From Elusimicrobia bacterium RIFOXYA2_FULL_39_19 (GTDB lineage: Bacteria; Elusimicrobiota; Endomicrobiia; CG1-02-37-114; XYA2-FULL-39-19): a DNA stretch of 64,000 nt. The notes under the pieces are model-generated. The model did no database searches and was not told where the DNA came from. It saw only the letters and a program-made list of their open reading frames with translations. This document shows, piece by piece, positions 1 to 64,000 of the stretch. The stretch lies in contig MGVC01000005.1 of assembly GCA_001800285.1 (NCBI GenBank), forward strand, positions 18,476-82,475, in the 5' to 3' direction. A program made the translations under genes and the position numbers. Each line of letters starts with the position of its first letter. Positions within the stretch are counted from its first letter, which is position 1.

Positions 1-2837
1 TCTTTGTTTTCATTTACGGCTATTTCAAACAGCGTATCCTGGCCCTGCACCATTTTGTTTCTTCTTTCCAGCAGTTCTTCCAGCTGGTCTATGGCTTTTG
101 CGCGCACATAGGAAGGCAGGGAAATTTTATCTTTTAAACCGGTAAAATCAAAAGCGCCCGCTTTTATAAGCGATTCTATTACTTTTTTATTTACCTGGCG
201 GGTATCTACTCTCATGCAGAAATCCTGTAAAGATTTATACGGCCCGCTTTTGCGCCTTTGCTCAATTATTTCTTTTACTGCCATTTCACCAACGTTTTTA
301 ATTGCTAAAAGGCCGAAACGGATTTTTTCGCCTTCTACGGTAAAGGGCATATCGGATTTTAATACATCCGGCGGCAGAACTTCTATGCCGGATTCTTTGG
401 CTTCCTGAATGTAGCTTACCAGGCGCGAACCCTCTTCTTTTGCCAGGGAACTCCTGCCTATTTCACTTATCAAAAGCGCGCAGGTATATTCCAGCGGGTA
501 ATTTGCTTTCAAATAAGCGGTGCGGTAAGCCAGCAACCCGTAAGCGGCGGCGTGAGATTTATTAAACCCGTACCCGCCGAAATGCACCATGAGGTCCCAG
601 GTTTTTTTGGATATTTTTTTATCTACGCTGTTTTTATGCGCGCCTTCCATAAAGCTGACTTCCAGCTTTGCCATTTCTTCCGGAATTTTTTTACCCATGG
701 CCTTGCGCAGTACGTCAGCCTGTCCGGCTGTAAAGCCTGCCAGTTTTATGGCTATCTGCATAACCTGTTCCTGGTACACTATAACGCCGTAAGTATCTTT
801 AAGTATCGGCTCCAGGCAGGGATGGTCATACTTGATTTTGGTTTTCTGGTGTTTTCTGGACACAAAGTCATCTATCATACCGGAACCCATGGGGCCTGGG
901 CGGTACAGGGAAACCAGCGCAATAATATCTTCAAATATGGTAGGTTTAAGTTTTCGTAAAAGGTCTTTCATGCCGGAAGATTCCAGCTGAAACACGCCGG
1001 AAGTTCTGGCTTCCTGAAGCAGTTTGAAAGTATTTTTGTCATCCAGGGGCACTAAAGACAGGTCAAAGTTTTTATCCTTATTGGCATTTATAAGTTTCTG
1101 CGCTTCTTCAATAATGGTAAGCGTGCGCAGACCCAGAAAGTCCATTTTCAACATGCCTAATTTTATAAGAGCGTCATCATTATACTGTGTGGTTACTACT
1201 TCTTCATCGCCGATGGTTTTGCGCGTAGCGCGGATAAGAGGCGCAAACTTTGTAATTTCATCTTTGGCAATCACCAGCCCGGCGGCGTGCACGCCCTGGT
1301 GCCTTTTCAGGCCTTCCAGTTTCATGGAAATATCTATCATTCTTCTTATGCCTTCATCAGAATTATAAATATCTTTCAGTTCTTTTACGTTGGTTATAGA
1401 CTGGTAAAGCGTAGAGCCCTGCGGGATAAGTTTGGCTATGCGGTCGCCGTCTGCTACGGCAAAACCCATTACGCGCGCCACGTCGCGCACTACCAGGCGC
1501 GCCTGCATGGTGCCGAAAGTGATAATCTGGGCTACGTTTTTTTCGCCGTATTTGTTTCTTACATATTTTATTACTTTATCACGGCCGTAATCTGCAAAGT
1601 CTATGTCCAGGTCAGGCATGGTTTTTCTGTCGGGGTTTAAAAATCTTTCAAACAGCAGGCCGTATTTTAGCGGGCAGATATCCGTAATACCCAGTGAGTA
1701 GGAAACTATGGCTCCGGCACCGGAGCCTCTGCCGGGGCCAACGGGCACGCCGTTATTTTTAGCGTACTGCACAAAATCATTTACAATTAAAAAGTATTGC
1801 GAAAAACCCATTTTACTAATTACCGATAGCTCAAAATCCAGCCGCGCTTGTATTGCCGAGGTCACTTCTTTATATCTTTTCTTTAAACCTGCTTCGCAGA
1901 GTTTTCTTAAATAGGTATCTGCGGTTTCCCCTTTTGGAACTTCATAGTGGGGCAGGTAGGTCTGGTCAAAACTTAAGCGCAGATTGCACTTTTCGGCTAT
2001 TCTTATGGTGTTTTTTATGGCTTCAGGATAGGCGCTGAAAACTTTCATCATTTCTTCTGGCAGTTTATAATAAAACTGATTTGTGGAAAATTTCAAACGG
2101 GTCGGGTCATCAAGTTTTTTACCCGTGCCTATGCATAAAAGCGCATCGTGCGATGTGTAGGCGTCTTCTTTGTGCAGGTAGTGGCAGTCATTGGTGGCAA
2201 CAATGGGTGTTTCAGTTTTGTTGGCAAGCTCAATAAGCTTCGGTAGTACTGCCCTCTGCTCTACCATGCCGTTATCCATAATCTCTATATAAACATTTTC
2301 CGCGCCGAAAATATCTTTATACTTATCCAGCAAATCATACGCCAGTTCTTTATTGCCGGAAGCCAGCGCTTCGGGTATCTGGCCGTGCAGGCAGCCGGTC
2401 AGGCAGATAAGCCCCTTGCTGTATTTTCTAAGCACTTCATAATCAACGCGCGGTTTATAATAAAACCCTTCCAGAAAACCTATGCTGACTAAACGCATCA
2501 GATTATTATAACCTTCAAGGTCTTTTGAAAGCAGGGTTAAATGGAAAGTTTTGCCTATGGTTTCCGGTTTGCTTTTGTCTAAAATTCTGGTTTTATCGGT
2601 GACATAAACCTCACAGCCTACAATGGGTTTAATGCCTTCATTTATGCAGGTAGAGTAAAACTCTATGGCGCCGGACATATTGCCGTGGTCTGTAATGGCC
2701 AGGGCAGGCATTTTATAGCTGGATACAAATTTTATCAGCTCTGACGGGCCGCCTTTATCGTTTACAATACGGCAGGCGCCGTCAAGCAGTGAATATTCCG
2801 TATGATTGTGCAGATGTACAAACTGTGAATTCGGCAT
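1..2837 (-). CDS. dnaE: DNA polymerase III alpha subunit (DnaE), N-terminal ~945 aa; C-terminal part lies beyond window start
   Basis: Minus-strand translation from ATG (complement of 2835-2837) gives MPNSQFVHLHNHTEYSLLDGACRIVNDKGGPSELIKFVSSYKMPALAITDHGNMSGAIEFY..., the canonical DnaE PHP-domain N-terminus. No stop is reached before position 1. An RBS-like AAGGA sits 5 nt upstream. The six-frame track shows only short antisense ORFs on the plus strand here. Confidence 0.85.
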   Translation of the reverse strand, partial: MPNSQFVHLHNHTEYSLLDGACRIVNDKGGPSELIKFVSSYKMPALAITDHGNMSGAIEFYSTCINEGIKPIVGCEVYVTDKTRILDKSKPETIGKTFHLTLLSKDLEGYNNLMRLVSIGFLEGFYYKPRVDYEVLRKYSKGLICLTGCLHGQIPEALASGNKELAYDLLDKYKDIFGAENVYIEIMDNGMVEQRAVLPKLIELANKTETPIVATNDCHYLHKEDAYTSHDALLCIGTGKKLDDPTRLKFSTNQFYYKLPEEMMKVFSAYPEAIKNTIRIAEKCNLRLSFDQTYLPHYEVPKGETADTYLRKLCEAGLKKRYKEVTSAIQARLDFELSVISKMGFSQYFLIVNDFVQYAKNNGVPVGPGRGSGAGAIVSYSLGITDICPLKYGLLFERFLNPDRKTMPDLDIDFADYGRDKVIKYVRNKYGEKNVAQIITFGTMQARLVVRDVARVMGFAVADGDRIAKLIPQGSTLYQSITNVKELKDIYNSDEGIRRMIDISMKLEGLKRHQGVHAAGLVIAKDEITKFAPLIRATRKTIGDEEVVTTQYNDDALIKLGMLKMDFLGLRTLTIIEEAQKLINANKDKNFDLSLVPLDDKNTFKLLQEARTSGVFQLESSGMKDLLRKLKPTIFEDIIALVSLYRPGPMGSGMIDDFVSRKHQKTKIKYDHPCLEPILKDTYGVIVYQEQVMQIAIKLAGFTAGQADVLRKAMGKKIPEEMAKLEVSFMEGAHKNSVDKKISKKTWDLMVHFGGYGFNKSHAAAYGLLAYRTAYLKANYPLEYTCALLISEIGRSSLAKEEGSRLVSYIQEAKESGIEVLPPDVLKSDMPFTVEGEKIRFGLLAIKNVGEMAVKEIIEQRRKSGPYKSLQDFCMRVDTRQVNKKVIESLIKAGAFDFTGLKDKISLPSYVRAKAIDQLEELLERRNKMVQGQDTLFEIAVNENK

Positions 2838-2847
2838 TTATTCCTTT

Positions 2848-4026
2848 CTATATTCCCAAATCTGTGGGCGCCCGGCCTATACTGCGCAGCAGGGCAATAA
2901 CTCTGCTGATATTAGCGGTTACTTTTATGTCTGTACCGGCTCTTTGGGGATAGATTTCATAAAGTTTCCGGTATTTTTCGGGTGTCAGGTTTATCATCAG
3001 CGAATTTCCGCCCGCCATTAAACCGCTTTTGGCGCCGTTTTCTTTATCCAGCGTTTCTAATGATGTGGTAACAAGTATTTTTGCTTCCGGGCAGGCAAGG
3101 CGCGCTTTGGCTATGGCGTTTAACGCCAGTTCCAAAGACGGTTTGTTTTCATTTGCCAGCGGTGTCTGCGGATGCGGTATAAAAGGCCCGAAAGAAAACA
3201 TATCCGTGCCAAGCGCTGTAGTAAGTTTGATATCATTTTCTAAATCTTCCCGGGTCTGCCCCGGCAGGCCTGCTAAAAATCCGGTAAAAATCAGGTAACC
3301 CATGTCCCGCAGCTGTTTAATCAGTTCCAGGCGTTTATTAAAATCACTGTCCGGTTTCATTTTTTTATATAACTGCGGATTGCTGGTTTCAAACCTTAAC
3401 AGCACGCCGCGGGCGCCTTCGTCATACAGGCGTTTATAAAAAGATATATCTTTTTCCCCTACGCTTAAAATAAGCAGTATGGGTGTTTTTTCCATTATGG
3501 ATTTTACTACAGAACCCATTATTTCTGCTGTATAGCTGTCATCTTCACCGGACTGCAGGACCAGCGCTTTAAAACCGTGCAGATTTATTGCGTCAGCCGC
3601 CGACTGAATAATTTCATCGGGCTCCATTTGGTATCTTTTAAGCTGTTTATTATCTTTTCTTAAACCGCAGTACAGGCAGTTATGTTTGCAGTAGTTTGAA
3701 AATTCTATTATTCCGTGCACACAGCAGGAATTGCCGGAATATTTATGGCGCACGGCATTGGCCTTTTCATACATGGTTTTTGTTTCCCGGGCAAGGTTTT
3801 TATCTACCTGTGCAAGCTCATGAAACATTTCTTTCCAGGACTCCAGCACCGGCAGGGCCTCGCGCTCTGATATTCTTTGGATTACCAGCCCGCCCTGGGC
3901 ATAAATGTATTCGCCTAAAGCAAGGTTATAAAATTCATTTCTTGCTTTCTTTTGCTCACCGAAGTATTCTACGGTGATTATTTTATCGTTAATTTCTACT
4001 ACTTTTCCCGGAATGGCGTAGCACAT
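2848..4026 (-). CDS. hydE: HypC/HupF-family N-terminal domain fused to a HydE-like (BioB-type) radical SAM maturase
   Basis: N-terminal MCYAIPGKVVEI...GEYIYAQGGLVIQRISEREAL matches HypC signature MC(L/I)AIPxKV...VHVGFA. Residues ~110 onward carry SNYCKHNCLYCGLRKDN (CX3CX2C), which closely resembles the HydE motif NVCRKNCLYCGLRRDN, followed by a BioB-like TIM-barrel-length region. Confidence 0.65.
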   Translation of the reverse strand: MCYAIPGKVVEINDKIITVEYFGEQKKARNEFYNLALGEYIYAQGGLVIQRISEREALPVLESWKEMFHELAQVDKNLARETKTMYEKANAVRHKYSGNSCCVHGIIEFSNYCKHNCLYCGLRKDNKQLKRYQMEPDEIIQSAADAINLHGFKALVLQSGEDDSYTAEIMGSVVKSIMEKTPILLILSVGEKDISFYKRLYDEGARGVLLRFETSNPQLYKKMKPDSDFNKRLELIKQLRDMGYLIFTGFLAGLPGQTREDLENDIKLTTALGTDMFSFGPFIPHPQTPLANENKPSLELALNAIAKARLACPEAKILVTTSLETLDKENGAKSGLMAGGNSLMINLTPEKYRKLYEIYPQRAGTDIKVTANISRVIALLRSIGRAPTDLGI

Positions 4027-4040
4027 TTTGTTTTAGGGGT

Positions 4041-5498
4041 TCAGTAAAACAAATCCCGTTCTCCATTTTTTATCTGCGCCAGTTTATCTGTTACCTGCGC
4101 ACGCATTTTCTTATCTTCAATTTTGTTTAAATAATGGTTTATTAATTTATAGCCGGGTTTGTAGGCGCCGTTTTGTTTTGCAAAATCTTCCAGATATTCA
4201 GCAAAGGTCAGCAGGCCGTTTACCCGGCAGAATTTATGTATTTCACCTGGTTTGGACAGTTCCATGAAATGTTCACCGGTCCTGCCCAGCCGGTAACATG
4301 CCGTGCAGAAACTTGGCAGCAGTTTTTGCGGCAGAATGGATTTTATAACTTCGCTTAAAGAACGTTCATCACTTACTTCAAACTGCACGCCCTTTTTTTT
4401 GTTTCCGTAACCGCCCACTTCCGTAACACTGGCGGCGGACGCCTGGGAAATACCCAGTTTAAAAGCCTGTTTTCTTATCTGCGCGCTTTCCCGGGTGCTG
4501 ATAATCATGCCTGTGTAAGGGACAGCAAGGCGCAGTATGGCAATAAGTTTTAAAAAGTCATTATCTGCTACCGGATATTCCGGCTTATAAGTTACAGACG
4601 GCGCTGGCCGGAATCTGGGTACAGAAATAGTGTGCGGGCCGGTGCCGTGCTTTTTTTCCAGGTAATCTGCGTGCATAATAAGAGCCAGCACCTCAAAGCG
4701 CCAGTCATAAAGCCCGAATAAAACACCGAGGCCTATATCATCAAGGCCTGCTTTGAATGCTTTATCATACGCGGTTAACTGCCTTTGATAATCTGCTTTT
4801 AAGCCTGTATGCAGTTTTTCAAAAGTTTCTTTGTGGTAAGTTTCCTGAAAGAGCTGGTAGGTGCCTATTTTTGATTTTTTAAGTTTCCTGTAATTTTCTT
4901 CAGTGGTGGCGGCAATGTTTACGTTTATCCGGCGTATTGAACCCCTGGGTGTTTTTACAGAGTATATGGTTTCTATGGCTTTGGTTATGTAATCAATGGT
5001 ATTTTTTTCACTGTCTTCGCCAAGCTCCAGCAAGACTCTTTTGTGGCCTGCATTAATAAGGTACGTTACCTGGGCCTTAATTTCTTCAAAAGAAAGTTTT
5101 TTTCTTTTAAGCGCGGTATTTTCTTTATGAAAATTGCAATAATCGCAGTTATTAACGCAGTAATCGGAAATATACAGCGGGGCAAAAAATACAATTCTTT
5201 CGCCGTAAATTTCGTTTTTAATATGGTTTGCCGTTTCAAATAGCTTATTGATAAGTTTTTTGTTTTTTAGGTTTAGCAGTATGCCCGCTTCTTTAAGACT
5301 GAGGCCTTTTTTCTGACGGGCTTTTTTAAGTACTGCTAAAACAGCTTTATCAGCAGGACTTTGTGTCTGCTTTAAAATACCGTTTATAACCTGTTCATTT
5401 ATTATGTTCATAACATATTTTCCTGTTATTTTTCTGATCCTCTCCACTTGCAGATTGTGTCGCAATTTTGGAATGTAGTGGCCAAGCTTGCTTGGCAA
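4041..5498 (-). CDS. hydG: [FeFe]-hydrogenase-type radical SAM maturase HydG (ThiH-like tyrosine lyase)
   Basis: N-terminal CVNNCDYC (CX3CX2C) radical SAM motif. C-terminal CTACYRLGRTGEHFMELSKPGEIHKFC is an exact CX2CX22C second-cluster motif diagnostic of HydG. Size is 485 aa. Confidence 0.8.
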   Translation of the reverse strand: MPSKLGHYIPKLRHNLQVERIRKITGKYVMNIINEQVINGILKQTQSPADKAVLAVLKKARQKKGLSLKEAGILLNLKNKKLINKLFETANHIKNEIYGERIVFFAPLYISDYCVNNCDYCNFHKENTALKRKKLSFEEIKAQVTYLINAGHKRVLLELGEDSEKNTIDYITKAIETIYSVKTPRGSIRRINVNIAATTEENYRKLKKSKIGTYQLFQETYHKETFEKLHTGLKADYQRQLTAYDKAFKAGLDDIGLGVLFGLYDWRFEVLALIMHADYLEKKHGTGPHTISVPRFRPAPSVTYKPEYPVADNDFLKLIAILRLAVPYTGMIISTRESAQIRKQAFKLGISQASAASVTEVGGYGNKKKGVQFEVSDERSLSEVIKSILPQKLLPSFCTACYRLGRTGEHFMELSKPGEIHKFCRVNGLLTFAEYLEDFAKQNGAYKPGYKLINHYLNKIEDKKMRAQVTDKLAQIKNGERDLFY

Positions 5499-5640
5499 TA
5501 TTAAATAGCACCGTCTTTTATCATCTGTCTGCCGACCAAGACCTACTATCCTTCCAAGCGGATGTCTGTAGGCACGAATAATGTTGCTGGTCGGCCACTA
5601 CCATTATAACACAGTATGTTGCGTGATGGCGAAGTGATGG
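5499..5640 (-). ncRNA. Candidate structured 5' leader RNA (nested helices) between hypA and hydG; unassigned class
   Basis: Minus-strand read: GTTATAATGG (a -10-like element), then GTAGTGGCC...GGCCACTAC enclosing GGCCGACCAG...CTTGGTCGGC and hairpin GCCAAGCAAGCTTGGC. These are long-range complementary segments within a 140-nt noncoding gap. Confidence 0.25.
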
Positions 5641-5648
5641 GTGTGGCT

Positions 5649-5999
5649 TTACTTATCGCCTTCTATGCTTTCAAGATATATGTCTTTCCCCGAAACCAGC
5701 TCAATATTTTTGCTTTTACATTTCGGGCACCCATCAAAAGTAATGGTGTCCGCAGTAATTTCTTCCCCGCAATTCAGGCATTTTGAGCGCAGGGGCTCTT
5801 TTATTACAACAAGTTTTGCTTTGTCTGCTATGGTGCCGGGAAATATATGATCTATAAAACTGTGGCGCAACAGGTCTTCCAGCACACCGCCGGCTTCGCC
5901 TAGCTTTACTGTTACCTTGGTTACTTTTTTGAGGTTATTGTGCTTGGCTTCTATTAATAGTTTTTCAAACAAGTCTCTTGCTATACCGGTTTCATGCAT
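5649..5999 (-). CDS. hypA: Hydrogenase nickel-incorporation protein HypA/HybF
   Basis: MHE start, 116 aa, C-terminal zinc motif CLNCGEE...CPKCKS (CxxC-Xn-CxxC), typical of HypA. Confidence 0.8.
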   Translation of the reverse strand: MHETGIARDLFEKLLIEAKHNNLKKVTKVTVKLGEAGGVLEDLLRHSFIDHIFPGTIADKAKLVVIKEPLRSKCLNCGEEITADTITFDGCPKCKSKNIELVSGKDIYLESIEGDK

Positions 6000-6040
6000 T
6001 GGAGTTTTCTCTTTCTTTGGGTTATTTAGGTTGATAAACG

Positions 6041-6403
6041 TTGGCAGGTGTTTCCTGTAGGAACATTCTACAAAATAAGGGCTCTCAATTCAAACAAAAT
6101 GAAATCATGGTAGCCATTGCCGCCAGAACACGATTGATTGACAATAATCTTCACTATTTATATAATTCTTTTATGGCAGGCGAAATAGGAATTTCCAAAT
6201 GGTTGTCGTATTCTTCAGCGCAAAAAATAAAACATTTAAAAACTACCGAAAATAAACGCGCCGTTAAACTGCAGAAATTAACCTACGCACAAGCTGTAAA
6301 ACAAACCCACCAGTTGCTCCGTTATGTAGATTTATTGCCGCATAAAACACGCAGGCATAAACCTGTTGGTATTGGAGTTACCCTTGGCACACATAAAGTT
6401 TGA
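6041..6403 (+). CDS. Hypothetical ORF in hypA upstream gap (doubtful)
   Basis: 120-aa ORF from the track with no recognisable motif and no RBS seen. It may be spurious within a 427-nt intergenic/promoter region. Confidence 0.12.
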   Translation: MAGVSCRNILQNKGSQFKQNEIMVAIAARTRLIDNNLHYLYNSFMAGEIGISKWLSYSSAQKIKHLKTTENKRAVKLQKLTYAQAVKQTHQLLRYVDLLPHKTRRHKPVGIGVTLGTHKV

Positions 6404-6426
6404 AGACGGCGTGCTATTATTTCTGC

Positions 6427-6981
6427 TTACTTTTCCTGCAATAAAATAACGTTGCAATTCTTGTCAAATTCCTTTAAAACTTCCTGGCTGACTCTTTTAT
6501 AAATCTCAAAATCTTCATACACTATGGCAAACACACCGCTTTCTGACGGCTCTGCATTAATTGAAAGAATAGTTTTACCGTCATTCCATTTCAGCGTGCC
6601 GTCATTTATGCAGGCAGGCCCATAAATTGCATTATAATAATCGCATATTTTTCCGTGAAACCCGCAAAATTCATCCATAGAATCATTATCATTTATGGAA
6701 TAAATTGTATGTATGCTGTACAACTGCCTGTCGTAAAATATCAGATTAACATATTTCACATATTTGTTATCAACGTCGTTTAACAGTACATTGCCCCAAT
6801 GTTTACTGCTTTCCATATCCTTTTTATAGTTGCCGGTAAAAACCAGGTTGCTGAAACTGGTACCCAGCGTGTAGCCGTAAAGAGTGCGTTTCAGGCTTGG
6901 GCTTGAACGAAGAAGGGCCTGAGCGTTTAACATACTCATAAAACCGGATAAAACAATTAAAAACATTATAATCTTTTTCAT
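6427..6981 (-). CDS. Secreted Cys-containing hypothetical protein (signal peptide)
   Basis: N-terminal MKKIIMFLIVLSGFMSMLNAQA signal peptide; 184 aa; several Cys (CGFHGKIC, CIND). Lies directly downstream of the PorV-like gene on the same strand. Confidence 0.55.
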   Translation of the reverse strand: MKKIIMFLIVLSGFMSMLNAQALLRSSPSLKRTLYGYTLGTSFSNLVFTGNYKKDMESSKHWGNVLLNDVDNKYVKYVNLIFYDRQLYSIHTIYSINDNDSMDEFCGFHGKICDYYNAIYGPACINDGTLKWNDGKTILSINAEPSESGVFAIVYEDFEIYKRVSQEVLKEFDKNCNVILLQEK

Positions 6982-7070
6982 AAAGCCTCCATTTTTTATA
7001 ACACCCTCACCTCAATCCTCTCCGATGAGGAAAGGATGAAAACAGAAGTATAATTTTGTTTTAATAAGTC

Positions 7071-8186
7071 TTATGGTGCAATATTATTTTCTGGCATGGG
7101 TAAACTTTCCAGCTTTTCTTCAGCCGGCACAACTTCCGGAACTGCTTGTATTTGTGGTTGCGTTTGGGTTTCCGGCGTTTTTTCTTCCTTTGCTTCTGGT
7201 ACAGTTGTCTGTACCAAATCTTTGCTTTTATTATATTTAAAAGGCATAGTCAGCGAAAGCCTGTAAGTATTTCCTAAATATCCGTACGGAGAAAAAGAGC
7301 AGTCCACATTTCCATAAGCACTGTTTATCCCAAACCCTGCAGACAACCCGCTGTCTGCCTGGTTGCGCCCGTTAAAACCAAGCCTTAGTTTTAGAATATG
7401 CAGTAAAGTATATTCAGCACCCATATTGATTATTAGCGGAACATCTTTTGAAAAGGTTGTATCAAAAGCAAAAAGCAGGTTTTGTTCAGGCAGAGTGTAT
7501 GCCGCGCCCAGTTTAAAATTTAACGGCAACTCTTCCTGCGTGCTGTAGAATTTTGCCCTTGTGCCAAGGTTTTGCAATACAGCTCCTGACTGAAAAACCT
7601 CATTGAATTTATACAAACATCCAATATCAATTGCTATTGCCTGTGTTTTTACAAAATCAATTCTTTCGTTTATATATTTCACGCTTAACCCGGCAGACAG
7701 CTTATCATTTAGTTGTTTTCCGCTGCCTAATGTCACCGCCATATCCTGTAAAAGATACTCACTCAGGCCATAGCCATTTCTATTTGAAATAGTAGTCCTT
7801 TGAATTGTGCCCCAGTCAACAATATTTATACTGCCGCCAAAACCAGTATTGGACACAAAGGCAAAATACCGCTGATTTATTTTCTGCAGCCAGAAAGTGT
7901 GCATAAAGTTTACTTCACTTCTTTTTATAACAGCCAAGCCGGCAGGATTATAGTACAAAGCATTAAAATCATCCGCTACGGCTGTAAAGGCCCCGCCCAT
8001 ACCTGCAGGCCTTATGCCTGTATCCAGCCTTAAAAAACCAAAAGGCGTAGTACCCGCACCTTCAGCAGACAAACGGATAGGCGCAGATAAAACACAGAAT
8101 ATACCGGCACAGAAAATCCAGAGCAGAACTCTGCTGTGTTTTCCTTTTAGAAATGAAAGTGTATTTTTTATAATTACCAGTTTCAT
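7071..8186 (-). CDS. PorV/PorQ (LptO)-family outer-membrane beta-barrel, T9SS cargo-shuttle-like
   Basis: Signal peptide, then GAGTTPFGFLRLDTGIRPAGMGGAFTAVADDFNALYYNPAGLA, a family-defining N-terminal motif of PorV/PorQ/UPF0164 barrels. Alternating beta-strand pattern with aromatic C-terminal region. Start ATG overlaps the giant gene's stop (ATGA at 8183-8186). Confidence 0.55.
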   Translation of the reverse strand: MKLVIIKNTLSFLKGKHSRVLLWIFCAGIFCVLSAPIRLSAEGAGTTPFGFLRLDTGIRPAGMGGAFTAVADDFNALYYNPAGLAVIKRSEVNFMHTFWLQKINQRYFAFVSNTGFGGSINIVDWGTIQRTTISNRNGYGLSEYLLQDMAVTLGSGKQLNDKLSAGLSVKYINERIDFVKTQAIAIDIGCLYKFNEVFQSGAVLQNLGTRAKFYSTQEELPLNFKLGAAYTLPEQNLLFAFDTTFSKDVPLIINMGAEYTLLHILKLRLGFNGRNQADSGLSAGFGINSAYGNVDCSFSPYGYLGNTYRLSLTMPFKYNKSKDLVQTTVPEAKEEKTPETQTQPQIQAVPEVVPAEEKLESLPMPENNIAP

Positions 8187-11100
8187 TTTATTATCCCCAG
8201 CTTAAATACTTTTCTCTCTCCCGTGCTTGACACAATAACCGCCAGATACCCGCCGCTTGCTAATTCAGAGCCGTTATTATTTTTTACATCCCAGTTAAAT
8301 GTACCGGATGATTCAATATAACTGTCAAAAACCAGTTCACCGCTTACCGTATAAATATATATTTTTACCGCTTCCGTAAGATTTTCAAATACTATACCGG
8401 ACTGCGAATTGCCCTGGCTGTAGGGAATACCGTTATCATCAGCACCGTCATAAGGCACATACGGGTTCGGATAAACCAACACATTATCAAGGTTATTTGA
8501 AGCAGCTGCAAATATACCAAAAAGGCTGAAATGGCCTACTTGTATAGATGCCGTATTATTAATTTTGTCTACTGTTGTTTCCGAATCCTTTTTCCAAATA
8601 CGGGATGATTCATCATAATAAAGGATTTTTATATTTTCTTCCCGCATATCCGTATCATCAATTATTCCGTCATTATCTTCATCTGCGTAAGCTATAATTA
8701 TAGTTACATTTTTCAATAAGGTTTTCTGCCCGCTTGCCAATTCAATACTTCTGAACATTCCCGCGGATTTATATTTCCTGTCTGATGACGGAATTGAAAG
8801 CGGGTTAATGGCTACTTTTACCAAATCAAAAGAACCGGAAAGAGCCCCCTCCGGGATAATAATTTCGGTAAAATGTTTTTTATTAATATCAGCTAACTTA
8901 ATGCTGTTTTCTACATTGTTATATATTTTCTGTGTTTTTTCCGGGACCCCATTTTGTATTTTTTCTTCCATATCAGGGCTTATTCTGTCAATGACTACAT
9001 TAACCGTTTCCGGATTATTGTCATAATTTCCTGTCTTATCATAAGCTACACACCTTAACTGATAATTCCCCTGCAAGAAATCAGATTCATTGCTTACATC
9101 CCAAAAATAGTTATAAGGGTATGTTGCATCCGGATTGGTAAACAACGAACCAGTAGAATAAATATTATGCCATTCATCCTCAGAAGCCTTCCTGTACTGG
9201 AAATAAACATACCTGATATCAGAACTCTCACCTGATGTTATCTCGCTGGTCAACGTTATCCTGTTGCCGCTTATTTTCTCGCCTTCTTTAGGCGCTGTTA
9301 TTTCAACCTTTGGCAAATCCACATAGTTTGATATATTTGTTATCCTGAATTCTGAAGACTTATAAGGAAATGTATTGTTTTTATCTGAAACCATAGTCTG
9401 GGGCACAATAGTCAAACCGCTAAACTCTTCAAGCCGTATACCGGTATAATCATTTTCTGTTGAATTCATTGAAAGATCTGTATAACCCACATCTCCTACA
9501 ATATATAGTTTTACTTCAGCGGTTGATATATAAAGACCGGTTGATTCTATTGATAGACTTGCCATTCCTGAAACGAAATTCATGTTTGGATTGGCTCCTG
9601 TTGAATGTGGAATGGATGAAATAAATACATCAGTTGTTGCATCAAATTTTCCATCACCATACGGAAAAGCAGCACTGGTTGCCTCTTTCCAGATACTCAG
9701 GCACGAAAAATCACCCTGGCCCTTTCCCGGAATAAGCGATGTTTCTACCGTACCTGTTTGTTTAAGCGTTATATTGGTAAGTAAAGCATGGTTAGTATTA
9801 GTTTTCAGCCGTAATAACATAAGCGGAACATTTTTGCTTCCATATTTCGTATATACAGGGGCATAATTTTCTGATTTTACAATCAGCCCTATAGGGGTTA
9901 CCGGGAGCAGGCTGGTTTTACAGTAATCAAAACTTGTTGAATTGCCTAACTGTACGCCGGTATTGGTTTCAAGTACCAATAATGGAGAAACATCGTGCGG
10001 CAATCTTAACTTTATCCAGCCGCTGTCTGGAATTTTCAGGCCTATTGTATTTCCAGCAACCGCATTATCACCCATATCGTAAGCTATGAAATATGTTTGA
10101 TTTGATGGATTAAGTTTCTGTATGTTTGTCAGATAAATCATTTTTGTTTTGCTTAAATCATTGCTTAAATCAAACATATCAACTTTTTTAATTAAATCAC
10201 CGGAATTTAATTGTTTTCTTACGGTACCGTACTTCCCGCGTTCAACTATCCTTAAAAACGGTTTCGGCCCTGTTGGCGTAATTGTAGTTCCCGCCAGGGA
10301 ATACCTCATAATCTCATCGCCTGCTTTTACAAGCAGCTGCTGTTGCCCGGTAGGGAAAGTTCCTGTAAGAGTAATCGTTGACTCAACTATCAAATCAAAA
10401 GGCAGTGGTGTATATATTGAGATATAATTATAGTATACCCCATCGGAACATAACGAACTTATTTTTGTTTCTGCCTCTGAGATGCACTGGTCATCGGCGT
10501 CAAGAATGTTGTTGTAGTTTGCGTCTCTAAATATTTTTATATACTTCACATCAGAGTTTCTTCCCTCCGGTTTTGTCTGGTCCAAAGGGCCGCCTGTGCC
10601 GGTACGCTCAACCTGAATAGCGTCCCAGTTACAATTGGATTTATCGGTACGCAGTTTTAGCCTCATCATTTCTACGTTTGACTGGGACTGAAATGCACCG
10701 CTTGCAAAATGCACGTAATAAGCGCTGTCTGATACAGTAGCAGATACAGCAACCTGAACTTCCTTTATTTCTGCTGTCTGAGTTATAAACGGAGCTGTAG
10801 GCCAGAGAAATTCTACACCATCCGGAACCTGTACAGTAAAATATGTTTTGTCCAGAATACTGGCTCCTACTGTTTTACTTATTTGGGCAAATTGGCTGAT
10901 ATCATAAGTTAAATAGTATGTCTGTAGTGTAGCGGTTATGGTTCTGGCGTCATAATAGTTGTCTTCTGTTTTAAGCAACAGCGTGGCAGCCTTTTCAGTG
11001 AACGTATCACTGCCATAAGTTATTAGGCCGCAAGGCTGGCTGTTTATCATAACTGTTGATTCAAACACGCTGTATTCAGAAGTAGATGTAATTACTTTCC

Positions 11101-14100
11101 AGATTTTAATCTTACTCACATCAGCATCTACTCCTGTCCCGGTTAAATTAACTTTTATGCTTTCCCATAAAGCGGTATTTCTATTTGTTTTCATTGACAA
11201 TTGTATTACTGGTACATTTTCTGCATAACGTTCTACAGTACTCATTAATTCTGATGAGGGGGTTATATACACAGTATCAACGGTTGCTACAATCGGCATA
11301 TTAGCAGTTTTTATAGGAAAGGCAGGTATCTCACCTAATCCAATAGGCACATAAGTTGATACTCTGTGCCGCATCTCTTCTGACGGATGATTTACGCCTA
11401 TTTTGTCCTCTCCTGTTATTTCTGCGCCAATTATTTCATTTTGCCAGGAAATAAGCGGATGAGAGAATTTAGCCGACGGGCTGACATCATAAGTTATGAA
11501 ATATGCCGTTGGCGTGGTAGTAACAAGTATATAACCCCTGTTAATTGCCGGGTCATTTAAGTAAAGGCGGCCTCTGGAATTATCATAAACGCCTGAACCA
11601 ACAAGCGTGTCAGCAGTTACAATTCCCCTGTATTCAGGTGAAGCAAATCTATCCAGCCTGCTGTTTCCATTATCATCACGGTAAACTTTTATATTTAGTA
11701 AATCACTGTCTGCACCGAATAATAAGTATGACGGCGTGGTACGGGTTATGGTAATGGTACCCATTTCCACCTGAAAACCGTCAGCCCATAAATCAAGTTT
11801 CTCTACTGCAAAGTTTTTCACTCCCTGAGTTACCTGCACGCCAAAAACTACACCCGATGAATGACTGGCAGCAAAACTGCCCAGAACACCACGGGTAATG
11901 CCTGTAATAGAATTTGCTGTTTTTCCCGTGTATTTTATAATTTCACTTTCTATAACTGCATAACCGCTTGCAGGAATTGCCAGTGTTGGCGTAGGACGGC
12001 CCAGGGAATCATTTGAAAACAGATAAAGGACATCTGCGCCTGCACTTAAATTTCCACTTAACCGCGGAACCTCGTAGGTTGAAAGTGTGCCTGTTTCTTT
12101 TGGGTCATCATCAGAAAAAATCGGGGCTGATTTTACAAATATAGTCCTGGGTGATGATGCTATTGTTTTTAAAGTGCTTTTCCAGGGAAGGCCGATGTCA
12201 TCCAGATTATCGGGTTCTGATATGAAATCATCTTCGGTTTGAACGAGATTATCTTCATCTGTCGGGAAGCTTTCTGCTGTAAGTCTTACACCAAGGTTTT
12301 TTGGGTCACCGGTTCTGGGGTTAGTGGTTAATGCAGTTTCGCTGATATCGTAAGTTATAAAGTATCTTTGCGATTTTGCTACTCCGGCTCTGGCGGCAGT
12401 AATTATTTCCTGTACCTTACTTGAATTAAATCTGATAAGGGTTGCTAACGCATCGCCGGCATTACTGAATGTTCCAGAACCTACCAAAACATCATAGTCT
12501 GTGCCTGCATAAAAATAAGGGGTTACCGGACTTTTATTTAACATTCTGTCATTATTTGCGTCATACCAGACTTTAACTACCGGTACTTCCTCCTGCACGG
12601 CGCCGCCATCGTAAGAGGCTGTACCGGTGGAATATATTCTGATTGCATACCACAAAGCTTCAGACAAATCCGTTTCCAGGGTAAACTGCGCCATAACATT
12701 ATCTACTGAACCCTGAACTAAATATTGTGTATAAATATAATCAGTTGGTTTCACCAATACATCATCAGGATATTCTTTAACCTGTGACACGTAAGATTCA
12801 GTCCACCCTGTTGCCGCCCATTCAGTGCCAATCCACTGGTTATTTCTAGGGCTTCTTAAACCTACCTGTGCCTGCACATTGCCCATATAATCCGGAGAAT
12901 TGATGGTGAAGTAACCGGTTGATGGAATTTCCACGCCCAGTTTAAGCGACGCATCTACCGTACAAACAGGGCTGTAATCAAAGGTAATAAAATAATTTTT
13001 AGGTGTTTGCCGGATTTCCTGCACCCCACTAACGTCACCTACTATATCCAGCCGTGCCGGGCCAGACACAATAGCTCCGCTGGTATGGGATTTAGCGGTA
13101 GTTTTATCCTGCCCGCGGACAACACCTGTAAACAAATTATTATCTTCATCAACCCCGGTATAAGTAACTATTTCAAGTTTTGACGGGTCCCCGTTATCAT
13201 CAATAATTAATTTACCCGGCGCCTTAGGCACAGAACAAAATGGCGGGAAGAAAACCCCAATATCAGCTACCTCAATTACACTGGCAGACTCATTAATACT
13301 TTCAGCTAATTCTGATACAGGAAACTCCATAAGTGAAAATTGCGGGTTCTGGTCAACCACCATCGAATCGGTAACTTCGAACATTCCGTCATTGTTGCTG
13401 TCATACCACAGCTGTATTTTATCTACATCTGTAGGCAGGCTGAGTGTTCCTTCCGGCACGCCTGATGTGGCATTTCTGTATATAGACCTATCAAGTTTCA
13501 GTCCGCCCCACAGGCCGGTTCTCTGAACTGTTGCCATGGTAAGTTTCATTACCGTTATGTTTGCATCACCCTGGGTTACTACCCCGGTTACAGTAAAATT
13601 CACGCTGGATACACTGGTTTCCTGTTTGTTTACGTTATAAACATTCAGTTCATCAACTGTGGCTGTCACTACAACTTTGGTAGATTCAATAGAGGCATAA
13701 GACTGCATAGCACCTTCTAATAAGGTTATGCCGTTTATCTGGGCACCGTGCGTATAACCGGGAGTAGCGGAATTTTCAATTTTGTAGGTTATAAAAAAGT
13801 ATCTGCTGGTACAATCAATTAACTGAGGTGTTGAAAGCATACACTGGGCGCTTCTGTCTGTAAACGGTACCCAGTTTGTCAACGCATCATCGCCTCCGGG
13901 TTCTAAAGCTCCGTTGGGGTTTGAACCAGCATCTATCCTGCCGTCATTCGGGCTGGAATCTTTTCCGTCCATATATATTTTTACGCCTACTATGTCATAA
14001 TCCTGGCCGGTGCCTGTTCTGCCTACTTTTATTTCGCTTATCGCCCCCTGAAACATAGGGGCGCTGAATGCTACCCTTAACATTCCAATATCAGATTCAC

Positions 14101-17100
14101 CCTGCTGCATGTAGGAGTAAGTAATAGGCTGTGTGGTGCCTTCAAGTTGGTAATAAGCGGCAATATCCGTTAACTGCGCATAAACTTTCGGCGGTGATTT
14201 TTCTACTGCCCAGGTGGTGGTAACTATTTCAAAATTGGCCTGGGACACACCAATAGTTCCTGAAGTTTGTATAGACTGGTAACTCTGCAACCGTAACCCA
14301 AAATATGTACCGGTAGTTGCGCTGGTGGCTATGCGCACTGCAATGAAATACGTTTTAGGTAAAGTATTTACTGAAACTTCTGGTTTTACGCTTAAATTTC
14401 TGAAGTACCAGGCGTCAGTGCCCGCATCATACTCAGCATCACAAAGTTTAGTGTCTGTTGGTTGGCCGCCACTTACAAGTTCCGGGTCAAAGTAATAGTT
14501 GCCGCTTGCGTCATAGTAAAGACTCATCTTACTAATACTGCTGGAAGGCGTATTGCCAAATTTTTCTACTTTTATCTGTTCCAGTTTTTCTGTAAGATTG
14601 GCTTCCACAGGCAGGGTTACCATAGTAAGTCCGGCCATACCAAACGGCTGGAAGTTTTCTACAATATCCCCGTCACCCTGATACACTTTCTTAGAAATAA
14701 CTCTTGATAGATAATTAGAACCTCTCAACAAATTTTCCGGGTCTAATATCGGTGTTACTTTTATGCCTGAAGTTACCAGGTTCGCATCTGAATGTGCTGT
14801 TTCAACTCTTGTGCTGTCATTAGTCCAGCCGTACACTACACCATCCGCAGGATAATCCAGCGCCTGAGTAACAGGAGATGCATAATGAGTAGCGCTGATT
14901 TTTAGTGATTCCTGCATCTGGTTGATTACCTGCAACCCCTGCCAGACACCGCTGTCACTTTCTGTATAAGCATAATAGGTTGCACTGCCGGGCATAGCTC
15001 TTAGTGTTACTGCGGTAGTGGAGCCGGTATGTGCAAACTTTATTATACCTTTATAATACTGACCGTTGGTGCTATCGCCGGATGCCACATTACCAAACCG
15101 GTCTCTGGCTTTTACGGTAACCGTGCCGTTTGAATTTACCGGCAATGGATTTGTTAAGGGATAACTGTGGTGAATTGTAAAAAACCTTGCAGGAGCAGGA
15201 GTGATATACTGGTTCTGTGTTGCAGATACTAACTGTATTGAACCGCAGGTTCCCTCAGCTCTCAATGTACTGGTACCGGCTTTTGTATCAAAGAAATATA
15301 TGGAATGCTCTGAAGAACCCGGGGGTATAATACCCGGCAGGAAACCGCCCTCGCAAATACTGGGCCAGTCAGCGCTAAGCATTAAATTTTTTAAAGGGTT
15401 TTCACCGGCACGGGCAGAAGTTGAATTTGTACAGGTATAAACTATGCTTGTAGCATCAGAAGAAATAGTAACATTATCTGACTGGTCCCTTAACTGGATA
15501 GTTATCACTGTAACGGTTTGAACACGGTTTGAATAAGAGCTTAATGGAACAGGTAAAACGGCTGATGAAAACGGATTGTAGCCTTGCACGGAATATGTAG
15601 AAACAACACTTCCTAAATTTCCGGAGCCGGTATACGCAATGGTTGTACCAGCAATTAATCTTCTTGATTCCGTTATAAAAACAAAATGATGGGGGTTCCC
15701 CGCAACTACTGAATAAGTCTGCACAGCTACAGCCCAATCTGTCTTTGCCGGGTTCTGCGCAGTTATTTGAAAATTCCCCAGATTGGTATCTATCATGTAA
15801 AAACTGGTGGTGTCATCACCTATATTTAACGTAACAATATCAACCGCAGGTTTTGCTACCCACCCGGAAGTAATATTTGGCGAAGCAAACCTCACATTCC
15901 CTGTACCGGTAGAATTAAGGTCAAAGATACTCATAACTTCTTCACCTGTAATTACCGGTGACGGGTTGGAAAACTTGTCCTGTGTCTGCAGTAAAAAAGC
16001 TGATGATGTAGTACCGGCCGCCAATATCTGATGAGATGATATTATGGCCAGTTTCTTTATTGGTGATGCCGTTATCGGTACGTATTGGCCGGAGCCCGGT
16101 GTTTCCCAACTTCCGCTTGAAGCTTTTACATGAGGCATGGTGGAAGCAGCAATATTATATGGCGGATAAGTTTTTGATGCTTTTGTATCTGCATACCAGA
16201 ACTGGGTGGCATATTGGCCGGCTGAAATTGAAGCCGTTGAGGTGTGCATCCACGGTGAAGATGTAAGTGAGAAGGAATAATTTCTGCCGTATTCCGTAGT
16301 GGCAATAGTATCCACTTCGCTTTCAAACGTTAACCTGTGCAAATAATCTATGCGCAATGAATTACCTGCCCCGGAATCACTCTGCAGGTTCATGGTAGTG
16401 TCTACGTTTACAGCTTTCGGGTTGCCGTAAGTATCCTGTGTTTCTATTTCAAGCACCTGCAAGCTATTCTGGTTGTTATAAACTATACCCGCCAGTAACG
16501 GCAGTGTGGTTGAAGGAATAACATCAAAACCTACCTGAGTTATAGCGCCCGGGTTTACATTAAATGTTGTTGAACCAACATAGATACCATACTCAACAGA
16601 AGCTGTCCATTTACCTATTGACGGACGCGCAGGCAGAGCGGCGGTAGCCGTGCCCTGAGAACCGTCTTCGCCTGCAGGCCATGAAGCATACATATCTGAA
16701 TACCTGAATGATGCCTGTGAATTGGCTGCAGGTACCGGCCATACTGCCGCGGACCATATAGGTATAGCTACATCATACATGCTCAGCATAGTATCGGTAG
16801 TTTTATTCCAATATTTCTTCTGTGAATTTAGTACAGAAGGTGAATCAGTTTTCAGCTGGGTGCCGATAGAAAGAGAAACTATGTTTGTTTCACCCGTCGG
16901 GTTATTCCAGTAATCGCGTTTTTCAAAAGTAAATACGGTAGATTTTATGTTACCCGCAGAAGCTTCAATGTCTGACGGTGTAGTTACAAACTGGAAGCGG
17001 TATAAATCACCGCCGGTAGTCATAATGTTTACAGATTTACCTGTAATGGTTGCACCCGCAGCGGTAGATACCTGCACCTTGGCATAATGGCCTCCGGTAG

Positions 17101-20100
17101 TGGATACCTCATAGTATAATTCTTTGCCTAGGCCGCCCACTTCACCATTGCTGTCGGTTGTAGTAGAAGTAATTACATTGCCGGAAGCATCTTTTATAGT
17201 TCCTGAAGAACCAAATACATCCACTACACTTAATACCGCGGAAATATTTGAACTTGAAACCTGGTTTTCATAAGAGTCGGCAATAAACGCTTTTACCTGC
17301 TGACGGTTAGGCACGCCGCCGGAGATGCCCGCTTTTACATAGATCGGGTCGGTCCACGGGCTTGGTATAGCAAATGCAAACTTGCTGGGGTCTCCCGGCC
17401 TTACTTCTATTACCGGTCTGTTTGAATATCCTGACCTATTGGCATCTATCAGGGAATCTGTGCTCTGGCGCCAGTTTATCCAGCGGGTACCAGCCTTTTT
17501 TAGTTGAATGGTAAATAAGTGTGAACCGGCATCTGCGTCAGTAAACACATAGTGTTCTCCGCCGCTGCCGGGTAGAGGTTCTGGATTCTGCAGTGAATTA
17601 TCAAAGTCCGTAGGAGCAATTTCTGCCAAGAACTGCACTTCACCGGTGTATCTGGTGCTTCCGGTAGAACATATATTGTGGTATCTGTCTTTTACATTTA
17701 TTCTTACATTGTAATCTGAACCAGCATAAGCCCAGGTAGAGCCGCGCACAGGGTCAATATAGCTTGTACCCTGCATGTAGTAGGCGGCGTCCGGCCATAT
17801 TCTTATCTGGCTGGATTCTTTAGAAGTATATTTTACAGCCGCGGTTGACCAGTCAACCGACACGCAGGTCCAGGAAGAAGAAGCAGTCAACGGCCTTACG
17901 CTGAAGGCTCTTGAACCGAAAGCCAAGCACTGTATGGTTGGCTCAGAATCCTGATAATCCCAGGTGGTTACCGTGCAGGAAGGCATATCTACACCTGACA
18001 TAATCCTGTTATACCAGATATCTGTTAATACAACATCTATGTTAAAGGCATCCCCGGCTGTATGCACAGTTGGCTGGGTATCGGTCCTGCCGTAAGGAGC
18101 AATGTTCCATTTTCCGGGAACGTGGGTTTCACCCGGCACCACCACAAGTAAAAATGCCGGCGAAGATGGATTTACTGTAAACTGCCTGCTGCTGACATCT
18201 GTAATATATCTCGGGTCAGAACCATCAACATCCTTGGTCCAGAGCATATGCCAGGTAGCAGCAGTTTTGAGCTGTATTTGAAAAGTATTGCTGGCGCTTA
18301 TGTCGCCGAGTGGTGACGTGGATGAATTGGCATCATAAGGGTCATTGGTTTCTACCGTCACTTCAGGCATGGTTATTCCGGGTAGTGACGGAAATATTCC
18401 TTTATTATAAGTATTGTAGTAGTTATCTACTAAGTTTACTGTTACTTCAAACACAGTACCGGCAGTCTGGGTTACCGGAGAACCTGTTTTACCGTTAGCA
18501 GTGCTAACATTTAAACCCCATGCCGGCGTTTCACCAGGAAGTATTATCTGGAGATGGTTCGGAGTGCCCGGTAGTACAGTGAAAGTGGATACGGTATAAT
18601 CCGGTGCACTGTTTGGATATTTTGTATAAGTACCATAAAGTTCTTCCGCAACTGCATAGTGGTAAGTGGCGGCACGTTTTAAACCAGTAGTGAAACTGGC
18701 TGTCTTGTAACCCGGGTCTGTACCGGTAATTGTTATCTGAGCTGGTTCTACATTATAAGGATCCGTAGGAGTGTATAGAACAATGGTTCCCTCTGCACCG
18801 GATACAATATTGAAGTTGCTGTCTGTAATGGCCACAGTAACATCAAATGGGGCACCAGCGGTTTGTTGTGATGGACTGCCTGTTTTACCATAAGGTGAGT
18901 TCATGTCAAAGTTTTGGCCTGGTAAAAGAACCAGAAGTTTTGAAGCTGTGTTGCTAACAACCGGGACCTTTGAGCTGGGCTGGGAATTAACCATAATTCC
19001 GGGATATCCCTCACCTTCCACCCAGCTAAATGCCGACATTCTTATACGCCAGCCGGTATTGCTGGATGTTGAAAAAACCCATTTTTCAGAATCATCTAAA
19101 ATATATTGTCCGTTTGAAACCCATATACTTCTCCCAGTTACCTGCGGGTCGTTAGGGTCACCGTCTGCTCCATCAGACATAAGTGTTAGAGTAGGATTTT
19201 CATCAGTCTGGTTATAACATTGGTCCAGGCATAAAACAGTTGTTTTAAAACCCACACCAGCAACCTGTGCTGTTGGGTTGGAAGCTTCCGTTTTTCCCGG
19301 TTGAGAGCCGGTAACTTTACCGTCAACATGGGTTTCACCCGGTACCAATATCTGAATTCTGTAGGGAACATTTGTAGTAATGGCTATGCTCTGGGTATAA
19401 TCATATTTATAATTACTGCAATAATCTGTAGTTGCTGTGATGATAGTATTTTTCTTTGTTACAAGCGTAATGCCAAATGTCGTAGTCCCGGAAAAAAGAG
19501 TTTTTGTACTGGGGTGCGTGTCATATAAATCATCGGTAATTATGCTGACATTTATTCCGGTAGTAGTTACTGAATTGTAATAGTCATCACATGCATCTAC
19601 GGTTACATTAAACGATTCTCCCGCTTTATGGCTGGTTGGATAATTATTGGACATTCTGCCTCTTGTAGAAATATTACCGGCATCCGGTAATTCCCCTGGA
19701 GCAAGAATTCTCAATCTTTTAGCACTTCCTGGAATTATGTTAACAATATTTGAATCATATGTACCCAGGCTTCCGGTTGCCCTAACTGTCCAGGTGGAAG
19801 CAGTATTCATCATTACGTTATTCCACACATTCTGTCCCATAGTTAAGCCCTGGCTTCTGGAATAACTACAATAAGGGTCTGTTACCGTTACAGACACCCC
19901 TCCCATTACAGCAGTGGAACATAAGTTATAATAATTATCCGTAACACGCACAGTTACAGGAAACACTACACCAGCTGTCTGAAAACTAACGCTATAATTT
20001 TTTCCTCCGGTTCCGTCACCAATTGGCTGCTGGGTTACATTTTCTCCATAAGGAGGCTTGCCGGGAGCAGGCACTTCATTCGGCAAGATTACATGGTAAC

Positions 20101-20917
20101 GTGTAACTAAATTCGGATAAACCCTTATTTCAGAACTTGTACCGGTTGATAACCAGATATCGTTGCCATTATAATTAAGAGCTTCTGTTGGATATGCTTT
20201 TACATAATGCGTTGCATAACCTGTCAGACCTGCCATTTCTGCATTAAAAACAGTTATGGTTGTTATACTTGAACCATTAATCAAACAAACATAATTTGTT
20301 TTTGATCCATATTGATCGGTAGATTCAACATACACTATGGGGTTTGCGTCAGAAATAGTATTCCATTGTAAATCTGTGGCTTTTATTGTTATGGCAAATG
20401 GTTGGCCTGCAGTAAATCTTGAAATCGGTGTTCCTGATTTTCCAGTTGAAGAACCCGGATTTTGTGTTTCGCCGGGAACTAAAATAAGCAACTTTGATGG
20501 ATCGGAAAGCGGGTAGGCTGTTGTATTATTTGAAACACCTGAAAATAATTCCAAGGGTCCTGAAGAGACCCAGATTCTAAAATAGTATAACTTATCGCTT
20601 TGAAGGCCTGTTATTACGTAATTCTGTCTGTTCCCGGAATTAACAGAACCTGTTGATAATACCAGATTTCCGCTTGTGCCCGTACTCCAGGCAATACTTT
20701 CAAAAGTTGATTTTTGAATTTCATACCTGCTCCCAACGGGTATAGTAAATGGGCCTGGATAGGTCCAAATTAAACGGACCTCATAAGAGTTCTGACCGGT
20801 AACAGCCGAAAGATCAGTTACCGCTAAAGATTGAGCAAATATGTTTTGAATACTTATAACAAGTATAAGAATACAAAACATAATTCTGATATTTATCACT
20901 TTATTCTTAAACATCAT
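8183..20917 (-). CDS. Giant (4244 aa) secreted repeat protein with T9SS C-terminal sorting domain (adhesin/surface-layer-like)
   Basis: Single uninterrupted 12.7-kb ORF. N-terminal signal peptide MMFKNKVINIRIMFCILILVISIQNIFAQS. Roughly 8 tandem ~110-aa repeats containing L-x-I-L-x-PGE-T...GKTG...QTAG-x-F-x-VTV-x-A-x-D-x-(W/Y)-N. Later modules with recurring [YF][FY]I[TA]YD(I/V)S motif. C-terminus VYPNPY...KIYIYTVSGELVFDS...GTFNWDVKNNNGSELASGGYLAVIVSSTGERKVFKLGIIK matches the Por_Secre_tail/T9SS CTD pattern. Ser/Thr/Gly/Asn/Tyr-rich. Confidence 0.85.
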   Translation of the reverse strand: MMFKNKVINIRIMFCILILVISIQNIFAQSLAVTDLSAVTGQNSYEVRLIWTYPGPFTIPVGSRYEIQKSTFESIAWSTGTSGNLVLSTGSVNSGNRQNYVITGLQSDKLYYFRIWVSSGPLELFSGVSNNTTAYPLSDPSKLLILVPGETQNPGSSTGKSGTPISRFTAGQPFAITIKATDLQWNTISDANPIVYVESTDQYGSKTNYVCLINGSSITTITVFNAEMAGLTGYATHYVKAYPTEALNYNGNDIWLSTGTSSEIRVYPNLVTRYHVILPNEVPAPGKPPYGENVTQQPIGDGTGGKNYSVSFQTAGVVFPVTVRVTDNYYNLCSTAVMGGVSVTVTDPYCSYSRSQGLTMGQNVWNNVMMNTASTWTVRATGSLGTYDSNIVNIIPGSAKRLRILAPGELPDAGNISTRGRMSNNYPTSHKAGESFNVTVDACDDYYNSVTTTGINVSIITDDLYDTHPSTKTLFSGTTTFGITLVTKKNTIITATTDYCSNYKYDYTQSIAITTNVPYRIQILVPGETHVDGKVTGSQPGKTEASNPTAQVAGVGFKTTVLCLDQCYNQTDENPTLTLMSDGADGDPNDPQVTGRSIWVSNGQYILDDSEKWVFSTSSNTGWRIRMSAFSWVEGEGYPGIMVNSQPSSKVPVVSNTASKLLVLLPGQNFDMNSPYGKTGSPSQQTAGAPFDVTVAITDSNFNIVSGAEGTIVLYTPTDPYNVEPAQITITGTDPGYKTASFTTGLKRAATYHYAVAEELYGTYTKYPNSAPDYTVSTFTVLPGTPNHLQIILPGETPAWGLNVSTANGKTGSPVTQTAGTVFEVTVNLVDNYYNTYNKGIFPSLPGITMPEVTVETNDPYDANSSTSPLGDISASNTFQIQLKTAATWHMLWTKDVDGSDPRYITDVSSRQFTVNPSSPAFLLVVVPGETHVPGKWNIAPYGRTDTQPTVHTAGDAFNIDVVLTDIWYNRIMSGVDMPSCTVTTWDYQDSEPTIQCLAFGSRAFSVRPLTASSSWTCVSVDWSTAAVKYTSKESSQIRIWPDAAYYMQGTSYIDPVRGSTWAYAGSDYNVRINVKDRYHNICSTGSTRYTGEVQFLAEIAPTDFDNSLQNPEPLPGSGGEHYVFTDADAGSHLFTIQLKKAGTRWINWRQSTDSLIDANRSGYSNRPVIEVRPGDPSKFAFAIPSPWTDPIYVKAGISGGVPNRQQVKAFIADSYENQVSSSNISAVLSVVDVFGSSGTIKDASGNVITSTTTDSNGEVGGLGKELYYEVSTTGGHYAKVQVSTAAGATITGKSVNIMTTGGDLYRFQFVTTPSDIEASAGNIKSTVFTFEKRDYWNNPTGETNIVSLSIGTQLKTDSPSVLNSQKKYWNKTTDTMLSMYDVAIPIWSAAVWPVPAANSQASFRYSDMYASWPAGEDGSQGTATAALPARPSIGKWTASVEYGIYVGSTTFNVNPGAITQVGFDVIPSTTLPLLAGIVYNNQNSLQVLEIETQDTYGNPKAVNVDTTMNLQSDSGAGNSLRIDYLHRLTFESEVDTIATTEYGRNYSFSLTSSPWMHTSTASISAGQYATQFWYADTKASKTYPPYNIAASTMPHVKASSGSWETPGSGQYVPITASPIKKLAIISSHQILAAGTTSSAFLLQTQDKFSNPSPVITGEEVMSIFDLNSTGTGNVRFASPNITSGWVAKPAVDIVTLNIGDDTTSFYMIDTNLGNFQITAQNPAKTDWAVAVQTYSVVAGNPHHFVFITESRRLIAGTTIAYTGSGNLGSVVSTYSVQGYNPFSSAVLPVPLSSYSNRVQTVTVITIQLRDQSDNVTISSDATSIVYTCTNSTSARAGENPLKNLMLSADWPSICEGGFLPGIIPPGSSEHSIYFFDTKAGTSTLRAEGTCGSIQLVSATQNQYITPAPARFFTIHHSYPLTNPLPVNSNGTVTVKARDRFGNVASGDSTNGQYYKGIIKFAHTGSTTAVTLRAMPGSATYYAYTESDSGVWQGLQVINQMQESLKISATHYASPVTQALDYPADGVVYGWTNDSTRVETAHSDANLVTSGIKVTPILDPENLLRGSNYLSRVISKKVYQGDGDIVENFQPFGMAGLTMVTLPVEANLTEKLEQIKVEKFGNTPSSSISKMSLYYDASGNYYFDPELVSGGQPTDTKLCDAEYDAGTDAWYFRNLSVKPEVSVNTLPKTYFIAVRIATSATTGTYFGLRLQSYQSIQTSGTIGVSQANFEIVTTTWAVEKSPPKVYAQLTDIAAYYQLEGTTQPITYSYMQQGESDIGMLRVAFSAPMFQGAISEIKVGRTGTGQDYDIVGVKIYMDGKDSSPNDGRIDAGSNPNGALEPGGDDALTNWVPFTDRSAQCMLSTPQLIDCTSRYFFITYKIENSATPGYTHGAQINGITLLEGAMQSYASIESTKVVVTATVDELNVYNVNKQETSVSSVNFTVTGVVTQGDANITVMKLTMATVQRTGLWGGLKLDRSIYRNATSGVPEGTLSLPTDVDKIQLWYDSNNDGMFEVTDSMVVDQNPQFSLMEFPVSELAESINESASVIEVADIGVFFPPFCSVPKAPGKLIIDDNGDPSKLEIVTYTGVDEDNNLFTGVVRGQDKTTAKSHTSGAIVSGPARLDIVGDVSGVQEIRQTPKNYFITFDYSPVCTVDASLKLGVEIPSTGYFTINSPDYMGNVQAQVGLRSPRNNQWIGTEWAATGWTESYVSQVKEYPDDVLVKPTDYIYTQYLVQGSVDNVMAQFTLETDLSEALWYAIRIYSTGTASYDGGAVQEEVPVVKVWYDANNDRMLNKSPVTPYFYAGTDYDVLVGSGTFSNAGDALATLIRFNSSKVQEIITAARAGVAKSQRYFITYDISETALTTNPRTGDPKNLGVRLTAESFPTDEDNLVQTEDDFISEPDNLDDIGLPWKSTLKTIASSPRTIFVKSAPIFSDDDPKETGTLSTYEVPRLSGNLSAGADVLYLFSNDSLGRPTPTLAIPASGYAVIESEIIKYTGKTANSITGITRGVLGSFAASHSSGVVFGVQVTQGVKNFAVEKLDLWADGFQVEMGTITITRTTPSYLLFGADSDLLNIKVYRDDNGNSRLDRFASPEYRGIVTADTLVGSGVYDNSRGRLYLNDPAINRGYILVTTTPTAYFITYDVSPSAKFSHPLISWQNEIIGAEITGEDKIGVNHPSEEMRHRVSTYVPIGLGEIPAFPIKTANMPIVATVDTVYITPSSELMSTVERYAENVPVIQLSMKTNRNTALWESIKVNLTGTGVDADVSKIKIWKVITSTSEYSVFESTVMINSQPCGLITYGSDTFTEKAATLLLKTEDNYYDARTITATLQTYYLTYDISQFAQISKTVGASILDKTYFTVQVPDGVEFLWPTAPFITQTAEIKEVQVAVSATVSDSAYYVHFASGAFQSQSNVEMMRLKLRTDKSNCNWDAIQVERTGTGGPLDQTKPEGRNSDVKYIKIFRDANYNNILDADDQCISEAETKISSLCSDGVYYNYISIYTPLPFDLIVESTITLTGTFPTGQQQLLVKAGDEIMRYSLAGTTITPTGPKPFLRIVERGKYGTVRKQLNSGDLIKKVDMFDLSNDLSKTKMIYLTNIQKLNPSNQTYFIAYDMGDNAVAGNTIGLKIPDSGWIKLRLPHDVSPLLVLETNTGVQLGNSTSFDYCKTSLLPVTPIGLIVKSENYAPVYTKYGSKNVPLMLLRLKTNTNHALLTNITLKQTGTVETSLIPGKGQGDFSCLSIWKEATSAAFPYGDGKFDATTDVFISSIPHSTGANPNMNFVSGMASLSIESTGLYISTAEVKLYIVGDVGYTDLSMNSTENDYTGIRLEEFSGLTIVPQTMVSDKNNTFPYKSSEFRITNISNYVDLPKVEITAPKEGEKISGNRITLTSEITSGESSDIRYVYFQYRKASEDEWHNIYSTGSLFTNPDATYPYNYFWDVSNESDFLQGNYQLRCVAYDKTGNYDNNPETVNVVIDRISPDMEEKIQNGVPEKTQKIYNNVENSIKLADINKKHFTEIIIPEGALSGSFDLVKVAINPLSIPSSDRKYKSAGMFRSIELASGQKTLLKNVTIIIAYADEDNDGIIDDTDMREENIKILYYDESSRIWKKDSETTVDKINNTASIQVGHFSLFGIFAAASNNLDNVLVYPNPYVPYDGADDNGIPYSQGNSQSGIVFENLTEAVKIYIYTVSGELVFDSYIESSGTFNWDVKNNNGSELASGGYLAVIVSSTGERKVFKLGIIK

Positions 20918-21129
20918 TTTTCCTCAAATACCTACCCCGTGCAGTTTTCATCCTGATCTATCCTTTTACAATAGGATATCTGGATATTGCTCATAAAAAA
21001 AAACAATTTGAAAACTATCGCAGGGGTAAAGTGAAAACGATATCCTGTGAACAAAGATGTTTGGAATACAGGGTAAACGTCACACATGCATCCATCCGCG
21101 GGCGATCCCGTGAAAGTCTGCTGCCGTTT

Positions 21130-21166
21130 AAAAAACCGAGTGAAAGCATTGGAAAATGCCACTCGG
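21130..21166 (-). terminator. Intrinsic terminator hairpin plus U-tract in leader of giant gene (possible riboswitch expression platform, or 3' terminator of the hydrogenase operon)
   Basis: Minus-strand CCGAGTG-GCATT-TTCC-AATGC-TTT-CACTCGG followed by TTTTTT (7-bp + 5-bp stems with bulge). Confidence 0.5.
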
Positions 21167-21238
21167 TTGAGTTTACGACACTGTAACCTTACTGCGGTTT
21201 TTGGCGGCCTGGCGGTCATTGGACATTCCTCTTTTTTA

Positions 21239-21330
21239 GGCGTCTGCGCTTCAACTCCCTAGAACCGTTGGAGTCAGGCGTCCTTTAGACCCATAGCTTT
21301 GCGCCCGTCGGTTTCCCGGCGTTTGCTTTT
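21239..21330 (-). promoter_or_regulatory. Candidate c-di-GMP-I (GEMM) riboswitch aptamer upstream of giant T9SS protein gene
   Basis: Minus-strand AAGCAAAC-GCCGG-GAAA-CCGAC-GGGCGCAAAGCT-ATGGGTCTAAAGG... aligns with Vc2 GEMM core GGGCAAAC-CAUUC-GAAA-GAGUGG-GACGCAAAGCC (GCAAAC, 5-bp P-stem with GAAA tetraloop, then CGCAAAGC junction). Tetraloop-receptor-like TATGG/CTAAAGG follows. A -35 TTGACA lies just upstream and a terminator hairpin ~70 nt downstream. Confidence 0.4.
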
Positions 21331-21514
21331 ATCAATTTTTGTCAGTTTTGGTTTTGTAGAGCCAAGGTAATTTGTGCTTTTTGTCACACCCTGATATGTA
21401 TATAGTATGGAAAGATAGTAAAGTCAAGGCTTATTTACATAAACTTTACCGATGATTACTGCGGATTTGGGGTTTTAGGATTTGAGGTGACTAAAATTTC
21501 TGCTATTTGGTGTG

Positions 21515-22177
21515 TTATTTTATGCCGTATTCATCAAAAAGATGAACCTGATGGCGGCATTTGGGGCATGATATTTTGAAGATGTCCGGCCTTGCAATGT
21601 CTTTTATTTCGGTTTTGGGTTTATTGTTTTGGCTTAAATCCATTGATTGCTGGTAGGTTGAAAAAAGCGCGTAATTTCCGTAAGCCATGTGGCCTAATTT
21701 ATTAAACACCCACAGCAACTGGCTTATAGGGGCAATTACAGTGCTGCATTTTTCACACAGGAGCAGTTCTTTTTCTACGCCGGAAAATAGCGTTTTTCTG
21801 TCAAAGGTTGCCAGGTCAAATTCTGTATTGGAAAGTTTTACGCCTTTCTGCGTGGTGCATAGGCGCTCGCACTGCCCGCAGAATACACAAAGGTCATAAT
21901 GCCAGATTATACTGCGGTTAAAAACACCATCATTATCAGCAGATTCTTTTACTTCTATGGCCTGTGCCGGGCAGACTTCTGCGCAGGCACCGCAGGCAAT
22001 ACATTCATCCTGATTAGGGATAGGTTTACCGCGGAATCTTTTTTCCGGGACGTGCGGTTCATAAGGGAACCTTGAAGTATAGGGCCCTTTGATTAACGCT
22101 TTTATTGCTTCGCCAAGTTCTCTAAGTTTTGGATATCTCATATAAGTATTAACGCTGAACGCTAAATTGAAAATCAA
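21515..22177 (-). CDS. NuoI/HycF/MbhN-like 2x[4Fe-4S] ferredoxin subunit of membrane-bound hydrogenase
   Basis: CIACGACAEVCP and CVFCGQCERLC 4Fe-4S motifs; 220 aa; last gene of the operon. Confidence 0.75.
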   Translation of the reverse strand: MIFNLAFSVNTYMRYPKLRELGEAIKALIKGPYTSRFPYEPHVPEKRFRGKPIPNQDECIACGACAEVCPAQAIEVKESADNDGVFNRSIIWHYDLCVFCGQCERLCTTQKGVKLSNTEFDLATFDRKTLFSGVEKELLLCEKCSTVIAPISQLLWVFNKLGHMAYGNYALFSTYQQSMDLSQNNKPKTEIKDIARPDIFKISCPKCRHQVHLFDEYGIK

Positions 22178-22200
22178 TAAATATAAAACCTACAATAAAG

Positions 22201-22518
22201 TTATTTGTCTTTTTCATAATGGTCACAGACTGATTTTTCCCACGGCTTTACGCCGGAAAGATGTGCGGCGCGTGAAATAGCGTGGGCAGATACCGGCGCT
22301 GTAAGCAGTAAAAATAATGCGCAAAATATTGCTTTTATACCCACATCAGTAAATCCGTGGATTACAAATACGCCCAGCATAATGCCGCAGGTGCCGAACG
22401 TTACACATTTTATTGAGGCATGAAGCCGGTTATATAAATCCGGAAGCCTTACTAAACCCAAGCAGCCAATAAAATCAAAGGTTATCCCTATTCCTATAAA
22501 TATATACCCTATTAAATC
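22201..22518 (-). CDS. mrpG: Mrp antiporter subunit G (MnhG/MrpG)-like
   Basis: GLVRLPDLYNRLHASIKCVTFGT matches the MnhG signature. Start chosen at MIDLIGY so that ATG overlaps the mrpF stop (ATGA); the track ORF extends further upstream to 22569. Confidence 0.7.
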   Translation of the reverse strand, partial: DLIGYIFIGIGITFDFIGCLGLVRLPDLYNRLHASIKCVTFGTCGIMLGVFVIHGFTDVGIKAIFCALFLLLTAPVSAHAISRAAHLSGVKPWEKSVCDHYEKDK

Positions 22519-22852
22519 AATCATCAAATTTTTTCCCCTCAAGATATTTTGCCAGGGCAATAGTTGCAATAAAAGACTGCAGCGCCCACGCTATGGCTAT
22601 TTCAATAAAAAATATTTTATCTGTAAATACCGTTAAAACTCCGCAAAAACCTATGACCAGAATACCCAGAATATCTATGGCTACTACGCGGTCCGCCGGG
22701 GTTGGCCCCTTGTAAATCCTCCACAGGCATAATATACAAGAAGGAATAAGAAAGTTCACCATTCTCATAAGAGGTGAAAACTCATATTTCAGATTTACGG
22801 CTATTATCAACGCTATAAGTATCAGCCCTATAAACCAGCGTAATAATTTCAT
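22517..22852 (-). CDS. mrpF: Mrp antiporter subunit F (MnhF/MrpF)-like
   Basis: Small 3-TM protein with YKGPTPADRVVAIDILG motif typical of MrpF/PhaF. Confidence 0.7.
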   Translation of the reverse strand: MKLLRWFIGLILIALIIAVNLKYEFSPLMRMVNFLIPSCILCLWRIYKGPTPADRVVAIDILGILVIGFCGVLTVFTDKIFFIEIAIAWALQSFIATIALAKYLEGKKFDD

Positions 22853-22863
22853 TTTATATACCT

Positions 22864-23358
22864 TTATTCAAATATTTTTCCCAATATTTTTTCGTATTTG
22901 CCTATTATTATTTCTGTTGCTTTATCAATATCTTCGGTTTCCACGTTCATCCAGTGAACATAGAGATAACCGTTTTCACTGTCTACGTCTACGGTGAAAG
23001 TGCCGGGGGTAAGCGTGATTGTGTTTGCCAGATAAGTCAGGGCAGAATCACTGCGTAAATTTGTTTTTACTTTTACAATACCGGGTTTTATAGGAAGGCC
23101 CGGGTGCAGTATTCTGTAGGCGCCGTCAATATTTCCTTTTACCATTTCCCATATAAATACCCATATATAATAAACCGCCCATATATATCTTGCATGCTGT
23201 TTGAATTTCCAGGGGTTACGAGTTAATATATCGCCTACAGCCCAGGCAATAAATAAACTGATAATAACACCTGTCAGTAAATACTGCCAGTCTAAAGACC
23301 AGGTAAGGGCTACCCAGAAAACAAATGCCAATAGAAATGATAACGCTCTGCTTTTCAT
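22864..23358 (-). CDS. mrpE: Mrp antiporter subunit E (MnhE/MrpE)-like
   Basis: ANTITLTPGTFTVDVD matches the conserved MnhE ITLTPGT motif; 164 aa. Confidence 0.7.
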   Translation of the reverse strand: MKSRALSFLLAFVFWVALTWSLDWQYLLTGVIISLFIAWAVGDILTRNPWKFKQHARYIWAVYYIWVFIWEMVKGNIDGAYRILHPGLPIKPGIVKVKTNLRSDSALTYLANTITLTPGTFTVDVDSENGYLYVHWMNVETEDIDKATEIIIGKYEKILGKIFE

Positions 23359-23372
23359 GACTCGCCTTTTAT

Positions 23373-24845
23373 TTATTTCATAACTGCATCAGCATAACTT
23401 GAACCGTTTATTAATACATTAACTGCCGGGTCAAGCACTATAGCTTTTAAAGCGGGAACGTAAAGCAAACCCAACCCAATACATACCGCCGCTAAAACAA
23501 TCATTGAAACACACATGGATACGGGTGCTTCCTTTATACCTGCCCACTTGCTTTTCAGCTCACCGAAAAACACGTGCTTTTGAAGCTTAAGATAATATGA
23601 CAGGGTAATTATACTTATGATTACGGCAATAAAAGCCCCCATATACTGACCGGCCTGTATGGCGGCAACAATTATCAGCAACTTGCTCCAGAAGCCGCCG
23701 AAGGGCGGTATGCCTGATATGGACATGGAACCTATTATTGAAGTTATGGAAGTAACGGGCATTTTTTTCCCGAAACCGCCCATTTCACGGATATCGCGGA
23801 TATCATCTGCGGCATTTACTACGGCACCGGCAGTCATAAACATTAATGCTTTTGCATAAGCATGGTTTACCAGGTGAAATAAAGCCGCAAAATAACCCAG
23901 CGGCGTACCCAAACCCAAAGCAAAAAAGATATAGCCAATCTGGCTGATGGTTGAATAAGCCAGCATACGTTTAATATCATTCTGATAAACTGCCAGTATA
24001 CCGCCAAGAATAATTGAAGCCGTGCCCATAATCAGAAATGTTTTGCTTATCAGCAGGGTTATACCAAACACGTTAAACATAACGCGCAGTAATGTATAAA
24101 TACCCAGGGATTTTACCAGCACACCGGATAATAATGCTGAAATAGGAGACGGCGCCGAAGAATGTGCGTCAGGCAGCCAGGCATGAAAAGGAACAATGGC
24201 TGATTTCATGCCGGCACCGATTAAAAATAATACAATTACAAAACTAATCAGTTTATTGTCAGGCTTTTGTGCCAATATCTGCGCCATGTCCGCCATATTC
24301 AAAGTTGATGTGTAAGCATAGAGAAGGCAGACACCCATTAGAATAAACAACAAACCAACAGTATTAAGAACCGCATATTTAAAAGATGCTTCCAACTCTT
24401 CTGCGCGAGTACCGAACGCCACCAGTGCATAAGATGCCACGCCGCCTACTTCTATCCAGATAAGCAGGTTGAATAAATCTCCGGTAAGCACTGCTGCGTT
24501 CATACTGGCAAGCATAACCAGATATAGGGCAAAGTAAGTCCATTTTGAAGTATATTTACCTATGTAGCCAATAGAATAATTGGCGGCAACAAAAACAATT
24601 GTATTTATAATAACAAGAATTAAAATGCTTAACCCGTCAGCTACCAGGTTTATGCCCAGAGGCGGCGCCCAGCCGCCGATGTTGTAGGAGGTAAACCCGC
24701 CTTTAATAAGAAGTTTTAACGATAACACCATAAGAACAAAAGTAACCAGCCAGGTTATGGTATAGCTGACTTTTCTGGAATATTTTCCTGTTACGGAAAT
24801 TATAAAAGCGCCTGCTAACGGAATGATTATAAATAAAGGAAGCAT
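23373..24845 (-). CDS. mrpD: MrpD/NuoM/NuoN-family antiporter-like subunit
   Basis: 490-aa polytopic protein with PFHAWLPDAHSSAPSPISALLSGVLVKSLGIY proton-pumping-subunit motif. Confidence 0.75.
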   Translation of the reverse strand: MLPLFIIIPLAGAFIISVTGKYSRKVSYTITWLVTFVLMVLSLKLLIKGGFTSYNIGGWAPPLGINLVADGLSILILVIINTIVFVAANYSIGYIGKYTSKWTYFALYLVMLASMNAAVLTGDLFNLLIWIEVGGVASYALVAFGTRAEELEASFKYAVLNTVGLLFILMGVCLLYAYTSTLNMADMAQILAQKPDNKLISFVIVLFLIGAGMKSAIVPFHAWLPDAHSSAPSPISALLSGVLVKSLGIYTLLRVMFNVFGITLLISKTFLIMGTASIILGGILAVYQNDIKRMLAYSTISQIGYIFFALGLGTPLGYFAALFHLVNHAYAKALMFMTAGAVVNAADDIRDIREMGGFGKKMPVTSITSIIGSMSISGIPPFGGFWSKLLIIVAAIQAGQYMGAFIAVIISIITLSYYLKLQKHVFFGELKSKWAGIKEAPVSMCVSMIVLAAVCIGLGLLYVPALKAIVLDPAVNVLINGSSYADAVMK

Positions 24846-24848
24846 ATT

Positions 24849-25193
24849 TTAACCCTTGAGTTTATTGAGCTCTCTTATGTCATACGTGCCGTACTTATCA
24901 TAAATTCTCATTGCAATTGTTATAAGCAGAAAAGTTACTGCAAGGCTCATGACAACAAGTGTTAATATCATAGCCTGCACTACAGGGTCTACCATGGCAT
25001 CCGGGCGCGGCTCTGTCAGTGAAGTAAACACAGGAATAGTAGCGCCGTTTTTATAACCTACTAAAATAAGAAAGACATTCATGGAGTATTCCATAATGGA
25101 TAAACCAATAATTATTTTTATAAGGTTTCTTTTTATCAGTATTGCATAGAGGCCTAAGGTAAATAGTATAAAAGTAAGAATGTATTCAATCAT
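24849..25193 (-). CDS. mrpC: MrpC/NuoK-like small membrane subunit
   Basis: 114-aa 3-TM protein, position and size as MrpC; ATGA overlap with upstream gene. Confidence 0.65.
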   Translation of the reverse strand: MIEYILTFILFTLGLYAILIKRNLIKIIIGLSIMEYSMNVFLILVGYKNGATIPVFTSLTEPRPDAMVDPVVQAMILTLVVMSLAVTFLLITIAMRIYDKYGTYDIRELNKLKG

Positions 25194-25657
25194 TTTTTAT
25201 CCTCGCTAAGCCTGTAAAATATCAGCGCCAGAAACACGGAAAAAAAACCCGAGGCTACCGCCAGACATATTGCCAGGTTCATCAAAGGCATTATACCGGA
25301 ACTAAAAAGTGAAAATGGTTTTCCTATATAATCTACTCCCGGAGTGCGAAAAAAGTTATACATGAAATAACCTTTTGTCATTCCCAATATTCCCAGAATT
25401 AAAAAGGAAAGAGAACCTAACCCCACAAGAAACTGTATGGTTTTATCTGTTATTCTTTTCATAGCCACTTCTTTACCGAAAGCCAGCATAACGTGCATAT
25501 AAGAAAGAGCCACAATAATTCCGCCGGCAAAGCCGCCGCCGTGCACCAGATGGCCGTTCATAATGAAGTAAATACCAAACAACAGAATAAGCACCACCGT
25601 GTATCTGGTAATAGTTTTCACTATTATGGTCATGCCTTGTTCCGGTTTTTTAATCAT
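25190..25657 (-). CDS. mrpB: MrpB/MnhB-domain subunit
   Basis: GHLVHGGGFAGG matches the MnhB HLTPGGGFQGG motif. Confidence 0.7.
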   Translation of the reverse strand: MIKKPEQGMTIIVKTITRYTVVLILLFGIYFIMNGHLVHGGGFAGGIIVALSYMHVMLAFGKEVAMKRITDKTIQFLVGLGSLSFLILGILGMTKGYFMYNFFRTPGVDYIGKPFSLFSSGIMPLMNLAICLAVASGFFSVFLALIFYRLSEDKK

Positions 25658-25669
25658 ATTTTTTTCCTG

Positions 25670-26191
25670 TTATTGTTTCTCTTTATAGACTTTCTTCCTT
25701 ATAATCATCAGCACCGCAATAATTGAGGCAAACGCTATAGATACCTGTGCCAGCATATCAAAAGCCCTGTAATCAAGAATAATTGCAGATACAATGTTGG
25801 GCACGCCGGTTTGTACAAACCCGTTTTTAAGGTACTCTGAACCTATTTTCATAATAGGAGTTCCGAAACCCGGTATTTCAAGCAGGGCAATGTTAGCAAA
25901 TGTAAGAAAAATACCCATCAGGATAATGCTGATAGTTGTTGCAATAAATCTTCTTTCACGCACGTTTACCTTATCTTTTATTCCTACGGCACGGATAATA
26001 ATAACAAGTGAAAGAATTTCCACTACCAGCTGTAATATTGCCAGATCCGGGGATTGTAATAAAAGAAATACAATGGATAATCCCAGCCCCACTGCGCCAA
26101 TAGCTACCACCGAACCAAGTAAATCAGCCGTACCTATGGCTATAGCGGCCGCAATAATCATAAACACCAGAATAATCTGTATCTGAATCAT
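25670..26191 (-). CDS. MrpA-C-terminal/MnhB-N-terminal-like membrane subunit (DUF4040-like; MbhD/E-equivalent)
   Basis: 173-aa polytopic hydrophobic protein between the NuoL-like and MrpB genes, as in Mbh-type operons. Confidence 0.5.
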   Translation of the reverse strand: MIQIQIILVFMIIAAAIAIGTADLLGSVVAIGAVGLGLSIVFLLLQSPDLAILQLVVEILSLVIIIRAVGIKDKVNVRERRFIATTISIILMGIFLTFANIALLEIPGFGTPIMKIGSEYLKNGFVQTGVPNIVSAIILDYRAFDMLAQVSIAFASIIAVLMIIRKKVYKEKQ

Positions 26192-26192
26192 A

Positions 26193-28040
26193 TTACTTTC
26201 CTAAAAAAACGTACAACAGAATGGTTAAACCCATAATGCTCATGGCAAGGTAAATATGCATATTACCTGTATGCATCAGTGCTAACGCTGAAGCGAAAGC
26301 ATTCACAATAGCTTTTCCCCAGTCATAAATATCAAACACTTTTTTCTGGGCCAGCGCATAAGTTTGATCAAATATTTTTATTTCCTTAATAGTCTGGTAA
26401 AAATCTACGCCTGTTACCCTCTGGTTTTCCGGCAGCACTTCTCCGCCGATAAATATTTTATGCCGTTTTATTACAGACCCGAGACTGAAACTCGCCAGGA
26501 AAATAATAATGCCTATAATAATACACGCTATCAGAAGCATTGTGGCCAGTTCCGGCTGCCAGAAACCAATAAGATTTCCGCTTAACTGCAGATTAAATGC
26601 TGATAATGAAGGAATAATAAAATACTTTAAAGGAAGCGCAAAGGCAAACACGCCAAACACAATACAAAGCCCGGCAAGTAAAAGCTGGGGCAGCCACATC
26701 TGCCAGTTTACTTCGCCTTTTTGTTCATTTTTTTTCTGAGCGAAAAATATTGCATGAATAAGTTTCATAAAGCTTGCCAGTGTAAGGGCGGACCCAAACA
26801 TAGCCGCCACCAAACACACTAAAGCAATAATTTGAAATTTGGGTGATGCATTTTGAAATTGTGTTATCAGCCCCTGGTAAATCATCCACTTGGAAACAAA
26901 ACCGTTAAATGGCGGAACACCTGAAATAGACATAGACGCTATAAAAAACGCCGCAAAAGTCAGCGGCATGCCCGCTTTGCCTGCCAACGCGCCCAGTTTA
27001 TCTAAATCTGTGGTACCGGTTTTCTTTTCTATGGAACCGCCGCATAAAAAAAAGCAGGATTTGTATATTGCGTTATTTAACATATGAAATATTCCGCCTG
27101 CTATGCCCACCGGGTTTCCCGTGGCAAGGCCTAATATCATATAACCAACTTGTGAAACAGCGTGATAGGAAAGCAGTTTTTTCAGGTCATGTTGTATCAT
27201 GGCCATAAAAACAGCGGCAATAATCGTAACTGCACCTATAAACATAAGAAAAGCCGTTAACGGCAAACTTAAAGAAAACAAATTAAGTGAAATTCTGGCA
27301 AGCAGATAAATACCCAGCAGTTTATCCAGTGATGCCGGAAGAAGGGCAATTACCGGGGCAGGCGTTACAGGAGCCATATCTGGTATCCATGTATGAAAAG
27401 GCATAGCCCCTGCTTTTGCAAACGCTCCTATAGCCAAACATAAAAACGCTGTAAGAGCCAGCGTTGAATCTGCGGTTGAAAGAAATATTTTATCCATCTG
27501 CAAAGTACCGGTTAAAACCCAGATAATTGCAATACCTAAAATCATAAGGCAGTCTGAACCACCTACTATGATAAAGGTTTTCTTTGCCGCATCTTTTGAA
27601 TCCGGCGAATTTGATTGTATGAGAACATAAAGCGTTAAACCCAGAAAACCCCAGAAAACAAGCATTAATATCAGATTGTTTGCCAGCACACAGCCCAACG
27701 CCGCACTTATTGACCATAAAACAGATGTATAATAAAAACTTGAAATTGAAAATTTGTCTGTTTTAGGAAAGAATTTTGTTGAATATAGTATTACCAGTAT
27801 ACCAAACAAAGCAATGAACAGCACCAGAAAACGGTTGAAATTATCTATACGGAAAAGTTCTAAACCAAAAAGCTGAAAGTTAACGGGATTTGTTCTAAAA
27901 ATAATAAAAGTCATCAGAAATACAGCAATGGAACCGGCAAGTGCAAGCAGCTCGGCAATTAGCCTCTGCTTTTTAGGAATAACTGCGCAGACAAGCCCTG
28001 CGACAAACGGCACAGCTAATAAATATAAAATTAAATCCAT
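26193..28040 (-). CDS. MrpA/NuoL/MbhH-like large antiporter-type subunit
   Basis: 615-aa polytopic protein with WIPDMAPVTPAPVIALLPASLDKLLGIYLLARI and HAVSQVGYMILG motifs of complex-I subunit 5 family. Confidence 0.8.
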   Translation of the reverse strand: MDLILYLLAVPFVAGLVCAVIPKKQRLIAELLALAGSIAVFLMTFIIFRTNPVNFQLFGLELFRIDNFNRFLVLFIALFGILVILYSTKFFPKTDKFSISSFYYTSVLWSISAALGCVLANNLILMLVFWGFLGLTLYVLIQSNSPDSKDAAKKTFIIVGGSDCLMILGIAIIWVLTGTLQMDKIFLSTADSTLALTAFLCLAIGAFAKAGAMPFHTWIPDMAPVTPAPVIALLPASLDKLLGIYLLARISLNLFSLSLPLTAFLMFIGAVTIIAAVFMAMIQHDLKKLLSYHAVSQVGYMILGLATGNPVGIAGGIFHMLNNAIYKSCFFLCGGSIEKKTGTTDLDKLGALAGKAGMPLTFAAFFIASMSISGVPPFNGFVSKWMIYQGLITQFQNASPKFQIIALVCLVAAMFGSALTLASFMKLIHAIFFAQKKNEQKGEVNWQMWLPQLLLAGLCIVFGVFAFALPLKYFIIPSLSAFNLQLSGNLIGFWQPELATMLLIACIIIGIIIFLASFSLGSVIKRHKIFIGGEVLPENQRVTGVDFYQTIKEIKIFDQTYALAQKKVFDIYDWGKAIVNAFASALALMHTGNMHIYLAMSIMGLTILLYVFLGK

Positions 28041-28042
28041 TT

Positions 28043-29257
28043 TTATTCCGTAATACCCATTTTCTTTTTCAGTTCCCGGGTTTTTTCCTGGCTGAGTTTT
28101 ATTAAATCACTGCCGCCTAATATTTTCTTATTGGTGTTTTTATCAATTACAACGCATCTTTCTGTACAGCAATAGCACGGGTCTACCGCTCCTAAGGTGA
28201 TAGCGGCGTCAGAAATAGTTCCCTTGATTGCGGTAATTTCATTTGTTGGCACATTTACATAAGAAGGGGCGCGGATTTTATGCCTTACCGGCCTGTTGGA
28301 ACCGTCTGAACGCACAAAGTGGAACACTTCCCCTCTGGGCGCTTCGTGCCGGCCTATGCCTTCACCTGCAGGAATGTTTTTTATTTTAAGATCAAAATTG
28401 CCTTCCGGCTCTTTTTTCAGGCCGTTTAAACAACCGCGTATTATTTTCACAGATTCGTACATCTCTAAAACACGTACTACAATTTTATCAAAGATATCAC
28501 CGTTAACGGCAGTAATAACTTTCCAATCTACCATACCGTAAGCGGCATATGGATTATCCCTGCGGATATCAATATCTACGCCGCTTGCTCTTGCTAGCGG
28601 GCCGACAGCGCAGAAATCTATAGCTTCTTTTTTTGTAAGCGGACAGATGCCTTTGGCTCTGGCTTGAATTACCGGGTCATCCATGACAGCGCCCTTGAAA
28701 AGGTCTATATAAGGAAGCAGGCCATCAAGCATTTTTTCCATTCTGGGAATATCTTCATTCAAAATATCTAAACGGACCCCACCGATTTTAAACATTGAAT
28801 AATGCTGGCGGTTACCGGTAATGTACTCCATAACATCTAATAACGGCTCTCTGGCTTTCCAGACCCACATCCATACAGTATTGTATCCTATAAAATGCCC
28901 CGCAAGTCCCAGCCAAAGCAAATGCGAGTGCAGTCTTTCAAGTTCGCCAACTATGGAACGGATATATTTGGTTCTGTCGGTCACTTCTATGCCTGCAAGA
29001 TCTTCTACGGCATTTACATAAGCAAACGGGTGTGAAGTGGAACAAATACCGCAGATTCTTTCAACAGTGAAAGCTACCTGGTCAAAGTGTTTGCTTTCGG
29101 AAATTTTTTCTATGCCACGGTGGTTATAACCGATTTCTATATCCAGTTTTTCCACTTTTTCGCCGTTTACAAACAGCTTGAAAAATTCAGGCTCTTCCTG
29201 AAGCGGATGATACGGCCCTATCGGTATAACAGTTTGTTTTTTCTTTTCTTCTTCCAT
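28043..29257 (-). CDS. Group 4 [NiFe] hydrogenase large (catalytic) subunit (NuoD/HycE/MbhL-like) with intact Ni-Fe ligands
   Basis: N-terminal RICGICSTSH (L1 RxCGxCxxxH) and C-terminal DPCYCCTER (L2 DPCxxCxxR) both present; 404 aa. Confidence 0.85.
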   Translation of the reverse strand: MEEEKKKQTVIPIGPYHPLQEEPEFFKLFVNGEKVEKLDIEIGYNHRGIEKISESKHFDQVAFTVERICGICSTSHPFAYVNAVEDLAGIEVTDRTKYIRSIVGELERLHSHLLWLGLAGHFIGYNTVWMWVWKAREPLLDVMEYITGNRQHYSMFKIGGVRLDILNEDIPRMEKMLDGLLPYIDLFKGAVMDDPVIQARAKGICPLTKKEAIDFCAVGPLARASGVDIDIRRDNPYAAYGMVDWKVITAVNGDIFDKIVVRVLEMYESVKIIRGCLNGLKKEPEGNFDLKIKNIPAGEGIGRHEAPRGEVFHFVRSDGSNRPVRHKIRAPSYVNVPTNEITAIKGTISDAAITLGAVDPCYCCTERCVVIDKNTNKKILGGSDLIKLSQEKTRELKKKMGITE

Positions 29258-29329
29258 TTGCTTTCCCTTGCCCCGTCTGCCTTTGCAGGACGGATAATTC
29301 TAATGCTCTAAGCTCTAATTTCTAATGCT

Positions 29330-29764
29330 CTACTTCTCCGTCTGCCTTAACGGGTATTTGCCTTCCGGCCAGTCTTCTGCCAGAAGCAATCTTTTCATAT
29401 TCGGATGATTTTTAAAATTTATGCCCAGCATTTCCCAGATTTCACGCTCAATCCATTCGGCTCCGCGGATAAGCGGTGTGATAGAATCTATTTCCGGTTT
29501 ATCTTTTTCGTTTAAGTAAACGCGCAGGGTTATGACTTCGCCTGTTTTGTCATAAGAAAAATGGTACATTATTTCAAACCCGGTCCTTAAATGAACCCCG
29601 GTGGCTGTAATGAAACGGCTTTCTAAACCGTTAAACATTATTTTTGTGCATTCAATGATGTCATGCGGATTTATTTCCAGATAATGGCGTTTCTCGTTTT
29701 TCTTGAAATAATTTTTTACTTTATTTCCCAGTTTTTCTCTTGCTTTTTCTATAATGCTTTCCAT
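29330..29764 (-). CDS. NuoC/MbhK-like 30-kDa subunit
   Basis: EREIWEMLGINFKNHPNMKRLLLAEDW matches NuoC signature. Confidence 0.75.
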   Translation of the reverse strand: MESIIEKAREKLGNKVKNYFKKNEKRHYLEINPHDIIECTKIMFNGLESRFITATGVHLRTGFEIMYHFSYDKTGEVITLRVYLNEKDKPEIDSITPLIRGAEWIEREIWEMLGINFKNHPNMKRLLLAEDWPEGKYPLRQTEK

Positions 29765-29775
29765 TTTATTCCTGT

Positions 29776-30201
29776 TTATAAACCTTTAAGTTTTTTTATC
29801 AGCTTTACCACGCCCATTATCATGGCTTCAGGCTTCGGCGGGCAGCCCGGGACATACGCATCAACGGGTATTATTTCATCCAGTGGTTTTACGAAATTAT
29901 AGGAATCCCTGAACATATTACCTCCGCAGGCGCAGCTGCCTATGGCTATAACAACACCGGGCTTGGGCATCTGTTCATAAACTTCTTTTATCCTGGGGGC
30001 TGTTTTCATGTTTGGTACGCCGGTAACCAGCATGGCATCGGCATGTTTTATACTGCCTACCAGAGATATACCAAAACGTTCCACGTCATGCCTGGGTGTA
30101 AGCAGGTCAAGAATTTCTATATCGCAGTTGTTGCACGGGCTACAAGCCGCGTGATAAACCCAGATTGATTTGGTAAGCGCTTTGATAACTATTTTTTTCA
30201 T
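29776..30201 (-). CDS. [NiFe] hydrogenase small subunit / NuoB/MbhJ-like (proximal 4Fe-4S)
   Basis: CSPCNNC...GSCACGGNMF...VPGCPPKPE, the conserved NuoB/HycG Cys pattern; 141 aa. Confidence 0.8.
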   Translation of the reverse strand: MKKIVIKALTKSIWVYHAACSPCNNCDIEILDLLTPRHDVERFGISLVGSIKHADAMLVTGVPNMKTAPRIKEVYEQMPKPGVVIAIGSCACGGNMFRDSYNFVKPLDEIIPVDAYVPGCPPKPEAMIMGVVKLIKKLKGL

Positions 30202-31110
30202 TTATAATCCGATTAACGCCAGAATTACTGCAATTAAGGACAATCCTGCGCCGTAGGTCCAGAAAAACTTTACGGCCTGGTCTATTCTTAAACGCGGATT
30301 TGTGTTTTTTATAAGTATTATTATTACAAGAACTCCAGCAAATTTAAGTAAGTTGTACAAAAAATCTGCAGAAGGCATAAACAGGGCTACAAGAAAACTA
30401 GGCAAAACAAAAAGCATAATCCATTTTGTAAGCTTAAATATTGCCAGAGGCGTGCCGGAATATTCTACTGCCGGGCCTGCAATAATTTCCTGTTCCGCTT
30501 CCGGAATGTCAAAAGGTGTCAAGCAAAGTTTTGCCTGGATACATAAAATTGCCACAATAAAAGCAATTATGCCTGAAGCTGATGTAATAACTGCCGGATT
30601 TGCCAACTGATAAGTTACTATGTCGCCCATTCTTATACTGCCTGTTTTTATGATGACAGTGAGAATACTTAAAATAAAAGGAATCTCATAAGAAAGAATT
30701 AGTTTCATTTCTCGGCTTGCGCCGATAGATGCTATAGGATTATTGGAAGCAAAACCGCCAATTATTACCGCTATTGAAGGAATGGCCAGCAGATAGATTA
30801 CTACAATTAAATCTCCTATAAAGGTTTTGCCGGGTACAAGCATGGCATTCCATACTATTACTGACACCAGGGTGATAGCGGCCAGCCCGAAAACCGGAGC
30901 GGACAAAAACGTAAATACAGAGGTCTGTTCCGGCACAGAAATTTCTTTGCCCAGCAATTTTACGAAATCATAAACCGGTTGTAACAAAGGAGGGCCTTTA
31001 CGCCACTGGACCCTGGCTGATACCTTTCTGTCAATATAAACAGCCAGCATTCCGAAAACTGCGGAAAACAAAAAACCCGGAAAAATTAAATAATCAAAAA
31101 ATGTGCTCAT
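30202..31110 (-). CDS. NuoH/HycD/MbhM-like membrane subunit
   Basis: RKVSARVQWRKGPP N-terminal motif of NuoH/ND1 family; 302 aa, polytopic. Confidence 0.8.
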   Translation of the reverse strand: MSTFFDYLIFPGFLFSAVFGMLAVYIDRKVSARVQWRKGPPLLQPVYDFVKLLGKEISVPEQTSVFTFLSAPVFGLAAITLVSVIVWNAMLVPGKTFIGDLIVVIYLLAIPSIAVIIGGFASNNPIASIGASREMKLILSYEIPFILSILTVIIKTGSIRMGDIVTYQLANPAVITSASGIIAFIVAILCIQAKLCLTPFDIPEAEQEIIAGPAVEYSGTPLAIFKLTKWIMLFVLPSFLVALFMPSADFLYNLLKFAGVLVIIILIKNTNPRLRIDQAVKFFWTYGAGLSLIAVILALIGL

Positions 31111-31111
31111 T

Positions 31112-31645
31112 TTATTTTACTACTCCGGCTTTTGCATCTTTTTTCCATGGTATACCATGGACTGCCAGGTGGTCATTTATTATATAAATGTTTTTTTCTG
31201 CCGATTCTTCAACTTCAACATATTTAAGCGCTTTGTTTGGGCAGGTTTCTACACAGAGCGGGTCTTTATCATCAGACCTTCCCGCACAATAATCACAACC
31301 GGAAGATTTATAAGGAAGTATGTCAGGATATATTGTACCAAACGGGCAAGCTACGCTGCAGGATTTACAGGAAGTGCATTTCATCATAAACCGCTGTAAT
31401 ATACCCGCATCATCTTTGCCCAGGGCTTCCTGCGGGCAGGCATTAACACAGAACTTTTCTTCGCATCTTCTGCAGACTACGTACTGGGCCGCTTTTGAAA
31501 GCATCTTTTCCGGGCCGTTGTTTGTTATAGGCGTTTTTAAAAGGTTTTCTGTGTTATGATAAAAGTAACTGCATTTGGCAGAACAGCACTTATCCTGATT
31601 TTTGCATTTGTAGCAGATTTCTATGTCTAAAAGTATTCTTTTCAT
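31112..31645 (-). CDS. Poly-ferredoxin-like 4Fe-4S cluster protein (electron-transfer subunit)
   Basis: Several CxxCxxCxxxCP-type motifs (CVNACP, CKSCSVACP, CDYC...CVETCP); 177 aa. Confidence 0.65.
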   Translation of the reverse strand: MKRILLDIEICYKCKNQDKCCSAKCSYFYHNTENLLKTPITNNGPEKMLSKAAQYVVCRRCEEKFCVNACPQEALGKDDAGILQRFMMKCTSCKSCSVACPFGTIYPDILPYKSSGCDYCAGRSDDKDPLCVETCPNKALKYVEVEESAEKNIYIINDHLAVHGIPWKKDAKAGVVK

Positions 31646-31647
31646 GT

Positions 31648-32475
31648 TTAATCCCAGATTTCCGGTTCATCCTTCAGTTGTTCATAAGTGAAAACCGGAC
31701 CATCTTTACAACAATAGTGAGGGCCGACACCGCAATGCCCGCATTTTCCCAGCCCGCAGCTCATATTTCTTTCCATGGAAAGATACGTATTTTCAGGGTT
31801 ATAACCCTGCTGGTATATTTTAAGCGTGGCAAATTTCATCATTATCGGCGGCCCGCAGACAATTACCGCGGCATTATCTCTGTCTGCATTTACTTTATCA
31901 AGCAAACAGGTGACTAAGCCCACTGTTTCATCCCATTTTACATTTTCCGGACATTTATCTACGCTTCTTACAATTTCAAGGCCCTTTATTTCTTTCCATT
32001 TCGGGAAAAGATATTTATAAACTACATCATCCGGTGTTTTGGAACCGTAACATAAAGTAATTTTTTTGAATTTTTCAATTTGTTCAATCAAAGTCAGAAG
32101 CAGTGACCGCAGAGGAGCCAACCCTACCCCTCCGCCGACTATCAGCACTTCATGGTTAAAATATTTTTCTACCGGGTAGCCTTTGCCGTAAGGGCCTCTT
32201 AAACCAACAGTATCTCCGGGTTTAAGGGCATGAATTTTTTCTGTGTTTACACCCACCTTCATTATGGTAAATTCCATGGTATCTTTAACTGAAGGAGAAG
32301 ATGACGGCGTAAAGGCAGATTCTCCGATACCCGCTATTGTAACCAGCATGAACTGGCCGGTTTGAAAAGCTATAGGCTGTTTGGGCCTGAAGACAAAAGT
32401 TTTGATGGAAGCTGTTTCATCAATTACTTTTTCAACCGTTGCTTCTATGGGAAGATAGGGATTAACCTGGCTCAT
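31648..32475 (-). CDS. FAD/NAD(P)H-binding oxidoreductase with C-terminal [2Fe-2S] (sulfhydrogenase gamma / AsrB / PyrK-like)
   Basis: FNR-like fold signatures (FRPKQP...GQFMLV; GGGVGLAPL nucleotide-binding loop) and C-terminal CGLGKCGHCGVGPHYCC cluster motif; 275 aa. Confidence 0.7.
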   Translation of the reverse strand: MSQVNPYLPIEATVEKVIDETASIKTFVFRPKQPIAFQTGQFMLVTIAGIGESAFTPSSSPSVKDTMEFTIMKVGVNTEKIHALKPGDTVGLRGPYGKGYPVEKYFNHEVLIVGGGVGLAPLRSLLLTLIEQIEKFKKITLCYGSKTPDDVVYKYLFPKWKEIKGLEIVRSVDKCPENVKWDETVGLVTCLLDKVNADRDNAAVIVCGPPIMMKFATLKIYQQGYNPENTYLSMERNMSCGLGKCGHCGVGPHYCCKDGPVFTYEQLKDEPEIWD

Positions 32476-32479
32476 ATAG

Positions 32480-33490
32480 TTAACTTTCTGCGCTTAGTTT
32501 TTTTACTACGTCGCGGATATCAATTTTGCCGGGGCATACAGAAATACAGCGGCCGCAGCCGGTACAAGCATAGATGCCAAAATTAGTTTTTCTGTAATTT
32601 AATTTGCACTGGTACCTGTTTCTGAATCTTTCATGGATTTTCGGCCTGGCATTTCCGCCGCCGGCCACTTTGCCGTGAGTAGTGTAATGGCAGGCGTCCC
32701 AGTAGCGATACTTAGCATTAGCTTCAGTTAAGTAGAAACAATAACAGCTGGGGCAGATGTTGTTGCAGCCGGTGCACTGAACACAGGTTTTACAGTATTC
32801 TTTCCAGCTTTCTGATAGATACTTTCTTCCTGCTAAACCCTTAAAATCAATATCTTTTATACTTTTATAATTAACATTTATGCGGTCAAGCGTTTTTACT
32901 GCAGAGTCACGCATTTCTTCTCTTTTAGATAGCTCTGTATCAACTGCATCCCTGAAAAACGCCTGGGCCTGAGCTATGATTTCTTCTGCAACAACTGAAA
33001 TCACATCTACTACATAACCGTCATCAACTGGAGAAAAATTAAGGTCAAAACTTTTATTTTCATAGGCCTGAGCAAACGGATTGCCGCCTATAAAGGTGCA
33101 GAAACAGGTATCTTTTGGGGTTGGGCAATCTGAAGCAAAGATGAGCGTATTAGCCAGCTTGTTTTCTACAAACGGGTCAGTGCATACTCCGCCTAAATAT
33201 ACTTCTTTTATTATTTTCAGGGCATTCAAGTCACAGGCTTTTACACCAAAGATTATTGTTTTCTTTTCCAAATTAAGAGAGGCCGTATCCAGTTTTTCGT
33301 TGTGATTAAAGAAAAAAGACCTTAAGGGCAGGTTGGCGCGGACATTATCGATGCTTATATCAATTGACGGGCCATTAGCGGAATACTTTTTGTAGGCATC
33401 ATTATCAGCAAGGTAGTAGATATCATTATCTACCGATAGCGTGCCTAAAAAATCGTTTAAATCTTTCTTAAAAATAAATTGTGATTTCAT
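32480..33490 (-). CDS. 4Fe-4S protein, sulfhydrogenase beta / AsrA-like
   Basis: 336 aa with CKTCVQCTGCNNICP and CTGCGRCISVCP ferredoxin motifs plus additional Cys pairs. Genomic pairing with the gamma/AsrB-like gene. Confidence 0.6.
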   Translation of the reverse strand: MKSQFIFKKDLNDFLGTLSVDNDIYYLADNDAYKKYSANGPSIDISIDNVRANLPLRSFFFNHNEKLDTASLNLEKKTIIFGVKACDLNALKIIKEVYLGGVCTDPFVENKLANTLIFASDCPTPKDTCFCTFIGGNPFAQAYENKSFDLNFSPVDDGYVVDVISVVAEEIIAQAQAFFRDAVDTELSKREEMRDSAVKTLDRINVNYKSIKDIDFKGLAGRKYLSESWKEYCKTCVQCTGCNNICPSCYCFYLTEANAKYRYWDACHYTTHGKVAGGGNARPKIHERFRNRYQCKLNYRKTNFGIYACTGCGRCISVCPGKIDIRDVVKKLSAES

Positions 33491-33623
33491 AAGATTAGTT
33501 AAATTATTTGAATTATCAGATTAAACAAAATTATTCCATTTATGTCAAGAAAATGCACTCAAAACATGCTTTTGTTAATCCACGCGGGCAGAGCCAGTGG
33601 TATTCTGTTGCCGTTTTACGGGG

Positions 33624-34343
33624 TTAGGCCTCGGTTTTTTCTATTTCTTTGGCAAGAATTACAGCTTCAGCTACGGCACGAAGGGTTTTACGGGCATCCA
33701 TACTTTTTTTCTGCAGCAGCCTGTAGGCATCTTCTTCAGAATGACCATACTGTTTCATAATGATACCTTTGGCTTTTTCTACAAGCTTGCGGGTTTCAAG
33801 CTCTTCTTTTAAAATATTTGATGTGACCAGCAGGTTCGCATTTTCTATAACTACGGCCGCCTGGTTTGCAACAGTTGTTAAGACAGCTATTTCTGAATCA
33901 GTAAACTTATGAAAAAATGAAGTATAACAATTTAAAGCTCCAATGGGTTTACCTTTTACGTCCAGCGGCACGCACAGCAAGGACTTTAAACCCAGTTTTT
34001 TTGCCATATCCTTAAATTTAAACTCCGGTTCATTTAAAACATCTAAAACCTGAATAGGTTTATTTTCCTTGAGTACTTTACCTGCAATGCCTTCCCCTAT
34101 TTTTAAAGAACCCTTTTTTATATATTCCTCACTCATGCTTTGGGTAGCTTTAATGTCCAGGGCTCCCTGCTTTACATCAAATAACATTATTGAACAGATC
34201 TCTGATTTCATTACCTGTGCGGTTACGGTGACAATAAGCTTTAAAATATCTTCCAAGTAAAGGTCTGATGTGATGGCTTTGCTGATTTTTGAGACAGCGT
34301 TAATGAAATCATTGTGGTCAGTCTTGTTTCTTGTTTTTTTCAT
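33624..34343 (-). CDS. GAF-domain plus ANTAR-domain RNA-binding antiterminator regulator
   Basis: N-terminal GAF-like region. C-terminal AKGIIMKQYGHSEEDAYRLLQKKSMDARKTLRAVAEAV matches ANTAR consensus (AKGiLM...EeAy..Lr..Sm..n.kL..vAe.v). Confidence 0.7.
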   Translation of the reverse strand: MKKTRNKTDHNDFINAVSKISKAITSDLYLEDILKLIVTVTAQVMKSEICSIMLFDVKQGALDIKATQSMSEEYIKKGSLKIGEGIAGKVLKENKPIQVLDVLNEPEFKFKDMAKKLGLKSLLCVPLDVKGKPIGALNCYTSFFHKFTDSEIAVLTTVANQAAVVIENANLLVTSNILKEELETRKLVEKAKGIIMKQYGHSEEDAYRLLQKKSMDARKTLRAVAEAVILAKEIEKTEA

Positions 34344-35377
34344 TGTATTTTTGATTGTATTTCTGCAATTTTGCAGGCTGTCTTTGATTTTCCGGTTATT
34401 TTTCCTGTTTCAAGCAGCGCAATTCCCGGGCATCTTCTACACGCTTTAATGTTACTACATTTCAAACACTCTTTGCAATCTTTTGTACTGTATTTTCTAA
34501 GCCTTTTTGCTTTTTTTGATTTATGCCATATATTTCTGAAACTTTGATTTTTCAAATTTCCAAGCGGATATAATAACTGCAAACATGGATAAACAATTCC
34601 CTGCGGTGAAATACCGGCAAAAACTTTGCCTGCATTGCAAAACAAATCAGGAACATCCTGTAATGAAACATCTGTTGAAACTTCGTACTGGTTTATCAGA
34701 TATTTATTTAACTTTTTATCCGTATAAATGGTTTTAAGCTTTTCGGCGCTTAACTGAAACCTCTGGATTGTGCAGTCACCGTTATTTTGGGGGGCAAGGA
34801 CCGGGTCAAGCCTGTATTCAAACTTATTTTTTTTGGCAAATTTTATCAGCCATTTGTAATCGTTGAAGTTTATATTCAGAAGCGGCGCTTTAATTCTAAC
34901 CGGAACCTTGTATTTCTTTAATAATTTCAATGCAACAAGTGTTTTTTTAAAAGAATTGTTTTTTGCCGTTATCTGTTCATGACTTTTTTTTCTTCCGTAC
35001 AAACTTATCTCTACAGCGCTTAACCCGATTTCCGATAACATTTTTGCGTGTTCTTTTGTTATTAAAGTACCGTTTGAAAAAAGCCGGAGATCAAAATTTA
35101 ATTTCCTGGCGTAAGCGCATAATTCTAACAAGTCTTTGCGTAAAAATATCTCTCCACCGGTAAAACATAAGTACAGGCAACCGGCGCGGGCAAGCTTATC
35201 AAGGATTGTTTTTACTTCCTTCGTGTTTAATTCGCTTTTGTTTTGTTTTATCAGGTAGCAATGCAGGCATTTCAGGTTACATCTATGCGTAAGTTCAAAT
35301 ACGGTATAAAGCGGCAGGTTATTTTTATATGCAGCTTCTGTTAAACTGTTTGATGGGCTAATCATTTTGTATTTCAA
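34340..35377 (-). CDS. Radical SAM / SPASM-domain peptide-modifying maturase
   Basis: CNLKCLHC (CX3CX2C) near N-terminus. C-terminal Cys-rich SPASM-type CKECLKCSNIKACRRCPG; 345 aa. Confidence 0.75.
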   Translation of the reverse strand: MKYKMISPSNSLTEAAYKNNLPLYTVFELTHRCNLKCLHCYLIKQNKSELNTKEVKTILDKLARAGCLYLCFTGGEIFLRKDLLELCAYARKLNFDLRLFSNGTLITKEHAKMLSEIGLSAVEISLYGRKKSHEQITAKNNSFKKTLVALKLLKKYKVPVRIKAPLLNINFNDYKWLIKFAKKNKFEYRLDPVLAPQNNGDCTIQRFQLSAEKLKTIYTDKKLNKYLINQYEVSTDVSLQDVPDLFCNAGKVFAGISPQGIVYPCLQLLYPLGNLKNQSFRNIWHKSKKAKRLRKYSTKDCKECLKCSNIKACRRCPGIALLETGKITGKSKTACKIAEIQSKIQ

Positions 35378-35624
35378 TCAAACCTTTTTCTTTCAATTCT
35401 GAAATAAACCCTGTCACATCATCAGCAGCTACTGTTTTTTCAACATCATATTCCTTTAACAGTAAATCAACCAGTTTGGCGGCACTGCACTTTTTATGCA
35501 GTTTCTGCCAGATAAAAGCGCCCACCTCATCCAATGAATGCAAACAAGATGTTCCTGTGTTTACAATATAGGCCTTGCCGTCAATAACTCTCCAGGCAAT
35601 ATTTTTTGAATGGCTTATTAGCAT
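35358..35624 (-). CDS. PqqD-family RiPP recognition element (peptide chaperone)
   Basis: 88 aa; WRVIDGKAYIVNTGTSCLHSLDEVGAFIWQKL...YDV...DDVTGFISELKEKGLI fits the PqqD/RRE pattern. Overlaps neighbours in operon. Confidence 0.65.
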   Translation of the reverse strand: MLISHSKNIAWRVIDGKAYIVNTGTSCLHSLDEVGAFIWQKLHKKCSAAKLVDLLLKEYDVEKTVAADDVTGFISELKEKGLIEIQND

Positions 35625-36412
35625 AATTTCTCCGCAGAAATATTTTTAGGAAAAAATAGTGTTTGAAAAATCAGCTTGTTTTTCATTGAGAGAATTGTAT
35701 CTATCATTTTACTTATCAATTTTGGGTCTTTACTGAAAAACAGTATGTTGGGAAGCAGTTTTTTTATAAATGCCGGGCTGAATTCATTTTTTACAAAATA
35801 CTTTTTGCTCTTTTGTATAAAACAAATCTTTTTAAGCTTCAGGGTCAGATTTGTTTTTCCGGGTTTCAGTTCTCCCCAAAATGGTGTACTGGAAGCTTTT
35901 ATTATTCCGTTAATATTTTGCACAAGAACCAGCTCATCAGAAAGTACAGCTGAAGGTTTAAACTTTTTTGCTATGGTTGACTTGCCTGCATTTGTTTTAC
36001 CAATAAATAAATTAGCAGCATTTCTGAATTTAATACCGGAAGCATGCACTAAAAAACCGTTATTTATTACAGAAAACACCGAAAAAACAACTCTCAGCAG
36101 GGAATCAAGCGAATATATGTTTTCCCTTAGTTGGGCAACAGCCTTTAATTTAGAAGTGTCAAAACTTAATTGAAAATCATTTCTTGAAAAACAATGAACA
36201 CCTTTTATGTTTTTATATGTTACTTCCTTATTCTGATTCAATTTATCAGGAACAAATACTAATTTTAAATCAAGAACTTTCTGTTTTTTGAATGATCTTA
36301 CAAAAAATGGCCCATATCTTTCCGTTATTTTATTTAGGATACTACGATTTACAGAATTATTTATCTGTAAATTTAATGCAAGTTTTGTACCTAAAAGAAT
36401 TTTATAATTCAC
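35618..36412 (-). CDS. HPr-kinase-related P-loop kinase (HprK-related kinase A-like)
   Basis: GKTNAGKST Walker-A in the C-terminal half, and size/context as HprK C-terminal-domain homologues found with PqqD proteins. Confidence 0.5.
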   Translation of the reverse strand: MNYKILLGTKLALNLQINNSVNRSILNKITERYGPFFVRSFKKQKVLDLKLVFVPDKLNQNKEVTYKNIKGVHCFSRNDFQLSFDTSKLKAVAQLRENIYSLDSLLRVVFSVFSVINNGFLVHASGIKFRNAANLFIGKTNAGKSTIAKKFKPSAVLSDELVLVQNINGIIKASSTPFWGELKPGKTNLTLKLKKICFIQKSKKYFVKNEFSPAFIKKLLPNILFFSKDPKLISKMIDTILSMKNKLIFQTLFFPKNISAEKLC

Positions 36413-36441
36413 AGGTTTTCCGGTAAGCTAAGGCAAGGAGG

Positions 36442-37554
36442 TCAGATGGTTTTTACCCACCATCTTCTGGCTTTCAGTTCCAGTGCGAGTTTTTTATCTT
36501 CTAATTTCAATTTTGTTTCATCTACAGCTTCCGTTATATAGATAACGCTGTTTTTGCTTAAATCCACCAGCTTTTCTGTTGGCACTCTTTTATTTTCACT
36601 GTCAATTACTATTTTAAGTTTGGGCCTTGTGGGTAGTCCGGGGTTTGAGCCTACAACCCGGGCTATTTCGTCAGTATTTACCCGGACATAACTGCCTATA
36701 GGATAAAGTGAAACCTTTTCTATGAATAACTTTACCAGATTCATATCAAAATTCATGTCAGCCATATCAATCATTTTCTTAAGCGCGTCATGTGACAGTA
36801 TGCTTTCTCTCCAGGACCGCGGATGGGTAAATGCTTCAAACACGTCAGCTACGCTGATAATTTTTGACATTATGTCTATTTCTTCTCCGGAAAGACCTTT
36901 TGGATAACCGGCGCCGTCTCTGCGTTCGTGTACCTGGGATATAATTACGGAAACTGCGGTTTTGGTTTGCGGAGACATTATTACATTTTCCAGCAATTGT
37001 TTATTATACATAGTGTGTTTTTTGATTTCGCTGAATTCTGAACCATTTACCTTGCCTTGTTTTGCCGCAAGTTCTACAACTTTAAGCATTCCGATGTCAT
37101 GCAGGAATGCTGAAATGGTAAGTTTTTCCAGCTGTTCTGAAGAATAGCCGTAGGCAAAACCAAGGGCTGTAGAAAGAATAGCGGTATTAACACTGTGGCT
37201 ATGCAGATATAAGTCCGGCGTAGTATATCTGCACATGGCAATCAGTTCATCATTGTTGGCTACTATTAAAGCTATTATTTTTCTTGCTACATTTAAAAGC
37301 GGGTTTATGTCTACTTTGTTTTTTTCAATATTCAGAAGGAACTTTCTTTGCGTATCAATACCTTCCGTATAGACTTTTTCCGCTGAATCTACACGGTGTA
37401 TCTCCTGAACAAACTGTACCTTGTCCAGTTGGGGCTCTTCGGTTTTTTCTTCAACAATTTCTTCGGGTTCTAATTCGGATACTTCTTGAGGGGTTAAATC
37501 TTCAGTGGATTTATTTTGGACGGATTTTTTCTTAAGTATGTCTGAAAGTCGCAT
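36442..37554 (-). CDS. HD-GYP domain c-di-GMP phosphodiesterase-like protein
   Basis: HSVNTAILSTALG...LHDIGM...HERRDGAGYPKGL, the HD and GYP signatures. Confidence 0.75.
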   Translation of the reverse strand: MRLSDILKKKSVQNKSTEDLTPQEVSELEPEEIVEEKTEEPQLDKVQFVQEIHRVDSAEKVYTEGIDTQRKFLLNIEKNKVDINPLLNVARKIIALIVANNDELIAMCRYTTPDLYLHSHSVNTAILSTALGFAYGYSSEQLEKLTISAFLHDIGMLKVVELAAKQGKVNGSEFSEIKKHTMYNKQLLENVIMSPQTKTAVSVIISQVHERRDGAGYPKGLSGEEIDIMSKIISVADVFEAFTHPRSWRESILSHDALKKMIDMADMNFDMNLVKLFIEKVSLYPIGSYVRVNTDEIARVVGSNPGLPTRPKLKIVIDSENKRVPTEKLVDLSKNSVIYITEAVDETKLKLEDKKLALELKARRWWVKTI

Positions 37555-37614
37555 GGTTTAATATATAAAATACTTGGCTGTATGTCAATTTATCTGAAGG
37601 CAGATTTCTGCACT

Positions 37615-39687
37615 TCAACCGTCGTAGGGCAGTTCAATGATAAAGGTAGTTCCTTTCTTTAGTTCGCTTTCAATTTCTATATTCCCGCCATGCTCTTTAA
37701 TAATTCTGAAACTTGTAGATAAACCAAGCCCGGTACCTTTTGTTTTGGTAGTAAAAAATGGTTTGAATAACTGTTTTATGTTTTCTTTGGAAATACCAGG
37801 CCCGGTGTCTTTTACTTTTATCTTGAGATTTTCTTTGTTACTGTCTTCCAGCATTATACTGATAATTCCCTGGCCGGGAATAGCCTGTATGGCATTTAAT
37901 ATAATATTCATTAAAACTTGTTTTATCTGGGCGGGGTCTGCATAAATAGTAATGTCTTTTCTCGAATATTCTTTGACTACTTTTATATTTTTCTTTGCCG
38001 CTTCATGGCTTAAAAGCATAAGAATATTTTCAATTATATAATCTACATTTATTCTTTCAAACTGGTTCTTTTGAAGCCTGCTATAATCTGAAAGGCTATT
38101 CAATATTGTTTCCAAATGATCCAGTTCCTGAGGCACAATACTGCTGAACTTTTCCCGGTACTCTTTATCTTCAAATTTCCGAGTTAGAAGCTGAGTAAAA
38201 GTTTTTATAGCTACCAGCGGATTTTTTATTTCATGTACTACTGTGGAAGCCAGTGTGCCCAATGCTACCATTTTATCCGCCTGATACATGCTTTTTTCAA
38301 AATTACGCAATTGTTCGGTAAGCCTGGCGTTTTCTATAGCAACTGAAGACTGGGATGCTATTGAAGAAATAAAATCCAGGTCCTGCCTTAAAAAAGCATC
38401 TTCCGACATTTTTTCTCCAACACAAATTATTCCTATAAGTTCTTTATTTAATTTTACGGGAACCATGAGCATACTTTTAAGTTTAAATATTTTTCTTTCA
38501 AATTCACCTTTAATTTCATTAAGTTCGTTAAAAAATATTTTGTTTTTGTGTTTTTCAAACCAGCTTGTAATGTAGTCACCTTTTTCAAAACACACTTCTT
38601 CACTGTTAAGTAGATTAAAATTTCTGGACATTCTTATTGTATATTTTTCATTTTCTTCATTAATAAGAAGAATGGAAATCTTTTTTACAAACAGGGTATT
38701 GGTTATGGTATCAGCTATATGATCCAGTAAGGGGCCCAGCACCATCAAAGAACTTAATTTGTCGCTGAAGGCAGATAATATTTTCTGAGAATCATACTTT
38801 GTCTTGAAAAACAGTTTATCTACTATGTTTTGAAGCCAATTACGCACAGGAACAAAACCTGCAGCAACAATAATAGCAGTAGCCGTATTAACAAGAATTG
38901 AATTAAACCTTAAATATTCCAGGCCAAATGCCAGAGAAACGGCAACTATTAGTGTATATATACCTGCTACTATGGTAGTCAGTGCTGTATAAACTATAGC
39001 GCGTTTAATGACTACGCGGATATCAAAAGCCTGGTATTTTAGAATGGAATAAGCAATAAGCCCGGTCCAGATAATATTTATAAATCCGCTAACAGGATAA
39101 ATTTCAAATCCAAGAGAAAGAGCAAACAATGTAAATCCGAAAAAAACAAAAAGACTGATACCGATAAAAAAATATTTTAACTGGTTTTTAACCATGAATG
39201 ATTCTGTAACTTTAAAGGTCTTAACAAGATGGGCTAATCCATAGGATATCCAGAAAGCAACATTTAATGCAGACAGGATGTAAAGCAGAGTAGGTTTTGG
39301 TGCATAGGTCACACCTACTCTAATGTATTCTTTTGTCATTAACCCAAAAAAACCCAATATTGTAAAAAGTATTCCTATACCGTAGGACAGGTATATTAGC
39401 TTTTTGTTTCTTTCACTTATATTTCTTGATAATATCAGCATAAAATGGAATCCAGCTGCTGGTCCTAACAAGAAACCAAATCTGAATGTATCTGCCCATG
39501 TTTTGGCTAATACAGCATTTGGCATGACGTATAGTCCAAATAAGTCAAAAGACCACATTGCAATACAAAACGCAAAAAAAGCAAATATTCTGTTAAGCGG
39601 GCTTTTTGTATTTTTTTGAAACACAAAAACAGACAGGACTAAATTGACTATTGTTGAAGTTAACCAGGGAATGCAATGTATGTTCAT
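37615..39687 (-). CDS. Multi-TM sensor histidine kinase (HisKA + HATPase_c)
   Basis: N-terminal ~7 TM helices. H-box STVVHEIKNPLVAIKTF. G-boxes DTGPGIS and GTGLGLSTSFRIIKEHGG. Confidence 0.8.
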   Translation of the reverse strand: MNIHCIPWLTSTIVNLVLSVFVFQKNTKSPLNRIFAFFAFCIAMWSFDLFGLYVMPNAVLAKTWADTFRFGFLLGPAAGFHFMLILSRNISERNKKLIYLSYGIGILFTILGFFGLMTKEYIRVGVTYAPKPTLLYILSALNVAFWISYGLAHLVKTFKVTESFMVKNQLKYFFIGISLFVFFGFTLFALSLGFEIYPVSGFINIIWTGLIAYSILKYQAFDIRVVIKRAIVYTALTTIVAGIYTLIVAVSLAFGLEYLRFNSILVNTATAIIVAAGFVPVRNWLQNIVDKLFFKTKYDSQKILSAFSDKLSSLMVLGPLLDHIADTITNTLFVKKISILLINEENEKYTIRMSRNFNLLNSEEVCFEKGDYITSWFEKHKNKIFFNELNEIKGEFERKIFKLKSMLMVPVKLNKELIGIICVGEKMSEDAFLRQDLDFISSIASQSSVAIENARLTEQLRNFEKSMYQADKMVALGTLASTVVHEIKNPLVAIKTFTQLLTRKFEDKEYREKFSSIVPQELDHLETILNSLSDYSRLQKNQFERINVDYIIENILMLLSHEAAKKNIKVVKEYSRKDITIYADPAQIKQVLMNIILNAIQAIPGQGIISIMLEDSNKENLKIKVKDTGPGISKENIKQLFKPFFTTKTKGTGLGLSTSFRIIKEHGGNIEIESELKKGTTFIIELPYDG

Positions 39688-39787
39688 AAATTATTAATTT
39701 TATAAAATATAAATTTCAAACCTTAAATAGTAGTATATCAAATGAACATGCATTTTCAAAACATCAGCAAATATCTTCTTTACTTGA

Positions 39788-41125
39788 CTAATATTTGTAC
39801 GCCTCTTTTATTGACATATACAACTGTTCATAGATGGGTTTTGAAACCGGGACCGACTTACCAGCACTTCCTTTTGTATAGGTTCTTAAGTACAAATCCG
39901 CCAAGCATTCATAAAATTTTTCTCTTGGTAATTTCGTAGGAAATATTGAATGAATAAAATCAAAAAGATTATAATTGTAAGTCACAAATTCTTTGTACCT
40001 TTCATGATACAAATCTGTTCCGGGTAACGGCGTCAGGACAGAAAATATCGGGTGCGGAAGATTCATTTTTTCAACATAATCACCTAACTCTATAAAATCC
40101 TTTTCCAAGTAATCGGGATTTACAATGAACTGGGCAACTACTGTAATATTATTTTGGTGCAAAATATTTATAGCTTCTTCATTGTTTTTTACTGAATTGC
40201 TTTTGTTAAAAACCTTTAGTTCTTCATCCCTGAAAGACTCAATACCCAACAGTACCATTTCCGCTCCAATCTCTTTCCATTTTGCTATTAAATCGGGATG
40301 TTTTACTATAGTATCTGACCTGGCAATAAGTTTGTATGTCTTTTTTATTCCTTTTTCTTTTAGTAATTCGTACAGTTTTTCTGCTCTGTTAACATCATGC
40401 AGAAAATTATCATCACAAATACTTATATAAGGTTCTTCTATAGTTTGAATCTCTTTAACAATACTTTCTGCGCTTCTTAATCTATACCGGCCCCTTTCAT
40501 GCTTCCAGACTGCACAGAAATTACATCTAAACGGGCAACCTCTTGAAGTTAGTAAAGATGCTACCGGCCTCCAGGCTGCCCTGAAATATTTTTCACGGTA
40601 TTTTTTGGTTAAATGTCTTACTGGGAAGGGCATATCGTCAAGATTTTCCATAAAATCTCTTTCCTGAGTTATTTTAAGTTTACAATTTTCCTGAATACCT
40701 ATACCCTTTATTTTTGAAAAATCTTTTTTAAATTCTACTGCATCAACTATTTCACTGAATGTCGCCTGGCCTTCACCAATCACAACAAAATCTATGCAGG
40801 CTTTATTAAAATCCTCAGGAATTAGTGTAGGGTGGTGGCCGCCTACTACAGTAATAACATCTTTATTGAATTTTTTAATGTTTTCAAATATTTCACAAGC
40901 CGCATATACATCGGGAGTTAAAGCTGTTATGCCTACAATATCTGGTTTAAATGTGTCCAGGTCTTCTTTCAATAGTTTATCTATCCTCATATCCAGGATT
41001 TTAACGTTATGTTTATCTAAAACACCTGCTGCAATTGTTTCCAGAGCTAAAGGTTCTGGCAAATATAACACCCCGGATCCTACTAAATTTTCATTTAACG
41101 GCGGTTGAATAAGTAAAATGTTCAT
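39788..41125 (-). CDS. B12-binding-domain radical SAM enzyme (class B)
   Basis: N-terminal Rossmann-like B12-binding region (MNILLIQPPL...). CPFRCNFC radical SAM motif; 445 aa. Confidence 0.7.
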   Translation of the reverse strand: MNILLIQPPLNENLVGSGVLYLPEPLALETIAAGVLDKHNVKILDMRIDKLLKEDLDTFKPDIVGITALTPDVYAACEIFENIKKFNKDVITVVGGHHPTLIPEDFNKACIDFVVIGEGQATFSEIVDAVEFKKDFSKIKGIGIQENCKLKITQERDFMENLDDMPFPVRHLTKKYREKYFRAAWRPVASLLTSRGCPFRCNFCAVWKHERGRYRLRSAESIVKEIQTIEEPYISICDDNFLHDVNRAEKLYELLKEKGIKKTYKLIARSDTIVKHPDLIAKWKEIGAEMVLLGIESFRDEELKVFNKSNSVKNNEEAINILHQNNITVVAQFIVNPDYLEKDFIELGDYVEKMNLPHPIFSVLTPLPGTDLYHERYKEFVTYNYNLFDFIHSIFPTKLPREKFYECLADLYLRTYTKGSAGKSVPVSKPIYEQLYMSIKEAYKY

Positions 41126-41926
41126 TTAATTCTCCTGTAATAAATTTATTTCCAAACATTTTCTGTTAAAAAGATCTACTAACGAACAGTTCGGTACTAC
41201 TATCGGTTTTCTTTTGTCTAATAACATTAAAACAGTTTCAAGCACCAACAGAGATCCCGCTAAGGAACATATAGGGCTTATTACTGAAGGAGTTATATCC
41301 CTGTTTGTCAGCTCAACTATTTTGTTGTGAGGAATATAATCGGGAAGTTTCACGCTGAGTTTTTTGAATATTTTATAAAAATCCGGCTCGGTGCCGGCAT
41401 CAACACCAAAAAACTTTTCCATTGTCAAACCTTTTGGGTCAAACACCAGCAATGGACTGCTATAAGCAATAGCACCTGACAAAATAACATAAAGATTTTT
41501 CTCCCGGGCCTTCGGATAAAGGGCCATACGGGCTTCAAAAGTGAAAAACTCTATGGCATCTATTACCAGATTGGCGCCCTGCAAAAACTCATCCACATTA
41601 TCTTTATTTACTCCTTCAGAGAAAACATCTACTTTAATTTCTGGATTGATATCTCTAACTATTTCAGCTATTACTTCCGCTTTTTTTCTGTTTAAGGTTT
41701 TAATGGAAGAACCAAACTGCCTGTTAAAATCTGTTGCTGAAAAAACTTCAGGGTCTGCGATTTTTATATGCCCCACACCCAATCGGGCAAGGCGTTCTGC
41801 CGGAAAGCCCCCTACTCCACCGACTCCCGCTATGCAGACAGTAGAATTTTTTAGTTTTTCCTGTTCTGCTTCTGTAAGCAGGCCTATGTTTCTGTTGGTA
41901 ATTTCAGTATATGCGGGTTTATTCAT
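41126..41926 (-). CDS. ThiF/MoeB/HesA-family E1-like adenylyltransferase
   Basis: CIAGVGGVGGFPAERLARLGVG nucleotide-binding motif; 266 aa. Confidence 0.7.
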   Translation of the reverse strand: MNKPAYTEITNRNIGLLTEAEQEKLKNSTVCIAGVGGVGGFPAERLARLGVGHIKIADPEVFSATDFNRQFGSSIKTLNRKKAEVIAEIVRDINPEIKVDVFSEGVNKDNVDEFLQGANLVIDAIEFFTFEARMALYPKAREKNLYVILSGAIAYSSPLLVFDPKGLTMEKFFGVDAGTEPDFYKIFKKLSVKLPDYIPHNKIVELTNRDITPSVISPICSLAGSLLVLETVLMLLDKRKPIVVPNCSLVDLFNRKCLEINLLQEN

Positions 41927-42483
41927 AGTATAAAAGGAATCAGGGCATACGTTTCTTTACGGTATTGCCTGTATTCATCCCCCAATTTAGAAATTAGTGC
42001 TTTTTCTTCAAACGGAATTCTGGAATAAATAGCAAGCACCATCAGTACAGCTCCTGAGGAAAGCATGTAATATGCATTTGCTATCAAAGCTACCGCTATC
42101 ACATCAATTACATTGCTTAAATAAACGGGATGCCTTAAAAACTTATACGGGCCTTTTCTAATTACCCTATGGTTTTCCCGTATTTCTATATCAGCGCTCC
42201 AGAATTCTGATAAAGTTGTTGCTCCCCACCTTTTGAGAAAAAAACGCGCAACCCACAACACCATACCTATGGCAGCAACAGTATAATTTATCTGCCTGTT
42301 TACTACCAGAAATTCCACAACTACCAGTACAAGGTAACTGGAATAAGCAATACCCAGAAAGTTAATGGTCCACTTGTCGCGGATTTCTCCTTTAGTTTTT
42401 TTCTTTTCATAAAGACTTATTTCAAAATACCTAAGCAAAATCATAAAAACCATAAACAACGCAAAAAAAATCTGATAATTCAT
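41923..42483 (-). CDS. Isoprenylcysteine carboxyl methyltransferase (ICMT)/PEMT-family membrane methyltransferase
   Basis: NHRVIRKGPYKFLRHPVYLSNV C-terminal motif; multi-TM, 186 aa. Confidence 0.65.
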   Translation of the reverse strand: MNYQIFFALFMVFMILLRYFEISLYEKKKTKGEIRDKWTINFLGIAYSSYLVLVVVEFLVVNRQINYTVAAIGMVLWVARFFLKRWGATTLSEFWSADIEIRENHRVIRKGPYKFLRHPVYLSNVIDVIAVALIANAYYMLSSGAVLMVLAIYSRIPFEEKALISKLGDEYRQYRKETYALIPFIL

Positions 42484-42499
42484 GTCTTTTTTCTCCTTT

Positions 42500-43897
42500 T
42501 TAGAATAATCTTAAATTCATCAACTTACCTGAAAACAAATTTGATATTTTAAACTGCGAGGTTTTGCACAGCCCTCCACCGCTATTTCCGTACATTTCAG
42601 GAAAAATACCGGCATTAATAGCCGCAGTATTTTTTACACCCTGATAATCAACTCTTTTTACTATCATGGAGATATTATTCCCGCCTAAACCAAAAGAATT
42701 AATAAGAGCTGAATTAACTTCGTTTCTTCGGCTTTTATTAGGCACATAATCCAAATCACAGTCAGGATCTTCCTCTTCATAATTAATGGTTGGCGGCAGA
42801 TGGTTTTCCTGTATAGACATCAATGTTGCCGCCATTTGAATAGCGCCTGTAGAGGCAAGCGGCTGGCCTATCATGGACTTTATAGAGCTTACAGGTATAT
42901 CATAAGCAGATTCCCCGAAAACTTCTTTTATAGCCATAGTTTCTCTTTTATCCGACACCTGGGAGGAACTGCCATGCGCATTTACATAATCTATGTCTTC
43001 TGGCTCCAACCCGGATTCATCCAATGCAAGATTTATAGCTTTTACAACTTCCTTGCCTGTCGGTTCCATTTTAAAAATATTATATCCATCATTTGTTACA
43101 CCGTAACCTGAAACTTCCGCATACATCTTTGCTTTGCGTTTCATAGCAAATTCATAACTTTCCATTACTACCACTCCTGCCCCTTCTGATAAAATATATC
43201 CTTCTCTGGATTTTTCAAAAGGCCTGCTAACAGTTTTCGGGTTTTCTTTTCCTTTTCCTTTTGCCAGCACCTGAGCAGCACAGAACGTATCAAAAGCAAA
43301 CGGAGTAATAGGTGTTTCACTTCCTCCGGCTATTACCACATCGGCCCGGCCGTTTTTTATTAAATCATAACCATACGCTATTGCATTTAAAGCTGAAGAA
43401 CAACCGGTGCAAATGGTCATGTTAGGGCCTTTTATACGAAATTCCTGGGCTATTACACCCAGCGCTGTATTGTTGTTTATTACGCTTACACATAAAGGAT
43501 TAATACCGTTTACACCTTTTTCTCTGAAAACATCATACTGTTGTTCATTTAGTTCCTGGCCCCCAATAGAAGTAGCAAAAGATATACCTGTCCGGTAAGA
43601 CAAGTCCTCATCAGAACCGTCAAGTTTTAATGAAGCGTCATCTACTGCCATCCTGGTTGCCGCAAGGGCAAACTGCGCAAACCGGCTTAACCGCCGGCCC
43701 AATTTATAATCCATATACTTTGAAGCATCAAAATCTTTTACTTCTCCAGCTACCTGGCTGGGATATTCGCTTGGGTCAAATCTTGTAACCCTGCCAATTC
43801 CTGACTCACCTGAAACTGTTGAATTCCAAAACTCATCCTTACCTATGCCATTTGGTGCAATTACACCAATACCTGTAATAACTACTCTTTTGCTCAT
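42500..43897 (-). CDS. Beta-ketoacyl-ACP synthase (FabF/FabB-like) with ~50-aa C-terminal extension
   Basis: MSKRVVITGIGVIAPNGIG, active-site region ICTGCSSALNA, HGSSS, and FGLGGNN motifs. Confidence 0.75.
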   Translation of the reverse strand: MSKRVVITGIGVIAPNGIGKDEFWNSTVSGESGIGRVTRFDPSEYPSQVAGEVKDFDASKYMDYKLGRRLSRFAQFALAATRMAVDDASLKLDGSDEDLSYRTGISFATSIGGQELNEQQYDVFREKGVNGINPLCVSVINNNTALGVIAQEFRIKGPNMTICTGCSSALNAIAYGYDLIKNGRADVVIAGGSETPITPFAFDTFCAAQVLAKGKGKENPKTVSRPFEKSREGYILSEGAGVVVMESYEFAMKRKAKMYAEVSGYGVTNDGYNIFKMEPTGKEVVKAINLALDESGLEPEDIDYVNAHGSSSQVSDKRETMAIKEVFGESAYDIPVSSIKSMIGQPLASTGAIQMAATLMSIQENHLPPTINYEEEDPDCDLDYVPNKSRRNEVNSALINSFGLGGNNISMIVKRVDYQGVKNTAAINAGIFPEMYGNSGGGLCKTSQFKISNLFSGKLMNLRLF

Positions 43898-43958
43898 TCT
43901 GTCTTCACCTTTCCTTTAAGTATTTTAAATCCAATGAGAAGCGTGTTAAAACAGTATG

Positions 43959-43975
43959 CGCAATTAGTTTGCCAG
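43959..43975 (-). promoter_or_regulatory. Sigma54 (-24/-12) promoter driving KAS operon
   Basis: Minus-strand CTGGCAAACTAATTGCG = TGGCAA-N5-TTGCG versus consensus TGGCAC-N5-TTGCA. GG and GC are 10 nt apart. It lies ~60 nt upstream of the KAS ATG, with an AGGAAAGG RBS in between. Confidence 0.55.
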
Positions 43976-44002
43976 GCACCTTCCTATATAAACAAAAAAA
44001 GA

Positions 44003-44050
44003 GAAGCATACCTATTTGTGCATCAAGTACAAATAGGTATGCTTCTCAAA
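44003..44050 (-). terminator. Rho-independent terminator of NtrC-type regulator gene
   Basis: Minus-strand GAAGCATACCTATTTGT-loop-ACAAATAGGTATGCTTC followed by TCTTTTTTTG. Confidence 0.6.
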
Positions 44051-44073
44051 ATGTTTTTAAAACTCTAAAACTT

Positions 44074-45465
44074 CTATTTTGCGGATTGTATTCCAAGTAT
44101 CTTCATCTTATATATGAGGGTGTTTCTGTGAATACCCATTAATTTTGCGGCTTTTGTCTGGTTCCAGTTAACTTTTTCCAATATCCCTATGACAAACTTC
44201 TTTTCATACTGGCCGCAGACATAATTTACCAGGGACCTTTTTTCTTCGGGAACTGTTTCTTTATCAAACTCTTCAGGCATAAAAATATCTAATGGAAACC
44301 TGTTGTGTGTTATCACGCTATCTTTGCTTAATGCCACCATTCTTTCCACAATGTTTTTAAGTTCCCGCACATTTCCCGGCCAGTCATAATTTTTCAATAT
44401 GTTCATGGCCTGTTTGGAAATACTTGTGATATTCTTTGAAAACTTTTTATTGAAAAACTTTATGTAATAATCAATCAGAAGAGAAAGGTCTTTCTTCCTT
44501 TCACGTAACGGCGGAAGATTTATAGGAACTACGTTTAAGCGGTAATATAAATCTTCCCTGAACTTTCCATCCTTGATAGCTTTTTTAATATCCATATTTG
44601 TAGCTGAAATAATACGGGCATTTATTTTTAAATCTTTTATACCGCCTACGCGCTGAAATTCGCGGGTTTCAATTACTCTAAGCAGTTTTGACTGCAGGTT
44701 CATGGGCAGGGTGCCTATTTCATCAAGAAAAACAGTACCGTTATCCGCTAGTTCAAACTTCCCAAGTTTCTGGGAAATTGCATCTGTAAATGCGCCTTTT
44801 TCATGTCCGAAAAGCTCGCTTTCAATAAGGTTTTCTGGTATGGACGCGCAATCAACTACCACGAAAGGTCCATTCTTCCTGTTACTGTTATAGTGAAGGG
44901 CTTTTGCCACCAAATCTTTTCCCGTACCACTTTCTCCCAGAACCATTACATTTGAATCTGTTTTACACATTTCAAATACAAGTTCAAAGATTCTTTTCAT
45001 GGGTTCGCTGTTGCCGATTATATTTTCAAACGCAGTCGGTTTTATTTCAGATCTCAGATAAACTACTTCTTTATTGAGCCTTTTTCTTTCAAACGCTCTT
45101 TCTACAGACAAAAGCATTTCGTCGGCATCAAAAGGTTTCATGATATAGTCATAAGCGCCAAGTTTCATGGCTTCAATAGCGGTTTTCACTGTTTTTACGG
45201 CAGTAACTACGATTATTTCTACATCAGAATTAATGGCCCTTATTCTCTTTAAGGTTTCAAGGCCGTCCATACCTTCCATTAAAATATCAAGAATTATCAA
45301 ATCAACATTCTGTTTATTTACTACATCAATAGCGGCCGGGCCGCTGTTTACACCCAAAACATTGTACTTATCCAGCAAAACCTTGAATGTTTCAACAACA
45401 TTTACTTCATCGTCAACTACCATAACAACCAGCGAATCTTTGTCTAACAACTTCTTGTTTTCCAT
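44074..45465 (-). CDS. Sigma54-dependent response regulator (NtrC/AtoC family: REC-AAA+-HTH)
   Basis: Receiver domain (VVMVVDDE...). AAA+ GESGTGKDLVAKALH. ESELFGHEKGAFTDA (GAFTGA motif). C-terminal HTH. Confidence 0.85.
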   Translation of the reverse strand: MENKKLLDKDSLVVMVVDDEVNVVETFKVLLDKYNVLGVNSGPAAIDVVNKQNVDLIILDILMEGMDGLETLKRIRAINSDVEIIVVTAVKTVKTAIEAMKLGAYDYIMKPFDADEMLLSVERAFERKRLNKEVVYLRSEIKPTAFENIIGNSEPMKRIFELVFEMCKTDSNVMVLGESGTGKDLVAKALHYNSNRKNGPFVVVDCASIPENLIESELFGHEKGAFTDAISQKLGKFELADNGTVFLDEIGTLPMNLQSKLLRVIETREFQRVGGIKDLKINARIISATNMDIKKAIKDGKFREDLYYRLNVVPINLPPLRERKKDLSLLIDYYIKFFNKKFSKNITSISKQAMNILKNYDWPGNVRELKNIVERMVALSKDSVITHNRFPLDIFMPEEFDKETVPEEKRSLVNYVCGQYEKKFVIGILEKVNWNQTKAAKLMGIHRNTLIYKMKILGIQSAK

Positions 45466-45658
45466 AATAATCTCCTAGATTTGTACATTAATTTATGCAA
45501 TGATTATACCTTATTTGCCTATGTTTTTCAAGTATTCCAAATTTATCCAACCGCTTCTTTTAATAAATATTTTAAATATTTATTTCATTAAATATATATA
45601 ATAATTGATTTACGCTGTAAAATAATGTATATTAATTGAGAAAGGCGGGAAACTAAGG

Positions 45659-47485
45659 ATGTGCGGAATTGTAGGTTATATAGGAAACAAATTTGTTGAT
45701 TCAGTCCTTGTGGTAGGGCTTGAAAGGCTTGAATACAGGGGCTATGATTCAGCTGGCATCGCCACCATATCTTCCGGTGAACTTTTTGTCTGTAAAAAGA
45801 AAGGCAAATTAAAAGCCTTGAATGACTGCCTTAAAGAAGCCGGCCTTGGCGGAAACATCGGTATAGGCCATACCAGGTGGGCCACTCACGGAGAACCTTC
45901 TGAGATTAACGCTCATCCGCACACTGACTGCAAAAATGAAATAGCCGTAGTTCATAATGGAATTATTGAAAATTACCAGACACTTAAAGAAGACCTCGTT
46001 GCCAGAGGCCATTTTTTTAAATCAGAAACAGACACTGAAGTTATACCGCATCTTATAGAAGAAAATATTTCTGAAGGCCTGGAAACAGCGGTCAGAAAAG
46101 CTGTTGCAAAAATAAAAGGCTCTTTCTCAATCTGTGTAATAAGCGAAAGTGAACCGGATAAAATCATAACCGCCAAATTCGGCAGCCCTTTGGTAATAGG
46201 TCTGGGAAAAAACGAAAATTTTATTGCATCAGATGTTACAGCCATTCTTCCCCATACGAAACAGGTTATTGTTTTAAACGACGGCGAAATAGGTATTGTT
46301 TCAGAAGAAAAAATAACCGTCACAACCCCCTGGGGTGACACCATAAACAAGGAAGTAGAAACCGTTTCCTGGAAAGCTGAAGATATTGAAAAAGGCAATT
46401 ATCAATTTTTCATGCAGAAGGAAATTTTTGAACAACCTAAAATAATTGAAACTGTAATTTCCAAAAAAGTAACTGCCGGAAATATAATAACGCTTGAAGA
46501 AATGAATTTAAGCAATAATTACCTGGCAAAAGTCAAAAGGATAATTATTCAGGCCTGCGGCACTTCCTGGCATGCCGGGCTTATAGGAAAATACTGGCTT
46601 GAAAAATACGCGCATATTCATACTGAAGTTGACGTGTCCAGCGAATACAGATACAGAAACCCCATAGCTGAAGGCGACACTTTAATGCTTGCCATTTCCC
46701 AGTCCGGAGAAACAGCCGACACGCTTGCCGGTATCCGTGAAGGCAAAAGCAAGTTTATAAAAGTTTTATCTATTGTGAACGTTGTGAAAAGCACTATTGC
46801 CCGTGAATCTGACGGCATCATTCCTATCATGGCGGGCCCTGAAATCGGCGTAGCTTCAACAAAAGCTTTTACCGCGCAACTAACTGCTCTTTATCTGTTT
46901 GCCCTTCAACTGGGCAAACTTAACTACACTATAAGCGACACTGAAGCAAAAAACAAACTTGAAGGCTTAATAGAAATCCCCAAAATAATGAATGCTGTTT
47001 TAAAAAGACAGGATGAAATCATAAAACTTTCTGAAAAATATTATCAGAAAAAGAATTTTATTTTTCTCGGCAGGGGCATTAATTATCCCAATGCACTCGA
47101 AGGTGCACTTAAGCTAAAAGAAATTTCCTACATCCATTCTACGGGTTACCCGGCCGGTGAGTTTAAGCATGGTCCTATTGCGCTAATTTGTGAAGATACA
47201 CCGGTAATATGTCTGGCACCTAAGGATGAATTGTATATCAAAATGATAAGTAATATAGAAGAAGTAAAAGCAAGAAAAGGAAAAATTATTTCCATCGCCA
47301 CTCAAGGAGACACAAGAATTCAGAGCCTTTCGGAAGATGTTTTTTTTATTCCTGAATGCCATGAAGATATATCGCCTATTGTAACCGTTTTACCGCTTCA
47401 GCTGTTGGCTTACCATATAGCTGTAAAGCTGGGCTTTGATGTTGATAAACCAAGGAATTTAGCAAAAAGCGTTACCGTAGAGTAA
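45659..47485 (+). CDS. glmS: Glutamine--fructose-6-phosphate aminotransferase
   Basis: MCGIVGYIG N-terminal nucleophile start, SIS domains, C-terminal ...KSVTVE; 608 aa. Confidence 0.9.
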   Translation: MCGIVGYIGNKFVDSVLVVGLERLEYRGYDSAGIATISSGELFVCKKKGKLKALNDCLKEAGLGGNIGIGHTRWATHGEPSEINAHPHTDCKNEIAVVHNGIIENYQTLKEDLVARGHFFKSETDTEVIPHLIEENISEGLETAVRKAVAKIKGSFSICVISESEPDKIITAKFGSPLVIGLGKNENFIASDVTAILPHTKQVIVLNDGEIGIVSEEKITVTTPWGDTINKEVETVSWKAEDIEKGNYQFFMQKEIFEQPKIIETVISKKVTAGNIITLEEMNLSNNYLAKVKRIIIQACGTSWHAGLIGKYWLEKYAHIHTEVDVSSEYRYRNPIAEGDTLMLAISQSGETADTLAGIREGKSKFIKVLSIVNVVKSTIARESDGIIPIMAGPEIGVASTKAFTAQLTALYLFALQLGKLNYTISDTEAKNKLEGLIEIPKIMNAVLKRQDEIIKLSEKYYQKKNFIFLGRGINYPNALEGALKLKEISYIHSTGYPAGEFKHGPIALICEDTPVICLAPKDELYIKMISNIEEVKARKGKIISIATQGDTRIQSLSEDVFFIPECHEDISPIVTVLPLQLLAYHIAVKLGFDVDKPRNLAKSVTVE

Positions 47486-47509
47486 CTAAAAGGAAAGGAG
47501 GTGTTTGAT

Positions 47510-47761
47510 ATGGTAGAAAAAAGACGTGAAATGACACAGGATGTAATGCTTGAAATCAACAAGGAAGAAACCGGCAAAAGCATGTACATACTCAGAGTTG
47601 TCAGCTGGAACAAGCAGAAACCCAAGCTTGAAAAAAGAGCTTTCTGGAAAAAATCCGATGAAGAAGAAATGAAAATGAGCAAAATAATCGGATTAAGCGC
47701 AAATGACATCAGAATAATCACAGAAAGGAAAGACGAAATTTTAAAAGCTCTGGAAAAATAA
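47510..47761 (+). CDS. Small charged hypothetical protein
   Basis: ATG at 47510 with AGGAGG RBS 9 nt upstream; the track's GTG at 47501 has no RBS spacing. 83 aa, Lys/Glu-rich. Confidence 0.4.
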   Translation: MVEKRREMTQDVMLEINKEETGKSMYILRVVSWNKQKPKLEKRAFWKKSDEEEMKMSKIIGLSANDIRIITERKDEILKALEK

Positions 47762-47768
47762 AACTACT

Positions 47769-48455
47769 ATGGGCAGGCGCATACTTGTTATTGACGACGA
47801 ACAGTCGGTAGTTGAATCTGTAAGAATGATCCTTCAAGATGAGGATTGTATAACATACGGAGCCCAAACCGGAAAGAAAGGGCTGAGTAAATCAAAAGAA
47901 TTGCATCCGGACCTGATAATTCTTGACCTGAATCTTCCTGACATTGACGGCATTAAAATATGCGAGCATTTAAGAAAAAGTAACAAAACTTTTTCTATAC
48001 CTATTATAATGCTTACAGCCAGAGACAATACAAAAGACATTAAAAAAGGGCTTGAAACAGGCGCCGACGATTACATCACAAAACCTTTTGATGTAGATGA
48101 GTTTTCAGCCAGAGTAAAAGCATTATTCAGAAGGATTGAATACATTCACACCCCCTCAGATATACTTACCTGTGACGATATAGTCATCAACATTCCAAAT
48201 TTCAGCGTTACCTTAAAAGGCAAAGAAATTTCCCTCACACAAAAAGAATTTAAACTACTTTGTGTTTTAATAAAAAACAAAAACAAACTGCTTTCTCAGC
48301 AATTTCTTTACCAGGAAGTCTGGGGATTTAAAGAACAACCTTACGGTTCGTTTACATTACAGGCTCACATTTCAAATTTACGCGAAAAAATGGGTCCATC
48401 TATCGCTTCAAGAATAACTGTAATTGAAGGCAAGGGCTACAAACTCAAAAGTTAA
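47769..48455 (+). CDS. OmpR/PhoB-family response regulator (no adjacent kinase)
   Basis: Receiver domain (ILVIDDE...DLIILDLNLPDIDG) plus winged-helix C-terminus (LTQKEFKLL...GYKL). Confidence 0.8.
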   Translation: MGRRILVIDDEQSVVESVRMILQDEDCITYGAQTGKKGLSKSKELHPDLIILDLNLPDIDGIKICEHLRKSNKTFSIPIIMLTARDNTKDIKKGLETGADDYITKPFDVDEFSARVKALFRRIEYIHTPSDILTCDDIVINIPNFSVTLKGKEISLTQKEFKLLCVLIKNKNKLLSQQFLYQEVWGFKEQPYGSFTLQAHISNLREKMGPSIASRITVIEGKGYKLKS

Positions 48456-48603
48456 CCGGGTTCGTTTTTGCTGTACTTATGGTTTCTCCCTCTCTTATAC
48501 TTGATTTAAAAAAAATAAAATGCTAAATTCCTTAAGGTAATTTTAGCAACGCATACGCTAAAATCAAATCTAATCAAACTTCAGACAATTTCCGGGTATC
48601 ATA

Positions 48604-49698
48604 ATGAAAGCTTTAAACAACTACGCCATACTTGCGCTTGAAGACGGCACTGTGTTTGAAGGCAGAGCTTTCGGCGCACAAGGTGAAAAAACGGGCGAAG
48701 TCGTTTTTAACACCAGCATGACAGGCTATCAGGAAATTCTTACAGACCCCTCCTACAAAGGCCAGATAGTCACCATGACTTATCCTCTCATTGGCAACTA
48801 CGGTATAAACGATGAAGATTTTGAATCAACTAAACCCTGGGTTGAAGGTTTTGTAGTAAAAGAATACTCAAAAATTGTCAGCAACTGGCGCTCTACATCC
48901 AGCCTGGGCGACTTCCTGAAAAAATATAACATTTTAGGCATTGAAGGCATAGACACCCGCGCCCTTACCAGACACATCCGGGAAAAAGGGTCTATGAAAG
49001 GTATTATTTCTACAAAAAAACAGGACATTAAAAAAATAATTCAAAAAGCCAAAAACGCACCCGGACTGGAAAACAAAGACCTGGCAAAAGAAGTGTCCTG
49101 CCATAAAGCTTACGAATGGAATAAAAAAGGAAAACATAAAGTTGTTGTAATTGATTGCGGAGTAAAATATAACATATTAAACGAATTAGCCAAAAATAAC
49201 TGCCACGTTGTAGTAGTTCCTTCCAAAACCACAGCCAAACAAATACTTGAATATAAACCTGACGGCCTTATGCTTTCAAACGGCCCCGGGGACCCGGCCG
49301 GTGTACAAACTGTAGTTGAAACTGTAAGAACCTTGCTTGATAAAATGCCCATTTTCGGTATTTGTTTAGGCCACCAAATGCTGGGGCTGGCGCTTGGCGG
49401 CAAAACTTTCAAGCTAAAATTCGGCCATCATGGCGGTAATCATCCAGTGAAAGATTTAAAAACAAATAAAGTTGATATTACTGTTCAAAACCATAACTTC
49501 TGCGTTGATATTGAAACCCTTAATAAACAGGATATTGAAATTACTCATATGAACTTAAATGACCGCACCCTGGAAGGCATGAGGCATAAAAAACTTCCTG
49601 TTTTCAGCGTTCAGTTTCACCCGGAATCTTCACCCGGCCCGCATGATTCAAGTTATTTATTTGAAAACTTTGTAAAACTTATTGAAACCAAAACATAA
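48604..49698 (+). CDS. carA: Carbamoyl-phosphate synthase small (glutaminase) subunit
   Basis: LALEDGTVFEGRAFGA...TGYQEILTDPSYKGQIV. GATase catalytic region (FGICLGHQ). Confidence 0.9.
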   Translation: MKALNNYAILALEDGTVFEGRAFGAQGEKTGEVVFNTSMTGYQEILTDPSYKGQIVTMTYPLIGNYGINDEDFESTKPWVEGFVVKEYSKIVSNWRSTSSLGDFLKKYNILGIEGIDTRALTRHIREKGSMKGIISTKKQDIKKIIQKAKNAPGLENKDLAKEVSCHKAYEWNKKGKHKVVVIDCGVKYNILNELAKNNCHVVVVPSKTTAKQILEYKPDGLMLSNGPGDPAGVQTVVETVRTLLDKMPIFGICLGHQMLGLALGGKTFKLKFGHHGGNHPVKDLKTNKVDITVQNHNFCVDIETLNKQDIEITHMNLNDRTLEGMRHKKLPVFSVQFHPESSPGPHDSSYLFENFVKLIETKT

Positions 49699-49707
49699 AA
49701 GGAAATT

Positions 49708-51357
49708 ATGCCTAAAAGAAACGATATAGAAAAAATTTTAATCATAGGTTCGGGCCCTATTGTTATCGGCCAGGCCTGCGAATTTGATTACTCCGGCACC
49801 CAGGCCTGCAAAGCACTGCGCGCCGAAGGATATAAAATCATACTGGTAAACAGCAACCCCGCCACCATTATGACAGACCCGGAAATAGCTGACAGAACCT
49901 ATGTGGAACCCGTCACTTCAGACGTTGTTGCCAAAATTATAGAAAAAGAACGCCCTGACGCGCTTCTTCCCACCCTTGGAGGCCAGACCGCACTTAACGT
50001 AACTGTAGAACTGCATGAAAAAGGTGTGCTTGATAAATATAAGGTAGAACTTATCGGAGCAAAAATCCACGCCATTAAAAAAGCCGAAGACCGCGAACTT
50101 TTTAAAGCGGCTATGGAAAAAATAGGCCTTGAACTACCTAAAAGCGGCCATGCCTATAATATGAAGGAAGCCACGGAGATTGCAAAAGAAATTGGCTTTC
50201 CTATTATTATCAGGCCCAGCTTTACACTTGGCGGCACCGGCAGCGGCATAGCCTATAACCTTGAAGAATTCAACGAAATGGCGCCCCGCGCCATTGAAAG
50301 CAGCATGATTAGCGAAATTCTGGTAGAAGAATCTGTTATCGGCTGGAAAGAATTTGAACTGGAAGTAATGCGTGACATTAAAGATAACGTAGTTATAATC
50401 TGTTCCATAGAAAATCTGGACCCTATGGGCGTGCATACCGGTGACAGCATTACCGTTGCCCCGGCCCAGACCTTAAGCGACAAAGAATATCAGCTAATGC
50501 GTGATGCCGCTCTTAAAATTATCCGTGAAATCGGCGTAGAAACCGGCGGTTCAAATATTCAGTTTGCAGTAAACCCTGATAACGGCAAAATAGTAATCAT
50601 AGAAATGAACCCGCGCGTTTCCAGAAGCTCTGCACTAGCTTCCAAAGCCACGGGTTTTCCCATAGCAAAAATAGCCGCCAAACTTGCTGTAGGTTATACA
50701 CTTGATGAAATATCAAATGATATCACCAAAGAAACACCGGCCTGTTTTGAACCCAGCATAGATTACTGTGTAGTAAAAATTCCCAGGTTTACTTTTGAAA
50801 AATTTCCTGCCGCAGATAAAACCCTTACAACTTCCATGAAATCCGTAGGCGAAGTTATGGCTATCGGCAGAACCTTTAAAGAAGCCTTACAAAAAGGGTT
50901 AAGAGCGCTTGAAACAGGCAAAAGAGGCCTGGATGATATTAACGGAAAAAATAACGGGCTGTCTCTTGAAGCCTTAAAAGAAAAATTAAGAATTCCCACC
51001 CCGGACCGCATTTTTTATTTAAAATACGCCATGCAGAAAAACATGAACCTTGATGAAATATTTGACCTGACCAAAATAGACCGCTGGTTCCTTTATAATA
51101 TAAAGCAGATCCTGGAACTTGAAAATAAAATCAAAAAAAACAAAAAAATCAGCCCCGAACTTTTAAGAAATGCTAAAGAATACGGCTTTTCTGACAGACA
51201 GCTTGCGCACCTTTTGTCAAAAACAGAACTGGAAATTTACTCACTGCGTAAAAAACATAATATTATCCCCACATACAAAGTGGTGGATACCTGCGGCGCC
51301 GAATTTGAAGCTTATACGCCGTATTATTACTCCACATACGAATCCGAGGACGAATAG
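49708..51357 (+). CDS. carB: Carbamoyl-phosphate synthase large subunit, N-terminal half (split carB)
   Basis: [24 protein letters not shown] start typical of CarB. Clean stop after 549 aa (full CarB ~1070 aa). C-terminal half not adjacent. Confidence 0.8.
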
Positions 51358-51372
51358 TCCTCAAAATCCCGC

Positions 51373-51411
51373 CTGACTGTCCGCAGGGCGGACAAGGCGG
51401 ACAGCTGTCAG
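51373..51411 (+). terminator. GC-rich stem-loop after carB (possible terminator; no clear U-tract)
   Basis: CTGACTGTCCGC-AGGGCGGACAAG-GCGGACAGCTGTCAG, with GGCGGACA tandemly duplicated. Confidence 0.3.
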
Positions 51412-51481
51412 TAAATAATCACCCTTTCGTTTAAGTAATTATTAAGTGCAAAACCTAAGCCAATTTCTTTGAGGTTTTAAT

Positions 51482-54477
<2,996 letters not shown>

Positions 54478-54502
54478 TCCCGGTAATTTTCTAAACAAAA
54501 AA

Positions 54503-54595
54503 AGTGATTAGGTGATTACGTGTTTGGTTAAATGTTTAAATTTATTTCATCCTTCACTAACCACCTAATAACTAATCACATAACCACTTAATCAC
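54503..54595. repeat. Intergenic palindromic repeat element, copy A (GTGATTAGGTGATTACGTG ... CACATAACCACTTAATCAC)
   Basis: Inverted half-sites GTGATTA / TAATCAC, ending ~30 nt before the livK-like ATG. Confidence 0.6.
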
Positions 54596-54627
54596 CGCTA
54601 TGTATAAATCATTTGTAGGAGACACCG

Positions 54628-55740
54628 ATGTATAAATTAATCTCAGTTTTGTTTTTAGGCTTAATACTTATCGCAGGCTGTGCCAAACAGGATAAAAATG
54701 TAATTAAAGTTGCCCTTGCAGGGCCCTTAACCGGAGATATTGCCGCTATGGGGCAGGGCATGAAAAAAGCCATAGAGATTGCCGTAGAAGAAGCAAACCA
54801 GTCAGGCGTTTTGAAAGATAAAAAATTTCAGGCAGTTATTTTTGATGACCGCGCAGACCCCAAAGAAGCGGTAAGCGTAGCAAACCAGATAGTTTCAGAC
54901 CCGCAGATTTACGGCATTGTAGGCCACTTAAACAGCGGCTGTTCCATACCTGCCAGCCAGATTTATGCAAAATACAATCTTGTTATCATCACACCCGCTT
55001 CCACAAACCCCAAACTTACACAACAGGGACTAAAAAATGTTTTCAGAGTCTGCACCACGGATGATGTGCAGGGAAGCGCCGCCGCCAATTATGTTATTGA
55101 TAAATTAAAAATAAAAAATGTTTCCATAATACACGACAAAACCCCTTACGGCCAGGGCATAGCAGAAAACTTTAAAGCAACCTTTGAAAACCGCAAAGAC
55201 AAAGTGTTAAGTTATGACGGCATAAATACGGGAGATAAAGATTTCAAAGCCCTGCTTACAAAAATAAAAACCTTTAAACCCCAGCTGATTTATTTCGGCG
55301 GTGTTTACAGCGAATATGGCCTGCTTTCCAAGCAGGCAAAAGAACTGGGGCTTAACGCCGTATTTTTCAGCGATGACGGATCTTCATCACCGGAATATAT
55401 TAAAATTGCCGGCAGTGCTTCAGAAGGCAACTATGTTTCCATGATAGGCATTCCTCCGGCTAAACTGAAAAAAGCAAAGGCATTTTTAGATACCTTTGCT
55501 TCCAAATACCCGGGCACTGACTTACAGCCGTATGACACCTACACCTATGAAACCTCAAAAATACTTATTGACGCTATTGTAAAAACAAACATGGACAAAT
55601 CAAAAATTGCCGATTATCTTGCAACGGTTAAATTTGACGGAATTCTAGGCATAACTTCTTTTGATGCAAACGGCGATACGCTGAACAAATCTATCAGTAT
55701 TTACAAAGCAAAAAACGGCAAGTTTGAATACTGCGAATAA
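54628..55740 (+). CDS. Branched-chain amino acid ABC transporter substrate-binding lipoprotein (LivJ/LivK-like)
   Basis: Lipoprotein signal (LILIAGC), type I periplasmic binding fold motifs; 370 aa. Confidence 0.8.
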   Translation: MYKLISVLFLGLILIAGCAKQDKNVIKVALAGPLTGDIAAMGQGMKKAIEIAVEEANQSGVLKDKKFQAVIFDDRADPKEAVSVANQIVSDPQIYGIVGHLNSGCSIPASQIYAKYNLVIITPASTNPKLTQQGLKNVFRVCTTDDVQGSAAANYVIDKLKIKNVSIIHDKTPYGQGIAENFKATFENRKDKVLSYDGINTGDKDFKALLTKIKTFKPQLIYFGGVYSEYGLLSKQAKELGLNAVFFSDDGSSSPEYIKIAGSASEGNYVSMIGIPPAKLKKAKAFLDTFASKYPGTDLQPYDTYTYETSKILIDAIVKTNMDKSKIADYLATVKFDGILGITSFDANGDTLNKSISIYKAKNGKFEYCE

Positions 55741-55845
55741 ATTTCCCGATTACATCGAAAATAATCAGACAATAAATTTGTTTGATAATTGATAAATGCT
55801 TTTTCTTATCAACTTATCATCATCCCAACATATCAACCGTCTCTC

Positions 55846-56736
55846 ATGTTCATCCAGCAACTAATTAACGGACTTACACTCGGCAGCATTTATGCACTGA
55901 TTGCTCTCGGCTACACCATGGTTTACGGCGTTTTATTAATGATAAATTTTGCTCACAGCGAAATTTTTATGATAGGCGCCTACATCGGCCTTTGGGCTTT
56001 AACCGCCATTCCTGCCTTTGCCTCCTTTACTATTACCGGTTTCATAATAACTTTTCTGGTTGTACTGCTTTTTTCAGGCCTGCTGGCTGTTTCGGTAGAA
56101 AAATTAGCATACAAACCGCTCCGCCAGGCCCCGCGCCTTTCCCCCTTAATAAGCGCTATAGGCGTTTCCATAGTTTTACAGAACCTCATTATGCTTTTTG
56201 TCAGCAACCAGTCAATGCCTCTTCCGGAATTTAAAACCACCCGTTATCAGATATTCAGTGCTGAAGTAGATACCCTGCAGATATTTATTTTTTGTTTTTC
56301 TATTGCACTTATGCTTCTGCTGAACCTTTTTATCAGTAAAACAAAGTTCGGCAAAGCTATGCGCGCCACAGCACACAGCCACAGCGTTTCCCAGCTGATG
56401 GGTATAAATTCAAGCTCTATGATAGCTATGGTATTTTTTATCGGCGGCGCTTTAGGCGGCATTGCCGGCATGTTAAACGGCATGTACTACGGAAGTATAA
56501 AATATAATATGGGTTTTTTCCCTGGTATAAAAGCATTTACCGCGGCGGTGCTGGGAGGTATAGGAAATGTTAAAGGCGCTATGCTGGGTGGTTTTCTGTT
56601 AGGCCTGATTGAAACCTTTTCCGCCGGCTACATATCATCCCAGAACAAAGATGTAATCACTTTCTGCGTACTTATACTCATGCTTGTCTTTAAACCTACC
56701 GGAATTTTAGGTGAAAATGTAACTGAAAAAGTATGA
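55846..56736 (+). CDS. livH: Branched-chain amino acid ABC transporter permease LivH
   Basis: MFIQQLINGLTLGSIYALIALGYTMVYGVLLMINFAHSE aligns with LivH N-terminus. The track ORF extends to 55789 as an alternative start. Confidence 0.8.
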   Translation: MFIQQLINGLTLGSIYALIALGYTMVYGVLLMINFAHSEIFMIGAYIGLWALTAIPAFASFTITGFIITFLVVLLFSGLLAVSVEKLAYKPLRQAPRLSPLISAIGVSIVLQNLIMLFVSNQSMPLPEFKTTRYQIFSAEVDTLQIFIFCFSIALMLLLNLFISKTKFGKAMRATAHSHSVSQLMGINSSSMIAMVFFIGGALGGIAGMLNGMYYGSIKYNMGFFPGIKAFTAAVLGGIGNVKGAMLGGFLLGLIETFSAGYISSQNKDVITFCVLILMLVFKPTGILGENVTEKV

Positions 56737-57713
56737 AATTTAAAAACATTGCTATTATTACAGCCTTTATCACCGCGATTGTACTGCCCTTAATCATGCA
56801 GGCGTCAGCCAATTATTACGCCATACACGTGCTTGGGTTGCTGGGTATCTACGCTATATTGTGTGTCGGGCTTAATATTACTATAGGTTATACCGGCTTG
56901 CTGGATTTAGGGTTTATGGCATTCTATGCTATAGGCGCTTATATCGGAATAATTCTTAGTGCGAAGGGCATTTCATTCTGGTATATTATTCCTATCAGTC
57001 TGTTTATCGGCGGTACTTTTAGATATTTACTTGGCGCACCGGTATTACGTTTACGCGGTGATTATCTTGCCATAGTAACACTGGCGTTTGGTGAAATTAC
57101 CCGCCTACTATTAAACAACCTGGATTTTTTAACTAACGGGCCTAAAGGCCTGCCCCGCGTAGGTGAAACGGTTTTACCTATCAGTATTTTTTCCTTTACT
57201 TTAAGAAACGATATTCATTTCTACTACCTTATCGTATTTTTTCTGGCGCTTGCAATTATTGTCAGCTACCGGCTTGAGCACTCGCGCCTTGGCAGGGCGT
57301 TTGTAGCTATACGGGAAGATGAAACAGCCGCAGAACTTTCCGGCATAAACGTATCAAACACAAAACTGCTGGCTTTTGTAATAAGCGGTATGTTCGGCTC
57401 TCTGGCAGGAACCATTTACGCGCACTGGATAGGTTTTATTTCACCGGAATCTTTTACTTTCTGGGAATCCATATTTCTGGTGTGCATGCTGGTTATCGGC
57501 GGAATGGGCAGTATTTCTGGCGCCATACTGGGCGCCTTTATACTTGCCGGCATACCGGAATTTCTGCGTCCGGTGCTGGGCTCGGGTTTTATAGATTACA
57601 GAATGCTTATTTTCGGGCTGCTGCTTGTAGTTGTAATTATTTTCAGGCCCCAGGGTTTGCTTCCTTCAAAAAGAAGAAACCTGGAGTTGCGTATGAATAA
57701 AAACAGTGAATAA
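56733..57713 (+). CDS. livM: Branched-chain amino acid ABC transporter permease LivM
   Basis: Polytopic permease with LGLLGIYAILCVGLNITIGYTGLLDLGFMAFYAIGAY. ATGA overlap with livH. Confidence 0.8.
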   Translation: MKFKNIAIITAFITAIVLPLIMQASANYYAIHVLGLLGIYAILCVGLNITIGYTGLLDLGFMAFYAIGAYIGIILSAKGISFWYIIPISLFIGGTFRYLLGAPVLRLRGDYLAIVTLAFGEITRLLLNNLDFLTNGPKGLPRVGETVLPISIFSFTLRNDIHFYYLIVFFLALAIIVSYRLEHSRLGRAFVAIREDETAAELSGINVSNTKLLAFVISGMFGSLAGTIYAHWIGFISPESFTFWESIFLVCMLVIGGMGSISGAILGAFILAGIPEFLRPVLGSGFIDYRMLIFGLLLVVVIIFRPQGLLPSKRRNLELRMNKNSE

Positions 57714-57727
57714 ATTATTTCAAACAC

Positions 57728-57786
57728 GGTGATTAGTGGTTACGTGATTAGTAACATCTTTGCTAATCACTTAAACACATAACCAC
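57728..57786. repeat. Intergenic palindromic repeat element, copy B
   Basis: GGTGATTAGTGGTTACGTGATTAGTAACATCTTTGCTAATCACTTAAACACATAACCAC; ends 30 nt before the livG ATG. Confidence 0.6.
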
Positions 57787-57816
57787 TTTATTAGAAATAA
57801 CCAGACTAATAACCTT

Positions 57817-58575
57817 ATGTTATTATCCATTAATTCAGTAAACAAACATTTTGGCGGATTAAGTGCACTTGCAGACATGAACATGTCTGCTGCCGATAAA
57901 GAAATTGTCGGACTTATCGGCCCCAACGGCGCTGGTAAAACTACGCTATTTAACGTAATTACCGGCGTATATCCTATTGATAGCGGTGAAATAGTATTTA
58001 AAAACAAAAATATTCACAACCATAAACCGCATAAAATAGTAAAAAACGGCATAGCCAGAACTTTCCAGAACATCCGCCTGTTTTCAAACATGACGGCCCT
58101 GGAAAATGTAATGGCTGGCAGGCACTGCCGCACCAAATCAGAACTTTTCCCGGCATTACTGCGCACAAAAGCGTTTTCAAAAGAAGAAAAAGAAATACAG
58201 GACTCTTCAAAAGAAATACTGGATTTCGTAGGGCTTCTTAAATCCGGCAATGAGCTGGCAAAAAACCTTGCTTATGGCCAGCAGAGGAAACTGGAAATTG
58301 CTCGCGCCCTGGCCACAAACCCGTCATTGCTTCTTTTAGATGAACCCACGGCGGGAATGAACCACAGCGAATGCAACGGTTTGATAGAACTTATATACAA
58401 AATCCGTGAAAAAAATACGGCTATCATAGTCATTGAACACCAGATGAACGTAATAATGAACATTTCTGATAAAATAGTTGTAATGGATTACGGTGAAAAA
58501 ATAGCAGAAGGCAGCCCCGCACAAATTCAGAAAAATCCGAAAGTTATAGAAGCGTATCTTGGCAGGAATAACTAA
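57817..58575 (+). CDS. livG: Branched-chain amino acid ABC transporter ATP-binding protein LivG
   Basis: GPNGAGKTTLFNVITG Walker A, LLLDEPTAGMN Walker B/signature region. Confidence 0.85.
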   Translation: MLLSINSVNKHFGGLSALADMNMSAADKEIVGLIGPNGAGKTTLFNVITGVYPIDSGEIVFKNKNIHNHKPHKIVKNGIARTFQNIRLFSNMTALENVMAGRHCRTKSELFPALLRTKAFSKEEKEIQDSSKEILDFVGLLKSGNELAKNLAYGQQRKLEIARALATNPSLLLLDEPTAGMNHSECNGLIELIYKIREKNTAIIVIEHQMNVIMNISDKIVVMDYGEKIAEGSPAQIQKNPKVIEAYLGRNN

Positions 58576-58578
58576 AAA

Positions 58579-58640
58579 GGTGGATAAGTGGTTGGTAACA
58601 CCTTAACTAACCACATAGTGACTAAACACTTAATCACTAT
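58579..58640. repeat. Intergenic repeat element, copy C (AACACCTTAACTAACCACATAGTGACTAAACACTTAATCACTAT)
   Basis: Near-identical to the 59476-59520 copy; ends 21 nt before the livF ATG. Confidence 0.65.
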
Positions 58641-58661
58641 CTTAGGCATCAAAAAACAATT

Positions 58662-59384
58662 ATGGGAAATTATCTTTTAGAGATTCGGGACATTTATACT
58701 TACTACGATAAAATAGCCGCGCTTAAAGGCGTGTCTCTTAACCTGCAAAAGGGTGAGATAGTAGCCATTATCGGTGCCAACGGTGCCGGAAAAACCACGC
58801 TAATAAACACTATTTCAGGTTTAATTCATCCGGCACAGGGCCGGATATTATTTGAAAACAATGTAATCAGCGGTATGCCTGCATACAAAATTGCCCGTAA
58901 AGGCATAGTGCAAATACCGGAAGGGCGCAAGCTTTTTCCTAAACTAACTGTGCTTGAAAATATGGAGTTGGGCGCTTTTTCGCAGAATAATAAAAAAGAA
59001 ATAAATGAGAACATTGAAAAGATGTATGCTTTGTTTCCCATTTTAAAACAAAGAAGCAAACAGTATGCAGGCACCATGAGCGGCGGAGAACAGCAAATGC
59101 TGGCTCTGGCGCGCGGGCTTATGGCAAAACCGAAAGTCCTGCTAATTGATGAGCCGTCAATGGGACTGGCGCCCGTACTAGTAGAAAAAACTTTTCAGAT
59201 AATAAAAGAAATTAATGCGCAGGGCATAGCAATTCTGCTGGTTGAGCAAAATGCAAAAAAGTCCCTGGAAATTGCCAGCCGTGCCTATGTAATTGAAACA
59301 GGAAAGATAATAATGACTGATAACGCACATAAACTGCTTGAAAATGATATAATCAAAAAAGCTTACTTGGGTGAAATGCTTTAA
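58662..59384 (+). CDS. livF: Branched-chain amino acid ABC transporter ATP-binding protein LivF
   Basis: GANGAGKTTLINTISG; LSGGEQQMLALARGL; LLIDEPSMGLAP. Confidence 0.85.
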   Translation: MGNYLLEIRDIYTYYDKIAALKGVSLNLQKGEIVAIIGANGAGKTTLINTISGLIHPAQGRILFENNVISGMPAYKIARKGIVQIPEGRKLFPKLTVLENMELGAFSQNNKKEINENIEKMYALFPILKQRSKQYAGTMSGGEQQMLALARGLMAKPKVLLIDEPSMGLAPVLVEKTFQIIKEINAQGIAILLVEQNAKKSLEIASRAYVIETGKIIMTDNAHKLLENDIIKKAYLGEML

Positions 59385-59397
59385 TTGGATAAAAACC

Positions 59398-59520
59398 GTG
59401 ATTAGGTGATTGCGGGTAGCACCCTTGTATCATCTAATAAAAGAAAAAATAAGGGTTACGTGGTTAGGTGTTTGGCAACACCTTAACTAACCACCTAATG
59501 ACTAAACACTTAATCACTAT
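59398..59520. repeat. Intergenic repeat element, copy D (GTGATTAGGTGATTGCG ... GGTTAGGTGTTTGGCAACACCTTAACTAACCACCTAATGACTAAACACTTAATCACTAT)
   Basis: Shares a 45-nt core with copy C and GTGATTAGGTGATT with copy A; ends 18 nt before the nfeD ATG. Confidence 0.65.
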
Positions 59521-59538
59521 TCCAGAAATGAGGTTGAA

Positions 59539-60876
59539 ATGAAAAAAATAACGTTTTTTGTTTGTTTTATCTTTAACTACTTACTACTTACCACTTCCGG
59601 ATTTTTGGTTTCCCAGCTTCACGCAGAAACCTACCTGATGGAAATTGACGGAATTATTAACCCTGTAGTAGCGGATTACATATCTGACGGGATGAAACAA
59701 ACCAAAGAAGGTGATACTGTAATAATCAGGATGAACACTCCCGGCGGTCTGATGGATTCCATGCAGCAGATAATAAAATCTATGCTTAATTCCCCTAATC
59801 CGGTAATAGTGTGGGTTGGCCCTCCCGGTTGCAGAGCGGCTTCAGCCGGTGTATTTATTACTATGGCAAGTGATATTGCCTGCATGGCTCCCGAAACAAA
59901 CATAGGGGCAGCACACCCCGTACAAATGGGCGGAGGCGGCACACCTGCGGCGCCCGGAGCAGAAAACAAAAAGAACCCTTCGCAGGATAAAATAATGGAA
60001 GGCAAAATTACTAATGACGCGGCAGCCTATATGCGCTCCATTGCCAGTGAAAAAAACCGCAACTGGCGCTGGGCAGAGTTATCCGTTACAAAAAGTTTGT
60101 CCATCACATCCCGCGAAGCTCTGGACAAAAAAGTAATTGAATATATTTTTTCTAATATGGATGATCTGCGCGCAAAACTTAACGGGAAAAAAATTAAAAA
60201 ACTTAAAAAAGAATTTAAAATAGATACAAAGAGTGAAATTATAAATATTCAAATGAAACCTTTTAAAAAATTCCTGAATATGATAGCACACCCGAATATT
60301 GCTTTCATTTTTCTCACTTTGGGTATCTACGGCCTTATTTATGAGTTTTCCTCACCTGGCATAGGGTTGGGCGCAATAGTAGGCGGCAGCTGCCTTATAC
60401 TTGCATTTTTTTCCATGCAGTTATTACCGGTAAACACAGCAGGACTGCTTATGCTGATACTGGGGCTTATACTTATGGCCATTGATGTGTTTAACCCTAC
60501 CGTTATTTTAACTATTGGCGGGATTGCTTCCTTTATAATGGGCGCATTAATGCTTTTTGATTTTCCCGGAAATTTTATTTCTGTTTCTTTGAGTCTTATC
60601 TTTACCGTTGCCCTTGTTACGGTACTGCTTTTTATATTTGTGCTGAGATCAATTGTAAAAGTACGCAAAACAAAAGTAACTACCGGCAAAGAAGGCCTGA
60701 TAGGTGAAAAAGGCATTGCTAAATCTGTTTTTAGCGGCGTAAATACCCGCGGTATGGTTTTTGTACAGGGAGAGCTGTGGAGTGCAGAGCTGACCGAACC
60801 CTCAGAAATAAAAGAGGGCGATACTGTAGAAGTAGTAAATGTAGAAAGCAATTTGTTAAAAATCAAGAAACCGTAA
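59539..60876 (+). CDS. NfeD-family membrane-bound ClpP-class serine protease
   Basis: N-terminal ClpP-like region (MNTPGGLMDSMQQI...GPPGCRAASAGVFI), central TM helices, C-terminal OB-like NfeD domain (GEKGIAKS...GELWSAE). Confidence 0.8.
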   Translation: MKKITFFVCFIFNYLLLTTSGFLVSQLHAETYLMEIDGIINPVVADYISDGMKQTKEGDTVIIRMNTPGGLMDSMQQIIKSMLNSPNPVIVWVGPPGCRAASAGVFITMASDIACMAPETNIGAAHPVQMGGGGTPAAPGAENKKNPSQDKIMEGKITNDAAAYMRSIASEKNRNWRWAELSVTKSLSITSREALDKKVIEYIFSNMDDLRAKLNGKKIKKLKKEFKIDTKSEIINIQMKPFKKFLNMIAHPNIAFIFLTLGIYGLIYEFSSPGIGLGAIVGGSCLILAFFSMQLLPVNTAGLLMLILGLILMAIDVFNPTVILTIGGIASFIMGALMLFDFPGNFISVSLSLIFTVALVTVLLFIFVLRSIVKVRKTKVTTGKEGLIGEKGIAKSVFSGVNTRGMVFVQGELWSAELTEPSEIKEGDTVEVVNVESNLLKIKKP

Positions 60877-60952
60877 TACGGAAGTCGTCAGTGGTAAGTA
60901 ATTACTATTTACCACTTACAATTTACCATTCACGGCATTCAGGAGGTAAGAC

Positions 60953-61699
60953 ATGTTTTCAGGACCAAGTATTACATTAGTAATCATCGGCGTAATTATA
61001 CTGATGAATGCAGTACGCGTAGTAAATGAGTATGAAAGAGGTGTAATTTTCAGATTGGGCAGGTTAATTGGCGCAAAAGGCCCGGGTTTGTTTTTTCTTA
61101 TTCCTATTGTAGACAGAATGATAAAAATCAGCCTAAGAACAACCACTATGGACATCCCCACCCAGGAAGTTATTACCAAAGATAACGTGCCGGCTAAAGT
61201 AAATGCTGTTTGTTATTTCAGGGTTGTTGACCCTAATAAAGCAGTTGTAAGCATTGAAAATTATATTTATGGTACAAATCAAATTGCACAAACAACACTA
61301 AGAAGTGTTCTAGGCCAGGTAGAACTGGATACACTTTTAGGGGAAAGAGAACAGATTAACCTTAAACTTCAGCAGATTATTGATCAGCAGACTGAACCTT
61401 GGGGCATAAAGGTAAGCGTAGTTGAAGTTAAAGATGTGCAGATACCTGAACAAATGCAGAGAGCCATAGCCCGCCAGGCAGAAGCTGAAAGAGAAAGGCG
61501 TGCAAAAGTTATCAATGCTGAAGGCGAATTTCAGGCATCCACCAAACTGGCGGAAGCAGCGGAAATTATCGGCAAAAATCCGGCGGCTATCCAGCTAAGA
61601 TTTTTACAGACAGTTACTGAAGTTGCCTCAGAAAAAAGCACAACCCTGGTACTTCCTATACCAATAGACCTTTTAAAAGCTTTCACTGAAAAAAGATAA
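60953..61699 (+). CDS. SPFH/band-7 (stomatin-like) protein
   Basis: Single N-terminal TM helix, then [15 protein letters not shown]...[11 protein letters not shown], the stomatin signature. Classic nfeD-stomatin pairing. Confidence 0.85.
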
Positions 61700-61889
61700 T
61701 TTTTCATATACACTATTTAAACAATTACTTTTCTCCCCTTGGGGGGATTTATACTATTTTAAAAACCTGATTCTGCCAATTACAATTGCAGAATCTTCTG
61801 TTTGTTCCAGTTTTTCATACAGACATTTTAACATTTGGCAATATTTATAAATAATCTTATCTTATACATAAGTACAGGGACATAATAAA

Positions 61890-62894
61890 ATGGTCAAAAC
61901 AAAAATAGTTTGTACTATCGGACCGGCAAGCGAATCAAAGACAGTGCTGCGTAAAATGATGTTCATGGGCATGGATGTTGCCAGGCTGAATTTCTCGCAC
62001 GGTTCCCAGCAAGAACATAAAAAACGCATATTAACTATCAGAGATTTAAACAAAAAATACAGGCGCCATATACGAATATTACAGGACCTGGAAGGATTCC
62101 GTATCAGGGTAGGCAAATTAAAATACAGTCTTGATTTAAAAAGAAAAACTATAGTATATCTAGCTAAAAATAGCATTACCGGAAAAACAAATACTCTACC
62201 TTTTGATTATGAAGGTTCCCTGGCAGACATCCCCGTTAATAGCCAGATATTCATTGATGACGGAAATATTTCCTTGTTAGTAAAAGGAAGGACAAAAAAT
62301 CACTTAATAACAGAAGTTGTTATTCCCGGGATAGTAAAAGAACATAAAGGCATAAATATTCCCGGTGTGAACCTGAAATTTAAAGGACTTACAGATAAAG
62401 ATATTTATGATTTGAAATTTGGAATTGAAAACAAGGTGGATTATATTGCTCAATCGTTTGTCAGAAACAAGGAAGACATACTTCTGGTAAAAGAAGTGCT
62501 GGCTGATTATAAATTTAATTGTAAAGTTATAGCAAAAATAGAAAATCGTCAGGGCATAGATAATATTGATGAAATAATAAAAGTATCAGACGGTATAATG
62601 ATAGCCCGCGGAGACATGGGTGTTTCAATCCCGATATATCAGATACCTGTCGTACAGAAACAAATAATAAAAAAATGCAACCATGCCGGAAAATTCGTTA
62701 TTACCGCCACACAAATGCTTGAAAGCATGACAGAAAATAAAAGGCCTACCAGGGCAGAGGTTACCGATGTGGCCAACGCTGTTTTAGACGGCACTAACTT
62801 TGTAATGCTTTCAGCCGAAACCGCCTCCGGGAAAAACCCTGTTGAAACAGTAGATATGATGAACAAAATACTCAAGTTTACAGAAAATTCATAA
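61890..62894 (+). CDS. Pyruvate-kinase-like protein lacking the C-terminal (allosteric) domain
   Basis: [16 protein letters not shown]...[10 protein letters not shown]...MIARGDMGV...[10 protein letters not shown] motifs of PK A/B domains. ORF stops cleanly after 334 aa (typical PK ~470 aa); a strong RBS for the next gene follows. Confidence 0.65.
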
Positions 62895-62919
62895 TGAATA
62901 AATATTAAGGAGGTAGTAT

Positions 62920-63810
62920 ATGGAAATCACACAAGTTTTGTATGTGGTTAGCTCTGTAGCAATTTTTATTTTTCTATTTGGTATCAGGATAGTCAGGCCT
63001 ACAAAAAGAGGTTTGATTGAAAGATTAGGGAAATACAACAGATTTGCTTACCCGGGATTTCAATGGATTATTCCAATAATTGACCACTTATACTATGTAA
63101 ATGTAACCGAGCAAATGGTAGATGCTGAACCGCAGGAAATTATAACCAATGACAATCTTAATGCCAGGGTGGATGCTCAGGTATATTTTAAAGTAAAACT
63201 CGATGAAGAAAGCGTAAAAAACTCTATTTACAATGTAAATGACTACTATTTCCAGATAGTGAATTTAGCCAGAACTACATTAAGAAATATCATAGGCACT
63301 CTAACTTTAAAATCTGCTAATAGTGAAAGAGGTAAAATCAATTCCGAACTTCATAAAATACTTCGTGAAGAAACAAAACTCTGGGGCATAGAGATAGTCC
63401 GTACAGAATTAAAAGAAATTGACCCTCCCAAAGATGTTCAGGAAACAATGAATAAAGTAGTTAAAGCAGAAAATGAAAAAATTGCCGCCATAGATTTTGC
63501 AACAGCCACAGAAACCGTTGCCGATGGCCAGAAAAGAGCTGAAATAAAAAAAGCAGAAGGCATTAAACAAGCCAGAATATTACAGGCCGAAGGTGAAGCT
63601 GAAGCAATAAGGTCAGTCAATGAAGCGGCAGAAAAATATTTTATTGGAAATGCACAAGTCCTTAGAAAGCTTGAAGCTGTAGAAAAATCTCTTGCAAATA
63701 ATGCAAAAGTTATTATCCCTTCAAATACCGAGCTGGTGAATGTAATAGGCGAGCTTGCGGGTGTATTGCCTTTAAAAATAGATAAAGACAAACCCTTTTC
63801 TACAAGGTAA
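62920..63810 (+). CDS. SPFH/band-7 domain protein (second paralogue)
   Basis: N-terminal TM helix, then RPTKRGLIERLGKYNR...EIITNDNLNARVDAQVYFKV; GGAGG RBS upstream. Confidence 0.8.
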   Translation: MEITQVLYVVSSVAIFIFLFGIRIVRPTKRGLIERLGKYNRFAYPGFQWIIPIIDHLYYVNVTEQMVDAEPQEIITNDNLNARVDAQVYFKVKLDEESVKNSIYNVNDYYFQIVNLARTTLRNIIGTLTLKSANSERGKINSELHKILREETKLWGIEIVRTELKEIDPPKDVQETMNKVVKAENEKIAAIDFATATETVADGQKRAEIKKAEGIKQARILQAEGEAEAIRSVNEAAEKYFIGNAQVLRKLEAVEKSLANNAKVIIPSNTELVNVIGELAGVLPLKIDKDKPFSTR

Positions 63811-64000
63811 ATATAGTATTTCAAAACCAATATTCACCCTGATAATTATATTAAAGGTTCTTACCGCTAAATTGCAAATTCTTTTATTAAAAACCAAGCT
63901 TATAATTCTGCAGTGAAGCGGGTCTTTATAATCTATGGGGAAGTATAGGCATAGTTGTGGAAAGGTGTTCTATTTCAAGAATGCAGAAATATTTAAGAAT

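Follow-up and report, generated by a model that had tools for sequence, protein, structure and literature searches.

A hypA-hydG-hypC::hydE gene module linked to [NiFe] hydrogenases in Elusimicrobiota and other uncultivated bacteria

The genes hypA, hydG and a hypC::hydE fusion of Elusimicrobia bacterium RIFOXYA2_FULL_39_19 probably constitute a maturation module for the [NiFe] hydrogenase of their host, not an [FeFe] leftover, in which a tyrosine-derived Fe-CO/CN species made by radical-SAM enzymes would reach the large subunits by way of the HypC domain. It is established which genes these are, that hypC and hydE are fused, that the fusion is conserved and that its genomic link to [NiFe] genes is overwhelming; chance falls far short of explaining the arrangement, since about 100 independent loci show the same module. 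No description of a HydG–HypC::HydE module was found in the searchable literature.

The [NiFe] and [FeFe] hydrogenases are a textbook case of convergent evolution, and their maturation routes are held to be wholly separate, one starting from carbamoyl phosphate via HypF, HypE, HypC and HypD and the other from tyrosine via HydG, HydE and HydF. HydG and HydE have been known solely as builders of the [FeFe] cofactor. Where anaerobes obtain the CO ligand of their [NiFe] enzymes is an open question of long standing, for which a module that welds a [NiFe] iron chaperone to tyrosine-based CO/CN enzymes is a concrete and testable candidate. Moreover, its recurrence inside [NiFe] operons of many uncultivated bacteria points to an undescribed way of making the [NiFe] active site. 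If the proposed role is correct, annotation needs revision wherever genes are automatically named ‘[FeFe] hydrogenase maturase’ in genomes without an [FeFe] hydrogenase, inferences on H2 metabolism in candidate phyla of groundwater and sediment change, and a compact kit of two or three genes might serve the heterologous production of [NiFe] hydrogenases.

Genes and proteins of the module

The window, that is, the whole 64-kb stretch of DNA that was analysed (GC content 40.0%), carries hypA, hydG, the fusion gene and dnaE on the minus strand, which bears out the co-directional block of the preliminary description, and the order hypA-hydG-fusion is retained in the relatives L006, L010, L011 and L042-L044. 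The first gene, hypA (5649-5999), encodes a 116-aa HypA, a metallochaperone that supplies [NiFe] large subunits with nickel; it scores 87.6 bits with Pfam HypA (PF01155, gathering score 28.9) and 77.9 with TIGR00100, under the equivalog cut-off of 88.1. The N-terminal MHE nickel site and the zinc site CLNC-x13-CPKC can be read directly from the translation. The 237-nt spacer that follows on the minus strand (5412-5648) is peculiar to this lineage, hypA and hydG overlapping by 4 nt in relatives (L010, L011, L042-44). It gave no match in an Rfam search, its fold z-score is -0.6, and it holds a sigma-70-like match at 5632-5603 in a region where the count of such sites is not above that of shuffled sequences.

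The hydG gene (4041-5411, minus strand) encodes a radical-SAM tyrosine lyase of 456 aa from the ATG at 5411. A mechanical open reading frame extends to a TTG at 5498 (4041-5498), which is probably over-extended: the NCBI protein OGS23057.1 has 456 aa and relatives match the ATG. The whole protein scores 547 bits with TIGR03955 (cut-off 312.15) and aligns end to end with the structure 4WCX of T. italicus HydG at 505 bits. HydG is distinguished from ThiH by a C-terminal auxiliary-cluster motif, CX2CX22C, and this motif, noted earlier as exact, is present at residue 369; together with the radical-SAM CX3CX2C (CVNNCDYC, residue 85), all radical-SAM and auxiliary-cluster cysteines are kept. In an alignment read by eye, H247 matches a histidine of 4WCX that we take to be the ligand of the dangler iron. 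Proteins of this family cleave tyrosine to CO and CN- and build an Fe(CO)2(CN)(Cys) unit.

The fusion gene (2848-4026, minus strand, stop at 2848-2850) encodes 392 aa, 100% identical to NCBI OGS23056.1, and thus departs from stand-alone HydE proteins, which have about 330-360 aa and are encoded with hydF and hydA. The HypC-HydE fusion of the preliminary description is confirmed as a HypC-like part joined to a HydE part. An OB-fold HypC-like domain (3838-4026, minus strand, residues 1-63) scores 45.6 bits with PF01455 HupF_HypC (gathering score 28.5), 41.9 with TIGR00074, under the cut-off of 48, and 39 bits against T. kodakarensis HypC (2Z1C). HypC, HybG and HupF proteins share the motif M-C-[LIV]-[GA]-[LIV]-P, in which Cys2 is essential; the fusion begins MCYAIPGKV, a HypC-type N-terminus with Cys2 present and an invariant Tyr at position 3 in place of the usual L, I or V. 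Among 120 homologues, M1, C2, Y3, I5, P6 and Q44 are invariant, and an alignment to E. coli HypC places Gln44 at its His51.

The remainder of the fusion (2848-3837, minus strand, residues 64-392) comprises a linker helix and a HydE radical-SAM domain with CX3CX2C as CKHNCLYC at residue 113. TIGR03956 scores 256.2, barely above its cut-off of 254.6, and the next best model, PylB, reaches 126; residues 65-387 match T. maritima HydE (TmHydE) at 261 bits. In an AF2 model (pLDDT 94.4, pTM 0.92), the HypC domain forms five strands followed by a helix at residues 54-79, and the top ten Foldseek matches, all TmHydE (E about 1e-33, target-normalised TM-score 0.82-0.88), include structures binding Fe(CO)2CN species. 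An identity as HmdB was considered and rejected, with a score of 64.6 bits against a cut-off of 320.9, no Hmd or Hcg genes and HydE clearly the best model.

The gene for DNA polymerase III alpha, dnaE (1-2837, minus strand, cut by the window start; NF004226, 1251 bits), starts with an ATG at 2837 after the spacing AAAGGAATAA that follows the fusion's TAG, confirming a 10-nt gap. A terminator-like site was sought on the minus strand, and none lies between the two genes; dnaE is probably transcribed by read-through from the fusion gene. It follows the fusion at 3 of 99 loci only, all from close Elusimicrobia relatives, and a Na/Ca-exchanger gene intervenes in some of these. The adjacency is thus lineage-specific and incidental, and dnaE stands outside the module.

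Hydrogenase genes around the module

NCBIfam scans place an Mbh-Mrp-oxidoreductase group 4 [NiFe] hydrogenase operon at 21515-33490 on the minus strand, 15.5 kb from the module, and assign the remaining window to other genes, in agreement with the preliminary description, which had taken this enzyme for the only hydrogenase present. The operon encodes, all on the minus strand, an Fe-S subunit (21515-22177), Mrp A-G-like antiporter subunits (22201-28040), the large subunit (28043-29257), a NuoB-like small subunit (29776-30201) and the ShyC-like (31648-32475) and ShyB-like (32480-33490) oxidoreductase subunits. The large subunit has the L1 motif RxCGxCxxxH as RICGICSTSH, the L2 motif DPCxxCxx[HR] as DPCYCCTER and a C-terminal extension of 37 aa; with the NuoB-like and antiporter-like subunits, these are the marks of group 4. 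This hydrogenase is the probable client of the module. In contrast, tblastn and phmmer searches of the 64-kb window gave no match to HydF or an [FeFe] hydrogenase, upholding an earlier observation, and none to HypB, HypD, HypE, HypF, HycI or a free-standing HypC; the queries were E. coli HypB, HypC, HypD, HypE, HypF and HycI, an Omnitrophota HydF and a Firestonebacteria HydA H-domain.

The fusion is found in at least six phylum-level lineages, among them Elusimicrobiota, Omnitrophota, Nitrospirota, Margulisiibacteriota and Firestonebacteria. PF01455 and PF04055 occur together in each of the 120 best homologues, which are 58-75% identical, and every full-length family member begins (M/V)C-Y-x-I-P. 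A survey of 99 non-redundant fusion loci covered 1.10 Mb, and 54 of these loci extend for 5 kb or more on one side. At 61 of the 99, HydG is found within 500 nt of the fusion, and HycI, HypA or HypB within 3 kb at 39; any [NiFe] gene occurs within 10 kb at 45 of the 99, or at 33 of the 54 with longer flanks. With E. coli queries, HypD was found at none of about 125 loci, and HypE, HypF and free-standing HypC at no locus either; the same query set did detect HypA, HypB and HycI.

When neighbours were clustered without supervision, HycI (28 loci), the [NiFe] large subunit (27) and HypA (19) led after HydG and the fusion itself, and the rest of the top 12 families were Mrp-type and Fe-S subunits, the small subunit and ShyC. 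The common gene order is large subunit-HycI-HypA-HydG-fusion, often overlapping or abutting, and a gene for a HycI-type protease adjoins the module in most relatives. In L043, a relative with 72% identity, and in L009/L045, the hypA or hycI-hydG-fusion genes directly follow an Mbh operon. The adjacent large subunits are of several types (Mbh-Mrp, ShyBCDA-like and NuoF/HdrA-linked); where both ends lie within the locus, all have the C-terminal [NiFe] cysteine motif and a C-terminal extension of 7-37 aa, and all but one match the N-terminal motif. In addition, HypC::HydE::HydG triple fusions exist; all five that were looked up sit within [NiFe] operons, and one of these five belongs to a closed Omnitrophota genome of 1.52 Mb. 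The mixed NiFe/FeFe maturase context, which had been noted as unusual, is therefore noteworthy not as a one-off but as the rule for the fusion family, recurring across loci. As for other neighbours, a ThiF-family gene accompanies HydG at 7 loci, and a molybdopterin oxidoreductase adjoins the fusion in a 2.15 Mb Omnitrophota genome.

Proposed function and alternative readings

In the proposed pathway, HydG would cleave tyrosine and build an Fe-carbonyl-cyanide unit, as its 505-bit similarity to the T. italicus enzyme and its complete set of cluster ligands suggest, and the radical-SAM domain of the fusion would process this unit by analogy with T. maritima HydE. The N-terminal cysteine of HypC proteins holds Fe(CN)2CO; the HypC domain of the fusion, with its invariant N-terminal cysteine and a long helix joining it to the N-terminus of HydE, would capture the iron fragment and pass it to the apo large subunit. 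HypA would then insert nickel and a HycI-type protease would trim the C-terminal extension of the large subunit, as expected from their families. Several points stand against this reading. An H-cluster precursor is the simplest chemical expectation since HydG and the HydE domain look orthodox; the known HydG product has 2 CO and 1 CN, versus 1 CO and 2 CN at the [NiFe] site; and the HypC domain is without the conserved His51 and falls below the TIGR00074 cut-off. In the window, moreover, 15.5 kb separate the module from the hydrogenase operon, and the [FeFe]-linked clades and the loci without a hydrogenase gene that are described below count against the reading as well.

A stronger form of the proposal, which we regard as tentative, is that in these anaerobic lineages HydG and HypC::HydE fully replace HypC, HypD, HypE and HypF, with tyrosine giving both CO and CN by radical-SAM chemistry, the ligands being assembled on HydG and HydE and the HypC cysteine acting as carrier. 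This would be a second, HypDEF-independent [NiFe] pathway, the same pair feeding HydF/HydA in the few lineages that possess them, and, if true, it would connect the maturation machinery of one hydrogenase class with that of the other as a living link.

It is unlikely that HydG and the fusion simply mature an [FeFe] hydrogenase, with hydA and hydF lying elsewhere or missed in the MAG, the HypC domain being an accessory OB-fold and the proximity to [NiFe] genes reflecting co-regulation. HydG and HydE have orthodox sequences and folds, as this reading expects, and hydE, hydF and hydG are scattered in many genomes. At L004/L015 and L023/L078, moreover, HydF and a HydABC-type [FeFe] hydrogenase are encoded no more than 5 kb from the fusion and HydG, and at L025/L089 (Firestonebacteria-type) a true HydA H-domain is encoded upstream. 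Two fusion clades, L004/L023 and L025/L089, sit with HydF and/or true HydA, and the protein is evidently able to serve, or also serve, [FeFe] maturation. However, only 2 of 99 loci have HydF near the fusion, whereas HycI, HypA or HypB is near it at 39, and in a neighbour-joining tree, calculated without support values, [NiFe] contexts span the whole family and [FeFe] contexts form two small nested clades. Operons of several [NiFe] classes carry the module in translational coupling, triple fusions occur within [NiFe] structural operons, and an invariant Cys2 on a HypC fold is poorly explained as decoration. A canonical [FeFe] locus from Omnitrophota (L124) encodes HydF, HydG and an unfused HydE of 332 aa. 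Finally, the preliminary description had named a complete hydEFG-hydA set elsewhere in the genome as the conventional explanation for HydG and HydE; for HydA, no such gene is on record, as a tree-based survey lists no [FeFe] hydrogenase in RIFOXYA2_FULL_39_19 (96% complete) and likewise none in RIFOXYA2_FULL_40_6 (71% complete) (Méheust et al., bioRxiv 10.1101/765248, Table S3).

Still less probable is another client, in which Fe-CO/CN or some other organometallic species is made for Ehr-type complexes or another metalloenzyme, or the module senses or regulates the assembly of hydrogenases instead of supplying the [NiFe] iron. About half of the 99 loci have no hydrogenase gene in the available sequence, many of their contigs being short; the molybdopterin oxidoreductase mentioned above is an example of the other redox enzymes that some loci adjoin, and the ThiF-family gene beside HydG is of unknown role. 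RIFOXYA2_FULL_39_19 also carries an Ehr-type complex (Méheust et al., bioRxiv 10.1101/765248). Nevertheless, no alternative neighbour family recurs, and the leading clusters are [NiFe] maturation or structural genes. HypC, HypA and HycI are, moreover, specific to [NiFe] large subunits. Equally hard to credit are two unconnected functions in one polypeptide, the HypC domain taking part in the usual HypCDEF pathway with hypD, hypE and hypF elsewhere in the genome, HydG and the HydE domain doing something unrelated, and fusion and synteny being a historical accident spread by descent and transfer: hypD, hypE and hypF are indeed often distant from structural operons in other organisms, but accidental fusions are seldom so conserved, and this one persists in six or more phylum-level lineages, is confidently predicted to fold as two compactly arranged domains (pTM 0.92) and has had HydG fused on as well in a second lineage.

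Comparison with known maturation systems

The module resembles the HydE/HydF/HydG system of [FeFe] hydrogenases in the scores of HydG and HydE, their fold and all radical-SAM and auxiliary cysteines. It differs in that the window is without HydF and HydA, HydE bears an N-terminal HypC domain, and the genomic partners are not HydF and HydA but HypA, HypB, HycI and [NiFe] structural genes. The use of a HydE/BioB-like radical-SAM enzyme is shared with the HmdB/HmdC and HcgA-G system of [Fe]-hydrogenase, whereas Hmd and Hcg genes do not accompany the module and its HmdB score is far below the cut-off.

With the HypABCDEF and endopeptidase system of [NiFe] hydrogenases, the module shares HypA in the window, HycI and HypB in relatives, a HypC-like fold with the essential N-terminal cysteine, and the usual accessory-gene position behind the large-subunit gene. 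In that system, HypD, HypE and HypF provide the scaffold and the enzymes that turn carbamoyl phosphate into cyanide, and the HypC-HypD complex scaffolds Fe(CN)2CO. In contrast, neither the window nor 1.1 Mb of related loci contains HypD, HypE or HypF; the HypC of the module is fused to a radical-SAM enzyme and has Gln replacing His51, and the place expected for cyanide-making enzymes is taken by a tyrosine lyase.

HypX, a formyl-THF/CoA-dependent enzyme, is the aerobic route to the [NiFe] CO ligand. Like HypX, the module would be a dedicated extra source of a diatomic ligand for the [NiFe] iron; unlike it, the module is unrelated, radical-SAM based, oxygen-sensitive and from anaerobes. As for the fusion itself, the HydEF protein of green algae places consecutive maturases of one pathway in one polypeptide. 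The fusion of the module likewise joins hydrogenase maturases that would act in sequence, but in HypC::HydE and HypC::HydE::HydG a chaperone of the [NiFe] pathway is joined to enzymes of the [FeFe] pathway.

Gene content and surroundings of the maturase module

Four consecutive minus-strand genes, hypA, hydG, the HypC::HydE fusion gene and dnaE, form the block claimed in the preliminary description, and open reading frames, profile scores and motifs bear this arrangement out in full. The first, hypA (5649-5999), encodes 116 aa that start with MHE and contain CLNC-x13-CPKC; its product passes the Pfam HypA model at 87.6 bits and narrowly misses the equivalog cut-off of NCBIfam (77.9 versus 88.1). 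The gene hydG (4041-5411) encodes 456 aa from the ATG at 5411, the start used in NCBI OGS23057.1 and in all relatives, while the mechanical ORF opens at a TTG (5498). HydG is orthodox, matching T. italicus HydG over its full length (505 bits) and TIGR03955 with 547 bits (cut-off 312), and carrying CVNNCDYC and the exact CX2CX22C motif that had been read at the outset. ThiF sometimes adjoins such genes; identification as ThiH was rejected on the scores (ThiH 293, below its cut-off of 380, and HydG 547) and on the HydG-only C-terminal cluster motif.

The fusion (2848-4026) has 392 aa and is 100% identical to OGS23056.1 from an Elusimicrobia bacterium RIFOXYA2 MAG. Residues 1-63 match HupF/HypC (45.6 bits), and residues 65-387 match T. 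maritima HydE (261 bits) and TIGR03956 (256.2 versus a cut-off of 254.6); BioB, PylB and HmdB were rejected for the radical-SAM domain by profile scores and fold matches. The ATG of dnaE, at 2837, follows the fusion stop by 10 nt (AAAGGAATAA), the gap initially reported.

Between hypA and hydG lies a lineage-specific spacer of 237 nt (5412-5648) with a single sigma-70-like match at 5632-5603; in close relatives, the two reading frames share 4 nt. With nothing in Rfam that matches it and a z-score for folding of -0.6, the spacer was rejected as a riboswitch or structured leader. Promoter and terminator counts were not above those in shuffled sequence, so the scan gives nothing firm on transcription units. 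Because the gap is only 10 nt and a terminator-like site was not found, read-through from the module into dnaE is plausible. As a member of the module, dnaE was rejected: it adjoins the fusion in only 3 of 99 related loci, with a Na/Ca-exchanger gene between them in close relatives. Beyond dnaE, a further 9 kb carry comEC and unrelated genes. In an unrelated high-GC bacterium (locus L036, 6318-11038), a HydE/BioB-like radical-SAM gene comes after dnaE; it shares 38% identity with the HydE domain and is devoid of a HypC domain, and this adjacency is probably coincidental.

Hydrogenase of the window and its source genome

As first described, the sole hydrogenase in the window is a [NiFe] group 4 enzyme, identified by its motifs and subunit set. 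Its operon (21515-33490) encodes a large subunit with RICGICSTSH, DPCYCCTER and a 37-aa C-terminal extension; the small subunit is NuoB-like, and the other products are Mrp antiporter subunits and oxidoreductase subunits resembling ShyB and ShyC. Méheust et al. (bioRxiv 10.1101/765248) call this type 'Mbh-Mrp-Oxred'. A seed search of the whole 64-kb window confirmed that HydF and HydA are missing, and likewise recovered no HypB, HypC, HypD, HypE, HypF or HycI besides the fusion's own HypC domain. Among the RIFOXYA2 Elusimicrobia of that study, only RIFOXYA2_FULL_39_19 (96% complete) and RIFOXYA2_FULL_40_6 (71% complete) match the window in GC content; no [FeFe] hydrogenase is recorded for either, and about 20 related Elusimicrobia genomes follow the same pattern (bioRxiv 10.1101/765248). 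A complete hydEFG-hydA set elsewhere in the genome could have accounted for HydG and HydE conventionally; judging from the hydrogenase entries of that survey, which does not include HydF, a conventional hydA was not found (bioRxiv 10.1101/765248).

The Mbh operon and the module are 15.5 kb apart. In L043, a 72%-identical relative, hypA directly follows the operon, and the intervening block (6000-21514) therefore looks like an insertion; it holds genes for a 4244-aa surface protein (8183-20917) and a UPF0164/outer-membrane protein (7071-8186), and a small ORF of 184 aa (6427-6981).

The hydrogenase operon is directly preceded, on its own strand, by genes for a GAF-domain protein and for a radical-SAM/SPASM protein (33624-35377), the latter NirJ/AhbD-like and under all cut-offs. 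A minus-strand cluster (39788-43897) encodes B12-binding radical-SAM (HpnR-like, 239 bits, below cut-off), ThiF-like (41126-41926, away from the module), isoprenylcysteine-methyltransferase-like and FabF-like ketosynthase proteins, and may be a lipid-modification operon. Outside the module and the hydrogenase operon, the window, which has a GC content of 40.0% and ends about 250 nt short of the contig end, encodes regulators, a radical-SAM/lipid cluster, glmS, carAB, purF, pyrG, an ABC transporter, NfeD/Band7 proteins and pyruvate kinase.

Distribution and genomic context of the fusion

All of the best 120 database matches to the fusion (58-75% identity) carry both Pfam domains and derive from Omnitrophota, Elusimicrobiota and Planctomycetota MAGs, and genome and metagenome scans extend the family to Margulisiibacteriota, Firestonebacteria, Desantisbacteria, Nitrospirota and others. 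Every full-length member starts with (M/V)CYxIP; invariance extends to M1, C2, Y3, I5, P6 and Q44, to the cysteines of the radical-SAM motif and to many positions in the barrel, with Gln44 aligned opposite His51 of E. coli HypC. The AlphaFold2 model (pLDDT 94.4, pTM 0.92) is confident and compact, with two domains, an OB-fold and a HydE barrel, and a long helix (54-79) between them. Its closest structural matches are TmHydE entries, some with bound Fe(CO)2CN species.

Of 119 loci gathered, 99 (1.10 Mb), not counting the window, remained once redundancy had been removed at 97% identity, and all ORFs were annotated with seeds from the window, the related loci and the E. coli hyp/hyc region. HydG lies within 500 nt of the fusion in 61 of the 99; HycI, HypA or HypB lies within 3 kb in 39. 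An accessory gene at one or two copies per genome would be expected so close to a random gene in well under 1% of cases, by a rough, uncomputed estimate. Any [NiFe] gene occurs within 10 kb in 45 loci, or in 33 of the 54 that have 5 kb or more of flanking sequence on one side. Unsupervised clustering of neighbours ranked HycI (28 loci), the [NiFe] large subunit (27) and HypA (19) directly after HydG and the fusion, followed by the Mbh Fe-S subunit, Mrp subunits, the small subunit and ShyC with ShyB, and then ThiF (7) and HypB (6); Pfam backs the assignments made for HycI, ThiF, the small subunit, HypB and HydF. The usual orders are LSU-HycI-HypA-HydG-fusion and Mrp-FeS-HycI-(ThiF)-HydG-fusion (LSU and SSU, large and small subunit), and the stop codon of one gene often overlaps the start codon of the next. 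Each neighbouring large subunit with both ends in the locus has, in its C-terminal part, the [NiFe] cysteine motif and an extension that can be cleaved off; all but one of these subunits also match the N-terminal motif, and several hydrogenase classes are represented.

HypD, HypE and HypF were absent from the window and all loci (1.4 Mb with duplicates) when searched with E. coli seeds at E<=0.01, bar one 14-bit noise match; the identical seed set did recover HypA, HypB and HycI. The only HypC-like sequence in this material is the fusion's own N-terminal domain.

A library-wide HMMER search returned about 500 HydE-like clusters (50% identity, E<=1e-30), with HypC + HydE two-stretch forms on top. 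It revealed HypC::HydE::HydG triple fusions of 881-946 aa in Nitrospirota and Omnitrophota (P0242, P0255, P0392-P0411) and an 803-aa HydE::HydG form devoid of HypC (P0270). All five triple-fusion loci examined (L125-L129) lie within [NiFe] operons, ordered ShyB-ShyC-SSU-LSU-HycI-x-fusion, ShyB-ShyC-...-fusion-SSU-LSU-...-HypA or, in L126 from the closed 1.52 Mb Omnitrophota genome CP070797.1, Mrp-FeS-HycI-HypA-fusion. In contrast, an ordinary Omnitrophota [FeFe] locus holds two HydA genes, HydF, HydG and an unfused HydE of 332 aa.

Some neighbourhoods have further features. In 7 of the 99 loci, hydG is immediately preceded by a gene for a ThiF/MoeB-family adenylyltransferase, in the order HycI-ThiF-HydG-fusion (L009 at 7872-8633, L013, L025, L026, L068, L089 and others). 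Two loci of Firestonebacteria type, L025 (3-1631) and L089 (6487-8274), mix both systems, combining a NuoF-linked [FeFe] HydA, with TSCSPGW as L1 motif, with fusion-HypA-HypB and ThiF-HydG. In L001/L002 (7136-8587), from a 2.15 Mb Omnitrophota genome (ENA ERZ1286166 contig_28), the genes ahead of HydG and the fusion encode a molybdopterin oxidoreductase (Fer4/NrfD/catalytic subunit) and a protein of 483 aa that has no Pfam match, and no hydrogenase gene occurs within 10 kb.

Proposed function and relation to known maturation systems

From tyrosine, HydG generates both CO and CN- at an Fe(Cys) site, and HydE performs radical chemistry on the Fe(CO)2(CN)(Cys) unit of HydG. The N-terminal cysteine of HypC carries an Fe(CN)2CO unit to the large subunit, into which HypA inserts nickel and from which HycI cleaves the C-terminal tail. 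Because HypC and HydE, and in places HydG, are covalently joined in a conserved manner and occupy the accessory slot of [NiFe] operons, the most economical reading, which we consider probable, is that Fe-CO/CN made by HydG and HydE is channelled through the HypC domain to [NiFe] large subunits. The ligand count would have to change on the way, from the two CO and one CN in the HydG product to the one CO and two CN at the [NiFe] site. The N-terminal cysteine of the fusion may serve as carrier, or might even be what the HydG product binds as its 'cysteine' ligand. That the module constitutes a HypDEF-independent pathway is a more tentative proposition, less likely than not but a real possibility.

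Databases label the module genes '[FeFe] hydrogenase maturase', and a conventional role restricted to [FeFe] maturation would fit the loci with HydF or HydA. HydF is near the fusion in 2 of 99 loci, a true HydA H-domain was found in one further clade and at the edges of the HydF loci, and such a restricted role appears unlikely. A neighbour-joining tree built from 87 fusions, indicative only because it has no support values, shows [NiFe] contexts throughout and confines the HydF/HydA contexts to two small clades nested among them. Since some fusion clades also have HydF and HydA, the HydG/fusion pair may be able to serve both hydrogenase classes. It is improbable that the module serves another client or senses or regulates hydrogenase assembly, and equally improbable that the HypC domain and the HydE domain with HydG perform two independent functions in one polypeptide.

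In full-text literature, with subscription journals outside the scope, no description of a HypC-HydE fusion or of HydG/HydE in [NiFe] operons was found, and a Cell 2024 paper on hybrid archaeal hydrogenases, an Antarctic-lake MAG paper and a Paenibacillus 'hydEG' paper contain no relevant statement; an earlier description elsewhere, for example in subscription journals, is possible. The module is rated as a variant of known maturation systems, apparently undescribed.

Follow-up and report, generated by a model that had tools for sequence, protein, structure and literature searches.

[quoted passage not shown] The question is raised by a locus of Elusimicrobia bacterium RIFOXYA2_FULL_39_19, a metagenome-assembled genome (MAG) from Rifle aquifer groundwater; its phylum, Elusimicrobia, lies outside that superphylum. 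The window analysed here, a stretch of 64 kb, is part of an 86-kb contig of this genome. A first-pass annotation had described one 12.7-kb open reading frame (ORF) with a signal peptide, and our analysis confirms this ORF (minus strand, 8183..20917), which encodes 4244 aa. It had not mentioned the gene lying directly 3' of the giant gene, which encodes an outer-membrane barrel and tells more about the locus than any other feature.

The two-gene unit and the anatomy of the giant protein

The features of the locus are as follows.

8183..20917 (-): giant protein, 4244 aa, a single ORF with an ATG start
20834..20917 (-): Sec-type signal peptide, aa 1-28, predicted cleavage between IFA and QS, from direct reading of the translation
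20570..20824 (-): aa 32-116, weakly fibronectin-III-like domain (PF00041, 16.2 bits, cutoff 25)
17396..20500 (-): aa 140-1174, tandem array of eight "PGE" repeats, Ig domains of the invasin/Big_1-like type
14660..17395 (-): aa 1175-2086, central region, about six degenerate D-x-[YFW]-x-N units, from motif positions
9371..14659 (-): aa 2087-3849, the eight modules called "YF", beta-sandwiches resembling cohesin or CBM
8963..9370 (-): aa 3850-3985, opening the C-terminal cassette; a probable Ig-like domain, judged by its sequence pattern and conserved with homologues P0001 and P0002
8510..8932 (-): aa 3996-4136, the "middle domain" of the cassette, bearing an acidic loop (D-x-D-N-D-G-I-I-D) and the motif HFSLFG
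8186..8488 (-): C-terminal sorting/anchoring domain (CTD), aa 4144-4244, of the T9SS-CTD superfamily, closest to the PorZ/PorU CTDs
7071..8186 (-): PorV/PorQ-family outer-membrane beta-barrel gene, 371 aa, with a signal peptide (NF033709 match)
6427..6981 (-): 184-aa ORF, secreted-looking, 3' of the barrel gene; its place in the unit is doubtful

The ATG of the barrel gene overlaps the TGA of the giant gene (ATGA at 8183-8186), and from this junction the barrel gene is predicted to be translationally coupled to the giant gene. A Shine-Dalgarno-like GAGGA stands 5-8 nt 5' of the giant's ATG, and promoter and terminator scans around the two-gene unit were uninformative. As a candidate third component of the unit, the 184-aa ORF was rejected: the family-model scans gave no match for it, and the 80 related genome loci described below all lack a counterpart, which occurs only in copies of the RIFOXYA2_FULL_39_19 contig. 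The N-terminus of this ORF is signal-peptide-like, and the ORF appears to be species-specific.

Elsewhere in the window, 22201..33490 and 2848..5498 (both minus strand) hold an Mrp/Mbh-type group-4 [NiFe] hydrogenase cluster with antiporter-like subunits, NuoB/C/D/H-like proteins and ferredoxins. They also encode two radical-SAM/BATS proteins (HydE/HydG-like), one of them fused to HypC, with HypA nearby. Judged by these gene assignments, the hydrogenase cluster and the HydE/HydG-like genes would fit a hydrogen-based metabolism of groundwater Elusimicrobia. A further cluster at 37615..45465 (minus strand) has a PrsK-like histidine kinase (202 bits, cutoff 300) on one side and a PEP-CTERM-box-like sigma-54 response regulator (415 bits, cutoff 502) on the other; a B12 radical-SAM methylase (HpnR-like), ThiF, an ICMT-type methyltransferase and FabF lie between them. 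These genes may form a regulated lipid or envelope modification cluster.

The signal peptide of the giant consists of the n-region MMFKNKVINIR, a hydrophobic core and the IFA/QS site; by direct reading it is of the Sec type, without a lipobox. It is followed by the weak fibronectin-III-like match, and NCBI names giants homologous to the 4244-aa protein "fibronectin type III domain-containing protein".

Roughly eight tandem repeats of about 110 aa had been claimed for the giant. The number eight holds, but fragment-wise phmmer and iterated profiles give a period of about 125-135 aa instead. A blastp comparison of the giant with itself gave no off-diagonal matches, and the repeats were delimited by fragment-wise phmmer in its place. 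Self-comparison together with an iterated profile placed copies 1-4 at aa 140-268, 272-384, 397-513 and 518-606, and copies 5-8 at aa 657-783, 784-918, 920-1042 and, in part, 1063-1174. The E-values of the copies range from 1e-13 to 1e-35 each, except for the last (4e-4). The motif L-x-I-L-x-PGE...GKTG...QTAG-x-F-x-VTV...D-x-Y-N is real and present in these N-terminal repeats. Their Ig-like beta-sandwich fold resembles invasin and intimin domains. In the Pfam scan, PF02369 (Big_1) had no match on the giant, and it reached 27.2 bits in the relative P0014, below the cutoff of 34.9. Within the central region, the D-x-[YFW]-x-N motif stands at aa 1214, 1335, 1495, 1647 and 1939. Matches of the PGE profile over this region (aa 1175-2086) were below significance; it probably comprises more Ig-like domains.

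The recurring [YF][FY]I[TA]YD motif of the first-pass annotation was found at aa 2190, 2374, 2642, 2852, 3139, 3334 and 3609, together with an eighth, degenerate copy. It marks modules of about 130-185 aa, eight of them between aa 2087 and 3849, whose fold resembles that of cohesin or CBM modules. Inserts interrupt two of the modules (about 50 and 90 aa), and modules 4 and 5 are separated by a third. The inserts within and between the modules span aa ~2527-2611, ~2902-3016 and ~3489-3590 (~13084-13338, ~11869-12213 and ~10147-10452, minus strand). All three share the motif E-I-x-Y-[TS]-G ... [LF]-T-G-[IV]-x-R-G ... H-x-x-G, in which the homologue P0024 also ends, and they may represent a small inserted domain. 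Since both the PGE repeats and the YF modules are profile-significant and recur in other proteins, neither family is a product of chance.

Across the whole giant, there were four Pfam and two NCBIfam matches, every one of them sub-threshold. Its close homologues were likewise without recognised families in the Pfam-A and NCBIfam scans, and phmmer of the full-length protein against the PDB gave no match. The earlier statement that the repeat families match nothing nameable is thus right as far as Pfam-A and NCBIfam recognition goes, but the folds are ordinary, of the adhesin or glycan-binding type. The suggestion of an S-layer-like protein found no support; the Pfam and NCBIfam scans contained no SLH or other S-layer family, and this reading was rejected for want of any S-layer feature.

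Relatives of the giant were few in word-indexed searches, and those with an organism name belong to Elusimicrobiota. An exhaustive search with the YF-module profile returned 1628 cluster representatives with up to 27 matched stretches; among the best 150 of these 1628, the proteins reach 7176 aa. All six YF clusters that carry an organism name are from Elusimicrobiota and are annotated "hypothetical" or "fn3". In the fetched set, the YF array and the acidic-loop cassette occur together only in this giant and in one or two of 149 family representatives. The giant is a member of an uncharacterised Elusimicrobiota giant-protein family that is structurally ordinary. Elusimicrobiota have been reported as enriched in huge proteins without assigned function, and the YF-module giants fit these published surveys (PMC11573180; bioRxiv 10.1101/2023.11.21.568195).

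The C-terminal domain and the barrel

The cassette begins with the probable Ig-like domain and continues with the middle domain. This middle domain scores an E-value of 2e-52 against its own A3-column profile and is common to the homologues P0001-P0004 and the related genome loci; in Pfam it has a weak EF-hand_8 match only. In contigs of Omnitrophota and Planctomycetota, it also occurs without a CTD, the matches being limited to query residues ~5-170 (loci L060, L073, L075-L080, L083, L086 and L087).

Behind the middle domain lies the CTD, previously described as a "textbook" Por_Secre_tail. The strings quoted for it are present at aa 4144-4244, but the scores stay below the curated cutoffs: TIGR04183 gives 11.1 bits on the whole protein and 15.5 on the CTD alone (cutoff 23), and PF18962 gives 13.1 bits (cutoff 27). 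At curated thresholds, then, the CTD model is not hit. The top Pfam match for the tail is FlgD_ig (18-21 bits, cutoff 27), and CHU_C scores 16-19 bits (cutoff 27).

Relationship to the T9SS CTDs emerges from family profiles. A profile of ten CTDs against the PDB returned the CTDs of PorU (6za2, E 3e-5) and PorZ (5m11, E 5e-5) at the top, with FlgD structures ranking after them. With the cassette profile, the PorZ CTD was the sole significant PDB match (E 1.6e-6), and a comparison of the giant's isolated CTD with the PorZ model gave an E-value of 3e-8 over the model's CTD segment. All ten CTD family members match TIGR04183 at E<=1 (best 6.8e-7), and five of 31 cassette proteins match PF18962 at E<=1e-5 (best 4e-8). 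These comparisons identify the giant's CTD as a true homologue of T9SS CTDs, and the proposed kinship of the end domain survives in this form. The CTDs of PorU and PorZ are not removed from these T9SS proteins (PMC11285876), and PorU is held at the surface by PorV and PorZ by PorQ (PMC5562754).

Among the fetched proteins and the giant (a set of 183 sequences), the CTD stands at the extreme C-terminus of 89 proteins. The passengers before the cassette include fn3, beta-helix, Kelch and LamG domains as well as peptidases of families C11 and M6. Given this diversity, the cassette with its barrel appears to be a display module for general use, with the giant as one of its users.

The barrel matches the PorV/PorQ family model NF033709 with 163.1 bits against a cutoff of 90, its aa 46-315 covering model positions 1-325 of 326. 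It fails the equivalog models of the family: PorQ (NF033711) gives 107.2 bits with a cutoff of 220, PorV (NF033710) 70.4 bits with a cutoff of 250, and PorV2 41 bits with a cutoff of 325. PF03687 (UPF0164) is passed with 40.9 bits (cutoff 21.4); our literature search for UPF0164 together with PorV found nothing relevant. The single barrel sequence had no match in the PDB, and therefore a family profile was used for this comparison. The subfamily profile aligned the whole barrel with Flavobacterium johnsoniae PorV (6h3i_F) at an E-value of 1e-39, the FadL-type transporter TodX being a distant second. By these scores, the protein is best classed as a PorV/PorQ-family (FadL-like) barrel that is neither the PorV nor the PorQ equivalog.

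Recurrence of the gene pair in other genomes

The conservation of the pair was assessed from both of its sides. The alignments of the CTD (A2) and the barrel (A5) were too divergent for contig scans, and alignments A3 (C-terminal cassette) and A7 (barrel) were used. In the forward direction, the A3 profile scanned over species-representative genomes yielded 80 loci, mostly in Elusimicrobiota MAGs, with a few in Lindowbacteria, Margulisbacteria, Hydrogenedentota and others. A barrel lies directly downstream on the same strand in 53 of 68 CTD-terminated ORFs, or in 53 of 65 where the sequence is available. The other 15 of the 68 CTD genes are without a downstream barrel; in two of these (L072 and L074), a PorV-like match lies upstream on the same strand and reaches up to, or into, the start of the CTD ORF. 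In the reverse direction, a metagenome scan starting from the barrel (A7) found 74 related barrels, and 39 of them have a CTD-terminated ORF immediately upstream. Among the closest barrels with upstream sequence, the figure rises to 16 of 17.

All-against-all clustering of the neighbourhoods found only the CTD and barrel families to recur. The divergence of the CTDs correlates with that of the barrels (r 0.62, reached by none of 2000 Mantel permutations), a correlation confounded by shared phylogeny. Of five other YF-module giants checked, two have a downstream barrel and three lack one; the genes of these three start at a contig edge, beyond which their upstream side lies. In both L008 (23216-27431) and L092 (17552-20857), the PorV-like barrel downstream of the YF giant is extended at its C-terminus by TPRs. 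Both loci also encode, downstream of the barrel, a protein of about 500 aa with FliG_M and FliG_C domains; its gene directly follows the barrel in L092, whereas a histidine-kinase gene stands between the two in L008.

Several cassette-bearing genes can occur in one genome. The MAG CAZCME01 holds four such loci (L022, L023, L024 and L065), and L025 contains two CTD-barrel pairs about 3 kb apart. The presence of multiple cassette genes per genome points to repeated duplication of the pair. Occurring outside the FCB superphylum, the CTD with its cognate barrel represents a novel form of type IX-style sorting.

Anchoring, sorting or export, and known systems

Based on the observed domain anatomy, homologies and conserved gene pairing, we propose with moderate confidence that the giant is a Sec-exported fibrillar adhesin or glycan binder that keeps its PorZ-like CTD and is tethered to the outer membrane by docking on its own barrel. 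The protein would be exported through Sec as a string of beta-sandwiches, comprising the fn3-like domain, eight invasin-type Ig domains, the degenerate Ig-like stretch and eight cohesin/CBM-like modules, and would most likely form a long fibrillar adhesin or glycan-binding stalk. Such a role is suggested by the type of fold, and the first-pass impression of a surface adhesin suits a Sec-exported, repeat-built giant of this kind. At its end, the cassette of Ig domain, acidic-loop domain and CTD of the uncleaved PorZ/PorU-like kind would present the CTD, which we infer to be retained, to the surface loops of the barrel. Docking there would be non-covalent and would tether the giant to the outer membrane, by analogy with PorQ-PorZ and PorV-PorU in Porphyromonas. 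Its passage across this membrane may use a cryptic SprA-like translocon or some other route. The precedent for anchoring a CTD on a barrel is given by the PorZ-PorQ and PorU-PorV subcomplexes (PMC5562754).

More tentatively, the pair may amount to a self-contained two-gene surface display of Elusimicrobiota for which a T9SS is not needed, the cargo-specific barrel receiving and anchoring its partner and perhaps helping in its translocation. If this holds true, the CTD-barrel interaction would, as an evolutionary module, predate the SprA/PorKLMN machine or be separable from it, and the display of the many huge proteins of Elusimicrobiota would find an explanation.

It is rather unlikely that the giant is a canonical T9SS cargo, as the first-pass annotation had proposed, whose CTD would be recognised by a SprA/PorKLMN machine with its genes in another part of the genome and cleaved by a PorU-type sortase, followed by attachment to LPS or release, with the barrel as a substrate-specific PorV shuttle. 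The homology of the CTD to T9SS CTDs and of the barrel to PorV would agree with this, as would the significant PF18962 matches of some related cassette proteins and the many diverse passengers that bear the same tail, as T9SS cargo does. Against it stand the sub-cutoff scores of the CTD with TIGR04183 and PF18962, its best matches being the non-cleaved CTDs of PorZ and PorU, and the presence of one barrel per cargo gene, unlike a single general PorV. The host also argues against such a cargo, as T9SS genes are reported to be absent outside the FCB phyla (PMC11285876), and our literature search found no paper linking Elusimicrobia to T9SS or PorV. Furthermore, no T9SS core gene (SprA/Sov, PorK/L/M/N (GldK-N), PorU or PorT) was present among the scanned ORFs of at least 120 aa in the 64-kb window or the fetched flanks of the 86-kb contig, and none recurs beside related CTD-barrel loci in the neighbourhood clustering. 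Four SprA-sized ORFs near related loci were set aside, as they carry glycan-binding, amylase, fn3 or lamin-tail domains and are not T9SS parts. If a full T9SS were present in the genome, the barrel could act in shuttling instead of anchoring.

We consider it improbable that the two genes form a dedicated exporter resembling two-partner secretion, with the barrel as a conduit or BAM-assisted insertion site and the CTD as a targeting or plug element. The strict one-to-one gene pairing with translational coupling, the lack of any other conserved partner gene in the neighbourhoods and of a known translocon nearby speak for this arrangement. The barrel, on the other hand, aligns over its full length with PorV, its next-best matches being FadL-type transporters such as TodX, and the cargo is composed of many stable beta-sandwich domains. 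FadL-type barrels are 14-stranded and plugged, with a narrow lumen, which speaks against a conduit, and none of them is known to translocate proteins.

Finally, that the CTD is a generic FlgD-type Ig domain without a sorting role, in a periplasmic or released giant whose adjacency to the barrel means nothing, seems hardly credible: FlgD_ig is the top Pfam match for the tail and FlgD structures come next after PorU/PorZ in the PDB ranking, but the PorZ and PorU CTDs outrank them, the CTD is invariably at the extreme C-terminus in the 89 proteins of the fetched set, and its pairing with the barrel holds in the forward and the reverse test.

The anchoring of the giant on its own barrel, as proposed here, has its closest parallel in the PorZ-PorQ and PorU-PorV pairs of the Porphyromonas gingivalis T9SS attachment complex, where the CTDs of PorZ and PorU are retained and serve as anchors (PMC5562754; PMC11285876). 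In both settings, the surface protein has an Ig-like CTD at its end, the CTDs belonging to one superfamily, and a PorV/PorQ-family barrel is the presumed holder. In contrast to PorZ-PorQ and PorU-PorV, the Elusimicrobia genes are adjacent and translationally coupled, many pairs exist across Elusimicrobiota, in some cases several per genome, and the barrel's partner is no component of the machine but an enzyme or a giant adhesin-like protein. The phylum, moreover, lies outside FCB with no SprA/PorKLMN known in it, and the barrel fails the PorQ/PorV equivalog cutoffs.

A second parallel is the SprB-SprF system of Flavobacterium johnsoniae, in which the gene of a giant repeat adhesin is followed by that of its own outer-membrane barrel and anchoring is mediated by the CTD. 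Gorasia and colleagues reportedly described in 2022 type B CTD proteins that go with PorP/SprF-like barrels. The order of a giant repeat adhesin gene and its own barrel gene is shared with our locus, but the barrel here is of the PorV/PorQ (FadL-like) and not the PorP/SprF type, and the CTD resembles type A and PorZ more than it does CHU_C. Fibrillar adhesins of the invasin/intimin/Big_1 kind differ from the giant in that it has no Big_1 Pfam match, and whereas intimin and invasin carry a fused N-terminal barrel, the anchor proposed here is a separate barrel bound by the C-terminal CTD.

T9SS-type sorting has been regarded as confined to FCB, yet a CTD and a PorV/PorQ-type barrel are tightly linked here in another phylum, in a repeatedly duplicated pair that serves giant adhesin-like proteins and enzymes. 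Either Elusimicrobiota possess an unrecognised T9SS-like pathway, or the CTD-barrel pair is a stand-alone surface anchor, and either would change the map of where and how T9SS-type sorting operates. Through its YF modules, the giant also resembles the uncharacterised huge proteins of Elusimicrobiota, for which the CTD-barrel pair would provide the first functional handle.

Follow-up and report, generated by a model that had tools for sequence, protein, structure and literature searches.

A PorV/PorQ-family outer-membrane barrel gene overlapping the gene of a giant CTD protein: a candidate two-gene cassette for cell-surface display in Elusimicrobia

In the window, i.e. the whole 64-kb stretch of DNA that was analysed, the gene for a PorV/PorQ-family outer-membrane barrel overlaps the end of the gene for a giant protein that carries a T9SS-type CTD. 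We favour, with moderate confidence, the reading that these genes form a two-gene, translationally coupled cassette for cell-surface display, in which the barrel would be both the cognate carrier and the permanent outer-membrane anchor of the giant protein. T9SS biology is almost wholly based on Bacteroidota, where PorV is the general carrier for type A CTDs and type B CTDs have dedicated PorP/SprF carriers. In the present case, overlapping genes and co-divergence tie a PorV/PorQ-family barrel to a single cargo with a type A-like CTD. The arrangement is common (the cargo cassette forms hundreds of 50%-identity clusters) and occurs in phyla for which no T9SS is described in the literature searched.

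Family and structure of the barrel

The barrel is listed in GenBank, with the identical sequence, as hypothetical protein A2252_08045 (Elusimicrobia bacterium RIFOXYA2_FULL_39_19). Its gene and the parts of its product are as follows.

7071 to 8186, minus strand: PorV/PorQ-family outer-membrane barrel gene, 371 aa, with an ATG start (ORF list; family from NF033709 and the profile match to PorV 6h3i_F)
8064 to 8186, minus strand: putative signal peptide, aa 1-41 (...APIRLSA/EG), whose n-region, about 17 aa, is unusually long (translation; AF2 helices at aa 2-34; predicted cleavage site)
7917 to 8051, minus strand: N-terminal hatch or plug, aa 46-90, with the invariant NPAG (alignment; short helices with pLDDT >95; UPF0164 and Toluene_X matches)
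7242 to 7916, minus strand: 14-stranded beta-barrel, aa 91-315 (AF2, mostly pLDDT >94; Foldseek)
7074 to 7241, minus strand: disordered C-terminal tail rich in Pro, Glu, Thr and Gln, aa 316-371 (pLDDT 47-62)

The NCBIfam model of the PorV/PorQ family, NF033709, matches the barrel with 163.1 bits (cutoff 90, E=1.2e-47), and the alignment is full length, covering aa 46-315 of the barrel and positions 1-325 of the 326 in the model. The equivalog models, in contrast, are all missed: PorV (NF033710) scores 70.4 bits against a cutoff of 250, PorV2 (NF052325) 41 bits against 325, and PorQ (NF033711), which gives the best equivalog score, 107.2 bits against 220, still well below. The barrel is a member of the PorV/PorQ family that is distinct from the PorV and PorQ orthologues. 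The earlier note had called it PorV/PorQ-like, which is right for the family but does not extend to orthology with either protein. The note had also singled out two Pfam families, which give different answers. UPF0164 (PF03687) is the sole Pfam family above threshold for the barrel (40.9 bits, cutoff 21.4), its match being limited to aa 47-122, the hatch segment, and to positions 39-117 of the 325 in the model, whereas PorV (PF19572) stays below its gathering score (19.9 bits against 27).

The AF2 model of the barrel (mdb5a06671534, overall pLDDT 86.5) has 14 strands (aa 91-315) and a hatch (aa 46-90). When this model is used as a Foldseek query, PorV is at the top (8gl6_F, 1.4e-14, and 6h3i_F) and FadL comes next. 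The C-terminal tail presumably lies in the periplasm, because the number of strands in the model is even; in homologues, TPR, OmpA_C or FN3 extensions take the place of this tail. The family motif quoted in the earlier note, GFLRLDTGIRPAGMGGAFTAVADDFNALYYNPAGLA, is indeed found in the translation at residues 50-85, and its N80-P81-A82-G83 is invariant in an alignment of 71 homologues. NPAG is a general hatch motif of FadL and PorV and is not specific to PorV.

The FadL-fold matches (Foldseek E-values of about 1e-8 to 1e-10) might be taken to mean that the barrel transports hydrophobic compounds in the manner of FadL/TodX and has no functional relation to the giant gene, and that the gene overlap is incidental operon packing. 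Such a reading could also draw on the NPA(G) hatch motif, which is common to FadL, and on a weak Pfam match to Toluene_X (PF03349, FadL/TodX), which covers short stretches and falls below the cutoff (26.5 bits against 29.7). However, when the family profile of the barrel is compared with PDB, PorV 6h3i_F is matched at E=4.5e-42 and TodX at E=6.5e-6, i.e. about 36 orders of magnitude apart, and a hydrophobic-compound transporter leaves the conserved, co-diverging pairing with the CTD described below unexplained. Together with PorV ranking first in Foldseek, the profile result goes against assigning the protein to an unrelated porin or FadL family, one half of the outcome (the other being an unconserved pairing) by which the earlier note would have been overturned, and we regard the transporter reading as very improbable.

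The giant cargo and its C-terminal cassette

The features of the giant gene, which lies directly 5' of the barrel ORF, are listed below.

8183 to 20917, minus strand: gene of the giant cargo, whose product has 4,244 aa, a mass of about 462 kDa and a Sec signal peptide at its N-terminus (ORF list, translation)
20834 to 20917, minus strand: predicted Sec signal peptide, MMFKNKVINIRIMFCILILVISIQNIFA/QS (read from the translation; putative cleavage site placed by eye rather than by a prediction tool)
17843 to 20575, minus strand: repeat zone 1, aa ~115-1025, about seven Ig-like 'PGE...QTAG' repeats of ~130 aa each (segment-vs-self phmmer, E down to 6e-13)
9668 to 14035, minus strand: repeat zone 2, aa ~2295-3750, a second internal repeat family (segment-vs-self phmmer)
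8186 to 9310, minus strand: conserved C-terminal cassette, aa 3870-4244, consisting of a Big_7 Ig domain, a ZU5-like domain and the CTD (blastp comparison with the ORFs upstream of the barrel in other loci)
8498 to 8905, minus strand: ZU5-like domain, aa ~4005-4140, just N-terminal to the CTD and ending in H4129-F-S4131-x-F (alignment)
8525 to 8533, minus strand: H-F-S tripeptide, aa 4129-4131, a candidate site of cis-autoproteolysis (motif conservation; predicted cleavage)
8186 to 8476, minus strand: T9SS-type CTD, aa 4148-4244 (VYPNP ... FKLGIIK) (family profile against PDB, AF2)

Pfam and NCBIfam match the C-terminus alone, and the passenger has no match to a curated family. A blastp comparison of the giant protein with itself gives no off-diagonal matches; its repeats become visible when segments are searched by phmmer. 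According to blastp, the C-terminal cassette, in which Big_7 scores 24.7 bits (cutoff 24.1), is the sole portion of the giant protein to share homology with the cargos linked to other barrels. More generally, homology between cargos is restricted to their last 100-375 aa and the passengers are unrelated. A search with the cassette retrieves 277 cluster representatives at E<=1e-30, the size of the family being counted on representatives of 50%-identity protein clusters. The cassette is located at the extreme C-terminus in 150 of the 150 matches listed, and the proteins that carry it range from 300 to 5,913 aa.

The giant protein had previously been described as a CTD protein, and this description holds. 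When compared with PDB, the profile of the CTD family matches the PorZ CTD with E=3.4e-13, in an alignment that extends to the very C-terminus of PorZ, followed by the PorU CTD (1.5e-6) and the CTDs of cleaved cargos (about 1e-3). Single models match the window's own CTD weakly: Pfam FlgD_ig gives 18 bits, the CTD part of the NCBIfam PorZ model gives E=6e-11, and TIGR04183 (type A) has no match to this sequence at E<=0.1. Among 51 homologous CTDs, the CTD part of the PorZ model matches 48 and TIGR04183 matches 38 at E<=0.01, two of them above its cutoff of 23 bits, while the type B model TIGR04131 matches 2. In all loci, the CTD ends 1-3 residues before the stop codon.

The AF2 model of the cargo is based on a shallow alignment of four sequences; its overall pLDDT is 56.8, its Foldseek matches are weak, and it is usable for the CTD alone. 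There it contains seven beta-strands, six across aa 4148-4244 and one just upstream of the VYPNP motif, which occupy aa 303-398 of the 400-aa model (pLDDT 79-91 over aa 330-400). An equivalence between the conserved Lys in the last strand of the CTD and the PorV-contacting Lys of RemZ was considered and dropped, as it came without an alignment of the two and PorZ has Arg at this place.

Coupling and conservation of the gene pair

Two features define the junction of the genes.

8183 to 8186, minus strand: ATGA, start/stop overlap of the giant gene and the barrel gene (ORF list, sequence)
8194 to 8198, minus strand: GGGGA, a Shine-Dalgarno-like element within the giant gene, 7 nt 5' of the barrel ATG (sequence reading; putative function)

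On the minus strand, the ATG of the barrel gene occupies 8186-8184 and the TGA of the giant gene 8185-8183, so that the overlap reads ATGA at 8186-8183, just as the earlier note had it. The note's term 'co-translated' is better replaced by 'translationally coupled'. Inspection of the translation and the sequence reveals no alternative plausible start codon 5' of the barrel signal peptide. A lone 4-nt overlap is frequent in compact genomes and is uninformative by itself. Among 61 independent homologous cargo-barrel junctions, however, a 4-nt overlap recurs at 22 (21 ATGA and one GTGA), and a further 20 have gaps of 0-20 nt. The neighbouring ORF at 6427-6981 on the 3' side and a 95-aa ORF on the 5' side were both left out of the module, since they are without family matches and are not conserved.

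The pairing of a CTD protein with a barrel is strongly conserved in synteny. Among the 97 barrel homologues from other genomes, 62 are located directly 3' of a same-strand ORF, from 500 to more than 3,300 aa long, that has a homologous CTD at its extreme C-terminus, and 7 more sit behind a tandem barrel. The reverse search, starting from the cargo, also reaches a neighbouring barrel (P0122/L084; L086). Some barrels of the family, among them one in Endomicrobium, have no cargo gene beside them. Clustering of all ORFs in 84 loci yields no third conserved gene family near the cassette, and in particular neither a translocon nor a PorE-like protein. In the loci of Ignavibacteria, Calditrichia and KSB1, the upstream proteins of 1,100-1,200 aa were considered as PorU, which would make these plain porU-porV pairs; this identification was rejected, as the proteins match neither C25 peptidase nor T9SS_sortase.

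The two partners also diverge together. The distance matrices of CTDs and barrels are correlated (Mantel r=0.70, a value reached in 0 of 2,000 permutations), and among the paralogous modules of one MAG the CTD/barrel identity is 67%/64% for one pair and about 25%/32% for the other two. Single MAGs or contigs can carry several distinct cargo-barrel modules (L005/L008/L028, L051, L027, L010). Such co-divergence could stem from the co-inheritance of adjacent genes rather than from binding specificity; taken with the conserved adjacency, it lends indirect support, at the level of sequence, to a cognate carrier-cargo pair.

These data bear on the idea that the barrel is the general PorV (or PorQ) of the organism, a housekeeping T9SS component that happens to lie beside one cargo gene. 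The barrel does belong to the PorV/PorQ family, PorV is its closest solved structure, and in P. gingivalis porU and porV are neighbours. The idea is nevertheless quite unlikely: the equivalog scores are far under their cutoffs (PorV 70 of 250, PorQ 107 of 220, PorV2 41 of 325), single MAGs or contigs have several distinct modules in which each barrel co-diverges with its own CTD, and the partner genes upstream of the barrels in the loci encode neither PorU nor PorZ. The earlier note had proposed instead a dedicated shuttle and a cargo-specific module for a single giant cargo. The conserved, co-diverging pairs agree with this proposal, although the module is no one-off; it belongs to a large cassette family, and several members occur per genome in some MAGs.

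Anchoring, translocation and self-cleavage

In the mechanism that we propose, the giant cargo would be exported by Sec through its N-terminal signal peptide, and its CTD would dock onto the extracellular loops of the cognate barrel, as homology with T9SS CTDs and PorV suggests. We infer this contact from sequence; the model for it is PorV, whose extracellular loops bind the CTD (PMC10994853). The CTD would then remain bound and uncleaved, like the PorZ CTD on PorQ and the PorU CTD on PorV, and the barrel would thereby be the carrier and permanent outer-membrane anchor for one cargo. We prefer a cognate carrier and permanent anchor to a general shuttle because the nearest relatives of the CTD family are the CTDs of PorZ and PorU, which are not cleaved and stay bound to their barrels; for the same reason, the PorV-type shuttle role suggested in the earlier note survives as a carrier role, but 'permanent anchor' fits better. 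The start/stop overlap may serve to match the amounts of cargo and barrel.

The nearest parallels are PorQ-PorZ and PorV-PorU in the attachment complex of Porphyromonas gingivalis, each of which combines a 14-strand barrel of the PorV/PorQ family with a surface protein anchored by a retained CTD (in our case, retention is predicted). The present CTD is closest to those of PorZ and PorU, and among the equivalog models PorQ gives the barrel its best score. However, the cargo is without a beta-propeller or C25 peptidase and aligns through its CTD alone, and the barrel is below both equivalog cutoffs. The genes here overlap in an operon, while porQ and porZ of P. gingivalis are not neighbours. Furthermore, the passengers are variable, several modules per genome are possible, and the host phylum is Elusimicrobia. 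As for PorV of F. johnsoniae (PDB 6h3i, 8gl6), the closest protein in structure and sequence and the one from which the CTD-binding mechanism is borrowed, it handles every type A cargo and lets it go, whereas here the cargo has a barrel of its own and its CTD looks like those that are not released. The Treponema UPF0164/FadL-like outer-membrane proteins are linked to the barrel by the only Pfam family that it passes, but this match covers the hatch segment alone (aa 47-122), and we know of no cargo pairing for those proteins.

The logic of linkage and specificity is shared with the PorP/SprF carriers of type B CTDs, which in Bacteroidota are established as cognate carrier-anchors of single giant cargos (SprF-SprB, PorP-PG1035; PMC9143113, PMC12618676). 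In both cases an adjacent dedicated barrel is, or in our case would be, needed for and anchor one very large surface protein; here the function is read from the genes. The present barrel differs in belonging to PorV/PorQ (NF033709), and its CTD is type A-like or FlgD_ig-like (TIGR04183 in 38 of 51, TIGR04131 in 2 of 51).

The 462-kDa passenger would probably cross the outer membrane through a SprA-like T9SS translocon encoded elsewhere in the genome. This step is unsupported by the loci and the literature, because SprA, GldKLMN and PorU are absent from the 64-kb window and are not conserved in the homologous 20-kb loci, and a search that covered subscription journals incompletely found no paper linking T9SS with Elusimicrobia or Elusimicrobiota. 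The search for PorV-like cargo pairs outside Bacteroidota likewise returned nothing relevant.

The same observations (no T9SS core gene in the window, no such paper, and two genes alone conserved in the neighbourhood) would suit an autonomous, T9SS-independent system, in which barrel and CTD cassette export and anchor the cargo by themselves, without the SprA translocon or the GldLM motor, as a type V-like, two-partner or 'proto-T9SS' carrier module. The distribution of the cassette can be read in the same way, with many examples in Elusimicrobia and others in MAGs of Lindowbacteria and Saganbacteria, outside the FCB group. However, in the modelled 14-strand barrel, as in FadL and PorV, the N-terminal hatch sits in the lumen and leaves too little room for a protein to pass; the homologues of the CTD include CTDs that work via SprA; and FCB phyla (Ignavibacteria, Calditrichia, Zixibacteria, KSB1), in which a T9SS is to be expected, have the cassette as well. 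Autonomy in this sense is unlikely.

The cassette is found again in many phyla that have received little study, and its most likely role is to keep large proteins at the cell surface. It bears on how uncultured lineages hold giant surface proteins at the outer membrane, on the origin of the PorQ-PorZ and PorV-PorU anchor pairs, and on whether CTD-barrel docking works outside a full T9SS. It also suggests a rule for annotation: a cassette of Ig, ZU5-like (HFS) and CTD followed by a PorV/PorQ-family barrel would mark a surface-display operon, and many giant proteins now called 'hypothetical' would gain a label in this way.

The ZU5-like domain adds a further element to the favoured carrier-and-anchor mechanism: at its H-F-S, the passenger may cut itself from the barrel-bound stub and stay held non-covalently. 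Zhang et al. 2012 (PMC3482391) predicted ZU5 domains in bacteria, both in polymorphic toxins and in large surface proteins. With the autoproteolytic ZU5, GPS and Nup98 domains, the present candidate domain would share an H-F-S at the end of a beta-sandwich domain; it differs from the bacterial ZU5 of PMC3482391, which is N-terminal in toxins, in standing right before a C-terminal T9SS-type CTD, linked to a PorV-like barrel, and its cleavage is a prediction. Pfam ZU5 (PF00791) matches 2 of 20 family members (best E=4.4e-9) and does not match the window sequence; the profile of the domain finds no significant relative in PDB, and the ankyrin ZU5A-ZU5B matches in Foldseek come from a low-confidence model (pLDDT 57).

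In a more far-reaching picture, Elusimicrobia and other non-FCB phyla would secrete and display the cargo by this cassette alone, with neither the T9SS translocon nor the motor. The cassette would then represent an ancestral 'carrier plus CTD' module, out of which PorV, PorQ and the CTDs of PorU and PorZ were taken later for attachment and shuttling in the T9SS, and after self-cleavage at H-F/S the giant passenger would stay on the barrel-bound stub through non-covalent contacts, in a bacterial parallel to GAIN/GPS-cleaved adhesion receptors; we consider this picture unlikely as a whole. As for the motif itself, H, S and F are the sole invariant or nearly invariant residues in the alignment of the ZU5-like domain. 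H-[F/L]-[S/T] is found about 117 aa from the C-terminus in 141 of 149 cluster representatives among the matches listed, and H[FL]Sx[FYW] in 25 of the 63 cargos of homologous loci. The conserved HFS site offers a directly testable prediction of self-cleavage.

The barrel gene and the protein it encodes

The module consists of two minus-strand genes that encode a beta-barrel protein and a giant protein, hereafter also called its cargo:
7071-8186, minus strand: barrel gene, 371-aa ORF
8183-20917, minus strand: giant gene, 4,244-aa ORF, on the same strand as the barrel gene

The two genes share an ATGA, in which the barrel ATG occupies 8186-8184 and the giant-gene TGA occupies 8185-8183. The earlier note's observation on this pair is thus confirmed, and the motif that it reported in the barrel lies at residues 50-85 of the translation. 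A GGGGA element is located 7 nt 5' of the barrel ATG, inspection of the sequence revealed no alternative start codon ahead of the barrel signal peptide, and both translations have signal-peptide-like N-termini. The barrel has the same sequence as 'hypothetical protein A2252_08045' from the MAG Elusimicrobia bacterium RIFOXYA2_FULL_39_19.

The barrel belongs to the PorV/PorQ family, as had been proposed, and is not orthologous to PorV, PorQ or PorV2. It matches the NCBIfam family model NF033709 end to end (163 bits, cutoff 90), and is far under the specific NCBIfam cutoffs for PorQ (107 vs 220 bits), PorV (70 vs 250) and PorV2 (41 vs 325). In Pfam, UPF0164 is the sole family above threshold and covers the N-terminal hatch alone, while PorV (19.9 vs 27) and Toluene_X (26.5 vs 29.7) are sub-threshold. 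A profile of 71 barrel homologues matches F. johnsoniae PorV (6h3i_F) with E=4.5e-42, and TodX with only 6.5e-6; many homologues are already labelled 'PorV/PorQ family protein' in databases.

The AlphaFold2 model (pLDDT 86.5) contains a hatch (aa 46-90) and a 14-strand region (aa 91-315). Its best Foldseek matches are PorV chains from substrate-bound and empty structures of the T9SS translocon (8gl6_F, 1.4e-14, then 6h3i_F), with FadL next. The NPAG inside the motif is invariant among barrel homologues; we take NPAG to be the counterpart of the NPA hatch motif in the FadL fold, in line with the FadL NPA-mutant entries among the Foldseek matches, and it therefore marks the superfamily, not PorV in particular. 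The C-terminal tail (aa 316-371; 56 aa, window 7074-7241, minus strand) is disordered in the model and rich in Pro, Glu and Thr, as well as Gln. In homologues (P0005-P0034, P0055, P0115) this position holds TPR, OmpA_C (peptidoglycan-binding) or FN3 domains, which suggests that the tail is a periplasmic tether.

Conservation of the pairing

Scanning one genome for each GTDB species, we found >550 relatives of the barrel. The hosts of the best 80 loci are mostly Elusimicrobia, and others among these 80 include Zixibacteria, Ignavibacteria, Calditrichia, KSB1, Chlorobiales, Fermentibacteria, Krumholzibacteria, Lindowbacteria and Saganbacteria. Together with three loci from an exact protein look-up, these loci contain 97 barrel occurrences, 62 of which directly follow an ORF on the same strand that is homologous, at its extreme C-terminus, to the CTD of the giant protein (48 of the 62 are detectable by single-sequence phmmer alone). 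Seven further barrels are the second of a tandem pair behind such an ORF, and several of the remaining ones are at contig ends or frameshifts. The upstream ORFs are about 500 to >3,300 aa long. Searching from the cargo side also recovers the pairing: a papain-like protein (P0122) with this C-terminus has a UPF0164/PorV barrel 2 nt behind it, and barrel P0108 comes after an 896-aa BNR protein. No third conserved gene family was found near the pairs. The pairing is not universal, since one homologue, from Endomicrobium, is an orphan.

The 4-nt overlap recurs at 22 of 61 junctions (21 ATGA, 1 GTGA); at one other the genes overlap by 1 nt, and at 20 they are 0-20 nt apart. The genes had been described as co-translated; translational coupling is the apter term.

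Several variants of the arrangement were observed. At L016, L018, L038, L042, L059, L067 and L081 (mostly Zixibacteria), two PorV/PorQ-family barrels in tandem come after a CTD protein of ~500 aa. Loci in FCB-group MAGs (L031, L037, L048, L053, L065, L076, L080 and others; Ignavibacteria, Calditrichia, KSB1, Chlorobiales) have a conserved 1,100-1,400-aa CTD protein ahead of the barrel; this family was considered as PorU and rejected. At several of them a conserved ORF of ~930 aa precedes the CTD protein, giving a three-gene unit. At L034 (2-2365, barrel at 2348), L010, L047 and L013, the cargo and barrel frames overlap by >4 nt or look fused or frameshifted, which may represent assembly errors or true fusions.

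The C-terminal cassette of the giant protein

The conserved part of the giant protein is confined to its C-terminus, where we distinguish the following features:
8186-9310, minus strand: C-terminal cassette, 374 aa, comprising an Ig domain, a ZU5-like domain and the CTD
8498-8905, minus strand: ZU5-like domain, ~135 aa, between the Big_7 Ig domain and the CTD
8525-8533, minus strand: H-F-S-x-F motif (H4129-F-S4131), 17 residues ahead of the VYPNP start of the CTD

Outside this region no curated family was matched, and internal repeats occupy two zones (aa ~115-1025 and ~2295-3750). As a single sequence, the last ~100 aa match weakly (FlgD_ig, 18 bits; CTD part of the PorZ model, E=6e-11). A family profile of 51 homologous C-termini is more informative.

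Matches of the CTD family profile
P. gingivalis PorZ CTD (5m11, residues 664-758, reaching the last residue): E=3.4e-13
PorU CTD (6za2): E=1.5e-6
FlgD Ig domains: E ~5e-4 to 2e-3
Ordinary cleaved cargo CTDs (8glk_D): E ~1e-3

Taken one by one, the 51 C-termini match the PorZ model in its CTD part in 48 cases, PorU in 41, TIGR04183 (type A) in 38 and type B in two. Judged from these profiles, the domain is a T9SS-type CTD nearest to those of PorZ and PorU, which upholds the original assignment. AF2 modelled the last 400 aa poorly as a whole (pLDDT 57), but the CTD is confident (79-91) and has seven strands, a number also typical of T9SS CTDs (PMC10994853).

Similarity to the nearest Elusimicrobia cargos is limited to the last ~375 aa, and to distant cargos to the last 100-150 aa. 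Among representatives of protein clusters at 50% identity, 277 match the 374-aa cassette with E<=1e-30, rising to 1,384 with E<=1e-10; in all 150 matches listed, in proteins of 300 to 5,913 aa, the cassette is at the extreme C-terminus. It appears as a portable module (P0124-P0272) behind passengers unrelated to one another, for example, a papain-like C1 peptidase (P0122), a PQQ-like beta-propeller (L050) and BNR/sortilin repeats (L086).

The distance matrices of CTDs and barrels are correlated over 62 pairs (r=0.70, a value reached in 0 of 2,000 permutations). Simple co-inheritance could produce such a correlation, but paralogous modules within one MAG co-diverge likewise.

Identities between modules of MAG CAYWAR
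L005 vs L008: CTD 67%, barrel 64%
L005 or L008 vs L028: CTD 24-26%, barrel 31-33%

Two or three modules per MAG or contig occur in several cases, which argues against a single general shuttle.

In 20 divergent members, H-[F/L]-S-x-F contains the only invariant or nearly invariant residues of the ZU5-like domain, and, in 141 of 149 cluster representatives, H-[F/L]-[S/T] is located ~117 residues ahead of the C-terminal end (HFS 113, HFT 16, HLS 11, HLT 1). Pfam ZU5 is matched by two of the 20 members (best E=4.4e-9), the weak AF2 model of the giant-protein C-terminus matches ankyrin ZU5A-ZU5B, and a sequence search with the family profile gave no significant match among solved structures. Nup98 and the ZU5 domains in PIDD cleave themselves at an HFS motif. 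By analogy with PIDD, Nup98 and GPS domains, we hypothesize that H4129-F-S4131 is a candidate self-cleavage site; ZU5 autopeptidase domains have been predicted before in large bacterial surface proteins (PMC3482391).

Anchoring, secretion and genomic context

The carrier PorV binds T9SS CTDs by its extracellular loops (PMC10994853), and SprB and other type B cargos are retained on a dedicated PorP/SprF barrel adjacent to them (PMC9143113, PMC12618676). The barrel would likewise serve the giant protein as its cognate carrier and also as a permanent anchor; the gene overlap would match the synthesis of the two, and the periplasmic tail may make contact with the cell wall. The earlier interpretation, a dedicated shuttle for a single giant cargo, is supported with refinements: the pairing is conserved and co-diverging, but the barrel is better read as an anchor than as a shuttle, and the pair as one of a family rather than a single case. 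Outer-membrane crossing is the weak step of this mechanism. As modelled, the plugged 14-strand barrel is unlikely to serve as a channel, and therefore an SprA-like translocon is expected; none was found within the 64-kb window, whose other genes are housekeeping and hydrogenase genes only.

Close precedents of the concept exist. Cognate PorV-like barrels have already been proposed in reviews, and the logic of SprF-SprB and PorQ-PorZ matches that of the cassette, which differs from both in combining a PorV/PorQ-family barrel, a type A-like CTD and overlapping genes, in its variable passengers and in its mostly non-Bacteroidota hosts. The giant cargo itself was considered as PorZ or PorU and rejected, because the CTD alone aligns. 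We found no description in the literature of the operonic cargo-barrel cassette or its spread in Elusimicrobia, nor, in a literature collection with few subscription journals, any paper linking Elusimicrobia/Elusimicrobiota with T9SS. The cassette family is real, widespread and unstudied, is known computationally only, and offers predictions open to testing.

Upstream of the giant gene, ~600 nt (20918-21514) are apparently non-coding, a 95-aa ORF inside looking spurious, and are likely a promoter/regulatory region that separates this gene from a group-4 hydrogenase/NuoI-like operon. On the other side, 89 nt 3' of the barrel gene, begins an ORF for a 184-aa protein with a signal peptide (6427-6981, minus strand); in NCBIfam, the one collection searched, it has no match beyond a sub-threshold Na+/H+ antiporter, and it is not conserved beside homologous barrels, so that it is probably outside the module. 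Further along, a HydE radical-SAM maturase (2848-4026, minus strand) adjoins HydG (4041-5498) and HypA (5649-5999); its N-terminal ~75 aa match HypC/HupF chaperones (41.9 bits, cutoff 48), and it may be a HypC-HydE fusion.

Follow-up and report, generated by a model that had tools for sequence, protein, structure and literature searches.

The locus belongs to a groundwater Elusimicrobia genome, 'Elusimicrobia bacterium RIFOXYA2_FULL_39_19', and was analysed within a 64-kb window, by which we mean the whole stretch of 64,000 nt. On the minus strand, a Mrp/Mbh hydrogenase operon ends at a Fer4 stop codon (21515) and is followed, across an intergenic region of 600 nt, by a gene for a giant secreted protein and a second gene that overlaps its stop codon by 4 nt. 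The protein-coding features are:

8183 to 20917, minus strand: gene 1, giant secreted protein of 4244 aa (ORF; N-terminal signal-peptide-like sequence)
7071 to 8186, minus strand: gene 2, PorV/PorQ-family outer-membrane beta-barrel protein (NCBIfam NF033709, 163 bits against a cutoff of 90; Pfam UPF0164 at 1.4e-10)
36442 to 37554, minus strand: HD-GYP-type phosphodiesterase gene, given as context (Pfam HD_5, 5e-25)

The giant protein is rich in Thr, Ser, Val and Gly, with zero Pfam matches at 1e-3 and zero PDB sequence matches, and its N-terminal 700 aa have only 13 homologues. Its C-terminal 125 aa resemble the PorZ CTD (5e-11), FlgD_ig (1e-4; 22.5 bits against a threshold of 27), CHU_C (5e-4; 20.4 against 27) and Por_Secre_tail (0.02; 15 against 23–27). 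No C-terminal sorting domain (TIGR04183/PF18962 or type B) thus scored above its curated threshold, and we describe the segment as a putative, sub-threshold T9SS-CTD/FlgD-Ig-like domain. An earlier note on this DNA had called the protein a T9SS cargo and adhesin, a label supported only in part: the C terminus resembles such domains below threshold, the neighbouring gene is of the PorV/PorQ family, and the remainder of the protein has no Pfam or PDB match. PorK/L/M/N, SprA and PorU were all absent from the window, and a T9SS in Elusimicrobia is undocumented in the literature searched. The HD-GYP gene, which the note had rightly placed about 15 kb away, encodes a protein with the HD motif at residue 152 and the GYP motif at 216.

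A GEMM-I aptamer ahead of the giant gene

Using cmscan at gathering thresholds, we compared the entire window with all 4227 Rfam families. The sole match in 64 kb was RF01051 (c-di-GMP-I), at 21337 to 21200 of the minus strand (model positions 1–87 of 87; 61.3 bits against a gathering score of 35; E = 1.5e-9), which bears out the earlier proposal of a c-di-GMP-I (GEMM) element by the test suggested for it. The 711-nt leader searched alone gave E = 1.6e-11 for RF01051 and no second Rfam element better than E = 1. The aptamer sits 420 nt upstream of the giant-gene ATG on the shared strand; an expression platform follows, with no further gene between the aptamer–terminator pair and the giant ORF. 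The leader comprises, in the direction of transcription:

21399 to 21427, minus strand: candidate sigma-70-like promoter (TTGACT 21427–21422, 17-nt spacer, TATATA 21404–21399)
21200 to 21337, minus strand: c-di-GMP-I (GEMM-I) class aptamer, A20 subtype, 138 nt (RF01051)
21333 to 21335, minus strand: 5′ strand of P1, UUG, pairing with CAA at 21203–21201 (Gs1761 map and a conserved G)
21327, minus strand: A at the position of Vc2 G20 (A14 in Gs1761, A11 in Bc2; model position 11 in the cmscan alignment)
21306 to 21326, minus strand: P2, stem CGCCGG/CCGACG with GAAA tetraloop at 21315–21312 and one C·A mismatch (cmscan alignment)
21299 to 21300, minus strand: A47/A48 equivalents, A47 being 21300 (cmscan alignment)
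21206 to 21298, minus strand: P3, with CUAAAG receptor at 21288–21283 and distal stem GGAC/GUCC (cmscan alignment)
21204 to 21205, minus strand: J1/3, G then C, the C at 21204 (cmscan alignment; map from PMC6274999 and PMC6140456)
21167 to 21199, minus strand: linker of 33 nt from aptamer to terminator, with two CAGU repeats
21130 to 21166, minus strand: intrinsic terminator, a 14-bp bulged hairpin plus U6 (folds, −16.5 kcal/mol)
20918 to 21129, minus strand: downstream leader, unusually structured (MFE −67.3, z −3.84)

The aptamer has every tertiary-contact motif, each at its proper spacing, with GCAAAC at 21326–21321 and GGGCGCAAAGC at 21305–21295. The motifs quoted in the earlier note (GCAAAC, GAAA, CTAAAG) do occur at 21326–21283; the note overlooked that the equivalent of Vc2 G20 is here an A. 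The P2 region reads GC-AAA-CGCCGG-GAAA-CCGACG-GGC-GC, a GNRA-capped hairpin, and its base has the canonical GC/GC form, G21–C46 and C22–G45 (21326–25 with 21302–01), followed by AAA. P3 reads UGGGUC-UAAA-GGAC...GUCC-AAU-GAC-CG-CCAGGCC, with the CUAA receptor at the right distance. The model alignment contains only two non-canonical pairs, the C·A in P2 and the outermost A·C of P3. A '+ strand terminator' at 21306–21321 was rejected as the reverse complement of P2.

P1, placed from the Gs1761 map (P1 G1–G8/C76–G84, J1/2 of 6 nt; PMC6274999) and from a conserved G lying 6 nt before 'GC' in 120 A20 aptamers, has only three contiguous base pairs, the G–C pair abutting the junction. Such a short P1 is usual for the subclass, being mostly 0–3 bp in 106 A20 aptamers. 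Outer extensions seen in MFE folds (ACUG/CAGU, UGACA/UGUCG, AACC/GGUU) are weak pairings without statistical support, drawn from a single leader sequence, and were set aside.

The leader is base-for-base identical across seven independent assemblies and is therefore not an assembly artefact. The three nearest giant-protein homologues (46%, 34% and 29% identity) have no Rfam match nearby, and a metagenome pattern scan for related leaders gave zero matches. On the covariance-model match and the predicted folds, we regard a genuine GEMM-I aptamer with an intrinsic terminator in the giant-gene leader as confirmed. The element adds an ordinary member to a familiar RNA family, its pocket carrying a variant, A at position 20; riboswitch specialists would find it expected, not surprising.

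The binding pocket and its relatives

Position 20 is where the ligand's alpha base is read (PMC6140456, PMC6456294, PMC4933901). A G here is the basis of high c-di-GMP selectivity, via Hoogsteen recognition, and is absent from the window; A20 is the signature substitution of cGAMP-sensing GEMM-Ib, and the RF01051 family takes in such variants. [quoted passage not shown] Two other ligand-contact nucleotides are kept in the model alignment: A47 (21300), which in Vc2 intercalates between the ligand bases (PMC5888326), and C 21204, which corresponds to C92 of Vc2 and C75 of Gs1761, the Watson–Crick partner of the ligand's beta guanine (PMC6274999, PMC6140456). Model position 34, where a near-invariant A is expected, is G; the resulting GGC is found in many Geobacter cGAMP aptamers but seldom (5/120) among canonical A20 aptamers.

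We compared the pocket and tertiary motifs, one position at a time, with those of Vc2, Cd1, Bc2, C. beijerinckii, pilM and Geobacter aptamers. Bc2, upstream of the collagen adhesion gene cap in Bacillus thuringiensis/B. cereus (PMC4933901), belongs to RF01051 as well and shares the A at the G20 position, the G21–C46/C22–G45 P2 base, the GAAA loop, an intrinsic terminator in the 5′-UTR and a large surface protein as target. It differs in having ACA and GCC instead of AAA and GGC, a P3 of normal length and a host in Bacillota rather than Elusimicrobiota. Closer in sequence is a C. beijerinckii A20 aptamer (CP000721.1 4634346–4634259), whose core is 81% identical to that of the window. The two share the pocket subtype, UUG-AUAAxA-GC...GCCAAA, the GAAA loop, the GCUAUGGGUCUAAAG receptor strand and the UUG...CAA P1, but C. 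beijerinckii A20 aptamers have ACA and GCC at the two joining positions and are without the P3 insertion described below. The Geobacter GEMM-Ib aptamers (Gs1761/pgcA, pilM, Gmet_0970) have in common with the window A20, A47, C92, the three-helix fold, membership of RF01051 and, often, the GGC joiner. Their own features are C21–G46, U22·G45, a GCGA loop, no CUAA receptor and a terminator overlapping the aptamer (ON), whereas the window has the canonical P2 base, the GAAA loop and the CUAA receptor.

Terminator, linker and promoter

The strong intrinsic terminator proposed in the earlier note is present, with its 5′ arm at 21166–21155, loop UUCC at 21154–21151, 3′ arm with a 3-nt bulge at 21150–21136 and U6 at 21135–21130. 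As expected of Rho-independent termination, the stable hairpin directly abuts the U6 tract; a consensus scanner missed it solely because of the bulge, and found no other terminator-like site on the minus strand from the Fer4 stop codon to the giant-gene ATG. In the full-length ensemble the hairpin has a pair probability of 0.999, meaning that thermodynamically it always forms. It lies 117 nt past CTAAAG and 34 nt past the 3′ end of the aptamer, not about 70 nt beyond the motif as first described, a discrepancy that arose because a 54-nt P3 insertion (21278–21225) had gone unrecognised.

Measured from the pocket cytosine (the C92 equivalent), the terminator starts at +38 nt, and aptamer and terminator do not overlap. 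An aptamer followed by a terminator occurs in 63/106 A20 aptamers, and in these 63 the start of the terminator relative to C92 is bimodal (25 overlapping, about 31 at +7 to +54). In Bc2 the terminator comes directly after the aptamer (terminated product about 121 nt) and the element is an ON switch. Cd1, the OFF switch of the flagellar operon in Clostridioides difficile (PMC9262584), has a separate, coexisting aptamer and terminator like the window, with a spacer of about 47 nt against 38 nt, a long leader past the terminator in both, 'GCCAAAAA' directly after P3 in both and a P1 that is very weak or absent (Cd1 is described without P1). Cd1 differs in its G at position 20, its P3 of ordinary length and an evident antiterminator, formed by GCCAAAAAG and CUUUUUGGC, the latter located in the loop and 3′ arm of the terminator; no equivalent was demonstrated in the window.

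No antiterminator candidate in the leader survived shuffle or genomic-window controls. The best, which pairs the 3′ half of the aptamer with the 5′ arm of the terminator (14 bp, −12.8 kcal/mol), lies 6.3 kcal/mol above the MFE and was matched by 9.4% of shuffles and 11.8% of genomic windows. Co-transcriptional folds and duplex energies show the linker pairing weakly with the 5′ flank or the terminator 5′ arm, none of this with statistical support; the linker–terminator hairpin reaches −6.7 kcal/mol, against −16.5 for the terminator, and is no better than chance. ANTAR-type dual hexaloop hairpins in the linker were rejected by inspection, the loops being of 7 and 4 nt. Applied to 32 'separated' A20 riboswitches, the antiterminator test gave a median z of −0.3, with 6/32 significant, and its Cd1 positive control failed.

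The candidate promoter at 21399–21427, picked out by eye in the sequence, matches the consensus weakly. Transcripts from it would begin near 21392, some 55 nt ahead of the aptamer; the consensus scanner passed over this promoter because its −10 hexamer ends in A. To our knowledge, Elusimicrobia promoters are uncharacterised. Given only this weak match, transcription of the giant gene may come by read-through from the upstream hydrogenase operon. The −35 element named in the earlier note, 'TTGACA at ~21345', is in fact CTGACA (21345–21340) and was rejected, as its start would fall inside the aptamer and is incompatible with an intact one. The consensus scanner found no promoter-like site on the minus strand between 21130 and the ATG.

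Function, ligand and direction of switching

We think it likely that the element is a functional GEMM-I riboswitch of the 'A20, otherwise canonical' subtype, leading the two-gene operon and most likely responding to c-di-GMP. A functionless chance resemblance has a negligible probability: identical leader copies leave no covariation at the locus to call on, but the covariance-model score over the entire window and all families effectively refutes chance, and the tertiary-contact motifs are complete and correctly spaced in an element with riboswitch-like position and orientation. It is also very improbable that the hairpin and U6 mainly terminate the hydrogenase operon, with the aptamer a relic or a modulator of upstream-transcript stability and the giant gene promoted from further downstream. 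For this speak the single terminator-like site between 21515 and 21130, the weak match of the promoter upstream of the aptamer and the case of Vc2, where a 3′-located GEMM-I reportedly controls the stability of an upstream small RNA. Yet the aptamer retains all its conserved positions, which makes a relic less likely, the region from 21130 to the ATG offers no promoter-like site, and aptamer, terminator and gene follow one another in the same orientation within 600 nt, the standard riboswitch layout and one shared with the 63 related aptamers counted above. More weight, though still a small share, goes to a 3′,3′-cGAMP-selective riboswitch (GEMM-Ib in function) that would place the giant gene under cGAMP rather than c-di-GMP control. 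cGAMP can itself be a substrate of HD-GYP enzymes, as it is for the V-cGAPs of Vibrio, cGAMP phosphodiesterases that are HD-GYP proteins, and the HD-GYP gene therefore cannot discriminate between the two dinucleotides; GGDEF, EAL and CD-NTase genes, and with them any cGAMP synthase (Hypr-GGDEF or DncV-like), are absent from the 64-kb window, an absence that counts against the cGAMP reading and against the c-di-GMP reading too. The A at the G20 position is the defining cGAMP-riboswitch substitution (PMC6140456), a single A20G change switches a Geobacter aptamer back to c-di-GMP (PMC6456294), and the GGC joining triplet is common to many Geobacter GEMM-Ib sequences. None of the other Geobacter marks, however, was found in the window: neither the C21–G46 and U22·G45 base (CU/GG), nor the GCGA loop, nor a missing CUAA receptor. 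Aptamers with the window's pocket, moreover, prefer or respond to c-di-GMP: Vc2 G20A has a Kd of 53 nM for c-di-GMP and 120 nM for cGAMP (PMC6140456), the bispecific Cbe 1-2 has 30 and 463 nM (as quoted in PMC6140456 from Nelson et al. 2015, and possibly a locus other than the CP000721.1 aptamer above), and Bc2 responds to c-di-GMP in vitro and in vivo (PMC4933901). Cbe 1-2 and Bc2 are the two experimentally tested natural aptamers that share A20 and G21–C46. Because the P2 base, GAAA loop and CUAA receptor are as in Bc2 and the C. beijerinckii A20 aptamers, and the Geobacter base and loop are both missing, c-di-GMP would most likely be the ligand; by analogy with these aptamers, 3′,3′-cGAMP would probably also bind, at tens of nM to sub-µM. 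The earlier claim of c-di-GMP control accordingly holds for the aptamer class but not for the certainty of the ligand, which, with A at position 20, we grade as probable.

As to direction, we lean tentatively towards ligand-promoted termination (OFF), since aptamer and terminator do not overlap, which is the architecture of the OFF switch Cd1. An ON switch with the same ligand, in which the terminator is the default and high c-di-GMP brings read-through into the giant gene, is the less probable reading. It would fit the usual biological logic, in which high c-di-GMP induces adhesion. The terminator is predicted in essentially all molecules unaided, consistent with a default-off design, and the duplicated CAGU permits a register shift by which the linker would become available for pairing with the 5′ arm of the terminator. 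The closest functional precedent, Bc2, an A20 GEMM-I before an adhesin gene, is moreover an ON switch (PMC4933901). In Bc2, pilM and the 25 overlapping A20 riboswitches, however, the terminator 5′ arm overlaps the aptamer 3′ end; here that arm starts 38 nt downstream, so a bound aptamer cannot directly sequester it, and the sole linker–terminator pairing is the chance-level hairpin noted above.

In the functional riboswitch that we favour, the cyclic dinucleotide would bind the three-helix junction and fix the short P1 (UUG/CAA) and the P2–P3 docking while the 33-nt linker is being transcribed. The ligand state would then set the fraction of polymerases that stop at U6 instead of reading into the giant gene. 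Cyclic-dinucleotide levels and the expression of both the 4244-aa secreted protein and the PorV-like partner are thus probably linked, which offers a concrete, testable way into the regulation of a giant gene that otherwise defies annotation, in an uncultured phylum. More widely, automatic 'c-di-GMP-I' labels conceal a large A20 subclass, of which we counted at least 119 loci, spread over five or more phyla (Bacillota, Chloroflexota, Desulfobacterota, Gammaproteobacteria and Synergistota), and ligand preference has been measured in only two or three of its members. We give a low probability to the A20 aptamer being a physiological 3′,3′-cGAMP sensor, or a deliberately dual c-di-GMP/cGAMP sensor, in this Elusimicrobia lineage. 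If it were one, cGAMP-riboswitch signalling would reach past Geobacter-type sequences to a multi-phylum 'A20 but otherwise canonical' subclass, and would be tied to export of an orphan 4244-aa surface protein via a T9SS-like PorV partner.

The enlarged P3 and the downstream leader

The 54-nt insertion, written '[54]' in the cmscan alignment, gives P3 a distal segment of 70 nt, compared with a median of 19 nt (bulk range 12–34) in 106 A20 aptamers. Its predicted Y-shaped fold is no better than shuffles (z −0.13), and a folded structure was rejected. Vc1 of Vibrio cholerae (gbpA; 107–110 nt overall) is a precedent for a long distal-P3 insertion, and four Desulfobacteraceae GEMM-I aptamers carry about 150–165 nt at the same site; the sequences of these inserts are unrelated to that in the window.

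Unlike that of Bc2, the leader runs another 210 structured nt beyond the terminator. A 95-codon ORF here (20932–21219) was rejected: its composition is implausible, it crosses the terminator and gene callers did not call it in any assembly. None of 200 shuffles folded as well as the downstream leader, whose MFE structure pairs the Shine–Dalgarno GAG and the AUGAUG start, with most SD and AUG nucleotides unpaired at a probability <0.1. By sequestering the ribosome-binding site, this segment may add an independent translational layer. It also contains four AGGA motifs, and only 0.12% of 135-nt windows have four or more.

Detection and anatomy of the riboswitch

A genuine GEMM-I riboswitch, complete in length and followed by a terminator, lies in the leader of the giant gene. 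Across the entire 64-kb window, a scan of all 4227 Rfam families at gathering thresholds gave a single match, at 21337..21200 (-), to the c-di-GMP-I aptamer family RF01051; the alignment spans the whole model and scores 61.3 bits (gathering 35; E = 1.5e-9). This bears out the candidate proposed in an earlier note made from the sequence alone, every quoted aptamer motif of which was found. A sensitive scan of the leader by itself returned RF01051 again (E = 1.6e-11) and no second element with E better than 1. Seven independent assemblies of metagenomes agree at every position of the 600-nt intergenic region, so the leader sequence is reliable.

Features of the leader (Vc2 aptamer numbering for equivalents)
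21427-21422 and 21404-21399 (-): weak candidate promoter, TTGACT, 17 nt, TATATA
21335-21333 (-): P1 5' strand, UUG
21332-21327 (-): J1/2, AUAAAA; final A (21327) corresponds to Vc2 G20
21326-21301 (-): P2, comprising GC base, AAA, CGCCGG-GAAA-CCGACG, GGC and GC
21300 (-): A47 equivalent
21298-21206 (-): P3, with CUAAAG receptor (21288-21283), distal stem GGAC/GUCC and 54-nt insertion (21278-21225)
21205 and 21204 (-): J1/3, G and C; C 21204 is the C92 equivalent
21203-21201 (-): P1 3' strand, CAA
21199-21167 (-): linker, 33 nt
21166-21130 (-): terminator
21129-20918 (-): structured downstream leader, 212 nt
20917 (-): AUG start codon of the giant gene

The strong intrinsic terminator that had been noted is a 14-bp hairpin with a 3-nt bulge and U6 (21166..21130; -16.5 kcal/mol, pair probability 0.999), and it was the bulge alone that led a simple terminator scanner to pass over it. 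The only terminator-like site from that consensus scanner in the riboswitch region, 21306-21321 on the plus strand, is an artefact: it is the aptamer's P2 hairpin read as its reverse complement, with T-rich sequence behind it. Two details of the earlier note were in error. The distance of about 70 nt to the terminator was wrong because the P3 insertion went unrecognised, and the supposed -35 TTGACA at ~21345 reads CTGACA (21345-21340), which we rejected because transcription would then start within the aptamer.

Ligand specificity

Position 20 reads one ligand base: G is c-di-GMP-selective, A marks the cGAMP-sensing GEMM-Ib aptamers of Geobacter, and a single A20G change turns a Geobacter aptamer back to c-di-GMP (PMC6456294, PMC6140456). 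The window aptamer has A at this position, from which alone cGAMP selectivity does not follow. Vc2 G20A binds both dinucleotides, c-di-GMP at 53 nM and cGAMP at 120 nM, as does the natural A20 aptamer Cbe 1-2, at 30 nM and 463 nM, respectively (PMC6140456). In Bc2 of B. thuringiensis, where the authors have 'A11' reading the alpha guanine, c-di-GMP elicits a response both in vitro and in vivo, cGAMP not having been tried there (PMC4933901).

Pocket positions were aligned using actual aptamer sequences from two supplements. The Geobacter cGAMP class combines A20 with C21U22...G45G46 and a GCGA loop and lacks the CUAA receptor, whereas Bc2, the C. beijerinckii A20 aptamers and the window aptamer all combine A20 with G21C22...G45C46 and a GAAA loop. 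The CUAA receptor is common to the C. beijerinckii A20 aptamers and the window, and C. beijerinckii 4634346 has 81% core identity to the window aptamer, with an identical UUG...CAA P1. On sequence, we assign the window aptamer to an 'A20, otherwise canonical' subtype; because its pocket matches the Bc2/C. beijerinckii type, and A20 alone is not cGAMP-selective, its physiological ligand is likely to be c-di-GMP, with probable cross-binding of cGAMP. A cGAMP-selective aptamer, for which the GGC joiner in place of the near-invariant GAC speaks (GGC is frequent in Geobacter GEMM-Ib and rare among canonical A20 aptamers, 5/120 among the matches listed), seems improbable with such a pocket. By analogy with these relatives, c-di-GMP control of the giant gene is probable, if not secure.

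Expression platform and direction of switching

Aptamer and terminator do not overlap, and both are present in every co-transcriptional and full-length fold. Among the matches listed, a terminator could be detected for 63 A20 riboswitches, and the position at which its stem starts, counted from C92, has a bimodal distribution: at or before C92 in 25, an overlapping layout shared with the ON switches Bc2 and pilM, and at +7 to +54 in ~31. The window stands at +38, and Cd1, an OFF switch, at ~+47; Cd1 is described without P1, its aptamer and terminator coexisting while an antiterminator competes (PMC9262584). The lack of overlap and the spacing thus make the window platform Cd1-like by architecture.

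On this likeness we lean, tentatively, to an OFF switch; ON switching, as in the overlapping Bc2 and pilM, seems somewhat less likely here. No competing structure was demonstrated in folds of the leader. In the best antiterminator candidate (14 bp, -12.8 kcal/mol), the 3' half of the aptamer pairs with the loop and 5' arm of the terminator; it was rejected, since 9-12% of random controls equal it and its formation costs 6.3 kcal/mol. A linker-terminator pairing is weak and was likewise rejected. In a class-wide antiterminator test on A20 riboswitches, the positive control, Cd1 itself, failed.

The segment between terminator and start codon (20918-21129 (-)) has no Rfam match and folds well beyond chance expectation (MFE -67.3; z = -3.84; 0/200 shuffles as good), with the Shine-Dalgarno GAG and AUGAUG start predicted to be paired. 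It holds four AGGA motifs (21046, 20964, 20954, 20924), a density reached in only 0.12% of 135-nt minus-strand windows. The segment may add a second, translational control layer, perhaps as a multi-GGA leader of the CsrA type.

At ~12 kb from the riboswitch, adjoining a radical-SAM/SPASM gene, lies a gene (33624-34343 (-)) for a GAF-ANTAR protein, a type of antitermination regulator that binds RNA; by inspection, the riboswitch linker hairpins do not resemble dual-hexaloop ANTAR targets.

Distribution of the subtype

Searching species-representative genomes with a pattern that fixes the invariant core and leaves the stems free gave no fewer than 119 loci of the A20 subtype, including, among the matches listed, Clostridia, Bacilli, Syntrophomonadaceae, Chloroflexota, Desulfobacteraceae, Colwellia and Synergistales. 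It is thus a widespread subtype and no peculiarity of the window's lineage. Elusimicrobia were absent from the A20 matches listed and from a 2016 Rfam-derived table, and nothing in the literature searched brings them together with c-di-GMP riboswitches. The element adds a member to an established class, in a phylum for which we found no earlier discussion of one; of secondary interest are its A20 pocket variant, its unusually long P3 and its Cd1-like separated platform.

In 106 confidently parsed A20 aptamers among the matches listed, the distal segment of P3 measures 19 nt at the median (bulk 12-34 nt), against which the window's 70 nt is an outlier. Only four Desulfobacteraceae aptamers and a few doubtful parses are longer. 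The predicted fold of the window's 54-nt insertion does not surpass that of shuffled sequence. The four Desulfobacteraceae examples, A20-type GEMM-I aptamers from MAGs (loci L025, L052, L065 and L119), carry far bigger distal insertions (~150-165 nt); in them the closing strand of P3 is well paired and P1 (CAAGCU...AGCUUG) is clear. Tandem A20-type aptamers ~110 nt apart occur in Syntrophomonadaceae and Anaerolineales (L020, 433-589; L085, ~7180-7290; L117, ~6041-6150). Comparison loci L015 and L016 end within the leader, and several metagenome assemblies (also L001-L006) break in the leader or giant gene; the locus is often in pieces in public data, which may hide orthologous riboswitches.

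Probable regulated genes and neighbourhood

The 4244-aa product of the giant gene (8183..20917 (-)) has a signal-peptide-like N-terminus. It matches neither a Pfam family at 1e-3 nor any PDB sequence, and self-BLAST shows no internal repeats. Its N-terminal 700 aa have only 13 distant homologues among 5.8 billion clustered proteins (best 46% identity), making it essentially an orphan by sequence. The C-terminal 125 aa resemble T9SS sorting and FlgD-Ig domains, under curated cutoffs. The product may fairly be called a 'giant T9SS-like secreted protein'; the earlier label 'adhesin' is a guess. The second gene downstream, overlapping the giant gene's stop codon by 4 nt, encodes a PorV/PorQ-family outer-membrane protein (NF033709, 163 bits against 90).

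Upstream, a Mrp/Mbh-type group-4 [NiFe] hydrogenase operon ends at 21515. The consensus scanner found no terminator belonging to this operon ahead of the riboswitch, so read-through of hydrogenase transcription into the riboswitch is possible. The HD-GYP phosphodiesterase gene reported in the neighbourhood is present at 36442..37554 with HD and GYP motifs intact; the ORFs of the 64-kb window yielded no GGDEF, EAL, PilZ or CD-NTase domain, and the source contig extends only slightly past the window's end. A 392-aa protein (2848-4026 (-)) fuses N-terminal HupF/HypC (residues 1-63) to a radical-SAM and BATS module, an uncommon architecture for a hydrogenase-maturation gene, and its gene has as neighbours those of another radical-SAM/BATS protein (4041-5498) and of HypA, the latter on the extended contig.
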